DNA from: Squalus acanthias
Taxonomy: Eukaryota
DNA length: 64,000 bases
Assembly: GCA_030390025.1 (NCBI GenBank)
Contig: CM059431.1
Coordinates: 130,016,001-130,080,000 of the forward strand
Direction of reading: 5' to 3'
Part shown: piece after piece, positions 1-64,000 of the stretch
Position numbering within the stretch: the stretch's first letter is position 1
Layout: each line of letters begins with the position of its first letter
The notes under the pieces: generated by a model
What the model was told of the DNA's origin: nothing
Database searches by the model: none
The model's input: the letters and a program-made list of their open reading frames with translations, nothing else
Translations under genes and position numbers: made by a program

Positions 1-129
1 CTTTTGCAATGGAGATCTATTCCCATGACATCTGACTTGTGTGTTTGCACTGCTGATCACTAATCCTCGATCACCCTTTATCCTAAATCCAGCCCATAGA
101 ATCATACCTATCAGCCAATGTCCCAGACT

Positions 130-2604
130 TGTCCATCACCATCCTGGGTATGTCCTGTCCCACCGGCAGGACAGACCCACCAGAGATGGCGGCACAGTGG
201 TATACAGTCAGGAGGGAGTGGCCCTCGGAGTCCTCAACATTGACTCCGGACCTCATGAAGTCTCATGGCTTCAGGTCAAGCATGGGCAAGGAAACCTCCT
301 GCCAATTACCACCTACCGCCCTCCCTCAGCTGATGAATCAGTACTCCTCCATGTTGAACAACACTTGGAAGAAGCACTGAGGGTAGCAAGGCCACAGAAT
401 GTACTCTGGGTGGGTGATTTCAATGTCCATCACCAAGAGTGGTTCGGTAGCACCACTACTGACTGAGCTGGCCGAGTCCTGAAGGACATAGCTACCAGAC
501 TGGGCCTGTGGCAGGTGGTGAGAGAACCAACATGAGAGAAAAACCTACTTGACCTTGGTCTTCACCTGTCCATGACCACCATCGAGTCCTTGTGGAGACG
601 ACGTCCTGTCTTTACACTGAGGACACCCTCCATCGTGTTGCGTTGCACTACCACCGTGCTAAATGGGATAGATTCAGAACAGATCTAGCAGCTCAAAACT
701 GGGCATCCATGAGGCGCTGAGGGCCATCAGCAGCAGCAGAATTGTATTCCACCACAATCTGTAACCTCATGGTCCAGCATATCCCTCACTCTACCATTAC
801 CATCAAGCCAGGGGACCAACCCTGGTTCAATGAGGAGTGTAGAAGCGCATGCCAGGAGCAGCACCAGGTGTACCTAAAACTGAGGTGCCAACCTGGGGAA
901 GCACCAGCACAGGACTACATGCATGCTAAACAGCGAAAGTAGCATGCTATCGACAGAGCTAAGCGATCCCACAATCAACGGATCAGATCAAAGCTCTGCA
1001 GTCCTGCCAAATCCAGTCAGATTCAACCAATTCAATCCACTCCATGTGATATCAAGAAATGGCTGAGCGCACTGGATACAGCAGAAGCTATGAGCCCCGA
1101 CAACATCCCGGCTGTCGTGCTGAAACCTCCAGAACTAGCTGCGCCTCTAGCTAAGCTGTTCCAGTACAGCTACAACACTGGCATCTACCCGACAATGTGG
1201 AAAACTGCCCAGTTATGTCCTGTCCATAAAAAGCAGAACAAATCCAATCCGGACAATTACTGCCCCATCAGTCTACACTCAATCATCAGCAAAGTAATGG
1301 AAGGTGTCGCCAACAGTGCTATCAAGCAGCACTTACTCACCAATAACCTGCTCACCGATGCTCAGTTTGAGTTCCGCCAGGACCACTCGGCTCCAGACCT
1401 CATTACAGCCTTGGTCCAAACATGGACAAAAGAGCTGAATTCCAGAGGTGAGTTGAGAGTGACTGCACTTGACAGCAAGGCAGCATTTGACCGTGTGTGG
1501 CATCAAGGAGCCCTCGTAAAATTGAAGTCAATGGGAATCAGGGGGAAAACTCTCCACTGGCTGGAGTCATACCTAGCACAAAGGAAGATGGTTGTGGTTT
1601 TTGGAGGTCAAATATCTCAGCCCCAGGACATCACTGCAGGAGTTCCTCAGGGCAGTGTCCTAGGCCCAACCATCTTCAGCTGCTTCATCAATGACCTTCC
1701 CTCCATCATAAGGTCAGAAGTGGGGATGTTCGCTGATGACTGCACAGTGTTGAGTTCTATTCGCAACTCCTCAGATAATGAAGCAGTCCACGTCCGCATG
1801 CAGCAAGACCTGGACGACCTGATAAGTGGCAAGTAACATTCGCGCCACACAAATGCCAGGCAATGACTATCTCCAACAAGCGAGAGTCTAACCACTGCCT
1901 CTTGACATTCAACGGCATTACCATCGCTGAATCCCCCACCAACAACATCCTGGGGGTCACCATTGACCAGAAACTTAACTGGACCTGCCACATAAATACT
2001 GTAACTACAAGTGCAGGTCAGAAGCTGGGTATTCGGCGGTGAGTGTGTCACCTCCTGACCCCAAAGCCTTTCCTCCATCTACGAGGCACAAGTCAGAAGT
2101 GTGATGGAATACTCTCCACTTGCCTGGATGAGTGCAGCTCCAACAACACTCAAGGTGCTTGACACCATCCAGGACAAAGCAGCCCGGTTGATTGGCATTC
2201 GATCCACCACCTTAAACATTCACTCGCTCCACCACTTGTGCACCGTGGCTGCAGTGTGTACCATCTACAAGATGCATTGCAGCAACTTACCAAGGCTCCT
2301 TCGACCCGCGACCTCCACCACCTCGAAGGACAAGGGCAGCAGGCGCATGGGAACACCATCACCTGCAAGCTCCCCTCCAAGTCACACTCCATCCTGACTT
2401 GGAAGTATATCGCCGTTCCTTCATCGTCGCTGGGTCAAGATCCTGGAACTCCCTCCCTAACAGCACTGTGGGAGCACCTTCACCACACGGTCTGCAGCAG
2501 TTCAAGAAGGCTGCTCACCAACACCTTCTCAAGGGCAATTAGGGATGGCCAATAAATGCTGGCCTTGCCAGCGATGCCCACATCCCAAGATCGAATAAAA
2601 AAAA
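130..2604 (+). mobile_element. 5'-truncated, degenerate CR1/L2-group LINE (endonuclease remnant + RT)
   Basis: ORF fragments 41-466 (YRPP, VGDFN), 1090-1836 ([22 protein letters not shown]), 2101-2555; several stops/frameshifts; ends GGGCAATTAGGGATGG...GAATAAAAAAAA at ~2604. Confidence 0.9.
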
Positions 2605-2617
2605 TATGTAAATAATG

Positions 2618-2870
2618 AAAGAACTTAGATTTTACACAGCACATTTCATGACCTCAGTACGTCCTAAAATGCTTTACAGCCAATTCATTTATTTTGGCGT
2701 GGACATTGTTGTAATGTAGGATACGTGGCAGCCAATTTGTACACATAAACATCAGTTAAATAAATGAGCAGATAATTTGTTTCATTGTTGGTCGAGGGAT
2801 AAATTTTGGCCCGACCCTGGGAGAACTCCCCTGCCCTTCTTCAAATAGTGCCATGGGTTATTTTATGTTT
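2618..2870 (-). mobile_element. SacSINE1-like (Deu-domain) SINE fragment
   Basis: Matches the repeat at 8750-9168 and 10808-11006 (GCAGCCAATTTG, GAGAACTCCCCTG..CTTCTTC..ATAGTGCCATGGG). Confidence 0.7.
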
Positions 2871-3019
2871 ATGAAATCATTATGTCTTCAAGATATTTTT
2901 GGAGGTGTTATCAACACACATTTTTAAGAGATGATGTCCTTTAATTGTTTCTTTCAAAATATTATAAAATTCAAAACCCTGATAATGTGATAACATGTTA
3001 AAAGCACTGATGTGAATAG

Positions 3020-3590
3020 TTTCTCTGGTTGCGCAGTGGTTTAGCCAGAGAGTGACTAAGCCATGCAAGGCCCAGGTTTGATCCCCGGCCTATGCTGAGC
3101 AAGCTGATCACAGCTGGGGCAACAATAAGGGTCTTGCAATTGTCTTAATGCCCATGATTTAGGGAGGAGAAAATCAGACAGGATTCAAGTACTTTATTGC
3201 TATCCAGTGAGCTCTGCAGAAGTTTCTTGCAAGTGGGCATTGGGTGAGGTCAGTATTGGGGATTGGGCGAGGATAGTATTGGGCATTGGGCGAGGTCAGT
3301 ATTGGGCATTGGGTGAGGACAGTATTGGGCATTGGGTGAAGACAGTATTGGGCTCAGCTTATGCTTCACCCTCCCCCTCCCTCCCTCCCTCCCCACCTCC
3401 CCCTCCCTCCCTCCTCCCCACCCACCTCCACGCCCACCTCCAGTTGAATTGGCTGGCAACACTCATTGCCTAGATATACACATGAAGAATGGCCATTTGG
3501 ACAAGGTACTGGAGGCTGACTGGCACCGATAGAACCAGACCTAGCAAAAAATCAACAACTTTCAGGAGGGAAAGAGAAAGAATTGGTGGC
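3020..3590 (+). mobile_element. Degenerate tRNA-headed SINE-like element with internal minisatellite
   Basis: A-box-like TGGTTGCGCAGTGG and B-box-like GGTTTGATCCC near 3027-3085; family not identified. Confidence 0.45.
3235..3353. repeat. 23-bp minisatellite, ~5 copies
   Basis: Unit GGGCATTGGGTGAGGTCAGTATT repeated five times with few substitutions. Confidence 0.9.
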
Positions 3591-4074
3591 AAGAATTAGC
3601 GGGAAGAAATGTATTTGTTCTCAATTGTGTGTTACAGAAAAAGAGACTAGTAATGTCATTGGAAGTGATTCACAATAAATATTACGTATCACTAATAATC
3701 CAAAAATGATCATACAGATTACTTTATGAAGGAGGCTGCACAGCCCAGAAGTGTTGAGTAGAAAAAATATGGTATTCAGTGAATTATTTTATTTCATGTA
3801 TGCCTTGTGGTAATCTTAGAAATTAAAATACAAATCCTGTGGAGGTGGAATTGCTCTTCGGCAGCAGCATACAACAAGCAATGACGAATTGGCAGCCAGT
3901 ATCATATCACGCCCAATTTTCTTTTTCATTGACTTCAATGTCTAGAGTGCTTTTTCTTTTTTAAATTGCATTGTACAGATTGGAAATCGCCCAGAATGCT
4001 TAAGGATAGCCATCATCATGGTGCATGTGATGTTGTCATTGCAGTTTGGTTATGGAAGAGGAAGGAGTATCTGA

Positions 4075-4370
4075 ATATGGTGGTAGTACTCTCAGTTGGA
4101 CGCAAAAGATCCCATGGCATTTTTTCGAAGAAGCGCAGGGGAGTTATCCCCGGTGTCCTGGCCAATATATACTTCAATCAACATCACTAAAACAGATTAT
4201 CTGGTCATTATCACATTGCTGTTTGTGGGACCTTGCTGTGCGCAAATTGGTTGTTGTAGTTCCCTCATTACAACAGTGACTACACTTCAAAAGTACTTCA
4301 TTCAATGTAAAGCGCTTTGGGACTTCCTAAGGTTGTGAATGGTGCTGTATAAATGTAAGTTCTTTCTTTT
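4075..4370 (+). mobile_element. SacSINE1-like SINE, internally deleted
   Basis: Short head TGGTAGTACTCTC joined to GATCCCATGGCA...CTTGCTGTGCGCAAATTGG...GTAAAGCGCTTTGGGAC...GTTCTTTC. Confidence 0.75.
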
Positions 4371-4801
4371 ACTAGAACTTGACCTCCTGGGTGGTTTATT
4401 TTGTCCCTTTTATTTCTGCAATTTTTTGTATATAAATCTGTCATGGATCTTGGAAGTTTTTTGTGGGCTAGTTGTGCAGCGGCAGTGAGTTATTTTTGGG
4501 TTGCTGATGCTGCAGGATGTTTTGGGGCAGTGATGGCATTCTGGTTGCTGTGGTCAAGACTAACACTTATTGATAGCAACAGGACACACACTGATGGCTC
4601 GTGGGTTGTGGGGAATAAATTTTGAATGTATATATGTGATAGTAAGGATGTAGTGCATCCTTTTCTGGGCCATAAGTGTTGTATAAATACAGCATACATC
4701 AAGCATGTGATGCATACCCCATAGTGCTGACTATAACTTACAGAATTTTTCCACCTGCGAGTTGTCAGGTCATCCTGCTCAGGGAAGGTGAAACATTTTC
4801 C

Positions 4802-4968
4802 CTGGGGTGGACAAAATTGAGAGGTCGCACAACACCAGGTTATAGTCCAACAGTTTTATTTGAAATCACAAGCTTTCGGAGCTTACTACTCCTTCGTCGG
4901 GCCCGGAGCTTGTGATTTCAAATAAAACTGTTGGACTATAACCTGGTGTTGTGCGACCTCTCAATTTT
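4802..4968. mobile_element. Penelope-like element terminal fragment in inverted (fold-back) arrangement
   Basis: Perfect 62-bp inverted arms 4813-4874 / 4907-4968; minus strand has hammerhead-like CCGACGA-A-GGAGT..GCTCC-GAAAGCTT; same family as 48880-49088. Confidence 0.75.
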
Positions 4969-5411
4969 ACCTAATGTATCATACATAGATCGTATCCCTG
5001 TGATGTAGGAGATCTTTTCAAGTACCAAACACTTGCTAGACAATCGATGTGGCAGCTTTAAAATGTGCCCCACATCTGACAAACATCTGAATGGATGTTA
5101 AGTGGAAACTGTCTGGGTGGACTTTTCACTTTTCTACTGAAATTCTAGTTCCTGACAATATAAATATACTTTCTATAGATTTGCTGAATTGCAGATGCCA
5201 GCTGAGGAAATAAATGAGGTTTGTGGATTGCAGCAGAGTGAGGGCATTGCTTTCAAGTCAAGTGCGGTTCTGAAGGCTGTTTAACATGTACAATCGTTAG
5301 AATTGTTTATTTCAAAATAAGGAAGCAGCAACAAAAAAGGAAACAAAAACAGTATAAATGCTACATTTGGTATCATCATAACATCAAAGTCTTGAAATTA
5401 CACAGTGGGAT

Positions 5412-6248
5412 ACATAAGAACATAAGAACATAAGAAATAGGAGCAGGAGTAGGCCAATCGGCCCCTCGAGCCTGCTCCGCCATTCAATAAGATCATGGCT
5501 GATCTGATCCTAACCGCCAATCTACAATCTATCACAGAACCATCTCCTGCATCTAACAGAATTGCACACACGAAATAGGAGCAGAATCAGGCTACACAGT
5601 CCCTGGGCCCGCTCCACTAACCACAGGGCCATGACCGATCCGAACCTAGACTCATGTCCAAATTCCTGCCCGCTCCCCGTAACCCTTAATGCCCTTTACT
5701 TCTAGGAAACTGTCTATTTCTGTTTTAAATTTAATTAATGTTGTAGCTTCTACAGCTTTTTGTGGCAGCATATTCCATGGACCTACCACCCTCTGAGTGA
5801 AGTAGTTCCTCCTCATCTCAGTTTTGAAAGAGCAGCCCCTTATTCTAAGACTATGTCCCCTAGTTCTCGTCTCACCCGTCATCGGGAACATCCTCCCCGC
5901 ATCCACCCGATCCAACCCCTTCACAATCTTATATGTTTCAATAAGATCGCCTCTCATTCTTCTGAACTCCAATGAGTAGAGTCCCAATCTACCCAACCTC
6001 TCCTCATATGACCACCCCCTCATCCCCGGGATTAACCGAGTGAACCTTTTTTGCACTGCCTCGAGAGCAAGGATGTCTTTCCTTAAGTAAGGACACCAAA
6101 ACTGTATGCAGTATTCCAGGTGCGGTCTCACCAATACCTTGTACAACTGAAGCAATACCTCCCTATTTTTATATTCTATCCCCCTAGCAATGAAAGCCAA
6201 CATTCCATTTGCCTTCTTAATCACTTGCTGCACCTGCATACTAACCTT
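5412..6248 (-). mobile_element. 5'-truncated CR1 LINE (RT C-terminus, 3' UTR, (TTCTTATG)n tail)
   Basis: ORF 5652-6278 (LVRPHLEYC, RGDLIETYK, RTRGHSL); near-identical to 11007-11840. Confidence 0.95.
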
Positions 6249-6344
6249 ACTAATGGACAAATGCATAATGTGTTTCAAATTGATCTCTATGCTATTTTAG
6301 TGAAGGCATGAGCCATTCAAAATAAATGGTTCTACTAGAATCCC

Positions 6345-7649
6345 TCTCTCTCTCTTAGGCAGTCCCTCGGAACCGAGGATGACTTGCTTCCACATTAAAA
6401 ATGAGTTCTCAGGTGACTGATGAGTCCAATGCGGGACCTACAGTCTCTGTCACAGGTGGGGCAGACGGTGGTTGAAGGGGCGGGTGGGTGGGGTGCTTGG
6501 GTTGACGTGCGCTCTTTGCGCTGCCTGCGCTTGGCTTCCGCTTGCTCCCGGCGAAGAGACTCGAGGTGTTCGGCGCCTTCCCGGATGCTTCTCCTCCACT
6601 TTGTGCGGTCTTGGGCCAGGGATTCCCAGGTGTCAGTGGGGATGTTGCACTTTTTCAAGGAGGCTTTGAGGGTGTCCTTGAAGCGTTTCCTCTGCCCACA
6701 TGGGGCTCTCTTGCCGTGCTGGAGCTCCGAGTAGAGTGCTTGTTTTGGGAGTCTCGTATCGGGCATGCGGACGATGCGGACGATGTGACCCGTCAATCAG
6801 AGCTGATCGAGCGTGGTCAAAGCTTCGATGCTGGGGATGTTGGCCTGAGCGAGAACACTGACGTTGGTGCGCCTATCCTGCCAATGGATTTGCAGGATCT
6901 TGCGGAGACAGCGTTGGTGGTACCTCTCCAGTGCTTTGAGGTGCCTGCTGTACATGGTCCATGTCTCTGAGGCATACAGCAGGGCAGGTATCACTGCTGC
7001 TCTGTAGACCATGAACTTAGTGCCGGGTTTGATGTCCTGGTCTTCAAACACTCTCTTCCTCAGGCGACCGAAGGCTGCACTGGCACACTGAAGGTCGTGT
7101 TGGACTTCGTCATCGACGTCTTGCCATTGTTGACAGTAGGCTCCCGAGGTATGGAAAGTGGTGCACATTGTCCAAGGCCTTGTCGTGGATTTTGATAATC
7201 GGGGGGCAGTACTGTGTGGCGAGGGCAGGTTGGGAGAGGACCTTTGTCTTACGGATGTTTAGTGTAAGGCCTATGCTCTCGTACGCTTCGGTGAAGGTGT
7301 TGACGATGGTTTGGAGTTCGACCTCTGAGTGAGCGCAGACGCAAGCGTTGTCTGCATACTGTAATTCAATGACAGAGGATGGGACGACCTTGGATCTGGT
7401 CTGGAGGCGACGGAGGTTGAACAGTTTCCCGTTTGTTCTGTAAATTAGCTCCACTCCAGCGGGGAGCTTACTGAGGGTGAGATGGAGCATTGCAGCCAGG
7501 AAGATTGAGAAGAGCGTTGGTGCGATGACACAGCCTTGCTTGACCCCAGTCCGTACGCGAATTGGGTCTGTGGTGGAACCGTTGGTCAGGATCACAGCTT
7601 GCATGTCGTCGTGAAGCAGGCGGAGGATAGTGACAAACTTTTGAGAGAA
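6345..7649 (-). mobile_element. 5'-truncated RTE-clade LINE
   Basis: ORFs 7110-7670 (TGVKQGCVIAPTLF, LQYADN), 6797-7168, 6395-6796 (RLPKQALYSEL, CPTC...HLRTH); AG-repeat tail; diverged 14-bp TSD TCTACTAGAATCCC (6331-6344) / TCTGCTAGAGTCCC (7650-7663). Confidence 0.92.
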
Positions 7650-8749
7650 TCTGCTAGAGTCCCACAGCATCGTTTAATGATCTGTGCCTTTTGTCATGCA
7701 CGATCAGAAGCAATACTTGCTCATACACACTGCTGTGTGTTTGAAAGCATTTTTGGTTAAGAGCTACAGGTTTACTGGGGATGTGAGAATTAATTATTTC
7801 CTGCTTAAATATTTTTTCAATCTTTTCTCCAGTGAAACGAGTGAGTTATAAAGACGGAGATAACTGAAAATATTTAATTGCAAATTCTGTGCAGCATAAA
7901 AAGTAACAATACATAAAAATGTGTTTATTTTATTGCAAGTCAGTTTATTATTTCACTCCTAATGTTGTTGTGAAATATATGCTAAGAGGTTGAGGAGCTA
8001 AGCAAGATGTGAAACTTTGGCATCACAATTAGGACCAACATTTTTAACTTCTTGGTGTTAAAAGCTACAATGCAAAAATAAAAATCCATGTGCCATACAT
8101 TTCCATACTCATTATTTAAAAAATATTTAACATTTTATAATTAGTCCTTCTTCCTGATCCTCCTCTTGATTCTTTCATCCACCACATACAAATGCATTAG
8201 TTTTCATCCAAATAGGATATACTATAATGGCATATTTTCTTTAAGACTTTTTCCTCACAACAGCTATGAGGGGCTGTTTTTCCCCAATCCTTACTGTGTA
8301 TAGAGGCACGTTCTATATTTACTCCTCAGTTCTGTTTTGTAGTCTTTGTGAAGTGCAACTTCTTTTTATTTTCCACATTATGTTCTTTAGTTAAGACATG
8401 TATAGAATTGAGATCAGTATTCTGATTAAAGCCCTGCCATTAGTTATCTCCATATTGCTGTCAGTTTGTTTCCATCAGCTAAACAGTACAATATCCTGCC
8501 ACTAAGCCTTTTCAGTGAAAGGTACCCATCAATGTGTGACAAGTAAAAAGTCGCATTTGAAATTTTGCATTGCTTGTTTCTTTTGGAAAATGTTGACAGG
8601 TTGAATCCCTTTTATTTATGTGTACCTGTGAGTAGCTGAGGTAGAATGCAAAGACAAGAACAGCAGAGTAAGAGTTAACATAAAAGAGGGAAATCCTGGA
8701 AGGGCTGTGCCATAATGAAAGAAAGGAAGGAAGGGAGAAATAAAGAAGG

Positions 8750-9168
8750 AACTAACTTGCATTTATATAGCATCTTTCATGACCTTGGGACATCTCAAAG
8801 CACTTTACAGCCAATTAAGTACTTTTTAATTTGACGTGTAGCCATAGTTGTAATGTAAGCAGCCAATTTGTGCATAGCCAGGTCCCACAAACAGCAATTA
8901 AATAATCTGTTTTAGTGATGTTGGTGGAGGGATAAATATTGGCCAGGGTATCAGGAGAACTCCCCTGCGCTTCTTCGAATAGTGCATGGAATCTTTTACT
9001 TCCACCTGAGAAGGAAGAGTTTAACGGCAACTCTAACTGTGCAGCATTCCCCCAGTACTTTGTTGAATTGTCAAGCCTAGATTATGTGCTAAAGTCTCTG
9101 GAGTGGGGCTTGATTGCACAACCTTCTGACTCAGAGGTGAGAGTGCTACCACTAAGCCAAGGTTGACA
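8750..9168 (-). mobile_element. SacSINE1-like SINE, near full length
   Basis: tRNA-like head on minus strand at ~9168-9105, conserved body and TATATAAATGCAAGT tail. Confidence 0.8.
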
Positions 9169-9221
9169 CCTGTTCAAGTAAGCAAGGGAGTTGTAGATAA
9201 CAGTCCTGATCTTTTATAATA

Positions 9222-9980
9222 GGCCAGAAATTCGGGTCTCCACGGGTGAGTATGCGCTGGGTACTCACCCGTAGACCCAACGAAAGTGCCGGTTTCGCAC
9301 ATGCACTGCGCGTGCGCTGGAAACCGGAACTTCCGTTCCCCTGAAGGAAGGGGCTCAGAGGTCGAACGCGTGCGCCGGAGAGGCAGCGCGTAGACCTCAA
9401 ACTTCGGGGTTTTTTTCAGGTTTCTCCGTGAGGGTAAGTACGGAGAAGCTGCGCGGGGAAAAAGGAGGCACAAGGCCTGCTTTTAACAAGGTAAGTGGTG
9501 AATTAAGTACAATTTAAACATTTTTTCCACAGGTTTATCTTTTTTACATACTTTAAAGAAAGGTAAGTTTATTTTTAGCACCGTTAAAAAGTGTAATTAA
9601 TTTTTTCAAAAATTTAAATTTTTGTTTAAAGTAGTTAATTTATGTAATTTATAGTTATTTTAAAAATGTGATTAAAAAAAAATTATTTGAAGTTTTAGTG
9701 AGGTTTTGGGGCTGATCTCTAGTCATAGATTTGACAGGTCTTCCTGTCAAATCTATGAATGAAGATTCCCTGCTCCGATTGGCTCTCCATGGCCCACGTG
9801 ACCCCAGGGGACGCTTCGAACTAGTTGCGCCGCTGGGATACGCAAGCACTGCGCGCCGGCAGCTGTAGGAGGCCCAGGAGCCGAATTCCACGCGGGCCCA
9901 CAGCACAACGGCAGGCGCGGTATCCAAATGCAGGTCTGGGGCTTGCAGCCGCGGGAAGCTCCCGACCCGAATTTCTGGCC
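9222..9980. mobile_element. Non-autonomous TIR element (Harbinger-like MITE)
   Basis: Perfect 17-bp TIR GGCCAGAAATTCGGGTC (9222-9238 / 9964-9980); GC-rich subtermini, AT-rich core. Confidence 0.8.
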
Positions 9981-11006
9981 CATTATTGTATATAAGCTGG
10001 AGCTTTTTAGTAGGTTGCAGATATGTTTGGTGAAATAGGAAAGATGCAAGTTAATTTAAGATTTTCTTAACTTTTGTGTTTTTGTTCTTGCTGTAAAAAA
10101 AACCCTCTGCCCTGATAGAACAATTTGCTTATTTGATAATTGTAGGTATAGCTGTGCATTAATTTTGGTCAGAATATTTTATTTTGTACCTCTTGATATG
10201 CAGGAAGCATTGAAGAAATTGTAAGGCTGATTTTCTACTATCTGTGACTTTTGCTTTGCTGAGAGAGTGCTTTTTTTCCCCAAACAGTCTGCTATTGAAT
10301 AATTGTAGGTAAGGTCTGCTACATTAATTCTCTCTGTGAAAGTGTGCCCAACTCAATTAAATACATCAGTGGCAAATAAAAGTCGTACTTAACCACACTG
10401 GTTGACTTCTGTGTCCAATTGAGGTAGAAAGAGACCATAGAGGAAGGAAAGGTAACAAATGTAGAAACGCAACACAGAGTCTCCATTTAAACAGTCCAAG
10501 TAAGTAATGGAAAATCAAACTGCCAACGCCCTCTGTGTTAGTAGCTCATGTGGTTAATTTGTTTCTTTGAGCAATCAGGTTTTTCTACCAGAAGTAAACA
10601 ATGTTGCTTTTGAAGCAATAGGGATTTGTTCACACCAAGGCTCAAGAAGCCCATGTGGTGACACCAACAAGGGCCTAGAAAGAAATCCTGTCTTGCTGTT
10701 GCTCTCACTACCCATACACGGTGTCAATTTGCTCCCACAATATGACAGCAAAATACTCCCACAATAGCAATTTGCTCCCACAATATATTGGTCAGCTTAG
10801 TGGATGAAAAGAAAGAAAGGCTTTCATTTATATAGGGCGTTTCATGACCTCAGGACATCGCAAAGGGCTTTACATTGAATGAAGTACTTTTGAAGGGTAG
10901 TCACTATTGTAATGTAGGAAACGCGGCAGCCAATTTGCGCACAGCAAGGTCCCACAAACAGCAATGTGATAATGACCAGATAATCTGTTGTGGTGATGCT
11001 GGCCAG

Positions 11007-14000
11007 GAACATAAGAACATAAGAAATAGGAGCAGGAGTAGGCCAATCGGCCCCTCGAGCCTGCTCCGCCATTCAATAAGATCATGGCTGATCTGATCCT
11101 AACCGCCAATCTACTATCTACTATCACAGAACCATCTCCTGCATCTAACAGAATTGCACACACGAAATAGGAGCAGAATCAGGCTACACGGTCCCTGGGC
11201 CCGCTCCACTACCCACAGGGCTATGACCGATCCGAACCTAGACTCATGTCCAAATTCCTGCCCGCTCCCCGTAACCCTTAATGCCCTTTACTTCTAGGAA
11301 ACTGTCTATTTCTGTTTTAAATTTATTTAATGATGTAGCTTCTACAGCTTTTTGTGGCAGCATATTCCATGGACCTACCACCCTCTGAGTGAAGTAGTTC
11401 CTCCTCATCTCAGTTTTGAAAGAGCAGCCCCTTATTCTAAGACTATGTCCCCTAGTTCTAGTCTCACCCGTCATCGGGAACATCCTCCCGCATCCACCCG
11501 ATCCAACCCCTTCACAATCTTATATGTTTCAATAAGATCGCCTCTCATTCTTCTGAACTCCAATGAGTAGAGTCCCAATCTACCCAACCTCTCCTCATAT
11601 GACCACCCCCTCATCCCCGGGATTAACCGAGTGAACCTTTTTTGCACTGCCTCGAGAGCAAGGATGTCTTTCCTTAAGTAAGGACACCAAAACTGTATGC
11701 AGTATTCCAGGTGCGGTCTCACCAATACCTTGTACAACTGAAGCAATACCTCCCTATTTTTATATTCTATCCCCCTAGCAATGAAAGCCAACATTCCATT
11801 TGCCTTCTTAATCACTTGCTGCACCTGCATACTAACCTTTTGAGTTTTGTGCACCAGGACCCCCAGATCCCTTTGCACTTCAGTACTCTCCAGTTTCTTG
11901 CCATTAAGATAATAAATTGCTCTAGGATTTTTCCTGCCAAAGTGCATCACCTCACACTTTCCAGTGTTGTATTCCATCTGCCAAATCTCTGCCCACTTAC
12001 TTAGCCTGTCTATGTCCCCTTGCAGGTTTTTTATGTCCTCCTCACTCACTACTTTACATAGATACATAGATACATAGAAGATAGGAGCAGGAGTAGGCCA
12101 TCCGGCCCTTCGAGCCTGCTCCGCCATTTAATGAGATCATGGCTGATCCTCCAATTCAGTATCCCGTCCCCGCCTTCTCTCCGTAACCCTTAACCCCTTT
12201 TGCCTGTAGAAATATATCTAATTCCCTCTTAAATATATTTAATGAGCTGGCGTACACTGCCCTCTGTGGCAATGAGTTCCACAGGTTCACCACCCTCTGA
12301 GTGAAGAAATTCCCCCTCATTTCTGTCCTAAATGGTTTAGCCCTTATCCTTAAATTATGTCCTCTAGTTCTGTTCTCACCCGCCAAGGGAAACATTCCTT
12401 CTGCATCTAGTCTGTCTAGACCTGTCAGAATTTTATACACTTCTATGAGGTCCCCTCTCAATCTTCTAAACTCCAGTGTGTACATCCCTAAACTACATAG
12501 TCTCTCCTCATAGGTCAATCCCGCCATTCCTGGTATCAGCCTGGTGAATCGCCGCTGCACCCCCTCCATGGCAAGAACATCTTTCCTCAGATGAGGCGAC
12601 CAAAACTGTACACAGTACTCGAGGTGTGGTCTCACCAGTACCCTGTACAGCTGCAGCAAGGTATCCCTGTTCCTGTATTCCAACCCTTTTGCTATGAAGG
12701 CCAGCATACCGTTTGCCTTCTTGACCGCCTGTTGCACCTGCATGCTCGCCTTCAGTGACTGGTGTACAAGAACACCCAGGTCTCTCTGTACTTCCCCCTC
12801 TCCCAATTTATTGCCATTTAAATAATAATTTGCCCTCCCGTTCCTGCACCCAAGGTGGATAACTTCGCACTTGTCCACATTATAGTGCATCTGTCATTTA
12901 TCCGCCCAATCACCCAGTCTGTCCAAATCGCTCTGGAGCTTCCTGGTCTCCTCCTCTGAGCCCACCCCCCCTCCTAGTTTAGTGTCGTCTGCAAATTTGG
13001 AAATGCTGCATCCGACTCCCTGATCCAGGTCATTAATGTAAATTGTGAACAGCTGGGGACCCAGGACAGATCCCTGTGGTACCCCACTTGTTACTGCCTG
13101 CCATTCAGAAAATGAGCCGTTTATTCCAACTCTCTGTTTTCTATCTGACAGCCAGTTCTCTATCCACGTCAATACTTTCCCCTTTATCCCATGAGCTTCA
13201 ATTTTCCATGCTAATCTTTTATGTGGGACCTTATCGAAGGCCTTTTGGAAGTCCAGGTACACCACATCTACTGGCTCTCCCCCATCTATTTTACCAGTTA
13301 CTCCCTCAAAAAATTCCAATAGATTAGTCAAGCACGATTTACCCTTTGTAAATCCATGTTGACTCTGTCCTATCCTGTCCCCATTTGCTAAGTGCTCCGC
13401 TATTTCATCCTTAATGATGGACTCCAGCATTTTGCCCACAACTGATGTAAGGCTTACAGGTCTGTAATTACCTGCTTTTTCCCTACCCCCCCTTTTTGAA
13501 TAGTGGGGTAACGTTAGCTACCCTCCAATCCATGGGCACTGTTCCCGAGTCTAATGAATTCTGAAAAATCATACTTAGTGCATCCGCTATCTCTAGGGCC
13601 ACCTCCTTCAGTACCCTAGGATGCATGTTATCAGGCCCTGGGGATTTGTCCGCCTTCAATCCCTTTAGCTTCCTTAACACCATATCCTTAGAGATATTGA
13701 CTTGCGTCAGTTCCTCCTTTGCCAATGTCCCTATTTTTCCCGATATCCCAGGGAGGTTTTTTGTGTCTTCCTTCGTAAAGACTGACCCAAAGTATGCATT
13801 TAGTTGGTCTGCCATTTCCTTATTTCCCGTTATATATTCCCCCGCATCTGACTGCAATGGACCAACTTTGGTTTTCACCAGTCTTTTCCTCTTGATATAC
13901 TTATAAAAGCTTTTGGAGTTAGTTTTTATATTTTCCGCCAGCTTGCTTTCGTAAGCTATTTTGCCCCTCTTGATTAAGCCCTTTGTCCTCCTTTGCTCTA

Positions 14001-15233
14001 TCTTAAACTGTTCCCAATCTTCCGCTCTGGTGCTTTTTTGGGCTATTTTATATGCCCTATCTTTGGATTTTATGCTGTCTCTAATTTCCCCTGTTATCCA
14101 CGGTTGAGTCACCTTTTTAGATTTCCTTTTATGCCAGATTGGTATAAACAATTTTTGCAATTTTGTCATTCTATCTTTAAATGCTTGCCATTGTTTATCT
14201 ACCTCCAGTCCTCCCAGGAACGTTGTCCAATCAGACCTACTCAGTTCCCGTCTAATGGCATCATAATTCCCCTTGTTTAAATTCAGGACCTTAGTCTCTG
14301 AGTCAATTTCTTCGCTCTCCATTTCGAGTGAGAAATCGATCATGTTATGATCGCTCTGACCCAAGGGTCCCCGTACAACAAGATTACTAATTAGTCCCTC
14401 CCATCTTTGTATCATCTGCAAATTTTGATATGTTACACTTGGTCCCTTCCTCCAAATCGTTAATATAGATTGTAAAGAGTTGGGGACCCAGCACTGACCC
14501 CTGTGGAACACCACTAGTTACTGATTGCCAGTCTGAGAATGAACCATTTATCCCAACTCTTTGCTTTCTGTTAGATAGCCAATCCTCTATCCATGCCAGA
14601 ATATTACCCCCAATCCCGTGATTTTTTACCTTAAGCAATAATCTTTTGTGTGGCACCTTGTCAAATGCCTTTTGGAAGTCTAAATACACTACGTCCACTG
14701 GTTCCCCTTTATCCACCCTGTGTGTTACTTCCTCAAAGAACTCCAGCAAATTTGTCAAACATGACTTCCCCTTCGTAAAACCATGCTGACTTTGTCCTAT
14801 TAAATTATGATTATCCAAATGTCCTGTTACTGTTTCCTTAATAATGGACTCCAAAATTTTACCTACCACAGATGTTAGGCTAACCGGTCTATAGTTACCA
14901 GCCTTCTGTCTACTGCCCTTTTTAAATAAGGGTGTTACATTAGCAGTTTTCCAGTCTGCCGGGACCTTAGCGGAATCCAGGGAGTTTTGAAAAATTATTA
15001 CCAATGCATCTACAATCCCTACCGCCACTTCCTTCAAGACTCTAGGATGTAAGCCATCAGGTCCAGGTGATTTATCCGCCTTGAGTCCCATTATTTTACC
15101 GAGTACCACTTCCTTAGTGATTTTGATCGTGTTTAGCTCCTCCCCCCCTATAGCCCCCTGTTTGTCCAGTGTTGGGATATTCTTAGTGTCCTCTACTGTG
15201 AAGACTGATACAAAATATTCATTCAGTGTTTTT
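11007..15233 (-). mobile_element. 5'-truncated CR1 LINE 'A' (parts 11007-12055 and 14396-15233)
   Basis: ORF 14387-15277 ends FADDTKMGG and ORF 11471-12127 resumes KVVSEEDIKNLQ; in frame once 12056-14395 is removed. Confidence 0.92.
12056..14395 (-). mobile_element. 5'-truncated CR1 LINE 'B' inserted in the RT of LINE A
   Basis: ORFs 13483-14395, 12894-13439 ([22 protein letters not shown]), 12156-12890; (TATGTATC)n tail at ~12056-12076. Confidence 0.93.
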
Positions 15234-16301
15234 GACACTGGGGATAACTCCCCTGCTCTTCTTCGAATCAGTGCCATGGGATCAGTGCCAGGGGATCTTT
15301 ACGTCTATCTGAGAGAGCAGACAGGACTTTGGTTTAATGTCTCATCCGAAAGACAGCACCCCCTCAATACTGCACTGGAGTGTTAGCCTAGATTTTATGC
15401 TCAAGTGTCTAGAGTAGGACTTGAGCCCACATCCTTCTTACTCAGAGGTGAGAATGCTACCATTGAGCCATGGCTAACACTCAGAGTTATGAGGATGAGT
15501 GGGTCCTGTCATGTTGAATGAATGAAGTAGGCTGTCACTGAAATTTAGAGCCTTCATTTTTATGCAAATGTTCGACAATTGGACAGCTAGAAAGTACTAC
15601 TATCAGAATATTCTGATTTTACAACCTAAAAGCTTATTCTCTTTCAAGCTACAGAGATTGTACCCTTAACCAGGAAAATTATGGATTCCATTCCCATTAC
15701 AATTTTGTCTCCAAAAGAAGTCAAAGTTTCCTATTTATACCAGACCTGAGGGTCTTGAACAGTTGCATCACAAGGAGCTGTCCAAATGTGGTAATTCAAT
15801 ATAGGGAAGCAAATTATAAGTATAATGTTCTCCCATAACCCCTGGCTTCAGCACTTACGCTGTTCACTAATTGCTTGTCAGTAATGGCAACGTTCCTCTG
15901 ATTGCTTCATTTCTACCCTTATGAAACAATTCATTCATTTGAGTTCCTTTTCAAAACTTTGGAAATAAAACAGTGGAGACATTTCTGTGCAGTTTCTTTA
16001 CCACAGCATCACTTCATGGCTTTTCAACTCAAAAGCTGACTGCTTCCAGCAAGATCTAGGAGTCAGGCTGATTGCTGTTTCCAGGTCTTGGCTGATGGCA
16101 GTCACTGACTTTTGAGATGAAATTATAGTGGCTAGGTTTTGTCCAATATTGCATGCTTCCTTCTGGAGACAGTATAATGTTGCCACTGTGTGTAGTACCT
16201 TGACTTCCTATGCAGAAAAAACTGAGGTTATTTTCTCAATCTAGGCAATTGTTTGTTTTATTTGATAACAAAACTTTATGCAAACCCATTACTAGACAAT
16301 A

Positions 16302-16491
16302 GCAAAATACTGCGGATGTTGGAAATCTGAAATAACAACAGAAAATGCTGGAAATACTCAGCAGGCCAGGCAGCATCTGTGGAGAGAGAAACAGAGTTAA
16401 CGTTTCAGGTCTGGGACCCTTCATCAGAACTGGAAAAAGCTGGAGATGTAACAGATATTAAGCAGGTGCAGAGACAGGGGGTGGGGGGCAG
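16302..16491 (-). mobile_element. Penelope-like element 3' (pLTR) fragment with 13-bp TSD
   Basis: TSD TTACTAGACAATA at 16289-16301 and 16492-16504; homologous to PLE sequence at 61433-61540. Confidence 0.85.
16395..16431 (-). ncRNA. Minimal type I hammerhead ribozyme motif (PLE-associated)
   Basis: Minus strand AGTT-CTGATGA-A-GGGTC-CCA-GACCT-GAAA-CGT-T-AACT: CUGANGA/GAAA core, stem II, palindromic ACGU helix III, 4-bp helix I. Confidence 0.7.
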
Positions 16492-16559
16492 TTACTAGAC
16501 AATACTTGCTATATAAATACAAACTGTTGTTGGTTATATGGCTGGGAAGTAGAAACAGG

Positions 16560-17080
16560 AATAGGCAGTTCAGCCGATTAAGCACCTCTGTCATTTTATT
16601 AGCCATGGCAGCTCTTTATCCTTTAAATCCCTTTTAAGCACCTCGGTTGACATTGCATTTGTGGCCTACTGGAGCATTGTGTTCCACATCCTTGCAATCT
16701 TTTGTGTGAAGACATTTTTTTTGTATTTAAGTTTATGATCCTTGTTCTGGATTTCTCTACTAGAGGGAAAAGTCATTCCATATCCACCTTTTCAATTCCC
16801 TTCATTATTTTAAACACCTCTATCAGATCAATCTCAATCCCCACTTCTCCAGGGAATATAATCTAATTTTATCCAGTCTGTCATCATAGCGAAGTCCCTT
16901 TATCCTACCTGTTATCCTGGTGAAATGCTGCTGGACTGCTTCCAAAGCCAATTGATGCTTCTTAAAGTAGGATACCCAAAACTGAATGTAATACTCCAAA
17001 ATAGGTTGGATAGAACTTTGTATAAATGCAGTAGGACTTCCTTGCTTTTTATATTCCATACCTCTTGTGAAGAAACCTAG
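16560..17080 (-). mobile_element. Old CR1 3' fragment
   Basis: ORF 16823-17095 with degraded LEYYIQFW...LEAVQQHFTR...LYSLEK motifs. Confidence 0.75.
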
Positions 17081-17124
17081 AAAAATATAGCCCATACATT
17101 ACCATTGTTGATATTGGTGGACAC

Positions 17125-17285
17125 CAACGTTCCCTCTAAGCTGCGTGGCACAGCTGTCTGCCGGTCCTGCGCAGCCCAGGACCAGCTTTCCCAATGTGAA
17201 ATTTTGCGCATGCGAGAAACTTTGAATGGGCCGCGCAGCCTATTAAAAGGACCGCACACCCAAAAAACAATTAACAGGAACATTG
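17125..17285. mobile_element. Short MITE, possibly hAT-like
   Basis: Imperfect TIRs CAACGTTCCCTCTAA / TTAACAGGAACATTG; no clear TSD. Confidence 0.45.
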
Positions 17286-17312
17286 GCATGCACGCGCTTA
17301 TGCCCCCATAAG

Positions 17313-17703
17313 GTGTCAGACTTGGTTTAGTGGCAGCACTCTCGCCTCCGAGTCAGAAGGTTGTGTGAATATGGCCCACCCCAGAGACTTGAGCACATAA
17401 TCTACAGCACTTAAGTGCAGTACTGAGGGAGTTTGAGGTGCCATCTTTCAAATGAGACATTAAATCTGCCCTCTCAGATATACATAAAAGATCCCTAACA
17501 CTATTTAAAAAAGCACAGGGACGTTCTCCTGCTGTTCTTGTCAACATTTATCGGTTAACCAATACTACCAAAAATAGATTACCTGGTTACTTACTGATGT
17601 TAGTAGTTCCTTGTGTGCAAATTGCCTGCCATGTTTCTCTACATCACAAATTTAAAGGTACTTGTGATAGGCGTTGTATTGATGTAAGTTCGTTTGTTCT
17701 TCT
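17313..17703 (+). mobile_element. SacSINE1-like SINE, diverged
   Basis: Head GTCAGACTTGGTTTAGTGGCAGCACTCTCGCCTCCGAGTCAGAAGGTTGTG; body collinear with other copies. Confidence 0.75.
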
Positions 17704-19949
17704 TAGGACATTCTTCTGTTCACCATTTAAAATAATCAGATTTAACAGTTTTGTTAAAATGGTGGAAAACATACATCATATGAGCATGTTAAATGTTCAT
17801 TCACTAATATTGTTCATTTCTAAGTTTATATTTCTTTGTGTTACATTTCTGTATTAAAGAACAGCTGGGAGATGCAAAAAACTCATTCTAATTATGTCTT
17901 AATCACCAAGTAGACAAGACAGTGATGAGTAATTTGTATGATTTCATTAAGCATAACTGTCTTGACCTATCTGTTCAAAATGGCAAGCTCAAAAGTGGCC
18001 TCAATTAATGAATGGAATTATTCTTTTATTTTTATTATTACTTTGCTTTGGTACAATTCATTTGTATATGAATGATGATGAATGTTCACCTGGGATGAAG
18101 CACATATTGATATTTCCTCTCTCCCTGTAAAGAAGATTAATGCCTAGCCTGTGGAACATTGATAACTCATCATGTGGGAAATTGTTGACATGAATCAATG
18201 TGATACCCCTCTAGGGCACAAGCCCAGACTTTCTGATTTTATTTTATATAAGCCAGGGTGGATTTTATACAGGATAAGTGGAAGTGTCCTGTTGGCACCA
18301 ATTTTCCAAGCTCAGCTCATTAGCATAGATGCGGATGGGCCTAGGAAGCACTGTTGTAGTGGGAGCAGAACATCGTGTGTAATTCAAATTTAAAGGAACG
18401 GGGACATATAAAGTGAGGTTTCACAGTTGTGGGGCAAAGATTCTCAGAGATGGCCTCAAAAGGCAGCTCAGCCTAAAAGCAGCTGAAGAGGCCGGAGACT
18501 GAGAACAGGCATGCAAAAATTAAGGGAAATTAACTCAAGGTGCAGGCGTGAGTCTGCAGGCAGGTGAAGATGCAGAGATGCAGCCAACACCCAAACCTCT
18601 GTCTGATGGCTACTGAAGAAGCAGTGGTGCTGCATCAGGTGCTTGTGAGGATGGTTGTCTGTTCTCTCTCACCATGGCACCATCTCCATAGGTCATGATT
18701 GCAGCATGCCAGCAAGAGGGTGGAGCCATGTTTCAAGCCACAGCTGACGATTTCTGTAATTGGATATATCAACCCTATTTACATTGTAGCTGCAGGTGTC
18801 CTTGTAGCACATTGCACAGCCCTGTATTTGCCTCATTGCTGACCCAAATCCTGTTTCTCATGGTCATTCCCAAGAAAATGTGTCAGGGCCTTAGTTTCTT
18901 GTCGCCCACGCTTCAAGGGAGCCAGTGGGAGTAAGGGTGAGTAAATGATGTGGAGCCAGCAGATGGGAGCAGGAGGCCATGGCCAGGGACCGGCCCTCGG
19001 CAGTCAGGTAAATGTTGGGAGGTGGGTGATTTCGATTGGAGGAGGGGTGTGGGAGGGAAGCATTAGGTTTCCTTTTGGGCCCTGAAGGGGCACTCCTGCT
19101 CCTCCTGGCCCCCAAGAAAAGTTTAAAAAATAAATTTTACTTCACTTTTTCCGCCCTCTTCTGGGCACTTGGCACCGAACATGGCTGTCCAGAGTTAAAA
19201 TATAGTTGGGATGAATGACGTCTTCAGACTCTGACTTTTGAACTTCAATGAGGCTGTTGTCTTCCTGGTGCAAGGGCCTCGCTGGCTAGCCAGAACATGC
19301 TAGTTAAAATAGCACATGGCACAAGTGAGTAGGTCACGGTAAGGATTTTAACCCTCCGCATGTCCCATTCTCGTCAGGTGGGGTTTTAAAATCAGAGTTC
19401 TTGGCCGGAATTTTCCCGCTGCTGGGTGTGCGGATTTGGAGGCGGGTTAGCAGTAAAAGTTGCAGAAATTGCGAGCGCGTCGGGAACCCGCCCTCATCAC
19501 ACCTCCTCGCGCCTTTAACTCCAGCGTGTTTGCCACGCGCCACAGGCCCGAACGGCAGAGGCGAGCAACCTAATTAAGCTTATTAAATCCATTTTTGTGA
19601 GACCCTTAACGGGGATTTTAACCAGAACATATGATTTTTATTGGATGACCACAGGAATAACACAGCTCGGGAACCTCGTCTGTCAACCTGAGGCGGAAGC
19701 TCAGTGGTCATTGAGCAAGGTCATTAATGCAGAGCATGGAAATCCAAATAAATACTTCCACCTGACACCTCACTACTTGCCTAAAGGAAGGCTGACTCCA
19801 TTTTGAGTACAGATTAGGGTGTCTAGAGTTTGCAAGTCTTTTCTGCAACCTCGGAAGCCACTCTCACCAGATTGCTGGTACTTATCACAACAATTGACAG
19901 ATTGGTCTTCTGATCTCTACTTGACCTGCCATCTATTACATCAGCACGG

Positions 19950-21155
19950 GTGCTGCTTATACTGTCTCACCTTGGTCCTCACAATCGGACCACGATGAGC
20001 CCCACCACCACCACCAGCAGCAGCAACAACACCACCACCACCACCACCAACCTTCTCCTCAACGACCTGATTCTCCACGGGACAGAGGACATCAGCGCAG
20101 GGCTGCAGCGCGCCGGAGGCGATACCCCCAACACAGGATATACAGGCAGAGGATGAGCTTCCTCAACATGACTGAGCAGCAGTGCCAAAGGAGGCTCAGG
20201 CTATTGCGCCAGGTCGTCGCAGACATTTGCAGCTTGCTGGAACAAGATCTGCCACCCAGAGGTCCTGGTGGACACACTTTACCAGTGGCTGTCAAAGTCA
20301 CCAGCCCTCAACTTCTTCGCCTCAGGGTCCTTCCAGGGATCTGCAGCAGACATTTGTGGCATCTCGCAGTCGGCTGCCCACAGATGCATCATACAGGTCA
20401 CCGATGCCATGTTTAATAAGTCAACCAATTATGTGAACTTTGCCACTGATGAAGCCAGTGTTAGTGAGCGTGTGCTTAGCATTGCCACTCTGGCTGGCTT
20501 CCCATGGGCGCAGGGCATCATCGACTGCACACACGTGGCCTTCAGGGCACCCCTACATCACCCAGGATTGTTTGTGAACCGCAAGGGCTTTCACTCCCTC
20601 ACTGGTCTGTAACCATAGGAAGATCATCATGCATGTGTGCGCTAAATTCCCTGCTGTCATGACTTTCGTCCTGCAGCAGTCCATCCTCAGCTCTTCGCAC
20701 CGCCAAACACACTTACTGGCTGGCTGCTTGGAGACGAGGGCTTTTCACTGAAGACGTGGCACCCCTGAGGAGGCCAAGCAATGAGGGTGAAGAGCATTAT
20801 AATGAAAGCCACATGTCCACCAGATGTGTCATTGAGCAAACAATAGGCATGCTGAAGATGCGTTTGAGATGTCTTGACAGATCTGGAGGAGCCCTTCAGT
20901 ACACACCAGTCAGGGTCTCCAGAATCGTCATTGTCTGCTGCGCACTGCACAATATAGCGCAGTAACGAGGATTAGAGCTGCATGAGGAGCAAGGCGCAGA
21001 GCGCACAGCCTCTTCAGAGAAGGAGAGGGAGGAGCATCAGCTAGAAGACGAGGAAGAGGAGCAGGAGGAAGCTGAGGTCCAGATGGCACCAGCACCGGAG
21101 TACGCTGCCACCCGGGGAGGACAGGGATGGCTTCATCATGGCCAGATTTACTTAA
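19950..21155 (+). pseudogene. Harbinger (HARBI1-like) DDE transposase, frameshifted
   Basis: Fragments [85 protein letters not shown] at ~21373. Confidence 0.9.
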
Positions 21156-22073
21156 CTTCCTGCATTGCACCCATATGGCTGCCACTTGCTGTGCCAAGTT
21201 CCCCCCGCGCCTCCCCCGCAACAACACCATAAAGCATCCCTACAATGAACAAGCCATTCCTTTCACACTGACCCCCATTGCTGGAAGTTACGTTATGCTC
21301 ACCATTCATTCCAACTCACAAAGCCATCTCCAAAGTAGCAGACAAAAATGGGCATGACCGGAAAGTGGTGAAAATAAAAGCTTTTATATGTGTGATAACA
21401 GCAACGGAACCCGAACAATAACACTTTTTTATACACCCATGTGCTTACCCTTGTGCATCTATTTTTGTGTCATTTTTCTTTTACGTGTGCTTCTGTGAGG
21501 TGCACCCGCTGTGGCTTCAGCAGAGGTAGAGGCAGGCTGCTCACTGCTGCGAAGGCTTTGACACTTGCCGCACGTCCTCTAGGTTTTTGAGTCTGCTCCT
21601 CCTGCGACTGTGCAGGGGCAGACTCACCCATCGCGATCCGAGGAAGCATCTGGAGCTCTGACTAAGTGGGGGGGGGGGGGGGGGGGGGGGGCGGGCAATG
21701 GGGGAGAAGTGTAAGCGCTTTGAGAAGAGCTCCCACTTCCATGTCCCCTCTCATCATCATCCCTCTCATGGGCCACCTGCACTTCCCTGCTAGCAAGGAG
21801 CTGGAGAGCACCTTGCTGCACAGCAGTGGATCCATGAGTACCCAATTCAACGTTTACATCCCTCCTAGAGGGGAGGTCTATGAGCCTCTGTCATCTGTTC
21901 TCCATAGCTAGCATGTGCTCATGTGAGTGGTGCATTAGCTGCTCCATGCAGGTGGCCATCCTTTCCATGGAAGAGCACATCATCGCCTGCGACATGGTGG
22001 TACGCACGTTGGAGATGGACTCCTTCATTCTCTGAACAGCGTGACTGCAAAACCTGCCAAAGCCTCCTGCATT

Positions 22074-22148
22074 GGGCAGCATGGTGGCATAGTGGTTAGC
22101 TCGATGGGCCGAAATGGCCTCTATCTGCACTGTGGGGATTCTGTGATT
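22074..22148 (+). mobile_element. ~75-bp mini-SINE (HE1-like head fused directly to tail)
   Basis: GGGCAGCATGGTGGCATAGTGGTTAGC joined to TCGATGGGCCGAAATGGCCTCTATCTGCACTGTGGGGATTCTGTG, both matching 56920-57220; ATT at both ends. Confidence 0.85.
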
Positions 22149-23156
22149 TCTTGCTGCCCCTCCAGGATTACCCTCATTTTGGATGGCCCCCAAGGCTCAG
22201 CATTTGCATGCAGCGAAGTAGAGCTGGGAGCATCCTGAGCCCTCCGGTGAGGAGTCTCCACTGCTGTTCCTGTCCACACCATCTGCTCTTGCGCACTTAT
22301 GATGTGTGAGACACCAGGTGATAACACTACTCTATCTCGCACAGGACCCACCGAGAAGTGTGTATCTGTGCTGGTGCTGGGGTCTGCTGAGGCTGCACCC
22401 TCAGAGGCTGGAGGTTCCTCTGAGGAGTCATCTTCCTCCTCTGGCTGGACAGTGGGGGGTGGCGGGGTGCGGCTCATGATGCACCTGTGAGAGAGTAAAG
22501 GGATGATTGAGAAATGTTATATTAAGAATGGGTAACGATACTATTATGCACATGATGAACATTCACTGGCTGCTGACATCAGTCCCCATATGAGTGACTG
22601 CTGTACGAGATGTAATTCTGTCATCAGGTTGCTGAGAGGTCCCCCTCTTTCCGTCTCCCACCGTCAGCAGCTCTGCAACTCTTGAGACCTCCAGGTCCAC
22701 CTCCTCTGCTGCAGTTAAAGTACTTTAGGATGGAGGGCCACCTCCGGTTCTCTCCCTCTCCCTGTTGTTGTGCGCTCATTTCTCCTGCAAGGAGGGAAAG
22801 AAGAGAAGTTTGAGTGAGAGTAATGGAATGAGTGTAAGGAATGTGTGGGTTACATCTGCAGAGCGTGACTATGAGGGAATGTGGTACCAATGCCAAATGG
22901 CCTCTTTCTGTGGTGTTACTTGGTATGATTACATTAGGATGAGGGTGAGTGTGAGGGGTGGTTAGTCAGATGGGGATGTGAGTATGTACATAGAGAGAGA
23001 GCGGTGGGTGGACGTGCAAGGTATGTTGGTGTGGAGTAGGCTTGGCAAGGCTGAGTGATGGGGATGTGTTGACGGGCACTTCAGGATGAGTGTGTATGTG
23101 GCATTGCACTCACCTTTCCTGATCTCAGATCATTGAAGCGCTTCCTGCACTGTATC

Positions 23157-24644
23157 ATACATAGATACATAGAAGAGTACAGCACAGTACAGGCCCTTCG
23201 GCCCTCGATGTTGTGCCGAGCATTGTCCGAGACCAAGATCAAGCTATCACACTCCCTATCACTCTGGTGTGCTCCATGTGCCTATCCAATAACCGCTTGA
23301 AAGTTCCTAAAGTGTCCGACTCCACTATCACAGCAGGCAGTCCATTCCACACACCAACCACTCTCTGAGTAAAGAATCTACCTCGGACATCCCTTCTATA
23401 TCTCCCCCCATGCACCTTATAGTTATGCCCCCTTGTAACAGCTGCCTCTACCCGAGGAAATAGTCTCTGAACATCCACTCTATCTATCCCCCTCATCATC
23501 TTATAAACCTCTATTAAGTCGCCTCTCATCCTCCTCCGCTCTAAAGAGAAAAGCCCCAACTCCCTCAATCTTTCCTCATAAGACCTCCCCCCCAAACCAG
23601 GCAGCATCCTGGTAAATCTCCTTTGCACTCTTTCCAATGCTTCCACGTCCTTCCTATAGTGAGGTGACCAGAACTGCACACAATATTCCAAATGTGGTCT
23701 CACCAAGGTCCTGTACAGTTGCAGCATAACCTCACGGTTCTTAAACTCAAACCCTCTGTTAATAAACGCCAACACACCATAGGCCTTCTTTACTGCTCTA
23801 TCCACTTGAGTGGCAACCTTCAGAGATCTGTGGATATGAACCCCCAGATCCCTCTGCTCCTCCACGTTCCTCAGAACCCTGCCGTTGACCCTGTAATCCT
23901 TATTCAAATTTGCCCTACCAAAATGAATCACCTCGCACTTATCAGGGTTAAATTCCATCTGCCATTTTTCGGCCCAGCTCTGCATCCTATCAATGTCTCT
24001 TTGCAGCCTACAACTGCCCTCCACCTCATCCACTACTCCACCAATCTTGGTGTCATCAGCAAATTTACTGATCCACCCTTCAGTCCCCTCCTCCAAGTCA
24101 TTGATAAAAATCACAAACAGCAGAGGACCCAGCACCGACCCCTGTGGCACACCGCTGGTAACTGGTCTCCAGTCCGAAAAAGTTCCATCCACCACCACCC
24201 TCTGCCTTCTATGAGATAGCCAGTTACTTATCCAATCGGCCAAATTTCCCTCTATCCCACAACTCCTTACTTTCTTCATGAGACGACCATGGGGAACCTT
24301 ATCAAACGCCTTACTAAAATCCATGTATACGACATCAACTGCTCTACCTTCATCTACACACTTAGTTACCTCCTCAAAGAATTCAATCAAATTTGTTAGG
24401 CAAGACTTACCCTTCACGAATCCGTGTTGACTATCCCTGATTAAGTTGCCCCTTTCCAAATGGTCATAAATCCTATCCCTCAGGACCTTTTCCATTATCT
24501 TACCAACCACCGAAGTAAGACTAACCGGCCTATAATTACCAGGGTCATTCCTATTTCCTTTCTTGAAGAGAGGAACAACATTCGCCACTCTCCAGTCCTC
24601 TGGCACCATCCCCGTGGACAGTGAGGACCCAAAGATCAAAGCCA
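23157..24644 (-). mobile_element. Young 5'-truncated CR1 LINE with uninterrupted RT frame, inserted in the Harbinger Myb exon
   Basis: RT part of ORF 23239-24885 has no stops; TSD GTATC (23152-23156 / 24645-24649); TATGTATC-type tail. Confidence 0.95.
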
Positions 24645-25776
24645 GTATCCAGGTCCTTCTTAGGACATCCCTGCTGTTGACCTCCTCAGCAATTTGGAGC
24701 CAGGTCCTTTTTGGTCTCTTGGGCAGGTCTATTCCGCCCGTCAGCAGGGAAGACGACCTCCCTGCGTGTTCTGACTCCCTCCACAAGAATATGTAGGGAG
24801 TCATTGGAAAAGCGGGGTGTAGCCTTTGTGAACTCATGTTTCTATTTGTCAGCAACAACACTCTCCTCTCCAATACTCCCTCCACACTCCTTCATGAACC
24901 TACAAATACAATGTGGCCAAGGCTGCTTCAAATAGCCCCGCTGGAAATGAGTCATCGATGACGCAATCAGACCCGCACCGTTTAATAGGGCCGGGAAACG
25001 CGCATGTCTGCCTAAATAGGGGCCATTACGCTAAAGTCGCCCTGAAGAGTGGGTTGATCAATACATCGCGGTACCGACCCGCTACGCGGCCTGCACACAC
25101 CCGACCCGGTAGGGAAAATCCCGGCCCTTATATCTGTGAATACTTCCTGTCAACTTTTCCCGTTAATAATTCCTATGTCCATGTTTATATTGGAAACTGC
25201 CTATGTAAGCTTGTTATACTGTAATTATATTCTGCCTCCATTGGAGCTGCTGCATAACCACTACTAGTGGTAGGATGGAATTATAGTGTGACAAATTTAC
25301 AGCGGCAGATTTCATGATAGATGTGGCCTTAGGAATTAATAATTAATATTTAAATGAACAGAATGTATGACTTTTAAATGGAACACCCTAGTCCAATTAA
25401 TCCTCTCCCCTGCAACCAAATCACATCTGAAGTCTACATTTGGTCTTAACTCTCCAGGGGTAATTGAAACTCACCCAATGTTGAAGAAAATCTCCAAGTG
25501 TAAAATAAGCTGCTGATTCGTTATCACCCATTTTTTAGCAGGCGACAAAAGTTAATATTACACCAGCTCCCCCAGTGTGCAATACCATGGGACATCAACT
25601 AGTAATTACTGCGTATGTTCACACTGCCAAAATACTTCTTGATTTCAAGTTATTTAAAATTTGAAGTTTCCATTGTAATTTTCTGAAAACTATGCAAATC
25701 AGGATCTGCTGCAAACCACATTGGTTTTCATGGAATGTCATGAAAACAAACAGTTTGGACAACAGAAAAGGATTAT

Positions 25777-26416
25777 GGCCTAGAGTTTGCGCTAGTATTA
25801 TCAGTGCAAAAATAGATGCAATCAGTTGAACCAGCGCAAAAGATTGGAAAATTTTAAATGTAAGTTACACCAAGCATAAATCGAGTTTCCATGATAACGC
25901 TGGTTTAAAAATCATTTCGCCCGAAGCCGGTCCCTTCCACAAAACAGGCCTCGCCCCCAGATCGGAATAATGAGGATGATGACTTTCTACAGATTGCACC
26001 CGTTCGAGAAGGCTCTTCAAATTGAGCTTCTTTTCTTAGGTGCACAGGCTCTAGTAGGCATGTTTTCAAAGTTTTTACTTAATTTACTAAGAAACTGATG
26101 AGTATACACCAATGAAACTAGTAAATAGTTCAGTATTTTTTTGAAGTCTTATTTTTGGTGATAAACCCACTTTCAGCTGTATTAATAAAACAGCACCACA
26201 TTACCACTCTTAAATACAGCAAGGAATAGTTTTTAATGCAAAGAAAAATAATAACCAATTCCAGTCTATTACGCTGACCGATTGCACTGGTTCATGAAGG
26301 ATTTTATGTTTGTGATTATACAAATGAGTTTGGCTGGAAACTTGAACCAATTCAGGAAAATCAGCACAATTTGCGTTCAGTTTCCCGATTGTGCCCAAAG
26401 CAGAAACTCTTTACCT
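25777..26416. mobile_element. Degenerate MITE-like element
   Basis: Imperfect terminal inverted similarity (GGCCTAGAGTTTGCGC ... GCAGAAACTCT), AT-rich core. Confidence 0.35.
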
Positions 26417-28454
26417 CTACATTCAGAAATAATATGAGACAATGATGTTTATTTTGAAAGATTGAACAGTTAGTTAATTGCTCTGAAATTTTAAAGGTAT
26501 AAATTTGCAAAGAGCCTCAAATTTTACTGAAGTAATGACATTCGCTCAGTCATTTCAAAGGTGGCAGATAAAATGCAAATATTCTGTATTGTTACACTGA
26601 AGACCAGTTTGAAGAACTTTTTAAGTGTCTAATTCACATGAAAATGTTAGATTTAAGTGTTTCATATTTAGCTAGGAGTTTAAAACCCTCTAAAACCTTG
26701 AGGATAAATTTGTTTTAGCCAGTAAAGTTGCCGGTGTTAATGGTCACTGGAAATGGCCACAACGCGATGGGAACAAAATTGATCTGGGGGGAATGGAGAT
26801 TGTTGGCGCAGCACTTACCTTCCATGCAACGCCGTCTTGGTGGCGTTGCTGGAGGCATCCGAGGCAAAGTTTCTGTCCAGGCATTGCAACTTCCCACAGC
26901 CTCTGGAAGTGTGGATGTGGAGCTCGTAAGGAATTCTGGGTAATGAAGAGACCTGAGAATTAAAGGGGCCATGCACACTGAAGCAATACAAATTAAAATG
27001 AAGTGAAACAATGCAGTTTTCAGCCCTTTCTGCCTTTTAAAAAATATTTAACATTAAAAAGAAGTCCCAAATGCGAATATTCAGCTCTTAAAGCTGAATT
27101 CCCTTCCTAACCTCAAAAAATGGAAAAAATGATTAAGCACTAACACAAATGGCTCAGCAAGCCAGGAAAGCGGCATCCAGGGTCTCACATGCAGCACTCC
27201 AGCTTTGCAACAATGACCAGGAGGCCCTCCAGAAAGAACGATGTGGGACCACATCGCCGAGGCCGTCAATGTCAGCAGTGTCGCCCCAAACACCTGGCTC
27301 CAGTGCCCAAAGAAGCTTCATGACCTCAGACCAGTGGTCAAGGTCAGTGAATGCATCTTCAAAAGCCGTCTCCTACCAACTGCACCACTACCCTGGCAAC
27401 TGGAGTTAACGGTCACTCAAAATGCTATGTGGTTTTTCCCACTGTATTTCTCTGCAATGATGTAACACTGAAGTCTGGTTCCCCTCCATTTATCAAAATG
27501 TAGGTAATATTCATTGTGCCTTATTTTGATTACTTTTCTACTTCAACTTGAAATATTGTAAATCAATTTCCCCAGACCTGAGCCAATGGTGTTCAAAGGA
27601 GGAAAGCAGTCATTGCCTGTATACCTCTACCATTGCCCATAGTATGATATTGCCATTGATAGAGTGGGGGGAAATCCACTCATGCTAATGTATGTGTGGC
27701 TAGCGTATCCAGTGATACTGTCATATTTATGTAGTGATGTACAGTTTATTGTTGTCATAATCAGGAGCCCACATTTCATTATTTTCTTCCCTCGTTTGCA
27801 GAAAAAAATTAAAAAGAAATTTAATTTAAAAAAAATACAATCAAGGTTGGATAGCTCTTTGTCAGCCGGCACGCACAAGATGGGCCGAATGGCCTTCTCC
27901 TGTGCTGTAAATTTCTATGATTCTATAATAGACTCACACACTGCTCAATGCACGACCCCCACCCTCAATCAATCACCTACCAACAACCTGCACCAATCAC
28001 GAGGCACATCTCCCATTGCTAGCCTCACCTCACCCCCTTGGAGGAGACGGTGCAGGCCATTCTTGGCAGGGGCATGGCTGAGCCCTTGGCCAGCGGCGGG
28101 GCTGAAAGGATACAAGATACTGGTATCCGCATATGTTATCTTCCTTCTGGCATGCACCTCATGCTTTCCCGCCCTCCCCTCACCACAACTCCACCCTTGT
28201 GCCTTCCTCATTTCACACACCCAAGAAATGCAGCCTGCCCAGCCAGGGATGTCAAGAAGAGGGAGAGGAAAGTGAAGAAGAACAAGGAGAAGGAGATTGA
28301 TTTGACACACCCACCCACCAGCTCTTCAAGGTCAACCAGCAAGGACATCTGCAGTGTCCCCCACTGAAAGTCAGTAGCCTTCCACCAGCCATGCTGCAGC
28401 CACTGGGGAAGCACTGCGTGACATCAGTAGGATAGGCAAAGGCACACACAAAAT

Positions 28455-28747
28455 AGTCAGGATAAGTGGTAAGCCATTTAGGACTGAGATGAGGAGGAAT
28501 TTCTACACCCAGAGAGTGGTGAACCTGTGGAATTCTCTGCCACACAAGGCAGTTGAGGCCAATTCATTAAATATATTCAAGAAGGAGTTAGATATATTTC
28601 TTAAGGCTAAAGGGATCAAGGGATATGGGGAGAAAGCAGGGACAGGGTACTGAATTTGGATGATCAGCCATGATCTCATTAAATGGCGGAACAGGCTCGA
28701 AGGGCTGAATGGCCTACTCCTGCTCCTATCTTTTATGTTTCTATGTC
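28455..28747 (+). mobile_element. CR1 3' fragment
   Basis: KPFRTEMRRNFYTQRVVNLWNSLP...KGYGEKAGTGY, conserved stem-loop and TATGTTTC tail. Confidence 0.9.
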
Positions 28748-29124
28748 ACTAAGAGAATGCATACGGGTGATGAGTTGATTTTTTGATATCACATTGAATG
28801 GATAGACGTATATAGGTGGATTGAAATGTTTGCTTTGTGGTGGCTTTTATTTCAGCATCGTGGCCAAGAGGACGTGTGATGGTCAGTAACAGATGATAAG
28901 GTGTGGGACAAATGTTGAAAGGGGAATTGGGGTTGTGGTCAATGGGACTGCAGGCGGATGATTCCATCCCAGATATTACGGCCACAAAGGGGTTGCCTGG
29001 GATGCATCCTTCCGTCTGCTTCCTCCTTTTCTGATTCCTCCTTTTCGGATTCCTTCTCTTCGGATTCCTCCTCTTCTGTGTCTTCCTCTTTCCTTTGCAA
29101 GCGGATGCTGTAAATGTGAAATGA

Positions 29125-29240
29125 CAGCACAAAATCCTGGAAATACTCAGCTGGTCAGGCAGCCTCTTGACCTGAGATGTGAAATCTGTTTTTCTCTCCA
29201 TGGATGTTGCCTGACCTGCTGAGTATTTGCAGCATGTTCT
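29125..29240. mobile_element. Older PLE pLTR fragments in inverted arrangement
   Basis: CTGGAAATACTCAGCTGGTCAGGCAGC followed by the reverse-complement-like GTTGCCTGACCTGCTGAGTATTTGCAG. Confidence 0.65.
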
Positions 29241-32200
29241 GTCTTCTCAAAGGCCTTCATTTACCTTCCGAGCCCTTGCAAGCATCCAGCAGCACTCACT
29301 ACACATTTGAAAAACTTTTAACATCTATTGCAGCAAGCCAGCACTTCAATAAAATCACAAAAACCCAAACTTACCTGAATGATGTGTCTGTCCCTTTAAG
29401 ACGTGCAGACATCGCCACTGTCAGCCTGCTTGCATGCCAGGTTAATCTGGCGTGCTTAAGACCCAGCGCTGAATTCAGCGCTAGGGTCGAAGTTTGCGCT
29501 TGTGACGTAAAGTCGGCATTGCATGCCAATTTACGTCACAACGCCGCCACTTTCTCCAGCATGGCGCTGCCAGTTACCAGCAGCGCAAAGGTAAGCACAA
29601 AAACGGCGGACGCCATGGGAACCACCAGCAGCTGCTGAAAGAGCGGCGGCGGCCGTTTTAGCGCCATTTAATGGTGCTACGGAGTGGCGCTCAGGCCACG
29701 AATTTCTAGCCCTTAGTGTTTAAAGATCACTGCAGAATAATCTGAGTTAGCCACTCTGTTTTGTAAACATGAATTTCTGGTTTGCACACTATTCAGAAAC
29801 TTGTCTTTAGATACTGCAAGTCATTAGTCACAAAGGAATTTCCTGTCATACATATTTCTAAATTAATTCTTTATATTTAAAAAAAAACACACCATATAGC
29901 ACACTTTAGACTGTTCCCTTTAGGGCAAATAGTTTTGACAGTTTAAATGAAAACCAGAAATTTCTGGCAACATATGGCTTTTACAGTTCAAATCTAAATC
30001 CACATAAACATTTCCGACCATCATTCAGAAAAATCTAGAGTTGAAGAACTTACATATATTTAGTGGACTTGTAAATGTATGTTGCATAAAACTAAAAGCT
30101 AATTTTTCTTTTAGAAGAATTTGTGTATCACTTGGTAAATATTTGTCTTCTACAACTGGACTCTTAAGAGCCCTGTTCAGCGTTATGGCCCCCTGTAGCT
30201 GCATGTCAGTCCAGACAGGGAGCCATTTAATTAGGTAATTCATGTCACATAGCAGTTAGGCCATCCAGCCTTCCGGGCAAAGAGCTTTCTGGATAACCTC
30301 CAGGGAGTCTGATAGCTTGAGACAGAATTATCCCATGGATACTAAGGTCTTGCAAAGGAAATTGTTTCCAGTAATCTTACAGAGCCGACTATTTGATTAC
30401 TATTTGGTATAGATAGGTAGTGAGATATTTCAACAGCTGCATTACGCAAATGTTAACCTGATATTAAAGCATCTTTTTTGCTGTCGGTTGCTGGTAAAAG
30501 TAAATTTAATGAGCATAATCTTTTGAAAGTAGTGTTAAAATTATAGGCAAGAGCAGGCAGTGAGACGGTAAGGAGGAGAAAAAATGAGGGTTACCACCCA
30601 TCTAGCAGTCATGTTTTCAAATAAGCTGCCTTGTAATCAGCTTTTAAAATCTGGGCAGTAAAAGTCCAGTTTTGGAGAGGGAGGAGAAGCATTCCAGAAG
30701 AAAAATTGCCCTGTGTAATCATAGTGCAAAAATACTTTGTGTAGTTCGCATTTGCAGACTAGCAGACCACAAGCAGGGGGCAAACAGCTTGTTTTGTGGT
30801 GTACTGACTCAGTGAACCCACACTTTGGAATGGGCAAATGCCAGTAATGGGTGACAGCTGTAGTTAGAGCGAGAGAAGGAGGGGTGCCTGGAAAGCATGA
30901 GCTGCTGTAGATTTGCCAAGTTCAAGAAAATTTCAGGCACCCAAGTGTAGTTGACGACCAGGCAGGAGTGAGTTTCTGGCAACATAACTTGAAGGTGCTC
31001 TTTTTAACTGCAGGCAAGCAAATGGTTAAAAAAATTAAAATCCAACAAAGTATGATCTAAAACATTATAGCACTTTTTTACAGCGTAAAAAGAGCATTCC
31101 TGCTCAGCACACAAATCATGTACATGGGTCTTCGATCAGCATAACACCCTCAAAGCTACTTTAAAATAATGATTTTTATTTCTGTTAAAAGAACTACATA
31201 CACAGTGGTTTCTTTTTATTGCTTAAGTTGCCATATTTTTAGTGCTGTCTTTGCCTGGACATATATTTTTCTATACTGCACTCTTGAGGCTTCTTACTAT
31301 ACCTCTTCAAAAGGCATATACCCTTCTACAGAGCCTTGTGCTTCCTGCTCTGGCTTTGGAATCTGCATACACATGATCTCCTAGGAAGAAAGATGTGGTT
31401 TTCAAATGGGGATAATTTTTATTCAATGTTAAAACTAGTTGCAAATATTTAATTTTATTATTTGGTTTGGAAGCTGTGACAAAGTGCTGCTGAAACCACT
31501 TTATAAATGATCTGCGTACCACCTTATCTGTCATGTTGGTAGGAATACTGGGTGGAATCAAATCTTTTTCTGCCTGGTGAGTCATGAGGACCATTACCCT
31601 AATTTTATTGTGGTAGATTTGACACATATCTCCTGCTGTTATTGGGAAGGACCCGGGTGCCAAAACAATCCAAGGCAGCCATCGTCTTGACAACCACTGA
31701 TAGCATGTAATGCTTGCATTTCCACCCATTCATTGTGCTGCAGGCTTTGGGCAGGCTCATGTTGATGTGTTTACTTTAGTCCCTCTAATATCCCAGGCAC
31801 AACATTCAACTGTACATGTAGCCAGAAACCTTGCTAAAAACAGGCTCCTTGCCATTGCCCTCAGCTTTACTTGCACACCATGAAGAACACTGCTGTACTC
31901 CTCAACGACATGAATATGGACTTTTCCAAATTAACTCTTACAACATCTTACAGCTCTAGTTGAGACAAACTTTATGAATTCTACCAGTGTGTGGAGCAGA
32001 TGTGCGCAATGTGTTTCACCCAGATGCTTGCTGTTTGTTACCGTGCATAGTGTATGTCTTCCACCTCCTTACTGTATGCTTCCTCTAAGAGTTTCTCCAT
32101 TTGGAAGAGGAAATTAGTGGATGGCTGCAGCATGCCAGTGTCTACCTCCAGGGATGGAGGTTCAGTACCTCCTTGTGCTAGGGCAGTAGTTAGCCCTCAA

Positions 32201-33048
32201 CTATGGGCGGCAGATATATCAATGTGGTGGCTGCCTGGGCATTGTACTATCGGGCACATCTGAGCATTTGAGTGGAATGGAGATACAGATGAGGCATTGC
32301 AGTAATATACATCTCCATCATTTGTGTCAGCTCTTGTCATTACCCTGCTGTTGGGCACTTCTTCAGCATGACCAAGATCTGTGCAGGAACATCTCAATAT
32401 CATTCCCTGACCTGGTGAATCCGGGCAAAACAGGCTGCTATAGATTGGAGTTCAAGATCTCTAGAGCTGCAGTCAAGAAAGCTATCACTCAGCTTATGAT
32501 CTCAGCAGAGGGCCCTGAAATGGCTGTGCTCTTCATGATGATCTGCTGCTCGGCCAGGCAGCACTGCACAGATTCAGGTTATAGACTCTTCCATAAGCAT
32601 CCCCCAAACTGTGCAGACTGCTTGGCACACTCTGAAATGACTGCATGAACTGCTGATGCTGAGCTACCAAGTTGAATTTGTAGGCAGGTCATATGAGGTC
32701 CAAATCTCTGGGCTCAGCTGCTGAAGGAGTGTTGATCTGGCCTTCCAGTCAGCAGGTTATATCTCCTCCAATTGCACCTGCACTTGTTTCTTGTCACTTG
32801 CGATCAGTAAAGCATAAGGTGACTTTCACCTGCAACTCATTAATGAGCTCCTTGGATTGGATGTATCTGAGCTGGTGCTTATATCTGCAGAGATGAGTGG
32901 TACAGGGTTCAAGGAAGTGCTGGATAAGAGCTCACATTCCCTTCTGGGGTCTCTTGGGAACGGATCGGATCAAGAAAAGACGATTTGTTACAATGCTGGT
33001 GGTAAGGCACCACTGCAAGCACAACTTATCTGGTAAGATATTGTAAGG

Positions 33049-33131
33049 AATAACAACAGAAAACATTGGAAAAACTCAGCAGGCCAGGCAGCATCCGTTA
33101 TTTCAGATTTCCAGCATCCGCAGTATTTTGC
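33049..33131. mobile_element. Tiny PLE insertion with internal inversion and 15-bp TSD
   Basis: TSD TAAGATATTGTAAGG at 33034-33048 and 33132-33146; two pLTR pieces in opposite orientation, both matching 16302-16380. Confidence 0.85.
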
Positions 33132-33889
33132 TAAGATATTGTAAGGTAAGGTAAGCATGTGTAACAGTAAATGAATGGGTGAGTAAGGATGAAAAAATAA
33201 TAAGTGAGGCATGTTACTATGGTAATAGCCCCTGACCTCCCCCTCCTCCACTCCCGCAATTGCCTCTATGTCCAGAACCTCCAAGGCCCGCTCCTCAAAA
33301 GGAATTGAGGGTTGCAGGCTAGGTGCCTTCTTCTCTGTCCATCCCTCACTCCCCTGCATTTGCTAGTGCCGGTTACATGTGGAATATGAGTGAAGTTATG
33401 TGTCACCTAAGTGTCCAGACTAATAGCCACTTTATGTGAGTTGTGCATATATGCAGCATGCAAGTACCTGAAGTGGTTAATATGCTCCATGTTTGTTGCT
33501 TGATACATTTCATGACAAATATCATAGTGACTGCAATCTTGGTAAAACACAGGTATGCCTGTCCATTTAGAAAGTACATGAACAGTTGCCAGAGTGCTAT
33601 GTATTCTTCCTCTTTGTTGCTACATCAAGCATGTTGCAAATTGCTGGTAACATTGTAAAGCAACATTGTAAAATGGGAATACTTGGCAACCTATCGGAAA
33701 TTTGGTACACGTGAGACAGCATTTAATAATTCTGGCATCTCTATGTGGTTGCATTGGTGCTGCCCTACACTGAAAGATAACCATCAGTTCTAAAAAGGAG
33801 CAATACCTCCAAAACTGCTTCATTGAATGGAGTTATTCTTTTCTCCCTCACTTTAGTTGCAGGGCAGTTTTAAGGGCAACTAGTAGCAT

Positions 33890-34650
33890 GTAAACAGCAT
33901 GGATTTGTGAAGGATAGATCATGTCTCACTAATCTAGTTGAATTTTTTGAGGAGGTCACTAGCATGGTAAACATAGAAACATAGAATCTAGGAGCAGGAG
34001 TAGGCCATTCGGCCCGTCGAGCCTGCTCCGCCATTCAATACGATCATGGCTGATCATCCAAATCCAGTACCCTGTCCCTGCTTTAATCCCCACAGTACAC
34101 ACATCCCACCCTACCCCCGTAACCCCACGTATTTAATTCCCTCTAACATATCCCATCCTATCCCCATAACCCCACATATTTAATCCCCCCCTAACACTAA
34201 GGGTCAATTTTTTTATCATAGCCAAATCAACCTAACCCGCACATTTTTGGACTGTGGGAGGAAACCGGAGCACCCGGAGGAAACCCACGCAGACACGGGG
34301 AGAATGTGCAAACTTCACACAGACAGTCACCCAAGGTCAGATTCGAACCCGGGTCCCTGGCGCTGTGAGGCACCAGTGCTAACCACTATGCCACCGTGTT
34401 GCCCAGGTAGATAGGAGACTGTCTATGGATGCTGTAGCATCCAATTGTCTCTTAAATGATTGCAGGGTTTTTGCCTCCACTACTCGTTTTGGGAGTCCAC
34501 CCTATATGTTGATCACACTGTGTGAAGAAGAATTTCCTGATATTACTCCTAAATTTGCCTCTTACTATTTCAACCTGTGTCCCCTGGTTCTACTCTCACC
34601 ATTTACTTTATAGTAATATTCTGAATTTGTCTTTTCCATACCACCAGCTC
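33890..34650. mobile_element. Old CR1 fragments (+ RT 33890-34435 split by a SINE; - 3' part 34436-34650)
   Basis: QHGFVKDRSCLTNLVEFFEEVTSMV|DR..MDA on plus; GESRTRGHRLK..FFFTQ on minus. Confidence 0.75.
33970..34405 (-). mobile_element. HE1-like V-SINE with an alternative CR1-derived tail
   Basis: tRNA head and V-domain (GGGTTTCCTCCGGGTGCTCCGGTTTCCTCCCACAGTCCAAA) as at 56920; tail matches CR1 3' end at 28634-28747; GGTA TSD (33966-33969 / 34406-34409). Confidence 0.88.
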
Positions 34651-34726
34651 CTGTGTGCACCTGCATTGGGCAGAATTGTGGTGTATTCTGGGGTAATCTT
34701 AGATTTAGACATAGGCAGGGAGGAGC

Positions 34727-34828
34727 ACTCGCTGTGTGGATGCACAAAGTCTGGTGCATATCTGCGTAGAACAAAATACTCGCTGTGTGGATGCACAAAG
34801 TCTGGTGCATATCTGCGTAGAACAAAAT
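34727..34828. repeat. Perfect 51-bp tandem duplication
   Basis: ACTCGCTGTGTGGATGCACAAAGTCTGGTGCATATCTGCGTAGAACAAAAT x2. Confidence 0.95.
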
Positions 34829-34919
34829 TTCAGGTATTCTGGGGTGAGTTCAGAACACAGGCCAGCTATCAATGTAAGCACTGATTCCTGTCAGTAAACG
34901 CTGGCATGCAGACATAGTG

Positions 34920-35497
34920 CCAGCGGAGAGAGCGGGACCAGAGGAGGAGCGGCAGAGTTAAAAGCAGCTAGCTGGGAGCGGATGGACCTGTGGGGGGGGC
35001 GGGGGGGACAGAAATCAAAGTGTGACGTCACAGGAAAGCAGGTAAGTGATTGGTTGGTGAGTATTTCTCTTTCTCTTTTTCTCTAAACTATGGCATTGGT
35101 TTAAATTAAGAGCCGTTATTATAGATTAAAAACTATACACAGATAATTGAGTGATATTTCAAAACTTGCAAACCTAATTAGTTAAATAAAATACAATAGA
35201 GATGGCAGGGCAGGTGATGTGTTGCAGCTGTAGCATGTGGGAGCTGGTGGACCCCAGTGTGATCCACAGCAACCACATCTTGCAGTAAATGTCTGCAGCT
35301 CGAGGAACTTTGGCTCAGAGTTGATGAGCTGGAGTCCGAGCTTCGGACACTGCGATACATCAGGGAGGGGGAGAGTTACCTGGACACTTGGTTCCAAGAG
35401 GCAGTCACACCCCTTAGGTTAAATACTTCAAATTTGGGCTGTGATCAGGGACAGGAGGGTGTGACTACGAGTGAGGCAGGTATGGGGATCCAGAAGG
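34920..35497 (+). mobile_element. CR1 5' UTR and ORF1 N-terminus
   Basis: MAGQVMCCSCSMWE...CSKCLQLEEL (zinc finger/leucine zipper), homologous to 58172-58460 and 42319. Confidence 0.85.
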
Positions 35498-36409
35498 TTC
35501 GAGGTTTAGCATAACTTCCCTACTTTTCAATTCTATCCCTCTTGAAATAAACCCTAGTGCTTGGTTTGCTTTTTTTATGGCCTTGCTAACCTGTGTCGCA
35601 ACTTTTAGTGATTTGTGTATTTGTACTCCTAGATCCCTTTGTTCCTCTATCCTACCTAGACTCGTACCTTCCAAGTGATAAGTGACCTCGCTATTCATCC
35701 TACCAAAATGTAATACCTCACATTTATCTGTGTTGAACTTCATTTGCCAATTGTATGCCCATTCTGCAAGTTTATTAATGTCCTCCTGTAACTTGTTGCA
35801 GTCCTCCTCAGCATTGATTAGCCCCCCCAATTTGGTGTCATCCGCAAATTTAGAAATTGTGTTTTTGATTCCTAAGTCTAAATTGTTAATGGAAATTGTG
35901 AACAGCAGTGGTCCCAGCACTGATCCTTGTGGAACACCACTACCCACCTTCTGCCACTGTGAATAGCTACCCTTTACTCCTACTCTCTGCTTTCTATCCT
36001 GAAGCCAGCCAGCAATCCATTCTGCTACTTGTCCCCTGACTCCGCATTCTCTGACCTTGTTCATCAGTCTATTATGGGGTACCTTATTGAAGGCCTTTTG
36101 AAAATCTAGATAAATTATATCTACTGCATTACCATTGTCTACTCTCTCTGTTACCTCCTCAAAAAATGCAATAAGGTTGGTCAAGCAAGACTTTCCCTTT
36201 TGAAATCCGTGTTGACTATTCATTATTATATTTTTGGTTTCTAGATGTTCTTCTATTTTCTCCTTTAGTAGGGATTCCATTACTTTTCCTACCACCGATG
36301 TTAAGCTGACTGGTCTATAGTTCCCTGGACATGTTCTATCCCCCTTCTTAAAGATTGGTATTATGTTAGCTGTCTGCCAGTCCTCTGGCACTATACCTTT
36401 TTCTAACGA
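35498..36409 (-). mobile_element. CR1 RT fragment lacking its 3' end
   Basis: ORF 35465-36391 ([27 protein letters not shown]) truncated at REVMLNL. Confidence 0.92.
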
Positions 36410-36795
36410 TTTTTCTAACGTTTCTTGGGAGCCACTGAGAGTTGTGGGACACCTATTGGAAAAAAAAGAGGAACATCATAGGATACTGACTGCACGACAT
36501 TCCTTCAAATATTGATAAACGGTGGCACAGCATTGTGTCTGGAGGGCAGTGAGTGAATAAGGTAAGAAGAAGGAACACTGGAAGGATGGTATGAGCCCTG
36601 TGCTCGGAGGAGACTTCAAGTTCTTTCTCCCCAACTGCTTTATGAACTCTGTGCTTATTATTCCCAAAAAGGCCTATTTGAATGCACTCAAGGGCTTAAT
36701 GTTGCTCGTCTCTCCTCCTGTGTGAATCTACTTCCTTCTGTTTTGCTGCCTTGTTCTATAAGCAGAGAAGCAATATGAACATTATGGAAATGCCA

Positions 36796-37638
36796 GGAGC
36801 TGACTAAACACTGGTAGTTGGAATATATGTACATGCAATGGCTTTAAAGTTAGGACTGGATTTACAGCCAAAAATACATGAAAGTTGCAGTCTTATACTG
36901 GGTGGCATTTTGAGTTAGCATACGCTGCGCTCCTGGCCTCCGTGATGTAATACACTGCGCACAACTCTGCAGCGCCAAACAGCAAGTCTATGTCTGGGGC
37001 CTCGCACAAGGTAGGTTTGTATTCTTTTCAGAGGTCGACAGTGTACTACGTAGCTATGCCGCCGACCGCAATATTTGGGCCTTTGTGATATATATACTTT
37101 GCCCATCGGTTTGGTCTAAGGTAATGTTGGTTAGTCTCACCCTGCCTGATTTGATCAAGTCTCAAATCTTATGAATTTCAAGTTGGATCTTCTGAGTGAT
37201 GGATACTGCATTCACTCCGAGTGTCAGCTCCCCTCATGTACTCTGTGGTGCTCTTCTGTGATAAGGAAGGGTGCACTTGGAGTACTGAACACATCTCTTC
37301 CTCTATACTTATAGCCACACTGATTCAGTGGCATCCACAAATCTTGAGGTTCACACACAGCTTGCGTAGAATTTTGTGCATGTGCACCAGGAGTCGGTGT
37401 TGACTCAAACATGCATCTCGGCAGATTTACGCACGTGTGCAATAATAGTTTGTGGTATTTTGGGGTCATTTCTAAAAAGTTGCAAAACACTGACATGCTA
37501 ACGGAGCTGCCTAAACACTGGTTGTTGGAATATATGTACATACAATGGCTTTAACCTTAAAACTGGATTTATAGGATTTGAAGCCTAAAATACATGAAAG
37601 TTGCAGTCTTGGACCAGGTAGCACTTTGAGTTAGCATA
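36796..37638. repeat. Pair of diverged ~130-bp direct repeats (36796-36922, 37503-37638)
   Basis: GGAGCTG.CTAAACACTGGT.GTTGGAATATATGTACAT.CAATGGCTTTAA...AATACATGAAAGTTGCAGTCTT...TTTGAGTTAGCATA in both. Confidence 0.85.
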
Positions 37639-38785
37639 TTGTTCTTTGCCCTTTCAGACGTAACAATGAATCCAGCCCAGGTTGATATGAATAGCACCTT
37701 TCCACGATGGCTTCAGAGTTACTATGTAGAAGAAATTTAGGCGGTATCAATTCAATTCCTAAAGGGCACTAGCCTGCAGCACAGAATTACTCCAATTTGG
37801 CAGTGATTGGCCCTACACTAACTACCTTACAGAGGACACAGGATGGCTGATGCATGAAATGGAAAAATCAACACTGGTTTAGTTGAAAATACAGGTTTTT
37901 TAATGTTTAGTAGGGGCCGCAAAAATGACCTAATGTCTTAGCAAACAACTCCAGTTACATTTTTTCAAACAATAATATATTCTTACAGGTTTCAGAAAAA
38001 AATTATAGAAATTAAATCAGACAACATGAAAAAAGACTTAAGCTATTGCTTCAGTTAATAACCAATGATCAAGAGCATATTGCTTGATGATATCTCCCTT
38101 TAAGGGAAATCATTTCCTCATGACTCTCCGAATTCATTTTGTACAGTGCCACTCATTTACAGATTTTTGCAAAACAAATTTCCTGTGGGGAAAATGTGAT
38201 GAGAAAACTGATTTTAATCACCAATTCGTCCAGAGGTCTAATTATCCAGGTATTACCTTATAATACTATATGTATTTCACACCAGCAGACAGCTCTGTAC
38301 AGAGCAGTGACAACAGCTCTGACTGTTAAAATTTTAAATAGGCTTTTAAAATTCATTGTCGCACTCACACATGGTAATATAGAATGTTGAATAACATCTT
38401 GACAGGGTCTATATTGTTGAGCACTCCCAAGATCCAATTTCCAGCAAACTGCAGCTATAAACCTGCTTGCCTCCTGTACAATGAGTTAACAGCAGCAACA
38501 CTCGTGCCCCGATTATAGCTCTTCCTGACAGGCAAGTGGTTGAAATAGCTGTACAGTACTTAGTGCTGTGAAGTCGACATGCTCCCGCTGGCCATCAATT
38601 TAACCAGAGTCGGTCGAGGTGCTTGCCAGACAGACACAGCGGCCTTGTGAATATATTAAAATCATTGTCCAATGACCCAATTAACCCCAACGCCATTTTA
38701 ACTACAAATGACAGAAGTCCCACCCAGTGCCGAACCAACCAGTAAAAGCTGACATGATTGGTCTCTCAGAGCCACTGAAGCAGTA

Positions 38786-40036
38786 TTTTTTTAATTTGTT
38801 CATGGGATGTGGGCGTCGCTGGCAAGGCCAGCATTTATTGCCCATCCCTAATTGCCCTTGAGAAGGTGGTGGTGAGCTGCCTTCTTGAACCGCTGCATTC
38901 CGTGTGCTGAAGGTACTCTCACAATGCTGTTAGGGAGGGAGTTCCAGGATTTTGACCCAGCGACGATGAAGGGATGGCGATATACTTCCAAGTCAGGATG
39001 GAGTGTGACTTGGCGGGGAACTTGGAGGTGGTGGTGTTCCCATGTGTCTGCTGCCCTTGTCCTTCTAGGTGGTAGAGGTCGCTGGTTTGGGAGGTGCTGC
39101 TGAAGAAGCCTTGGCGAGTTGCTGCAGTGCATCCTGTAGATGGTACATACTGCAGACACAGTGTGCCGGTAGTGGAGGGAGTGAATGTTTAAGGTGGTGG
39201 ATGGAGTGCCAATCAAGCAGGCTGCTTTGTCTTGGATGGTGTTGAGCTTCTTGAGTGTTGTTGGAGCTGCACTCATCCAGGCAAGTGGAGAGTATTCCAT
39301 CGCACTCCTGACTTGTGCCTTGTAGATGGTGGAAAGGCTTTGGGGAGTCAGGAGGTGAGACATTCACCACAGAATACCCAGCCTCTGACCTGCTCTTGTT
39401 GCCACAGTATTTATGTGGCTGGTCCAGTTAAGTTTCTGGTCAATGGTGACCTCAGGATATTGATGGTGGGGGATTCAGCGATGGTAATGCCGTTGAATGT
39501 CAAGGGGCGGTGGTTAGACGCTCGCTTGTTGGAGATAGTCATTGCCTGGTACTTGTGTGGTGTGAATATTACCTGCCACTTATCAGCCCAAGCCTGAATG
39601 TTGTCCAGGTCTTGCTGCATGCGGGCATGGACTGCTTCATTATCTGAAGAGTTGCGAATGGAACTGAACACTGTGCAATCATCAGTGAACATTCCCACTT
39701 CTGACCTTATGATGGAGGGAAGGCCATTGATGAAGCAGCTGAAGATGGTTGGGCCTAGGACACTGCCCTGAGGAAATCTTGCAGCGATGTCCTGGGGCTG
39801 AGATGATTGGCCTCCAACAACCATAACCATCTTCCTTTGTGCTAAGTATATCTCCAGTCAGTGGCGAGGTTTCCCCCTGATTCTCATTGACTTCAATTTT
39901 ATTAGGGATTCTTTATGCCACACTCGGTCAAATGCTTCCTTGATGTCAAGGGCAGTCACTCTCACCTCAGCTCTGGAATTCAGCTCCTTTGTCCATGTTT
40001 GGACCAAGGCTGTAATGAGGTCTGGAGCCAAGTGGT
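38786..40036 (-). mobile_element. 5'-truncated copy of the CR1/L2-group LINE seen at 130-2604
   Basis: ORFs 39411-39830 and 38848-39363 homologous to 1590-2555; same 3' end with A-rich tail. Confidence 0.92.
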
Positions 40037-41790
40037 GTCCCAGTGTGGAAGTAACTCACTGAGTGGAGAAGGTTTCTAGGAGTTAGTGCCTTTTTAGTTA
40101 TGTGACCACAGACCATATATTAAAAGGCTTAAAGATGCTACTAAGGTTATCTCTTATTAGAATCAAGAGCAGGAGGTAGATTTATACTTTTCCGTGGGCT
40201 GTAAGTTAGTATGCCTGTTTGTTTCAAAAAGATGTCCAACTACTTATGTGTCATAATGCCACCACCATGCTGCCGTTAAAGTAGTTACAATCCATTCTGA
40301 TTTTAAGTGCCAACAGAAAATATCACATTGTGTTGCTTCCCATGCTACTTTAACAGTCTGTCTCTTCCGTAGCTATGCCATGCAGTAGTGCAGAACTAAA
40401 TAATGCTACAAAGATATTCAGCTGTAGCACTACTGTAATAAAATCTAGGTCTACACCTTAAGTTTCAAAAAATACTTTACATGAACTAAACTTTTTCAAT
40501 TTTTGGATGAAGTGAATCTTATTGCAATATTATAAGCTATTCAAGCATGTTCATATGATAGTTAACTCATAATGGAACAGTGTTAATGACAGCTATTTTC
40601 TAAATTATCCAAAAGAGCATTATTTAAAACCAATTGGCCTCACGACCGCCTGCGATTGAAACTGGTACATCCCTTAGTAAAGGAAGAGGGGGAAAAAATG
40701 GGGGTTTAGTTGTCGAGCGAGGCTCTGTCGGGAACGCAGCCAAACTTGCTGGTGGCACCCGCCTGCCCCTTGCTGCTCGATTCACGGGGATGCTAAACCA
40801 ATAGACCAGTCCCTTACACCGCCGAGCCCGCCTCAGGACCGGCCTCCTGACCAGTCGGCGCTCATGGTGAGCGTAATTGACGGGGGCACCCAGGAAGGAA
40901 ATGTGTAACTGGGGACGTTGTTTGCCCGGGGACACAGTACCACATCCAGGACTGTCCCCAGAAAATGGAGACGTAGGGTCACCCTACCTTTGAGGCTCAC
41001 CATTTTCAATCCATATTAAACTGGGAGCTGAGAATTCAGGCCTCTTTGCAGCCATTACATTTCCCTGATGGCATCAGGTATAAGGTCTTGGTGTCTGACT
41101 GTGGTACAATGAGGCACGGGGGGTGGGGGCGTGCTGGTATTACTTGTCAGATTCATGGTGTCCTGTCATTAGAAAAAAAACTTTAAAAAAATAAATGAAC
41201 GATCGTTAATGGAAAGAAAGCAAACAACAATCTTAGAATTCTCTCTTTAACTATTCTGCATATACAGGATTTCTACTTCATTTCTGAAAGGTTCTGAAAA
41301 CTACATATCAATGCTCACAACTAATGTCATGTGAAGAACTAAGCAGTTGCAGGACAAAGTGATTGTTACTTCTCAGGATACTTCTCAGGATACTCAGGAT
41401 ATAAACTTTCTACAGTATGAATAGGCTGCCTGCTTCAGGTTTACAGTGTTCAGTAGCCTGCTTTATCCTTGCCATTGCCAACTGCAAACACCACATTCAA
41501 AAGGAAAATTTGCTACTTCCCATTTGAACATATACTTGTTTACTTTTCTTTCTTTCTATGTTTTAGTTATCTCCTTTAAAAAATAAAAGAACTTGCATTT
41601 ATATTGCACTTTTCATAACCGCAGGTCATCCCAAAACACATCAACAAAAAATTACTGTTGAAGTACATTGTTGTAATGTAGGGTGTAATATATGTGGGTA
41701 GAACAAATGAAGGACAGAGACAGGTTGAGTCGCTAGTCCATGTGCTTGCTTTACTCGGCCAGAGCGAACTGAGCATGCTCATACCAAACC

Positions 41791-44700
41791 TGAAAGGAGA
41801 CGTCAGCCCCGGAGAGAAGGCAGAGGATAATTCAGAGCAGCTGAAGGCAGTTAATTAGGGAAACTAGATTAAACTGGTTTTCCTGTAGCAGGGCTCAGCC
41901 AACTCCCTTGTTTAAGGGCCTATAAAAACAGGCTTCGCAGTGCGGTTTGAACAGAATGCTGGGAGTTGGGTGAGTTAGGTGAGGAGTGGAAGGAGGAGCT
42001 CCCTTGCTTCGCCTTTGCTTTTCCTAAATTTTCACCCTGTAGGAATTAGTTCTTACTTTACACCCAGGAAAGAGTCCGAGAGCAGAAGCAGTCAAACAAC
42101 AACAACAACTGCAAAACCGCTAAAGTGACGTCACAACCAGGGAAGCAGCTGATTAGTAAGTAGGGCCTGGTGAGTAGTTCTACAGTCCAGTTGTTAAAGT
42201 AGAAGTAAGGTCTCTAGTTTAGAGTAAGTACTGTAGTGTATAAAGTGAATTAAGATCCCTAGTGTATTTAATATTCTTTAAGTTAGAGGAAGTAAAGGGA
42301 GTAAATTAAGGGTAGGACATGGCAGGGCAGCTCGGCAGCATGGAGTGCTCCTCCTGTGCTATGTGGGAAGTCAGGTACACTTTCGGTGTCCAGGGCAAAC
42401 ACATGTGCAGGAAGTGTCTCCAGCTGCAGCTACTCGAAATCTGCATTTCGGATCTGGAGCTGCGGCTGGAGTCACTGTGGAGCATCCGCAAGGCTGAGAT
42501 CTATGTGGATAGCACGTTTAATGAGGTGGTCACACTGCAGGTAAAGAGTGCACAGGCAGAAAGGGAATGGGTGACTGCAAGACAGAGTAAAAGAACTAGG
42601 AAGGTAGTGCAGGAGTCCCCTGGGTCCATCTCCCTCTCCAACAGATTTTCTGTTTTGGATACTGCTGGGGGAGATGGTTTCTCAGGGGAATGCAGCAAGA
42701 GCCAAGTCCGTGGCACTACGAGTGGCTCAGTTGCACAGGAGGGGAGGAAAAAGAGTGGGAGAGCAATAGTGATAGGGGATTCTATCGGAAGGGGAACAGA
42801 TAGACGTTTCTGTGGCCGCAGACGTGACTCCAGGATGGTATGTTGCCTCCCTGGTGCCAGGGTCAAGGATGTCACTGAACGGCTGCAGGGCAGTCTGAAG
42901 GGGGAAGGTGAACAGCCAGAGGTCGTGGTCCATATCGGTACCAACGACATAGGTAGAAAGAGGGATGAGGTCCTGCAAGCAGAATATAGGGAGCTAGGAA
43001 ATAAATTAAAAAGCAGGACCTCAAAGGTAGTAATCTCAGGATTACTCCCAGTGTCACGTGCTAGTGAGAGCAGAAATAGGAGAATAGACCAGATGAATGC
43101 GTGGCTGGAGAGATGGTGTAGGAGGGCGGGATTTAAATTCCTGAGACATTGGGACCGATTCTGGGGAAGGTGGGACCTGTACAAGCTGGACAGGTTACAC
43201 CTCGGCAGATCCGGGACCAATATCCTCACGGGGGTTTGCTAGTGCTGTTGGGAAGGATTTAAACTAGTTTGTCAGGTGGCTGGGAACCTAAGTGTGGGCC
43301 CAGAACGGAGAGCAACAAAAGTGGAAGTGCAAGTTAGAAAAGTAGTCAGCAAAACTAGTAGGGAGCAGAAACAAAGGCCAACAGTAAAGAGGGTCAAAGT
43401 GCAGAAAAATATTAAACAGGCTAAGTTAAAGGCACTTTATCTAAATGCACGTAGCATTCGCAACAAGGTGGATGAATTAATGACACAAATAGAAATAAAT
43501 GGGTATGATGTAATTGCCATTACAGAGACATGGTTGCAGGGTAACCAAAGCTGGGAACTGAATGTTCCAGAGTACTCAACATTTAGGAAGAACAGACAAA
43601 AAGGAAAAGGAGGTGGCGTAGTGCTGTTAATAAGGGAAGAGATCGGTACGGTAGAGATAAAAGATCTTGGCTTGGCAGATCGTGATGTAGAACTGGAATC
43701 GGTTTGGGTGGAGCTAAGAAACAGTGGAAAATGGAATATGAGCACAAACTAGCGAAAAATATAAAAACGGATTGTAAAAGCTTCTATAGGTATGTGAAAA
43801 GGAAAAGACTGGCGAAGGTAAATGTCGGTCCTTTACAGTCAGAGACGGGAGAATTTATAATGGGGAATGAGGAAATGGCGGAGAAATTAAATAAATACTT
43901 ACTTTCTGTCTTCACGGAGGAAGACACAAAAAACCTCCCAGAAGTACGAGAAAACCAAGGGTGTGGCGAGAATGAGGAACTTAAATAAATTATTATTAGT
44001 AAAAATACAGTACTAGCAAAATTAATGTGACTAAAAGTCGATAAATCCCAAGGACCGGATGACCTACATCCTAGGGTTTTGAAAGAGGTGGCCATTGGGA
44101 TAGTGAACGCATTGGTTGTCATCTTCCAAAATTCTACAGATTCTGGAACGGTTCCTGCAGATTGGAGGATAGCAAATGTAAACCCGTTATTTAAGAAAGG
44201 AAGGAGAGAGAAAACGAGGAACTACAGGCCTGTTAGTCTCACATCAGTAGTTGGGAAAATGCTGGAATCTATTATAAAGGATGCAATAACTGGGCACTTA
44301 GAAACTTAATAGTAAGATTGAGCAGAGTCAACATGATTTATGAAAGGGAAATCCTGTTTGACAAACCTATTGGAGTTCTTTGAGGATGTAACTAGTGGAG
44401 TAGACAAAGGGGAACTGGTAGATGTGGTGTATCTGGATTTTCAGAAGGCCTTCGATAAGGTCCCACACAAGAGGTTGGTGAACAAAATTGGGGGTAATAT
44501 ACTAGCATGGATTGAGAACTGGTTAACAGACAGAAAACAAAGAGTAGGGATAAACGGGTCTTTTTCAGGATGGCAGGCTGTGACTAGTGGGGTACCGCAA
44601 GGATCGGTGCTTGGGCCCCAGCTATTCACAATCTATATCAATGATTTGGATGAGGGGACTAAATGTAATATTTCCAAATTTGCTGATGATGCAAAGTTAG

Positions 44701-45607
44701 GTGGCAGTGTCAGTTATGAAGAGGATGTGAAGAGGCTTCAAGGGGATCTCGACAGGCTCAGTGAGTGGGCGAGAACATGGCAGATGGAATATAATGTGGA
44801 TAAATGTGAAGTTATCCACTTTGGTAGAAAAAACAGAAAGGCAGAGTATTTCCTAAATGGTAAAAGATTGGGGAATACAGATGCTCAAAAGGACCTGGGT
44901 GTCCTTGTACATGAGTCACTGAAAGTGAATGTGCAGGTGCAGCAAGCCATTAGGAAGGCAAATGGTATGCTGGCCTTCATTACAAGAGGATTTGAGTACA
45001 GGAATAAAGGAGTCTTACTCCAATTATATAGGGCCTTGGTGAGACCACACCTGGAGTACTGTGTACAATTTTTGGTCTCCTTACCTAAGGAAGGATATAC
45101 TTGCCATAGAGGGAGTGCAACGAAGGTTCACGAGATTGATTCCTGGGATGGCGGGACTGTCGTATGAGAAGAGATTGAGTAAACTAGGCCTGTATTCTCT
45201 TGAATTCAGAAGAATGAGAGGGGATCTCATTGAAGCATACAAAATTATTACAGGGCTTGATAGGGTGGATGCTGGGAGAATGTTTCCCTTGGCTGGGGAG
45301 TCTAGAACCAGGGGCCACAGCCTCAGGATAAAGGGTAGGCATTTCAGGACCGAGATGAGAAGAAATTTCTTCACACAGAGGGTGGTGAATCTTTGGAATT
45401 CTCTACCCCAGAGGGCTGTGGAGGCTCAGTCATTGGGTATATTCAGAACAGAAGTCGATATATTTCTGACTAGTAACGACATCAAGGGATATGGCGATAG
45501 GGCAGGTGAATGGAGTTGAAGCAGAAGATCAGCCATGATCTCATTGAATGGTGGAGCAGGCTCGAAGGGCCGAATGGCCTACTCCTGCTCCTATTTCTTA
45601 TTTTCTT
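41791..45607 (+). mobile_element. Near full-length CR1 LINE with internal ORF2 deletion, inserted in the Gypsy 3' LTR
   Basis: 5' UTR, ORF1, ORF2 pieces 43276-45519, conserved 3' tail; TSD AAACC (41786-41790 / 45608-45612). Confidence 0.95.
42319..43242 (+). CDS. CR1 ORF1p: CxxC..CxxC zinc finger, leucine zipper, SGNH/GDSL esterase domain
   Basis: 307-aa ORF with CSSCAMW..CRKC, VIGDSI, CCLPGARV, HIGTNDI, DRLHL motifs; last few codons probably frameshifted. Confidence 0.85.
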   Translation: MAGQLGSMECSSCAMWEVRYTFGVQGKHMCRKCLQLQLLEICISDLELRLESLWSIRKAEIYVDSTFNEVVTLQVKSAQAEREWVTARQSKRTRKVVQESPGSISLSNRFSVLDTAGGDGFSGECSKSQVRGTTSGSVAQEGRKKSGRAIVIGDSIGRGTDRRFCGRRRDSRMVCCLPGARVKDVTERLQGSLKGEGEQPEVVVHIGTNDIGRKRDEVLQAEYRELGNKLKSRTSKVVISGLLPVSRASESRNRRIDQMNAWLERWCRRAGFKFLRHWDRFWGRWDLYKLDRLHLGRSGTNILTGVC

Positions 45608-45759
45608 AAACCATGTGACACACCATGTAATTAATACATTACACTGCTTTCCGCTTTAAAAAAAAAATGTATGTATTCCCGTCTCAGATACAACAAAACT
45701 ATGGTCCAACCTTTCCCAGCATTGCATGTACCACATAACAAAAACTCCTGGCTATTCTT

Positions 45760-48547
45760 CTTTTAAATCAACTACAAATGCTACAAATGAACGACAAATC
45801 CAGTTTAATAACAGGTTTGCGGAGGTTTCCTGATCTCCTTACAAAAGGTTTTGGTGTTGAACCAATTTTGGGGCTGTTTTGTTCTGGTTCCGAACTCAAA
45901 GAAGCACGTACCACCACTCTGTTTTCCCACTTGATACAACCTTGCTCACAAGACAATTCAGTACGATGGTTATGGAATGGTTTCAACTCTGTGTCCAGAC
46001 ACTGATCAGTCCGTCCATTCAAGGTGTTTTCATACACTTTTCAGGACTGAGTCAATTGCATTGACAGGAAAGTCTTTGTCAACTGCACCTAGCGTGAAAA
46101 TCTCATCTTCACTCTCAACACGAGTCTTCATGTGGCAACCTGGACAAGGCATCTGCGATTGCGTTTTGCTTTGAAGTGCGATATTCAATCGTGTAGTCAT
46201 ATTGTGACAATAACACTGCCCAACGTTGCATTCTTGATGTGGCCATTGCAGGGATGGCAGATTTGGGCCCCAATATTGCTAGGAGCAGTTTGTGATCGGT
46301 TATCAGGGTAAACTTTCTGCCGATCAGGAATTGTTGGAATTTCTTGATTCCAAACACTATGGCGAGTGCTTCCTTTCCAATTTGCGCATAGTTTCTTTCG
46401 CTCTTTGTGAGGGTTCGTGATGCAAGTGCGATTGGTTTCTCTTTGTCATCATCCATTACGTGGCTTATGACAGCTCCCACACCATAGCTAGAAATATCAC
46501 ACTCTAATTTAAGCTCACGCTCTGTGTTGTAGTGCACAAGTAGAGCATCGCTAGGGAGACTTCTCACAAGCGTCGTAAGCTTCCTGTTTCACTGTTGTCC
46601 ACTTGCAGTGGACATCCTTCTTGAGGAGCTCGTGCAGTGGAGCTAACATGGTCACTAACTCAGGTAAGAATCGTGCGTAGTACTGGACCATTCCAAGGAA
46701 AAATCTTAACTCAGACACGTTCTGTGGCTTTAGAGCATTGATGACAGCATCAACCTTTTCCTTAACTGGTTGCAAACCATTTGCATCAACTTTCAGACTA
46801 AGATACACAACCTCAGGCTGCACAAAAGCACATTTGCTCCTTTTCAATTTGACATTGGGGGAATTCAACATTTGAAGCACTAAATCTAACACTTCTAGAT
46901 TTTCTTCTTCGCTGTTTGTTGCGATCAGCGCATTGTCTTGATTGCATAAGCAATTTGGAACTCCTTGCAAAATCTTATCCATCATAGCCTGGAAGATTTT
47001 GCTCATCGTCAACTGCTTGGTTGATAGTAACTTTGTAGTCACCGCACAAGCGTACAGTTTTGTTTGCTTTGGGCACTATCACGATCGGGGTATCCCATTC
47101 ACTTTTGTCAGTATTTACTAGCACTCCATTCTCTCTGTTTCTCTAGCTCTTCCTCTACCTGACTTTTCAACGAATAGGGGACCGGCCTATGCATTGGACT
47201 TGATGCAGATATGTGCGTCATACCCAGTGGTGCCTTCATAACTGTCTGAGAACATGCTTTCATACTTGTTCAGCATTGTGTCGAGTCGCTACTTTGAAGC
47301 ATCTACACTGAAGATGTTTTTCCAGTAGAGTTTTAACTTTCTCAACCAGTCTTTGTCCATGAGGGTTGGCCTGTTGTTGTAGCTTGCTACAATAATGGGC
47401 AGCTTTACTGACTGGCCATTGTGTTGAACTGTACAGTCCATTTGTCAACATGTCTCTAGGATTCCTCCGGAGTAGGTTTTTAACTCTACGGTACTCTTTG
47501 TAAGCGGTATTTTATTAAACTTAGTCTCATATGTGTCATTACTCATGATAGAGCAGTCCGCCGCCATGTCGTTACACATATTGCTCGTTGATCAAAAGTT
47601 TTGTACGGAAGTCTTTCTCACGACTGCTGGTGTGCCCGCTAGTGGCTTAGATACTGTAGATGCCTAGTCTTCAACATCAGGTGTGTTCACTTCAATATTG
47701 TGAATTCCTCCCTTTTGTTGTCGCTGCTTTGCATTGCCACTAGAATGGTTCTTACTTCCTGCTTTCAATCTAGCTCTGCAAGCTGTTGAAATATGGCCTT
47801 GCTTCTGGCAGCGAAAACACTTCACATTTCTGTATTGGCAGGACTGTGGTGAATGATTTCCATTGCAGCGATAACAATTCACTGAACTGCTCTCACTGAC
47901 ATGCTTTTGACTTGGTCTCACAGCTTTAGGTTTGGCAGTGACTTTGTGACTGTAGACCTCAGCTGCACTAGTCACTTGAGTTGGATGGAGCTCCCTAGTA
48001 TTCTTCGACGCCATCTCCATAGATAGGGCAATTTTGCATGCTATGTCAAACGTTGGGTTCGGAGTGTTCAGTAATTTGGACTGTGTGCGCTCATCCATCA
48101 GTCCACACACAAACTTACCTCGCAACGCACAATCCAAGTTACAATGCAAAGACAGGTTTTTAAGATCTACAATGTACTCACTGATTGTTTTACTTTCTTT
48201 TTGGTTTCTGGTATCAAATTTATATCTACTATTTCTAATCGCTTTGGGTCAAAATGGTCCTCGAGTTTCTCGACAATGTCTTCAAACGACACATCCTTCG
48301 CTCTCCCTGGCGCGAATAGGTTTGTCAATGTTCTGTAGACATCTGGCCCGATCTCCATTAGAAAAATTTGTTTTTTTATGTTCACAGATTACTTTATTTT
48401 GAGCTTGAATATTCTCATCCGCACCTTCGGTCTCAATAATGTTATTGGCTTAAAAAACATCTCCGTCTGCTCAATGTAAGAACTGAATGGTTCGCGAGAT
48501 TGGTCATACATGCCAAGGCTTCCGATGAATCCCACAGGCGCGGCCAT
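45760..48547 (-). pseudogene. Gypsy gag-pol remnant (gag with tandem zinc knuckles, RT, RNase H; integrase not seen)
   Basis: MAAPVGFIGSLG start; CYRCNGNH..CFRCQKQGHISTAC; IFQAMMDKILQG, FLGMVQYYARF; YGVGAVISH..YAQIGKEALAIVFG..ADALSRLP. Confidence 0.88.
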
Positions 48548-48879
48548 GATTGTCCCGATCCCGTTGAACAGTGACTCAGCACGCTACCTGTGTACCTGTG
48601 AGAATCAATGCCGCTGTTTCTGTGTATACATACACACGAAGGCGAAGCACAGATGATTCTGCATCAGCATTAACAGTAAAACATTGCAAAAAATTCAGTT
48701 TAGATGCCACAAATTCACCTTAAACTTTTCCACTTGAAGGTTGAACACTGTGTCTTTCCATGATCCCTAAAAATGGTTTTGGGATCCCATTCTCATCGCT
48801 AAAAATGTAATATATGTGGGTAGAACAAATGAAGGACAGAGACAGGATGAGTCGCTAGTCCATGTGCATGCTTTACTAG

Positions 48880-49088
48880 ATTGAGTGGTCGCACAACACC
48901 AGGTTATAGTCCAACAGTTTTATTTGAAATCACAAGCTTTCGGAGCTATCGATTTGCTCCTTCCTCAGGAAGGAGCAAATCGATAGCTCCGAAAGCTTGT
49001 GATTTCAAATAAAACTGTTGGACTATAACCTGGTGTTGTGCGACCTCTCAATTTTGTCCACCCCAGTCCAACACCGGCATCTCCGCAT
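48880..49088. mobile_element. PLE fold-back insertion with 13-bp TSD inside the Gypsy 5' LTR
   Basis: Palindrome 48880-49052 centred on 48966; TSD CATGCTTTACTAG (48867-48879 / 49089-49101); minus strand CTGAGGA-A-GGAGC..GCTCC-GAAAGCTT. Confidence 0.88.
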
Positions 49089-49787
49089 CATGCTTTACTA
49101 GGCCAGAGCAAACTGAGCATGCTCATACCAAACCATGTGATAATACATTACATAGGGGAATGATGCAGCCAATTTGCACACAGCAATTTCCTGGAAACAG
49201 AAATGAGATGAATGATAAGATAATCTTTTTTAGTGATGTTGGTTGAGATATAAATATCGGCCAGGACACCAGAACTTCCGTGCTCTTTAAATTGTCCCAT
49301 GGGATCTTTCACATCCGCCTAAGAGGGCAGAAGGGGCCTCGGTTTAACGTGTCTTCCGAAAAGAGAGCAACTCTGATAGTGTGGCACTCCCTAGTACTGC
49401 ACTGAAGTGTCAGCCTGGATTAAATCTCTGGAGTGGGATTTGAACCCACAACCTTCTCACTTGGAGTACTACCACTGTCCCAAGACTAACATTTAATACA
49501 GTGAAAGTTCCTCTATTTCTATGCTTGTGATGCATTAGTTTATTTTTTCCCTGAAAACTGCTTTCCCTTTTCTAGCTTTCTGTGTTAGCTGTTACTTTGA
49601 CTCTGATAACTTCCGTACAAGAAATAGAACATTTGTACAAAGTTAAACCTTGGTTAGTAGTTTTCTGGATATGAAAAAAATCTAATTCTAAATCCATTGT
49701 GAATGCCAGTTTGAAGCAATGCTTAACATAGGTTGAACATTTAAACTTTTTTTGATGAACATGTCAGTGGCTGGAGTCTTGTCCTCG

Positions 49788-50590
49788 GGGGAAAAATTGG
49801 GTATCGCCCTTTTTGGGGCGCTAATATCGGCCGGGCGCAAAGTTTAGCGCCCGGTGCTAATTATCGCGTCCAACTGCAAAATTCGCCTCTATCGCCCCTG
49901 GAGGTGATTTGAGCGCTAAATCAAGAGCTACACACCTCTCTCAAGGCGCTAACGTCAGGGAGCGAGGCGCTACCTCAGAACGCAACCGAAGCTCAGGCAA
50001 TGTCAGTTACCATGGAAGCCAGACAGACTGGGACCGTCTAGTTCTTAAAGGGGAGGGGCCATCTTGCTGGCCAGCCACACCCTGTTCATTACAGCCTTGA
50101 ATCTCAGCCTGGAGAAACCTCTGAAGCAATTGTGTTGGAAAGACTAATGGCTAGGCCCAGGGAAAGAGCTCAGCGCTTAGGAACCTCAAAAGTGGTGCGG
50201 AGGACCAGAACTCCTTAAGACAGCGTTAAATCTTTCCAGACGTCTCTCTCCCTCTCAACCTGCATGTACCAAAAATTTTGCCGACAGGAAAAAGCAGGAA
50301 GCGCGCGCCTTTAAATAACGCTCCCCCAGCCCCTTCCCGACTTGAAAATGTTCCCTTCTACTTGTCGTTCCTAGCGGCAGGCGCTAAGGCAGGGGGCGCG
50401 ACTCAATTTCCGGTCCGGGGCGTTGCACGCTTGCATGACGTCACGATCTGCAGGCGTAGGAGATCATGGCGGTAGTGTTTAGTGCCAACGCAGAACGACA
50501 GGACAATTTCTCAAGCGGCGCTAAAATTGGCGCGTTCGGGCACTAAGTTGCTAGTGCCCCATTAACGCTAACCAACCGAATTTTTTCCCC
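49788..50590. mobile_element. Harbinger-like MITE
   Basis: TIRs GGGGAAAAATTGG / CCGAATTTTTTCCCC; GC-rich subtermini with many GCGCTA/TAGCGC motifs. Confidence 0.7.
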
Positions 50591-50647
50591 TACGTGTATT
50601 TTTTTTTGGAATTGATAAAATTTATATATTTTTTATAACAAAAGCAT

Positions 50648-51801
50648 TAAGAACATAAGAAATAGGAGCAGGAGTAGGCCATTCGGCCCTTCGAGCCTGC
50701 TCCGCCATTCAATGAGATCATGGCTGATCTTCTGCCTCAATTCCATTCACCGGCCTTATCGCCATATCCCTTGATGCCCTTACTAGTCAGAAATCTATCG
50801 ACTTCTGTTTTGAATATACCCAATGACTGAGCCTCCACAGCCCTCTGGGGTAGAGAATTCCAAAGATTCACCACCCTCTGTGTGAAGAAATTTCTTCTCA
50901 TCTCAGTCCTGAATGGCCTACCCTTTATCCTGAGGCTGTGGCCCCTGGTCCTAGACTCCCCAGCCAAGGTAAACATTCTCCCAGCATCCACCCTATCAAG
51001 CCCTGTAATAATTTTGTATGCTTCAATGAGATCCCCTCTCATTCTTCTGAATTCAAGAGAATACAGGCCTAGTTTACTCAATCTGTTCTCATACGACAGT
51101 CCCGCCATCCCAGGAATCAATCTCGTGAACCTTCATTGCACTGCCTCTATGGCAAGTATATCCTTCCTTAGGTAAGGAGACCAGAATTGTACACAGTACT
51201 CCAGGTGTGGTCTCACCAAGGCCCTATATAATTGGAGTAAGACTTCTTTACTCCTGTACTCAAATCCTCTTGTAATGAAGGCCAGCATACCATTTGCCTT
51301 CGTAATGGCTTGCTGCACCTGCACATTCACTTTCAGTGACCCATGTACAAGGACACCCAGGACCCTTTGAGCATCTGCATTCCCAATCTTTCACCATTTA
51401 GGAAATACTCTGCCTTTCTGTTTTTTCTACCAAAGTGGATAACTTCACATTTATCCACATTATATTCCATCTGCCATGTTCTCGCCCACTCACTAAGCCT
51501 GTCGAGATCCCCTTGAAGCCTCTTCACATCCTCTTCGCAACTGACACTGCCACCTAGCTTTGTGTCGTCATCAAATTTGAAAATGTTACATTTAGTCCCC
51601 TCATCCAAATCATTGATATAGATTGTGAATAGCTGGGGCCCAAGCACCGATCCTTGTGGTACCCCACTAGTCACAGCCTGTCATCCTGAAAAAGACCCTT
51701 TTATCCCTACTTTTTGTTTTCTGTCTGTTAACCAATTCTCAATCCATGCTAGTATATTACCCCCAATTCCATGTGCCCTAATTTTGTTCACCAACCTCTT
51801 G
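50648..51801 (-). mobile_element. 5'-truncated CR1, same subfamily as 41791-45607
   Basis: ORFs 50737-51674 nearly identical to 44470-45519. Confidence 0.95.
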
Positions 51802-52474
51802 CAACTTATTGCCCCGAGCCAGATGTCATCAGTTAACTTCAGTATAGGCAGAAATCACTGGTTCCTGCCAACATTTAATTTTGTTTTTGTACCTGAAACT
51901 GTCATTTCTGCCTATATCTATAGTTTCTGATATATAATATATTAAATTAGATTCCTAGGGCTGAGATTCAGGCTACTTTCTACTGTTAAGGTTCCACGGG
52001 TGTTCAGCAGGAAATCAACTTTTTGACCTTGTATTGCATCTATGACAGACTTCCTTTAGTTTCTATCGGTTTTATATTCTGCATTTATGATAAATCATTT
52101 TTCAGTAACCTGGCTAAAAGTGTTTTGTGAATACATTCAAAATAATTACATATCTTTGTTACAGTCCAAGATCAAAAGAGACTTGAATTTCTAGATCACA
52201 CCTCTGAGAAACATCTTAAAGTGCTACCTGTATAATGGGTTACGTTGAAATGTGGTGATTGCTTTGTTGGCAAATTCAGCAACCATTCCATATGGAATAA
52301 GATGCCACAAACAGCAGTGAGCAGTTGATGGGGTATATTTTCTTCTTCGGTGAGCCTGGGGAATATTCAGTTCCTAGGCATAGTTTTTTTAAATTAATTC
52401 ACGGGATGTGTGCGTCACTGGCAAGGCCAGCATTTATTGCCCATCCCAAATTGCCCTTGAGAAGGTGGTGGTGG

Positions 52475-53819
52475 TCTTTTCTTTCGTACGGTAGTAGCAA
52501 AGCAAATAAAATGTCAAAGCTAAGTTGGCTATCCAGGCCAAAGCTTCCGGTGTAACAGCGTGGGTATCTTGTAGGCTGCCTGCAAATTTCCTCTGAGGAA
52601 AGTGCGCAATGATGTGCTCCAGGGTCTGATTAGGAGCTCCACAGTCGCATGATGGGGATGCTTTAATCTCCCCTCTATGGAGAAAGTGGCAGCATCTTCT
52701 TCACTCAGAGGGTAGTAGGTCTGTGGAATTTGCTGCCCCAGGAAGCTGTGGAAGCTACATCATTAAATAAATTTAAAACAGAAATAGACAGTTTCCTAGA
52801 AGTAAAGGGAATTAGGGGTTACGGGGAGTGGGCAGGAAATTAGACATGAGGCTGAGTTCGGATCGGTCGAGGCCCTGTGGGTGGCGTAGCGGGCCCAGGG
52901 GCTGAGTGGCCGGGTCCTGCTCCTACTTCTTGTGTTTAGATTTGAGGTGAGGATCAGATCAGCCATGATCTTATTGAATGGCGGAGCAGGCTCGAAGGGC
53001 CGATTGGCCTACTCCTGCTCCTATTTCTTATGTTCTTATGTTCTGAGGCAGTTGATGGTTGTCCACTGTTTGCGAGGAATATTCAGGTTGTACTGTGGGG
53101 TCCTCTATAAGAAATCCATTCCATATGTCGCAGTTCTTCCAAGGATTTCGCCATCGGTCATCAAGGAGATCGCTAAAGGGCTTTGGCGATGGTCCAAAAT
53201 GGCCTTCTAGATTTGAGACGGGTTGGTGGTAGGTTGTTCCAGTTTGTCTGGATCGGCATGTCTTTGCTGGTGTAGCGGTTGTGTTCTCTGGAGACTGCAT
53301 ATTCGCGGCGTAGGTGTTGGCAGCCAAGGTGTTGGTGTCGATAAAAGCGTACCGGTGATAATTCTCACAGTACAATTCAGCTGGACATGAACAAATTTGA
53401 CATGCAGACTTGATAGCTATGCCGGAGAGCAGCACTGTAAAGTACACCAGGGCGAGTGCTGCTGTACGGAGGGTTTGAGCGTCTGCTCCCCATGTGGATC
53501 CGGCAAGTTTCTGGATCAAGTTGACCCTACTCTTTAGTTTCTTCCCAATGTTCTGGAGATGTTGTCTATATGATAGGGTGCGATCAAGCATGACTCCTAA
53601 CAGGAGTTTTTTTTGGCATGGTTTACCTCTGCGCCGCAGAAGGAGACTTTCAAAGCTTGGTTTGCTTGATGGGTGTTGAGGTGGAATGTCGAGGTGACAG
53701 TCTTTTGCGGGTTTGGCCGAAACGCCATCGGCGGAAGTAGGCCTCCATCCTCTAAATCACTGGTTAGGGTCTCATCGGTAATGGCCAGATTCATGTTTTG
53801 CGTGGTCAAGGCAATGTCA
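52475..53819 (-). mobile_element. Vingi/Ingi-like LINE, 5'-truncated
   Basis: LDRTLSYRQHL..KLAGSTWGADAQTLRTAALALVY (ORF 53028-53591); C-terminal CDCGAPNQTLEHII; CCGTACGAAAGAAA 3' end; clade from motif recall. Confidence 0.7.
52697..53043 (+). mobile_element. CR1 3' fragment with doubled 3' module, inserted in the Vingi-like LINE
   Basis: FFTQRVVGLWNLLPQEAVEATSLNKFKTEIDSFLEVKGIRGYGE; related to 5412 and 11007 copies. Confidence 0.92.
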
Positions 53820-54704
53820 TGAGCCACCTTCTTGACTTCCTAGGCCAAATCAGAGGGCGGTTAAGAGTCAACCACATTGCTGTGGATCTGGAGTCACATA
53901 TAGGCCAGACCGGATAAGGGTGGCAGATTTCCTTCCCTAAAGGACATTAGTGAACCAGATGGGTTTTTACGGCAATCAGGTAGTTTCATGGTCACCATTA
54001 GTGATACAAGTTTTTTATTCCAGATTTATTTATTTACATTTAAATTCTCCAGCTTTGAACTCGTGTCTCTGGATTATTACTCCAGGCCTCTGAATTACTA
54101 GTCCAGTAACATAACTACTATGCTACCATACTCCTAGTGAAAGGGAAGTGGGGCAGAGACTAATTGAATCAGATCTCTCCCTCCACAATGCTGCCCGCAG
54201 GAGTTCCAGGCGTTCCCAAAGTGATGCAAGTAGGCCTGTGCCTGCAGTAGGTGTTGGCCTAGTATAAAGATTTACATGAGGTGGTGGGGGATATTGTTGA
54301 CCCTCCCACCTCACTTTCTTCTGTGTATGCCTGTAGTATGCCCAAATAGAGGGAGCCCCAAAAAAGCTGGCAAGGAGCTTGTGCGATTGTGGGGTCTTGA
54401 GGCAGTCCAAGAATACAAGCAGGCACCAGGTATGTTGGAATTGTAAATCCCTACCACTACCTCACTCCCCAAAATGGTCTTCAGGCCCTGCTGCCAGCAG
54501 CCAGGAGTATATCTACAACCCCTCATACTTGCTATCTTCCTCCTTCCACCAGACCCAGAGACCCAGCCAGGGGCCAGATCTGCACTAAGAGGGTGCCAGG
54601 GTCAGGAAAATTGAGTGCACTCCTCCCCTCAGAGATACATGTCTCCTCATATACTGCATCTATCTGTCTGGTGCTCAGCAAGGGCTCAGAGAGGAAAATC
54701 GGCC

Positions 54705-55010
54705 CAATATGTTTTTGGTCGTGTTGGTTGAGGGAGAAATGTTGATGAGAGCACTTGGGAAACTCCCTGCTTTTCTTTTGAATAGAAGCAATGAAATCTT
54801 CAACGTTCATGTCAGCCACCAGAGCAGGCAATAGCGTTTTGATTTCACATCTGAGGTGAAGGACGGCATCTCCAATAATGCAGTCCTCTCATACCTCAGT
54901 ATTGAACTGCAGTGTTGCATTAGATTATGTGCTGAAGTTCTGGAGTGTAGTATGCAGCTGTGAACTTCTGACTTGGGGACAAGACTACTAGCAACCGAGC
55001 CAAGCTGATA
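54705..55010 (-). mobile_element. Diverged SacSINE1-like SINE fragment
   Basis: GGGAAACTCCCTGCTTTTCTTTTGAATAG...TAGATTATGTGCTGAAGTTCTGGAGTG...CTTCTGACT..CCAAGCTGA. Confidence 0.6.
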
Positions 55011-56919
55011 TACTATAGTTTAGTCTTTTTTTACTTGAATATTTATTAGCTTGTACCGAATGATGATGACATTGCTCACCAAGTAAACACAATTTTTCCC
55101 GTACCCCCACCAAAAAAGTTGAATCTATGAAGTTGCAAACCACCTGAATATTCATAGATCAGAGGCCACATTTCAGACAAAATCCATATATGCTTAGGTT
55201 AAAAATGTTTTCAAAGAATTAGTTATGGCTGATTGTCAGCTGAATTATGTTGATAGATTTGCAGATTCAGTATAGACCCACAGTTTATTTTTAGTATTCT
55301 ATGTCACAACAGTTCCTTGATTACAATCTTGGCTTGGGAGGCATTTGTTCAAACATCGATAAAATCTGTTGATGGTAAAGGAATTAATATTCTAAGCACA
55401 GTTCAGTAGATTAACTACTGTTTGGAGACTGTGCAATTATTTCACTTTATTGTAATTTCATTGATTCCAAATCAAATCAGTAGTGTAAATAGACTAAACA
55501 ATATGTACATTCACAAACAATAAAAACAGAAATGCACAATAAGATCAGCCAGCACCAAAAGAGAAACATGATTTAATGTTTTCTCTGTGACCCGTCAGTT
55601 CCAGGTCTTTCTGACTTATTTCAGATTTTCAGCATTCATGGTTGTTCTTTTCTCTACATATTCAGAGGCAGATATGCAGTCAGAAATAATTTGGGAACTT
55701 GGGCCTCAAAACTCTGTGGGCCGCAGAGAGCAGGTGTATCGCCTATCAGTGGCCCAGGATTTGGGCGGGGCCAGGTTTTGCCAGTATTCGACCCCATGTA
55801 TCCATTGCTATAAATTCCAGTCAGGGTGGGGAAGCAGGCTATCTACCTGCTATGTCAAAGGAGCATGTCTAGGGGAGTTCCTGGGCTACCCTGAGATTTC
55901 TGCCCATTATCCCATTGCTCGGCACAACAGAGCTCTTGCCAGCTGAAATCTGGTATGGGTTTGTGGAGCCTCGGGGGAATGTCCCAGCAGTTCCCAAGAT
56001 TAAGATGATCGATCCCAGAGATGATTGGTAACCTCTCAAAGTATGTCCCTTAGCTACAAATCTATCCTTTGGTTTAATGTGCTGATTTCAGTGTCTTTCA
56101 GAATTGTCAAAGACGATGGGGAATATTTTGGTGAAAGGGTGAAAATAGGCACTAAATGGATTCTGTGCTAATAAGACACGCCTGTTTGAAGGTCTGGTTT
56201 TAGCACGCAATTCTTGACCTAATTGCTGATTACCATAATTAACTATATTTTAGGACTGTGATAAACTATAGGTAAGTGTCTTAAAATGTAATGTAACTCA
56301 ACCACTTTTTATGGGTTTCTTAAACTTTTGACATGGCCTTTCTAGCTGGAGGAAAGTTTCCCCTTGTCTCTCGAGAGATATTTGATCATGACAGTATTCT
56401 AATTATATTTGGTTGTTCATTTTATTTTGATGGAATAGAAATAATGAGGTTACTGAGGGAAAGCAGATGCAGCATGCTTCACACCGACCAAATTGGTGTG
56501 AAAGTAGCTAACATAATACAAATCTTTAAAAAGGTGCATAGAGACATCCCAAGCCACTACAAGTCAATGAGCCAAACATCTGTTAAATAAAGAATTAAAA
56601 GGTATTATGAAAGAGGGGATAATGAAACCCCCTGACAGGTATGGATACCCCCAAAAATGGAGTCAGCATGTATTTATGGGAGAGAGATTTTGCTTACCAA
56701 ATATACTGTGGAGTTTTTTGACGAACCTTGTTGACAGTGGAAATCCTGTGGCTGTGAATAGCCCAATGAAACCAAAAATGTAGTGTGTGGCAGTGCAGGA
56801 CAGAAGGAGGAAATCTTGTTGAGGAATACAGTATAGGGCTGGGGAAGGCAGTACATAGCAAGGATCTTAAATAAGAGCCAGGAGGGATAGAAGAGAGTGA
56901 GCAGCTTGAAGGAGAAGAA

Positions 56920-57220
56920 CACGGTGGCATAGTGGTTAGCACTGTTGCCTCACAGCGCCAGGGACCCGGGTTCGAATCCGGCCTCGGGTGACTGTCTGTG
57001 TGGAGTTTGCACATTCTCCCCGTGTCTGTGTGGGTTTCCTCCGGGTGCTCCGGTTTCCTCCCACAGTCCAAAGATGTGCGGGTTAGGTTGATTTGGCTAT
57101 GATAAATTGACCCTTAGTGTTAGGGGGATTAAATACGGGGATAGGGTGGGATATGTGTCGGTGCAGGCTCGATGGGCCGAAATGGCCTCTATCTGCACTG
57201 TGGGGATTCTGTGATTCTGT
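56920..57220 (+). mobile_element. HE1-like V-SINE
   Basis: A box TGGCATAGTGG, B box GGTTCGAATCC, V-domain, CR1-like stem-loop tail ending (ATTCTGTG)2; GAAGAA TSD (56914-56919 / 57221-57226). Confidence 0.9.
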
Positions 57221-57408
57221 GAAGAAGATGGCAGAGGACTATAATGAGAAGCCAAGGTGGGACTTGGTGATAAGGGTTGTGCTGCTGCTGTGGTGGTTTG
57301 GGTAGGACAAGTCAAAAAATGTGTAGCTAGGCAGGGATGAATCCATTAGTCATTGTCCATGTGACAGGATGTCAATAAATTCATCCACAATGTGTTGTAG
57401 AAGGCCTT

Positions 57409-57900
57409 CGGGGCTAAATCGTGTTGATTTGCGCCTCCCGTTAGCGCCCTAAGAGGGTGCAAATCAACTAGCACCTGGGCGCGGCGCCACTAACGCCTCC
57501 CGCGAAATTCAGCGGGAGGTTAGCAGTGGTGCTAACCGTTAGCGGCGCCAGCGATTACATTATCGCCGTGCGCAGCGCACTGCTCGCACCCCGGCTGTAA
57601 TATTGGGTGGTGCCCCCCGACTTACCGCCGGACGCTATGTCCACCTGAGTCAGGGGGGGCCTACCTGCGGCCGGGGCGGCTCTAGTTAAAGGGGAGGTGG
57701 CGGGCGGCCATTTTTGTTGCTGGCCGCCTGCCAGCACCTACCCCGTCGCTGTCTCCGGCCCCCCCCCCCCCCCCCCCCCACCCCCCGCGGGATGCCGGCT
57801 GCTCTCCGTGAGCCCGGCACTCCTCTTGAGTGCCGGGCTCGTTTGCTGGCACTCCCAATCCCTGGTGGCCCAGCTGGGTGCCGGGATGCGCTCCCCAGTG
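57409..57900. mobile_element. GC-rich MITE-like left arm abutting a CR1
   Basis: Starts GGGGCTAAAT, TAGCGC-rich like 49788-50590; long poly-C at 57759-57787; right TIR not found in window. Confidence 0.45.
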
Positions 57901-59858
57901 GAAGAAGTGTGAGATCTGAGTGGGAGCAGACCGAGGCCCGAGAGTGGGGATAAAAGCAGCAGCGGACCTGCAACTACAAGAGAAAACTACAGTGTAACGT
58001 CACAGGTAAGGCAGGTAAGTGATTGGTAGTGACTGTGGGCTAAGTTTTAAGTTAACATATAGCATATAACTTTTTTTTAAACTAAACTTAATTTAATTAA
58101 TTTAATAAACTAAACGAGGTAAATAATTTGATGTAACACTGAACTAATTCATTAAATAAATAAATAAAATAATGGGAGACCAGGAGATGTGTTGCTGCTG
58201 CAATATGTGGGACATTTTTGTCCAGGGTGACTACATCTGCGGTAAGTGTCTGCAGCTCGAGGAACTGCGGCTCCGAGTTGAGGAGCTGGAGTCCGAACTG
58301 CAGACATTACGAGACATCAGGGAGGGAGAAAGTTACCTGGACCTTTTGCTCCAGGAGGCAGCCACACCCCTTAGATTAAATACTGTATAATTGACACGTG
58401 GTCAGGGACAGGAGGGTGTGACTGCGAGTGAGGCAGGTACGGGGATCCAGGAGGTAGTATTGCAGGAGCCTCAGTCCCTGCACTTGTCCAATAGATTCGA
58501 GGTTCTTGCAACCCTTGTGGACGAGTGTGGGGACTGCGGGGAGGACGAGCAAACTGACCACGGCACCGTGGTACAGGAAGCCGTTCAAGTGGGGGAGTAA
58601 AAAGGAAGGTGGTTGTAGTAGGCAACAGTATAGTTAGGGGGATAGACACTGTTATCTGCAGCTAGGATCGTGAGTCCTGAATGCTATGTTGCCTTCCTGG
58701 TGCCAGGGTAAAGGACATCTCCTCCGGGCTAGAGAAGAACTTGGAGTGGGAGGGGGAGGGTCCAGTTGTCGTGGTCCACGTAGGTACCAACGACATAGGT
58801 AGGACTAAGAAAGAGGTTCTGCTGAGAGAGTTTGAGCAGCTAGGGACTAAATTAAAAAGCAGAACCACAAAGGTAATAATCTCTGGATTATTACCTGAGC
58901 CATGAGCAAATTGGCATAGGGTCAATAGGATCAGGGAGATGAATGCGTGGCTCAAAGATTGGTGTGGGAGAAGTAGGTTTCAATTCGTGGGGCACTGGCA
59001 CCAGTACTGGGGAAAGAGAGAGCTGTTTCGTTGGGACGGACTACACCTGAACCATGCTGGGACCAGAGTTCTAGCGAATCGAATAACTAGGGAGGTAGAT
59101 AGGGCTTTAAACTAAATAAGTGGGGTGTGGGGGGGGGGGGGGGAGGGTCCCGGTGGAGAGAAATCTAGAATGCTAAAGAGAAAAGACAAGGAAGCAGTGC
59201 AGGAAAGGGATTGGGGTAAGGATAACTAGATTGTGTCAGGAAGGGGCAGAGCGTACAAACAAAAGAGTGCACTAACAAATAGGGTCCGGGTAAGAAAAAA
59301 TGAAAAGACAAATAGGGCCATAGTACAAAAAAATGTTAAGATGTCTAAAAATGTTAAAAAGACAAATCTAAAGGCACTGTATCTGAATGCACGAAGCATT
59401 TGGAATAAGGTAGATGAATTAACAGCGCAAATAGATGAAAACGAATATGATATAATTGCGATTACGGAGACATGGCTGCAGGGTGACCAAGGCTGGGAGC
59501 TGAATATTATAGGATATTCGGTATTTAGGAAGGACAGGCAAAAAGGAAAAGGAGGTGGAGTGGTGTTGTTCGTAAAGGATGAAATCAGAGCAATAGTGAG
59601 AAAGGATATTGGCTCAGAAAATCAAGATGTAGAATCAGTCTGGGTGGAGCTAAGAAGCACCAAGGGGCAGAAAACATTGGTGGGAGTTGTATAAAGGCCT
59701 CCAAACAGTAGTGGTAATGTAGGGGATGGCATCAAACAGGAAATTAGAGGTGCATGTAACAAGGGTACTACAGTAATCCTGGGTGACTTTAATCTACGTA
59801 TAGACTGGCCAAACCAAATTAGCTGTGGAGGATGAATTCCTGGAGTGTGTATGAGATG

Positions 59859-60086
59859 GTTTTTTAGACCAGTACGTTGAGGAGCCAATGAGGGAACAGG
59901 CTAGATTGGGTATTGTGCAATGAGAAGGGGTTAATTAATAATCTTGTTGTGCGGGGTCCTTTAGGGAAGAGTTTTTTAGACCAGTACGTTGAGGAGCCAA
60001 TGAGGGAACAGGCTAGATTGGGTATTGTGCAATGAGAAGGGGTTAATTAATAATCTTGTTGTGCTTTAGGGTCCTTTAGGGAAGAG
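59859..60086. repeat. ~112-bp tandem duplication within the CR1 endonuclease region
   Basis: GTTTTTTAGACCAGTACGTTGAGGAGCC...CCTTTAGGGAAGA at 59859-59970 and 59971-60085. Confidence 0.92.
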
Positions 60087-61432
60087 TGACCATAACATGA
60101 TAGAATTCTTCATTAAGATGGAAAGTGAAGTAGTCCAAGCCGAAACTAGGGTCCTAAATCTAAAAAAAGGAAACTACGAAGGTATGAGGAGAGAGTTGGC
60201 TATGATAGATTGGGGAGCTTCATTAAAAGGCATGATGGTGGATAGGCAATGGCTAACATTTAAGGAACGAATGCATGAATTGCAACAGTTATACATTCCT
60301 TTCTGGCACAAAAACACAAAAGGAAAAGCGGCCCAACCATGGCTAACAAAAGAAATTAAGGATAGTATTAGATCCAAAGAGGAGTCATATAAAGTTGCCA
60401 GAAAAAGTAGCAAGCCTGAGGATTGGGAGCAGTTTAGAATTCAGTAAAAAAAGGACCAAGAGATTGATTAAGAGAGGAAAAATAGAGTATGAGAGTAAAC
60501 TTGCAAGGAACATAAAAGCGGATTGTAAAAGCTTCTACAAGTATGTAAAAAGAAAAAGATTAGTGAAGACAAATGTAGATCCCTTACAGTCAGAAATGGG
60601 AGAATTTATAATGGGGAACAAGGAAATGGCGGAGCAATTAAACAAATACTTTAGTTCTGTCTTCACGGAAGAGGACACAAATAACTTCCCAGAAATGCTA
60701 AGGAACCAAGGGCCTAGTGAGAAGGAGGAATTAAAGGAAATTAGTATTAGTAAAAAAAATAGTGCTGGAGAAATTGATGGGACTGAAAGCCGATAAATCC
60801 CCAGGGCCTGATAATCTGCATCCCAGAGTACTAAAAGAGGTAGCCATGGAAATAGTGGATGCATTGGTTGTCATCTTCTAAAATTCTATAGATTATGGAA
60901 CAGTTCCTGCAGATTGGAGGGTGGCATATGTAACCCCACTATTTAAAAAAGGAGGGAGAGAGAAAACAAGGAACTACACACATCATCAGTAGTAGGGAAA
61001 ATGCTAGTGTCTATTATAAAGGATGTGATAACAGGACACTTAGAAAATATCAATGGGATTAGACAAAGTCAACATGGATTTATGAAAGGGATATCGTGTT
61101 TGACAAACCTACTGGAGTTTTTTGAGGATGTAACTGGTAGAATAGATAAGGGAGAACCAGTGGATGTGGTGTATTTGGATTTTCAGAAGGCCTTTGATAA
61201 AGTCCCACATAAGAGGTTAGTGTGCAAAATTAAAGCACATGGGATTGGGCGTAATATGCTGACATGGATTGAAAATTGGTTAACAGACAGGAAACAGAGA
61301 GTGTAAATAAATGGGTCTTTTTCGGGGTGGCAGGCGGTGACTAGTGGGGTACTGCAGGGATCAGTGCTTGGGCCCCAGCTATTCACAATATATATCAATG
61401 ATTTGGATGAGGGAACCAAATGTAATATTTCC

Positions 61433-62733
61433 TAAATAACAACAGAAAACGCTGGAAAAACTCAGCAGGCCAGGCAACATCCGTGGAGAGAGAAAGAGAG
61501 TTAACGTTTCAGGTCGAAACCCTTCGTCGGAACTGAGAGAGCAAGAAATAAACAGATAAAAATGCAAGGGGGAGGCTGGGGGGAGGAATAAAAGAACAAA
61601 AGGGATGGTCTTTAGTGAGTAGAGACATTGAGAGATGCTCAAGGCAAGACGAGATGGTAATGGGACAGGTTGAGAAACAAAAGGTAAGGTGTGAAATGCT
61701 GGCAGAATCAGAGACAGCTGCCGTGGGGGGAGAGAGAGAAAAAAAGGAAAAAGGCACGGACCAAAAGAGTGGATAAAATGTATACATATATGGTAGGGGC
61801 CGGGGTTATGATCTGAAATTGTTGAACTCGATATTGAGTCCGGAAGGCTGTAAAGTGCCTAAACGGAAGATGAGGTGCTGTTCCTCGAGCTTACGCTGCG
61901 CTTCCGTGGAACAATGCAAGAGGCCGAGGACGGTGAGGTCTGAGTGAGCGTGGAGGGGTGAATTAAAATGACAAGCGACCGGAAGCTCGGGGTCAACCTT
62001 CCGGACTGAACGGAGGTGTTCCGCAAAGCGGTCATCCAATCTGCGCTTGGTCTCCCCAATGTAGAGGAGACCACATCGTGAGCAGCGAAAGTGGTCTCCT
62101 CTACATTGGGGAGACCAAGCGCAGATTGGGTGACCGCTTTGCGGAACACCTCCGTTCAGTCCGGAAGGTTGACCCCGAGCTTCCGGTCGCTTGTCATTTT
62201 AATTCACCCCTCCACGCTCACTCAGACCTCACCGTCCTCGGCCTCTTGCATTGTTCCACGGAAGCGCAGCGTAAGCTCGAGGAACAGCACCTCATCTTCC
62301 GTTTAGGCACTTTACAGCCTTCCGGACTCAATATCGAGTTCAACAATTTCAGATCATAACCCCGGCCCCTACCATATATGTATACATTTTATCCACTCTT
62401 TTGGTCCGTGCCTTTTTCCTTTTTTTCTCTCTCTCCCCCCACGGCAGCTGTCTCTGATTCTGCCAGCATTTCACACCTTACCTTTTTGTTTCTCAACCTG
62501 TCTCATTACCATCTCGTCTTGCCTTGAGCATCTCTCAATGTCTCTACTCACTAAAGACCATCCCTTTTGTTCTTTTATTCCTCCCCCCAGCCTCCCTCTT
62601 GCATTTTTATCTGTTTATTTCTTGCTCTCTCAGTTCCGACGAAGGGTTTCGACCTGAAACGTTAACTCTCTTTCTCTCTCCACGGATGTTGCCTGGCCTG
62701 CTGAGTTTTTCCAGCGTTTTCTGTTGTTATTTA
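61433..62733. mobile_element. Penelope-like element 3' portion (GIY-YIG C-terminus + pLTR), two head-to-head copies
   Basis: RCSRCGLLYIGETKRRLGDRFAEHLRSV..PVACHFNS..RKLEEQHLIFRLGTLQPSGLN; pLTR shared with 16302-16491. Confidence 0.93.
62632..62667 (+). ncRNA. Hammerhead-like motif with CCGACGA variant core (mirror copy 61499-61534, minus)
   Basis: AGTT-CCGACGA-A-GGGT-TTCG-ACCT-GAAA-CGT-T-AACT. Confidence 0.55.
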
Positions 62734-64000
62734 GGAAATATTACATTTGGTTCCCTCATCCAAATCATTGATATATATTGTGAATAGCTGGGGCCCAAGC
62801 ACTGATCCCTGCAGTACCCCACTAGTCACCGCCTGCCACCCCGAAAAAGACCCATTTATTTACACTCTCTGTTTCCTGTCTGTTAACCAATTTTCAATCC
62901 ATGTCAGCATATTACGCCCAATCCCATGTGCTTTAATTTTGCACACTAACCTCTTATGTGGGACTTTATCAAAGGCCTTCTGAAAATCCAAATACACCAC
63001 ATCCACTGGTTCTCCCTTATCTATTCTACCAGTTACATCCTCAAAAAACTCCAGTTTGCTGACGCCACAAAACTAGGTGGGATTGTGAGTTGTGAGGAGG
63101 ATGCAATGAGGCTTCAAGGCGATTTAGACAAGTTGAGTGATTGGGCAAATACATGGCAGATGCAGTATAACGTGGATAAATGTGAAGTTATCCACTTCGG
63201 TAGGAAAAACAGAAAGGCAGAGTATTATTTAAATGGTGATAGATTGGGAAATGTTGATGTACAAAGGGACCTGGGTGTCCTTGTACACCAGTCACTGAAA
63301 GCAAACATGCAGGTGCAGGAAGCAGTTAGGAAGGCAAATGGTATGTTGGCCTTCATTGCAAGAGGATTTGAGTACAGGAGCAAGGATGTCTTACTACAGT
63401 TATACAGGGTCTTGGTGAGACCACACCTGGAGTACTGTGTGCAGTTTTGGTCTCCTTACCTAAGAAAGGATATACTTGCCATAGAGGGAGTGCAGCGAAG
63501 ATTCACCAGACTGATTCCTGGGATGGCAGGACTGTCGTATGAGGAGAGATTGGGTCGACTCGGCCTGTATTCACTAGGGTTTAGAAGAATGAGAGGGAAT
63601 CTCATTGAAATGTATAAAATTCTGACTGGGCTAGACAGACTGGATGCAGGGAGGATGTTTCCCCTGGTTGCGGAGTCTAGAACGAGGGGTCACAGTCTCA
63701 GGATACGGAGTAGGACATTTAGGACTGAGATGAGGAGAAATTTCTTCACTCAGAGGGTGGTGAACCTGTGGAATTCTCTACCACAGAAGGCTGTGGAGGC
63801 CAAGTCACTGAGTATATTTAAGAAGGAGATCGATAAATTTCTAGACGCAAAAGGCGTGAAGGGATATGGGGAGAGAGCGGAAATATGGTATTGAGATAGA
63901 GGATCAGCCATGATCATATTGAATGGCGGAGCAGGCTCGAAGGGCCGAATGGCCTACTCCTGCTCCTATTTTTCTATGTTTCTATGGGGAGGTTAGTCTG

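Follow-up and report, generated by a model that had tools for sequence, protein, structure and literature searches.

A palindrome extending into host flank at a Penelope-like element insertion of Squalus acanthias

Inverted copies at Penelope-like, R2 and L1 insertions

The canonical insertion of an endonuclease-positive Penelope-like element (PLE), as given in the accessible text of two papers, is a 5'-truncated copy with an adjacent inverted copy, a 30-40 bp tail at one end and an optional target-site duplication, or TSD (PMC3846280, PMC8557442). The head-to-head palindromes formed in this way are ascribed, in the available part of one paper, to self-priming on an antisense template (PMC3846280), and the process making the inverted copies is called undefined in that of the other (PMC8557442). 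Here we describe a near-perfect palindrome of about 1.95 kb in a 64-kb window, which is the whole stretch of DNA analysed, where a PLE lies inside a host LINE. It is like the canonical insertion in its head-to-head arrangement, its short asymmetric or palindromic turn, the GIY-YIG domain at the end of the ORF and a tail-less boundary. Unlike the canonical insertion as the accessible text presents it, the palindrome is tail-less on both arms and has no TSD, and its inverted arm carries on past the 3' junction for another 322 nt of host sequence; this arm is thus not confined to the element, nor is the locus TSD-flanked as is often the case. The tail of 30-40 bp is missing from both arms, and as it is optional in the literature, its absence does not remove the locus from PLE membership.

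The nearest described chemistry at the turn is that of R2, for which cDNA snap-back is a named class of 5' junction in PRINT insertions, according to the portions available of two reports (PMC11371274, PMC11204384). In both cases the 3' end of the cDNA primes DNA synthesis on its own cDNA before joining the other target end, and as a sequence pattern our locus presents the same succession of cDNA 3' end, antisense cDNA and other target end, the order of events being what we infer. The R2 insertions, in contrast, are engineered, made in human cells and seen in short reads, with priming on the cDNA or on nearby rDNA, and the accessible R2 text makes no mention of synthesis that continues over the full cDNA and enters the flank on the primer side. 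For L1, the sections at hand report insertions with local inverted duplication in 3 plus 1 events of 52-220 bp (PMC10191854), inverted flank duplication at the reciprocal end as well as foldback (10.1101/2024.12.14.628481, Figs 4-5), and templated flank insertions under 250 bp (10.1101/2024.08.27.596794). What these have in common with our locus is that a few hundred bases of target DNA were duplicated in inverted form along with retrotransposition, with priming from a small hairpin. However, the L1 duplications described in those sections are at the reciprocal (5'-side) end, where the TSD is retained and the cDNA stays unduplicated, and the L1 foldbacks of the primary reverse-transcription end are tied there to translocations or triplications and not to local repair, whereas the palindrome duplicates the primer-side flank together with the cDNA and has no TSD.

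Ordinary small inverted duplications in human, with a median of 284 bp and mostly 1-15 bp of microhomology in the accessible text (PMC12350158), are similar in size class and in their microhomology joints, but the joints of the palindrome are fixed on the 5' end of a retroelement and on its insertion point. In two further papers, the nearest parallels that the available parts offer are flank-derived extra bases at the 5' end and small target rearrangements (PMC4245944, PMC2718515). In the running text of open-licence papers we found no description of a flank-inclusive PLE palindrome with local repair, and one may exist. On the whole, the palindrome is probably real, at a single locus, and its geometry, in which the mirror arm passes over all of the cDNA and enters the flank on the primer side, is one for which we found no account in PLEs. 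The underlying junction chemistry is already known, as snap-back for R2 and as inverted flank duplication for L1, and the palindrome is not a new kind of system.

Arms, insert and joints of the palindrome

The left arm (61111-62074, 964 nt) and the right arm (62091-63055, 965 nt) are separated by a 16-nt loop (62075-62090); the coordinates and anatomy proposed in an earlier note on this DNA are upheld both by the alignment of the arms and by blast against the other CR1 copies in the window. Among 26 inverted pairs lying within 3 kb of each other in the window, this palindrome is by far the longest, the runner-up having arms of 91 nt. About four arm differences including a 1-bp indel had been noticed earlier, and the alignment gives exactly four: three transitions, at 61569/62597 (G/A), 61663/62503 (G/A) and 62035/62130 (T/C), and, near 61678/62487, a 1-nt indel within a homopolymer. 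The PLE part holds all four, and the 322-nt CR1 part and indeed the whole outer 458 nt of the arms are free of them; the partition (4/643 against 0/322) is not significant (Fisher p=0.31).

We compared the arms with four public runs, three of one organism (two samples) and one of another, each giving 42,341-92,399 short contigs that come from other repeat copies. At 62503 the left-arm base makes up nearly all the depth in 4/4 of these runs, in contigs of other repeat copies, and at 62035 the left arm encodes Asp where the right arm and all four inspected homologs have Gly. The derived alleles thus appear to be that of the right arm at 62503 and that of the left arm at 62035. The variant table from public contigs has no row at 62597, which points, if only faintly, to a derived left arm there too; the table is one that omits a visible private change near 63065. 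Derived alleles on both arms suggest mutation after the duplication, and not one molecule read twice.

The first PLE copy (61434-62089, minus strand) is 5'-truncated inside the GIY-YIG endonuclease, which is followed by a stop, a 3' region with a hammerhead-like motif and a tail-less end. An extent of 61433-62090 had been given before; the PLE and its strand stand, and the bases matching the PLE are only 61434-62089, as neither 61433 nor 62090 is family sequence. The second, inverted copy (62091-62733, plus strand) includes the mirrored junction base and is 99.4% identical to the first. Among 119 candidate proteins, 21 are PLE homologs at E<=1e-10, the best of them from skate, rays and whale shark, and two homologs aligned back to the insert by tblastn show 61-66% identity at their C-termini, with 63-66% for the left copy; these 21 homologs and the matches to their C-termini identify the insert as a 5'-truncated PLE. 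The Pfam match to GIY-YIG (PF01541) in the PLE copy is weak, with E=0.025 and 15.3 bits against a cut-off of 22.6, and the domain is truncated. By these matches, the insert encodes the end of the C-terminal GIY-YIG of an endonuclease-positive PLE. The telomerase-related reverse transcriptase (RT) expected upstream of the endonuclease is absent from the truncated copy 61434-62089; in homologs P0003 and P0004 a YIDD upstream of the endonuclease is presumably an RT-like motif.

A minimal-hammerhead-like motif at 62636-62664 (plus strand; mirrored in the left arm) has the core CCGACGA ... GAAAC when compared by eye with the sibling copy at 16330, and reads CCGACGA where CTGA(T/C)GA is expected, also by eye. 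Rfam at gathering score gives no hammerhead match in the window, and RNA folds of three regions do not form a hammerhead as a monomer; minimal PLE hammerheads are described as dimers in the available text of PMC4209133.

The host is a decayed LINE with frameshifts and stops, whose upstream part (58144-61432, plus strand, its 5' start approximate) is colinear with other copies. Pfam marks in it a weak OSK/GDSL-like match (58681-58902), Exo_endo_phos (59230-59691) and RVT_1 (60947-61303), that is, traces of an esterase-like ORF1, an AP endonuclease and an RT. From this order of domains, and without a tree, we take it to be CR1-type. A near-perfect tandem duplication of 112 bp lies 1 kb upstream of the palindrome. 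No host exon is recognised among the window ORFs of at least 150 aa; one ORF near 19925, considered as a candidate exon, looks like transposase remains.

The 322 nt of primer-side flank that would have been the template of the outer right arm (61111-61432, plus strand) are 100% identical to the reverse complement of the inverted duplicate (62734-63055, minus strand). The other CR1 copies in the window match 61111-61432 by blast at only 67-86%, so that the duplicated flank is a copy of the local one. The host CR1 then resumes, with no TSD, and runs from 63053 to its 3' end at 63986 (plus strand); by blast, other copies (43728-45606 and 12065-14399) continue directly from 61432 into 63053-63055 and onward. 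The statement made earlier, that 322 bp of upstream CR1 are mirrored before the CR1 is rejoined, therefore holds in both its parts.

The structure has three joints. At the 3' end of the PLE there is one extra base (61433, plus strand), mirrored at 62733, that fits neither the sibling at 16330 nor the CR1 copies. Measured on the 16330 reference, the PLE itself stops at position 171 and so misses by some 30 nt the tail which that sibling carries; this boundary, too, is mirrored in the right arm.

The turn coincides with the 5' truncation of the PLE. Its asymmetric loop (62075-62090, plus strand) consists of 15 nt of natural PLE sequence found in the left arm only and one non-family A at 62090; the PLE sequence is taken as natural up to 62089 because family contigs diverge after that position in 4/4 runs. 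For a cDNA ending at 62088, a minimum-energy DNA fold predicts a 4-bp terminal hairpin (62076-62079 paired with 62085-62088). Among the 589 ends that a cDNA could have, folding predicts a comparable short hairpin at the terminus for 23, and 74 satisfy a looser rule of 3 Watson-Crick pairs. The register of this hairpin gives the start of the mirror to within 1 nt. Its extension is expected to give one T and then the mirror, and the sequence has AA and then the mirror, so the snap-back register at the turn is imperfect.

The exit is at the insertion point to within 1 nt. An AGT microhomology (63053-63055) had been proposed there; the microhomology is present and is longer, TCCAGT at 63050-63055 (plus strand), in which TCC represents the last three bases before the insertion and AGT the first three after it, so that it spans both sides of the cut. 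Over the 2001 nt of flank that lie upstream, TCCAGT occurs once, at the exit, and TCC alone at 74/2001; the TCCAGT test is partly post hoc, and its independent part is the TCC half only (74/2001). Compared with other CR1 copies of the family the target at the insertion point is without one A, which was either lost here or missing from the host copy beforehand. As for a TSD, a scan of the junctions gave only matches of 6-8 nt, displaced from the junctions.

Sibling insertions and a snap-back reading

By blast and motif searches the window holds five further PLE insertions, of two families. Four of them are head-to-head, at 4802-4968, 29101-29242, 33049-33133 and 48875-49088, and one is single-armed (16302-16491, with the 16330 copy as our reference), so that with the palindrome 5 of the 6 PLE insertions in the window are head-to-head. 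An inverted 5'-truncated copy beside the PLE 5' end is thus present here and in 4/5 siblings. A 13-bp TSD is found in 3/5 siblings (16302, 33049 and 48875), and scans of the junctions found none at 4802 and 29101. In the palindrome's own family a tail is present in the single-armed copy, at 29101 and, for the insertion at 33049, at 33097; in the head-to-head siblings the tail sequence is limited to one arm. None of the four head-to-head siblings in the window mirrors its flank. An inverted duplication of host sequence is present at this locus, whereas the earlier suggestion that PLE integration creates such duplications is not established as a general property, the flank being mirrored at 1/6 of the PLE insertions.

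The sibling at 33049 is informative on how two arms may arise. Its tail-less arm corresponds to reference 121-170 and its tail arm to 165-201, both inside a 13-bp TSD; with so slight an overlap neither arm can be a copy made from its partner, and priming on RNA is likely at each target end. Two RNA-primed arms explain this sibling and may explain that at 29101. In the accessible text of an in vitro study, an anole PLE cleaves and extends both strands and uses two start sites bounding the tail (PMC11167929), and the likely two-end priming at 33049 fits these start sites and the extension of both strands. The tail-less arm at 33049 ends at about reference 170, similar to the PLE end of the palindrome, which thus starts at an internal site like the left arm of 33049 but has no tail arm.

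For the palindrome itself, the extra junction base and the local flank are common to both arms. The sequence thereby shows that the PLE 3' end was already attached to the target when the second arm was made, and that the template of this arm was the joined DNA, 3' junction and local flank included. The reading we consider somewhat more probable than its opposite is cDNA snap-back, run-through into the flank and rejoining by microhomology. A nick at 61432 in the CR1 copy would have allowed target-primed reverse transcription from the left target end, the cDNA beginning at the internal, tail-less start site of the PLE and stalling after about 656 nt. Its 3' end would then have formed the 4-bp hairpin at 62076-62088 and self-primed DNA synthesis, as the anatomy of the junction suggests, with AA left where one T would be templated. 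Copying of the second arm from the joined 3' junction and the local flank, the step which the sequence itself attests, would have followed. A tail-bearing second arm on the other target end was presumably absent or not captured, and without this partner synthesis would have continued through 322 nt of flank, either displacing a strand or crossing a gap left by resection. Finally the end may have annealed at TCC(A)GT across the cut, the would-be 13-bp duplication being trimmed. Candidate polymerases are the RT of the element or a host enzyme such as Pol theta. The earlier note had pictured a fold-back, a run past the insertion site and a return by template switch, and of this picture the turn at the truncation, the 322-nt flank copy and the exit by microhomology stand, while copying during integration rather than later is not established, and the cruciform or dsRNA source that it envisaged stays conjectural.

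Alternative readings and meaning of the footprint

The main rival to snap-back with run-through supposes two steps, in which an ordinary head-to-head PLE insertion, with a right-arm tail and a 13-bp TSD, was later extended when synthesis switched template, tail and TSD being replaced. Template switching is something that long palindromes readily undergo, and the head-to-head layout is the norm in the window (5/6 PLE insertions). A later copy of the flank predicts differences inside the PLE part, where 4/4 are found, although their uneven spread is not significant (p=0.31). With a TSD copy in place the TCC(A)GT microhomology would likewise be available, and the exact exit, explained equally well, needs no coincidence; however, two events are required, and neither tail nor TSD has left a remnant. 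We regard this history as unlikely, yet as one to be reckoned with.

It is also conceivable, with a probability that we put distinctly lower, that the cDNA-extended end was still unjoined when S phase came. Either the sister ends would then have undergone head-to-head fusion, or replication would have passed through an end capped by a hairpin; one copy would next have been cut back, by breakage or resection, to a point 322 nt within the flank, and its end joined to the reciprocal end of the target. This would yield the same sequence, asymmetric loop included, and has been proposed, in the available part of the source, for L1 foldback junctions of the primary reverse-transcription end (10.1101/2024.12.14.628481). 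Yet the L1 foldbacks in that text accompanied translocations or triplications, whereas here the reciprocal end was rejoined locally within 1 nt, at a microhomology spanning both sides of the cut; local rejoining of this kind suggests a short-lived intermediate. Actually, the turn itself dates from the insertion in all these readings alike, whether by snap-back with run-through, by two steps, or by replication or fusion of an unjoined end.

An artefact, either a fold-back chimeric read in assembly or library or a mis-join between high-copy repeats, seems to us very improbable. The region consists wholly of high-copy repeats, and the near-perfect 112-bp tandem duplication lies 1 kb upstream. Parts of 62050-64000 are contained in 20 of the 24 listed public runs, all as contigs; the best runs contain 0.73-0.76 of the sampled words of this interval, and of the 32 contig pieces listed (of more than 276,513) none reaches across the turn or the exit. 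Rare variants within repeats are lost from contigs, however, so that missing words do not show absence. On the opposite strand, the joint 62734/63053 is found in the uninterrupted CR1 form in 4/4 runs, which could come from any family copy and is therefore not counted as an empty allele; motif scans of metagenome contigs gave 0 loci. Against an artefact, both breaks are at biologically defined positions, one at the element 5' end with its hairpin and the other at the exact target site with its microhomology, the duplicated flank is that of the local CR1 copy, and a fold-back read would not come back to the correct downstream base. Moreover the three substitutions are all transitions, apparently derived on both arms. 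The palindrome is probably a real locus.

That both arms were made by RNA-level or pre-integration self-priming on an antisense template, or from two independent cDNAs, is hardly credible here. Two RNA-primed arms explain 33049 and perhaps 29101, and a pair of separate templates would suit the restriction of the differences to the PLE part. Without a further DNA-templated step, however, such a route cannot give the second arm 322 nt of target flank and the shared extra base, so that RNA-level self-priming is excluded as the sole cause of the palindrome copy.

Returning to snap-back with run-through, we can ask what it would mean for PLEs at large. Head-to-head units may normally arise when each target end is primed, with use of the two start sites of the element, and one cDNA snaps back into a sense strand that captures its counterpart; the palindrome locus would then be the run-through product made without a partner cDNA, exposing a DNA-templated step that is otherwise hidden, and would single out PLE integration as a process by which, in vertebrate genomes rich in PLEs, palindromes of host DNA arise repeatedly. 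We offer this extension tentatively, as possible and short of probable, the evidence so far being one locus in repeat DNA. If such events are common, they are an added route to kilobase palindromes of host DNA. A mirror arm with the target's own flank can be made only on DNA after 3' joining, and it is therefore a countable genomic footprint by which the DNA snap-back model can be tested, useful for the open mechanistic question of how PLEs make inverted copies. The flank-inclusive palindrome also gives a prediction for the existing in vitro PLE system, as described in the accessible text of PMC11167929. In addition, a DNA fold of the palindrome centre predicts a long stem if the DNA is single-stranded.

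Small Penelope-like insertions

The very small insertion of a Penelope-like element (PLE) at 33035-33145 in the window is flanked by a 13-bp target-site duplication (TSD), and its tail-less arm, which lacks the terminal tail at the PLE 3' end, has hardly any overlap with the tail arm, the two being joined at a 2-nt microhomology. This insertion likely preserves a clean record of both target ends having been primed, from two start sites.

At 48867-49101, a second PLE family is inserted head-to-head within a 13-bp TSD, as two inverted arms of 91 nt, of which the right one carries the tail. The tail-less arm extends a few bases more 5' than the other, and the turn lies where the hammerhead-like core begins, in a quasi-palindrome natural to the element. 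Two further PLE stubs, at 4802-4968 and 29101-29242, are also head-to-head, with no TSD detectable at either, and the arms of the latter are not nested, neither being contained in the other. The stub at 16289-16504, having one arm only, a complete tail and a 13-bp TSD, served as the reference for the 3' end of its PLE family.

Hammerhead-like core

CCGACGA replaces CTGA(T/C)GA in the hammerhead-like core at 62636-62642 and at about 4895-4901, and these two copies belong to two different PLE families.

CR1 copies and other probable transposon remains

The CR1-type LINE hosting the palindrome (a PLE insertion with mirrored host flank) contains, 1 kb upstream of it, a 112-bp tandem duplication (59859-60087) that is near-perfect in the assembled sequence. 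Two CR1 3' ends, at 5418-6248 and 11007-11839, share 98.7% identity across 834 nt with differing flanks, and probably represent a young subfamily. The broken reading frames at 19925-21150, with a His/Gln-rich stretch upstream, presumably resemble a Harbinger-type transposase. The minus-strand ORF remains at 46118-48248 presumably resemble gag-pol of an LTR retrotransposon.
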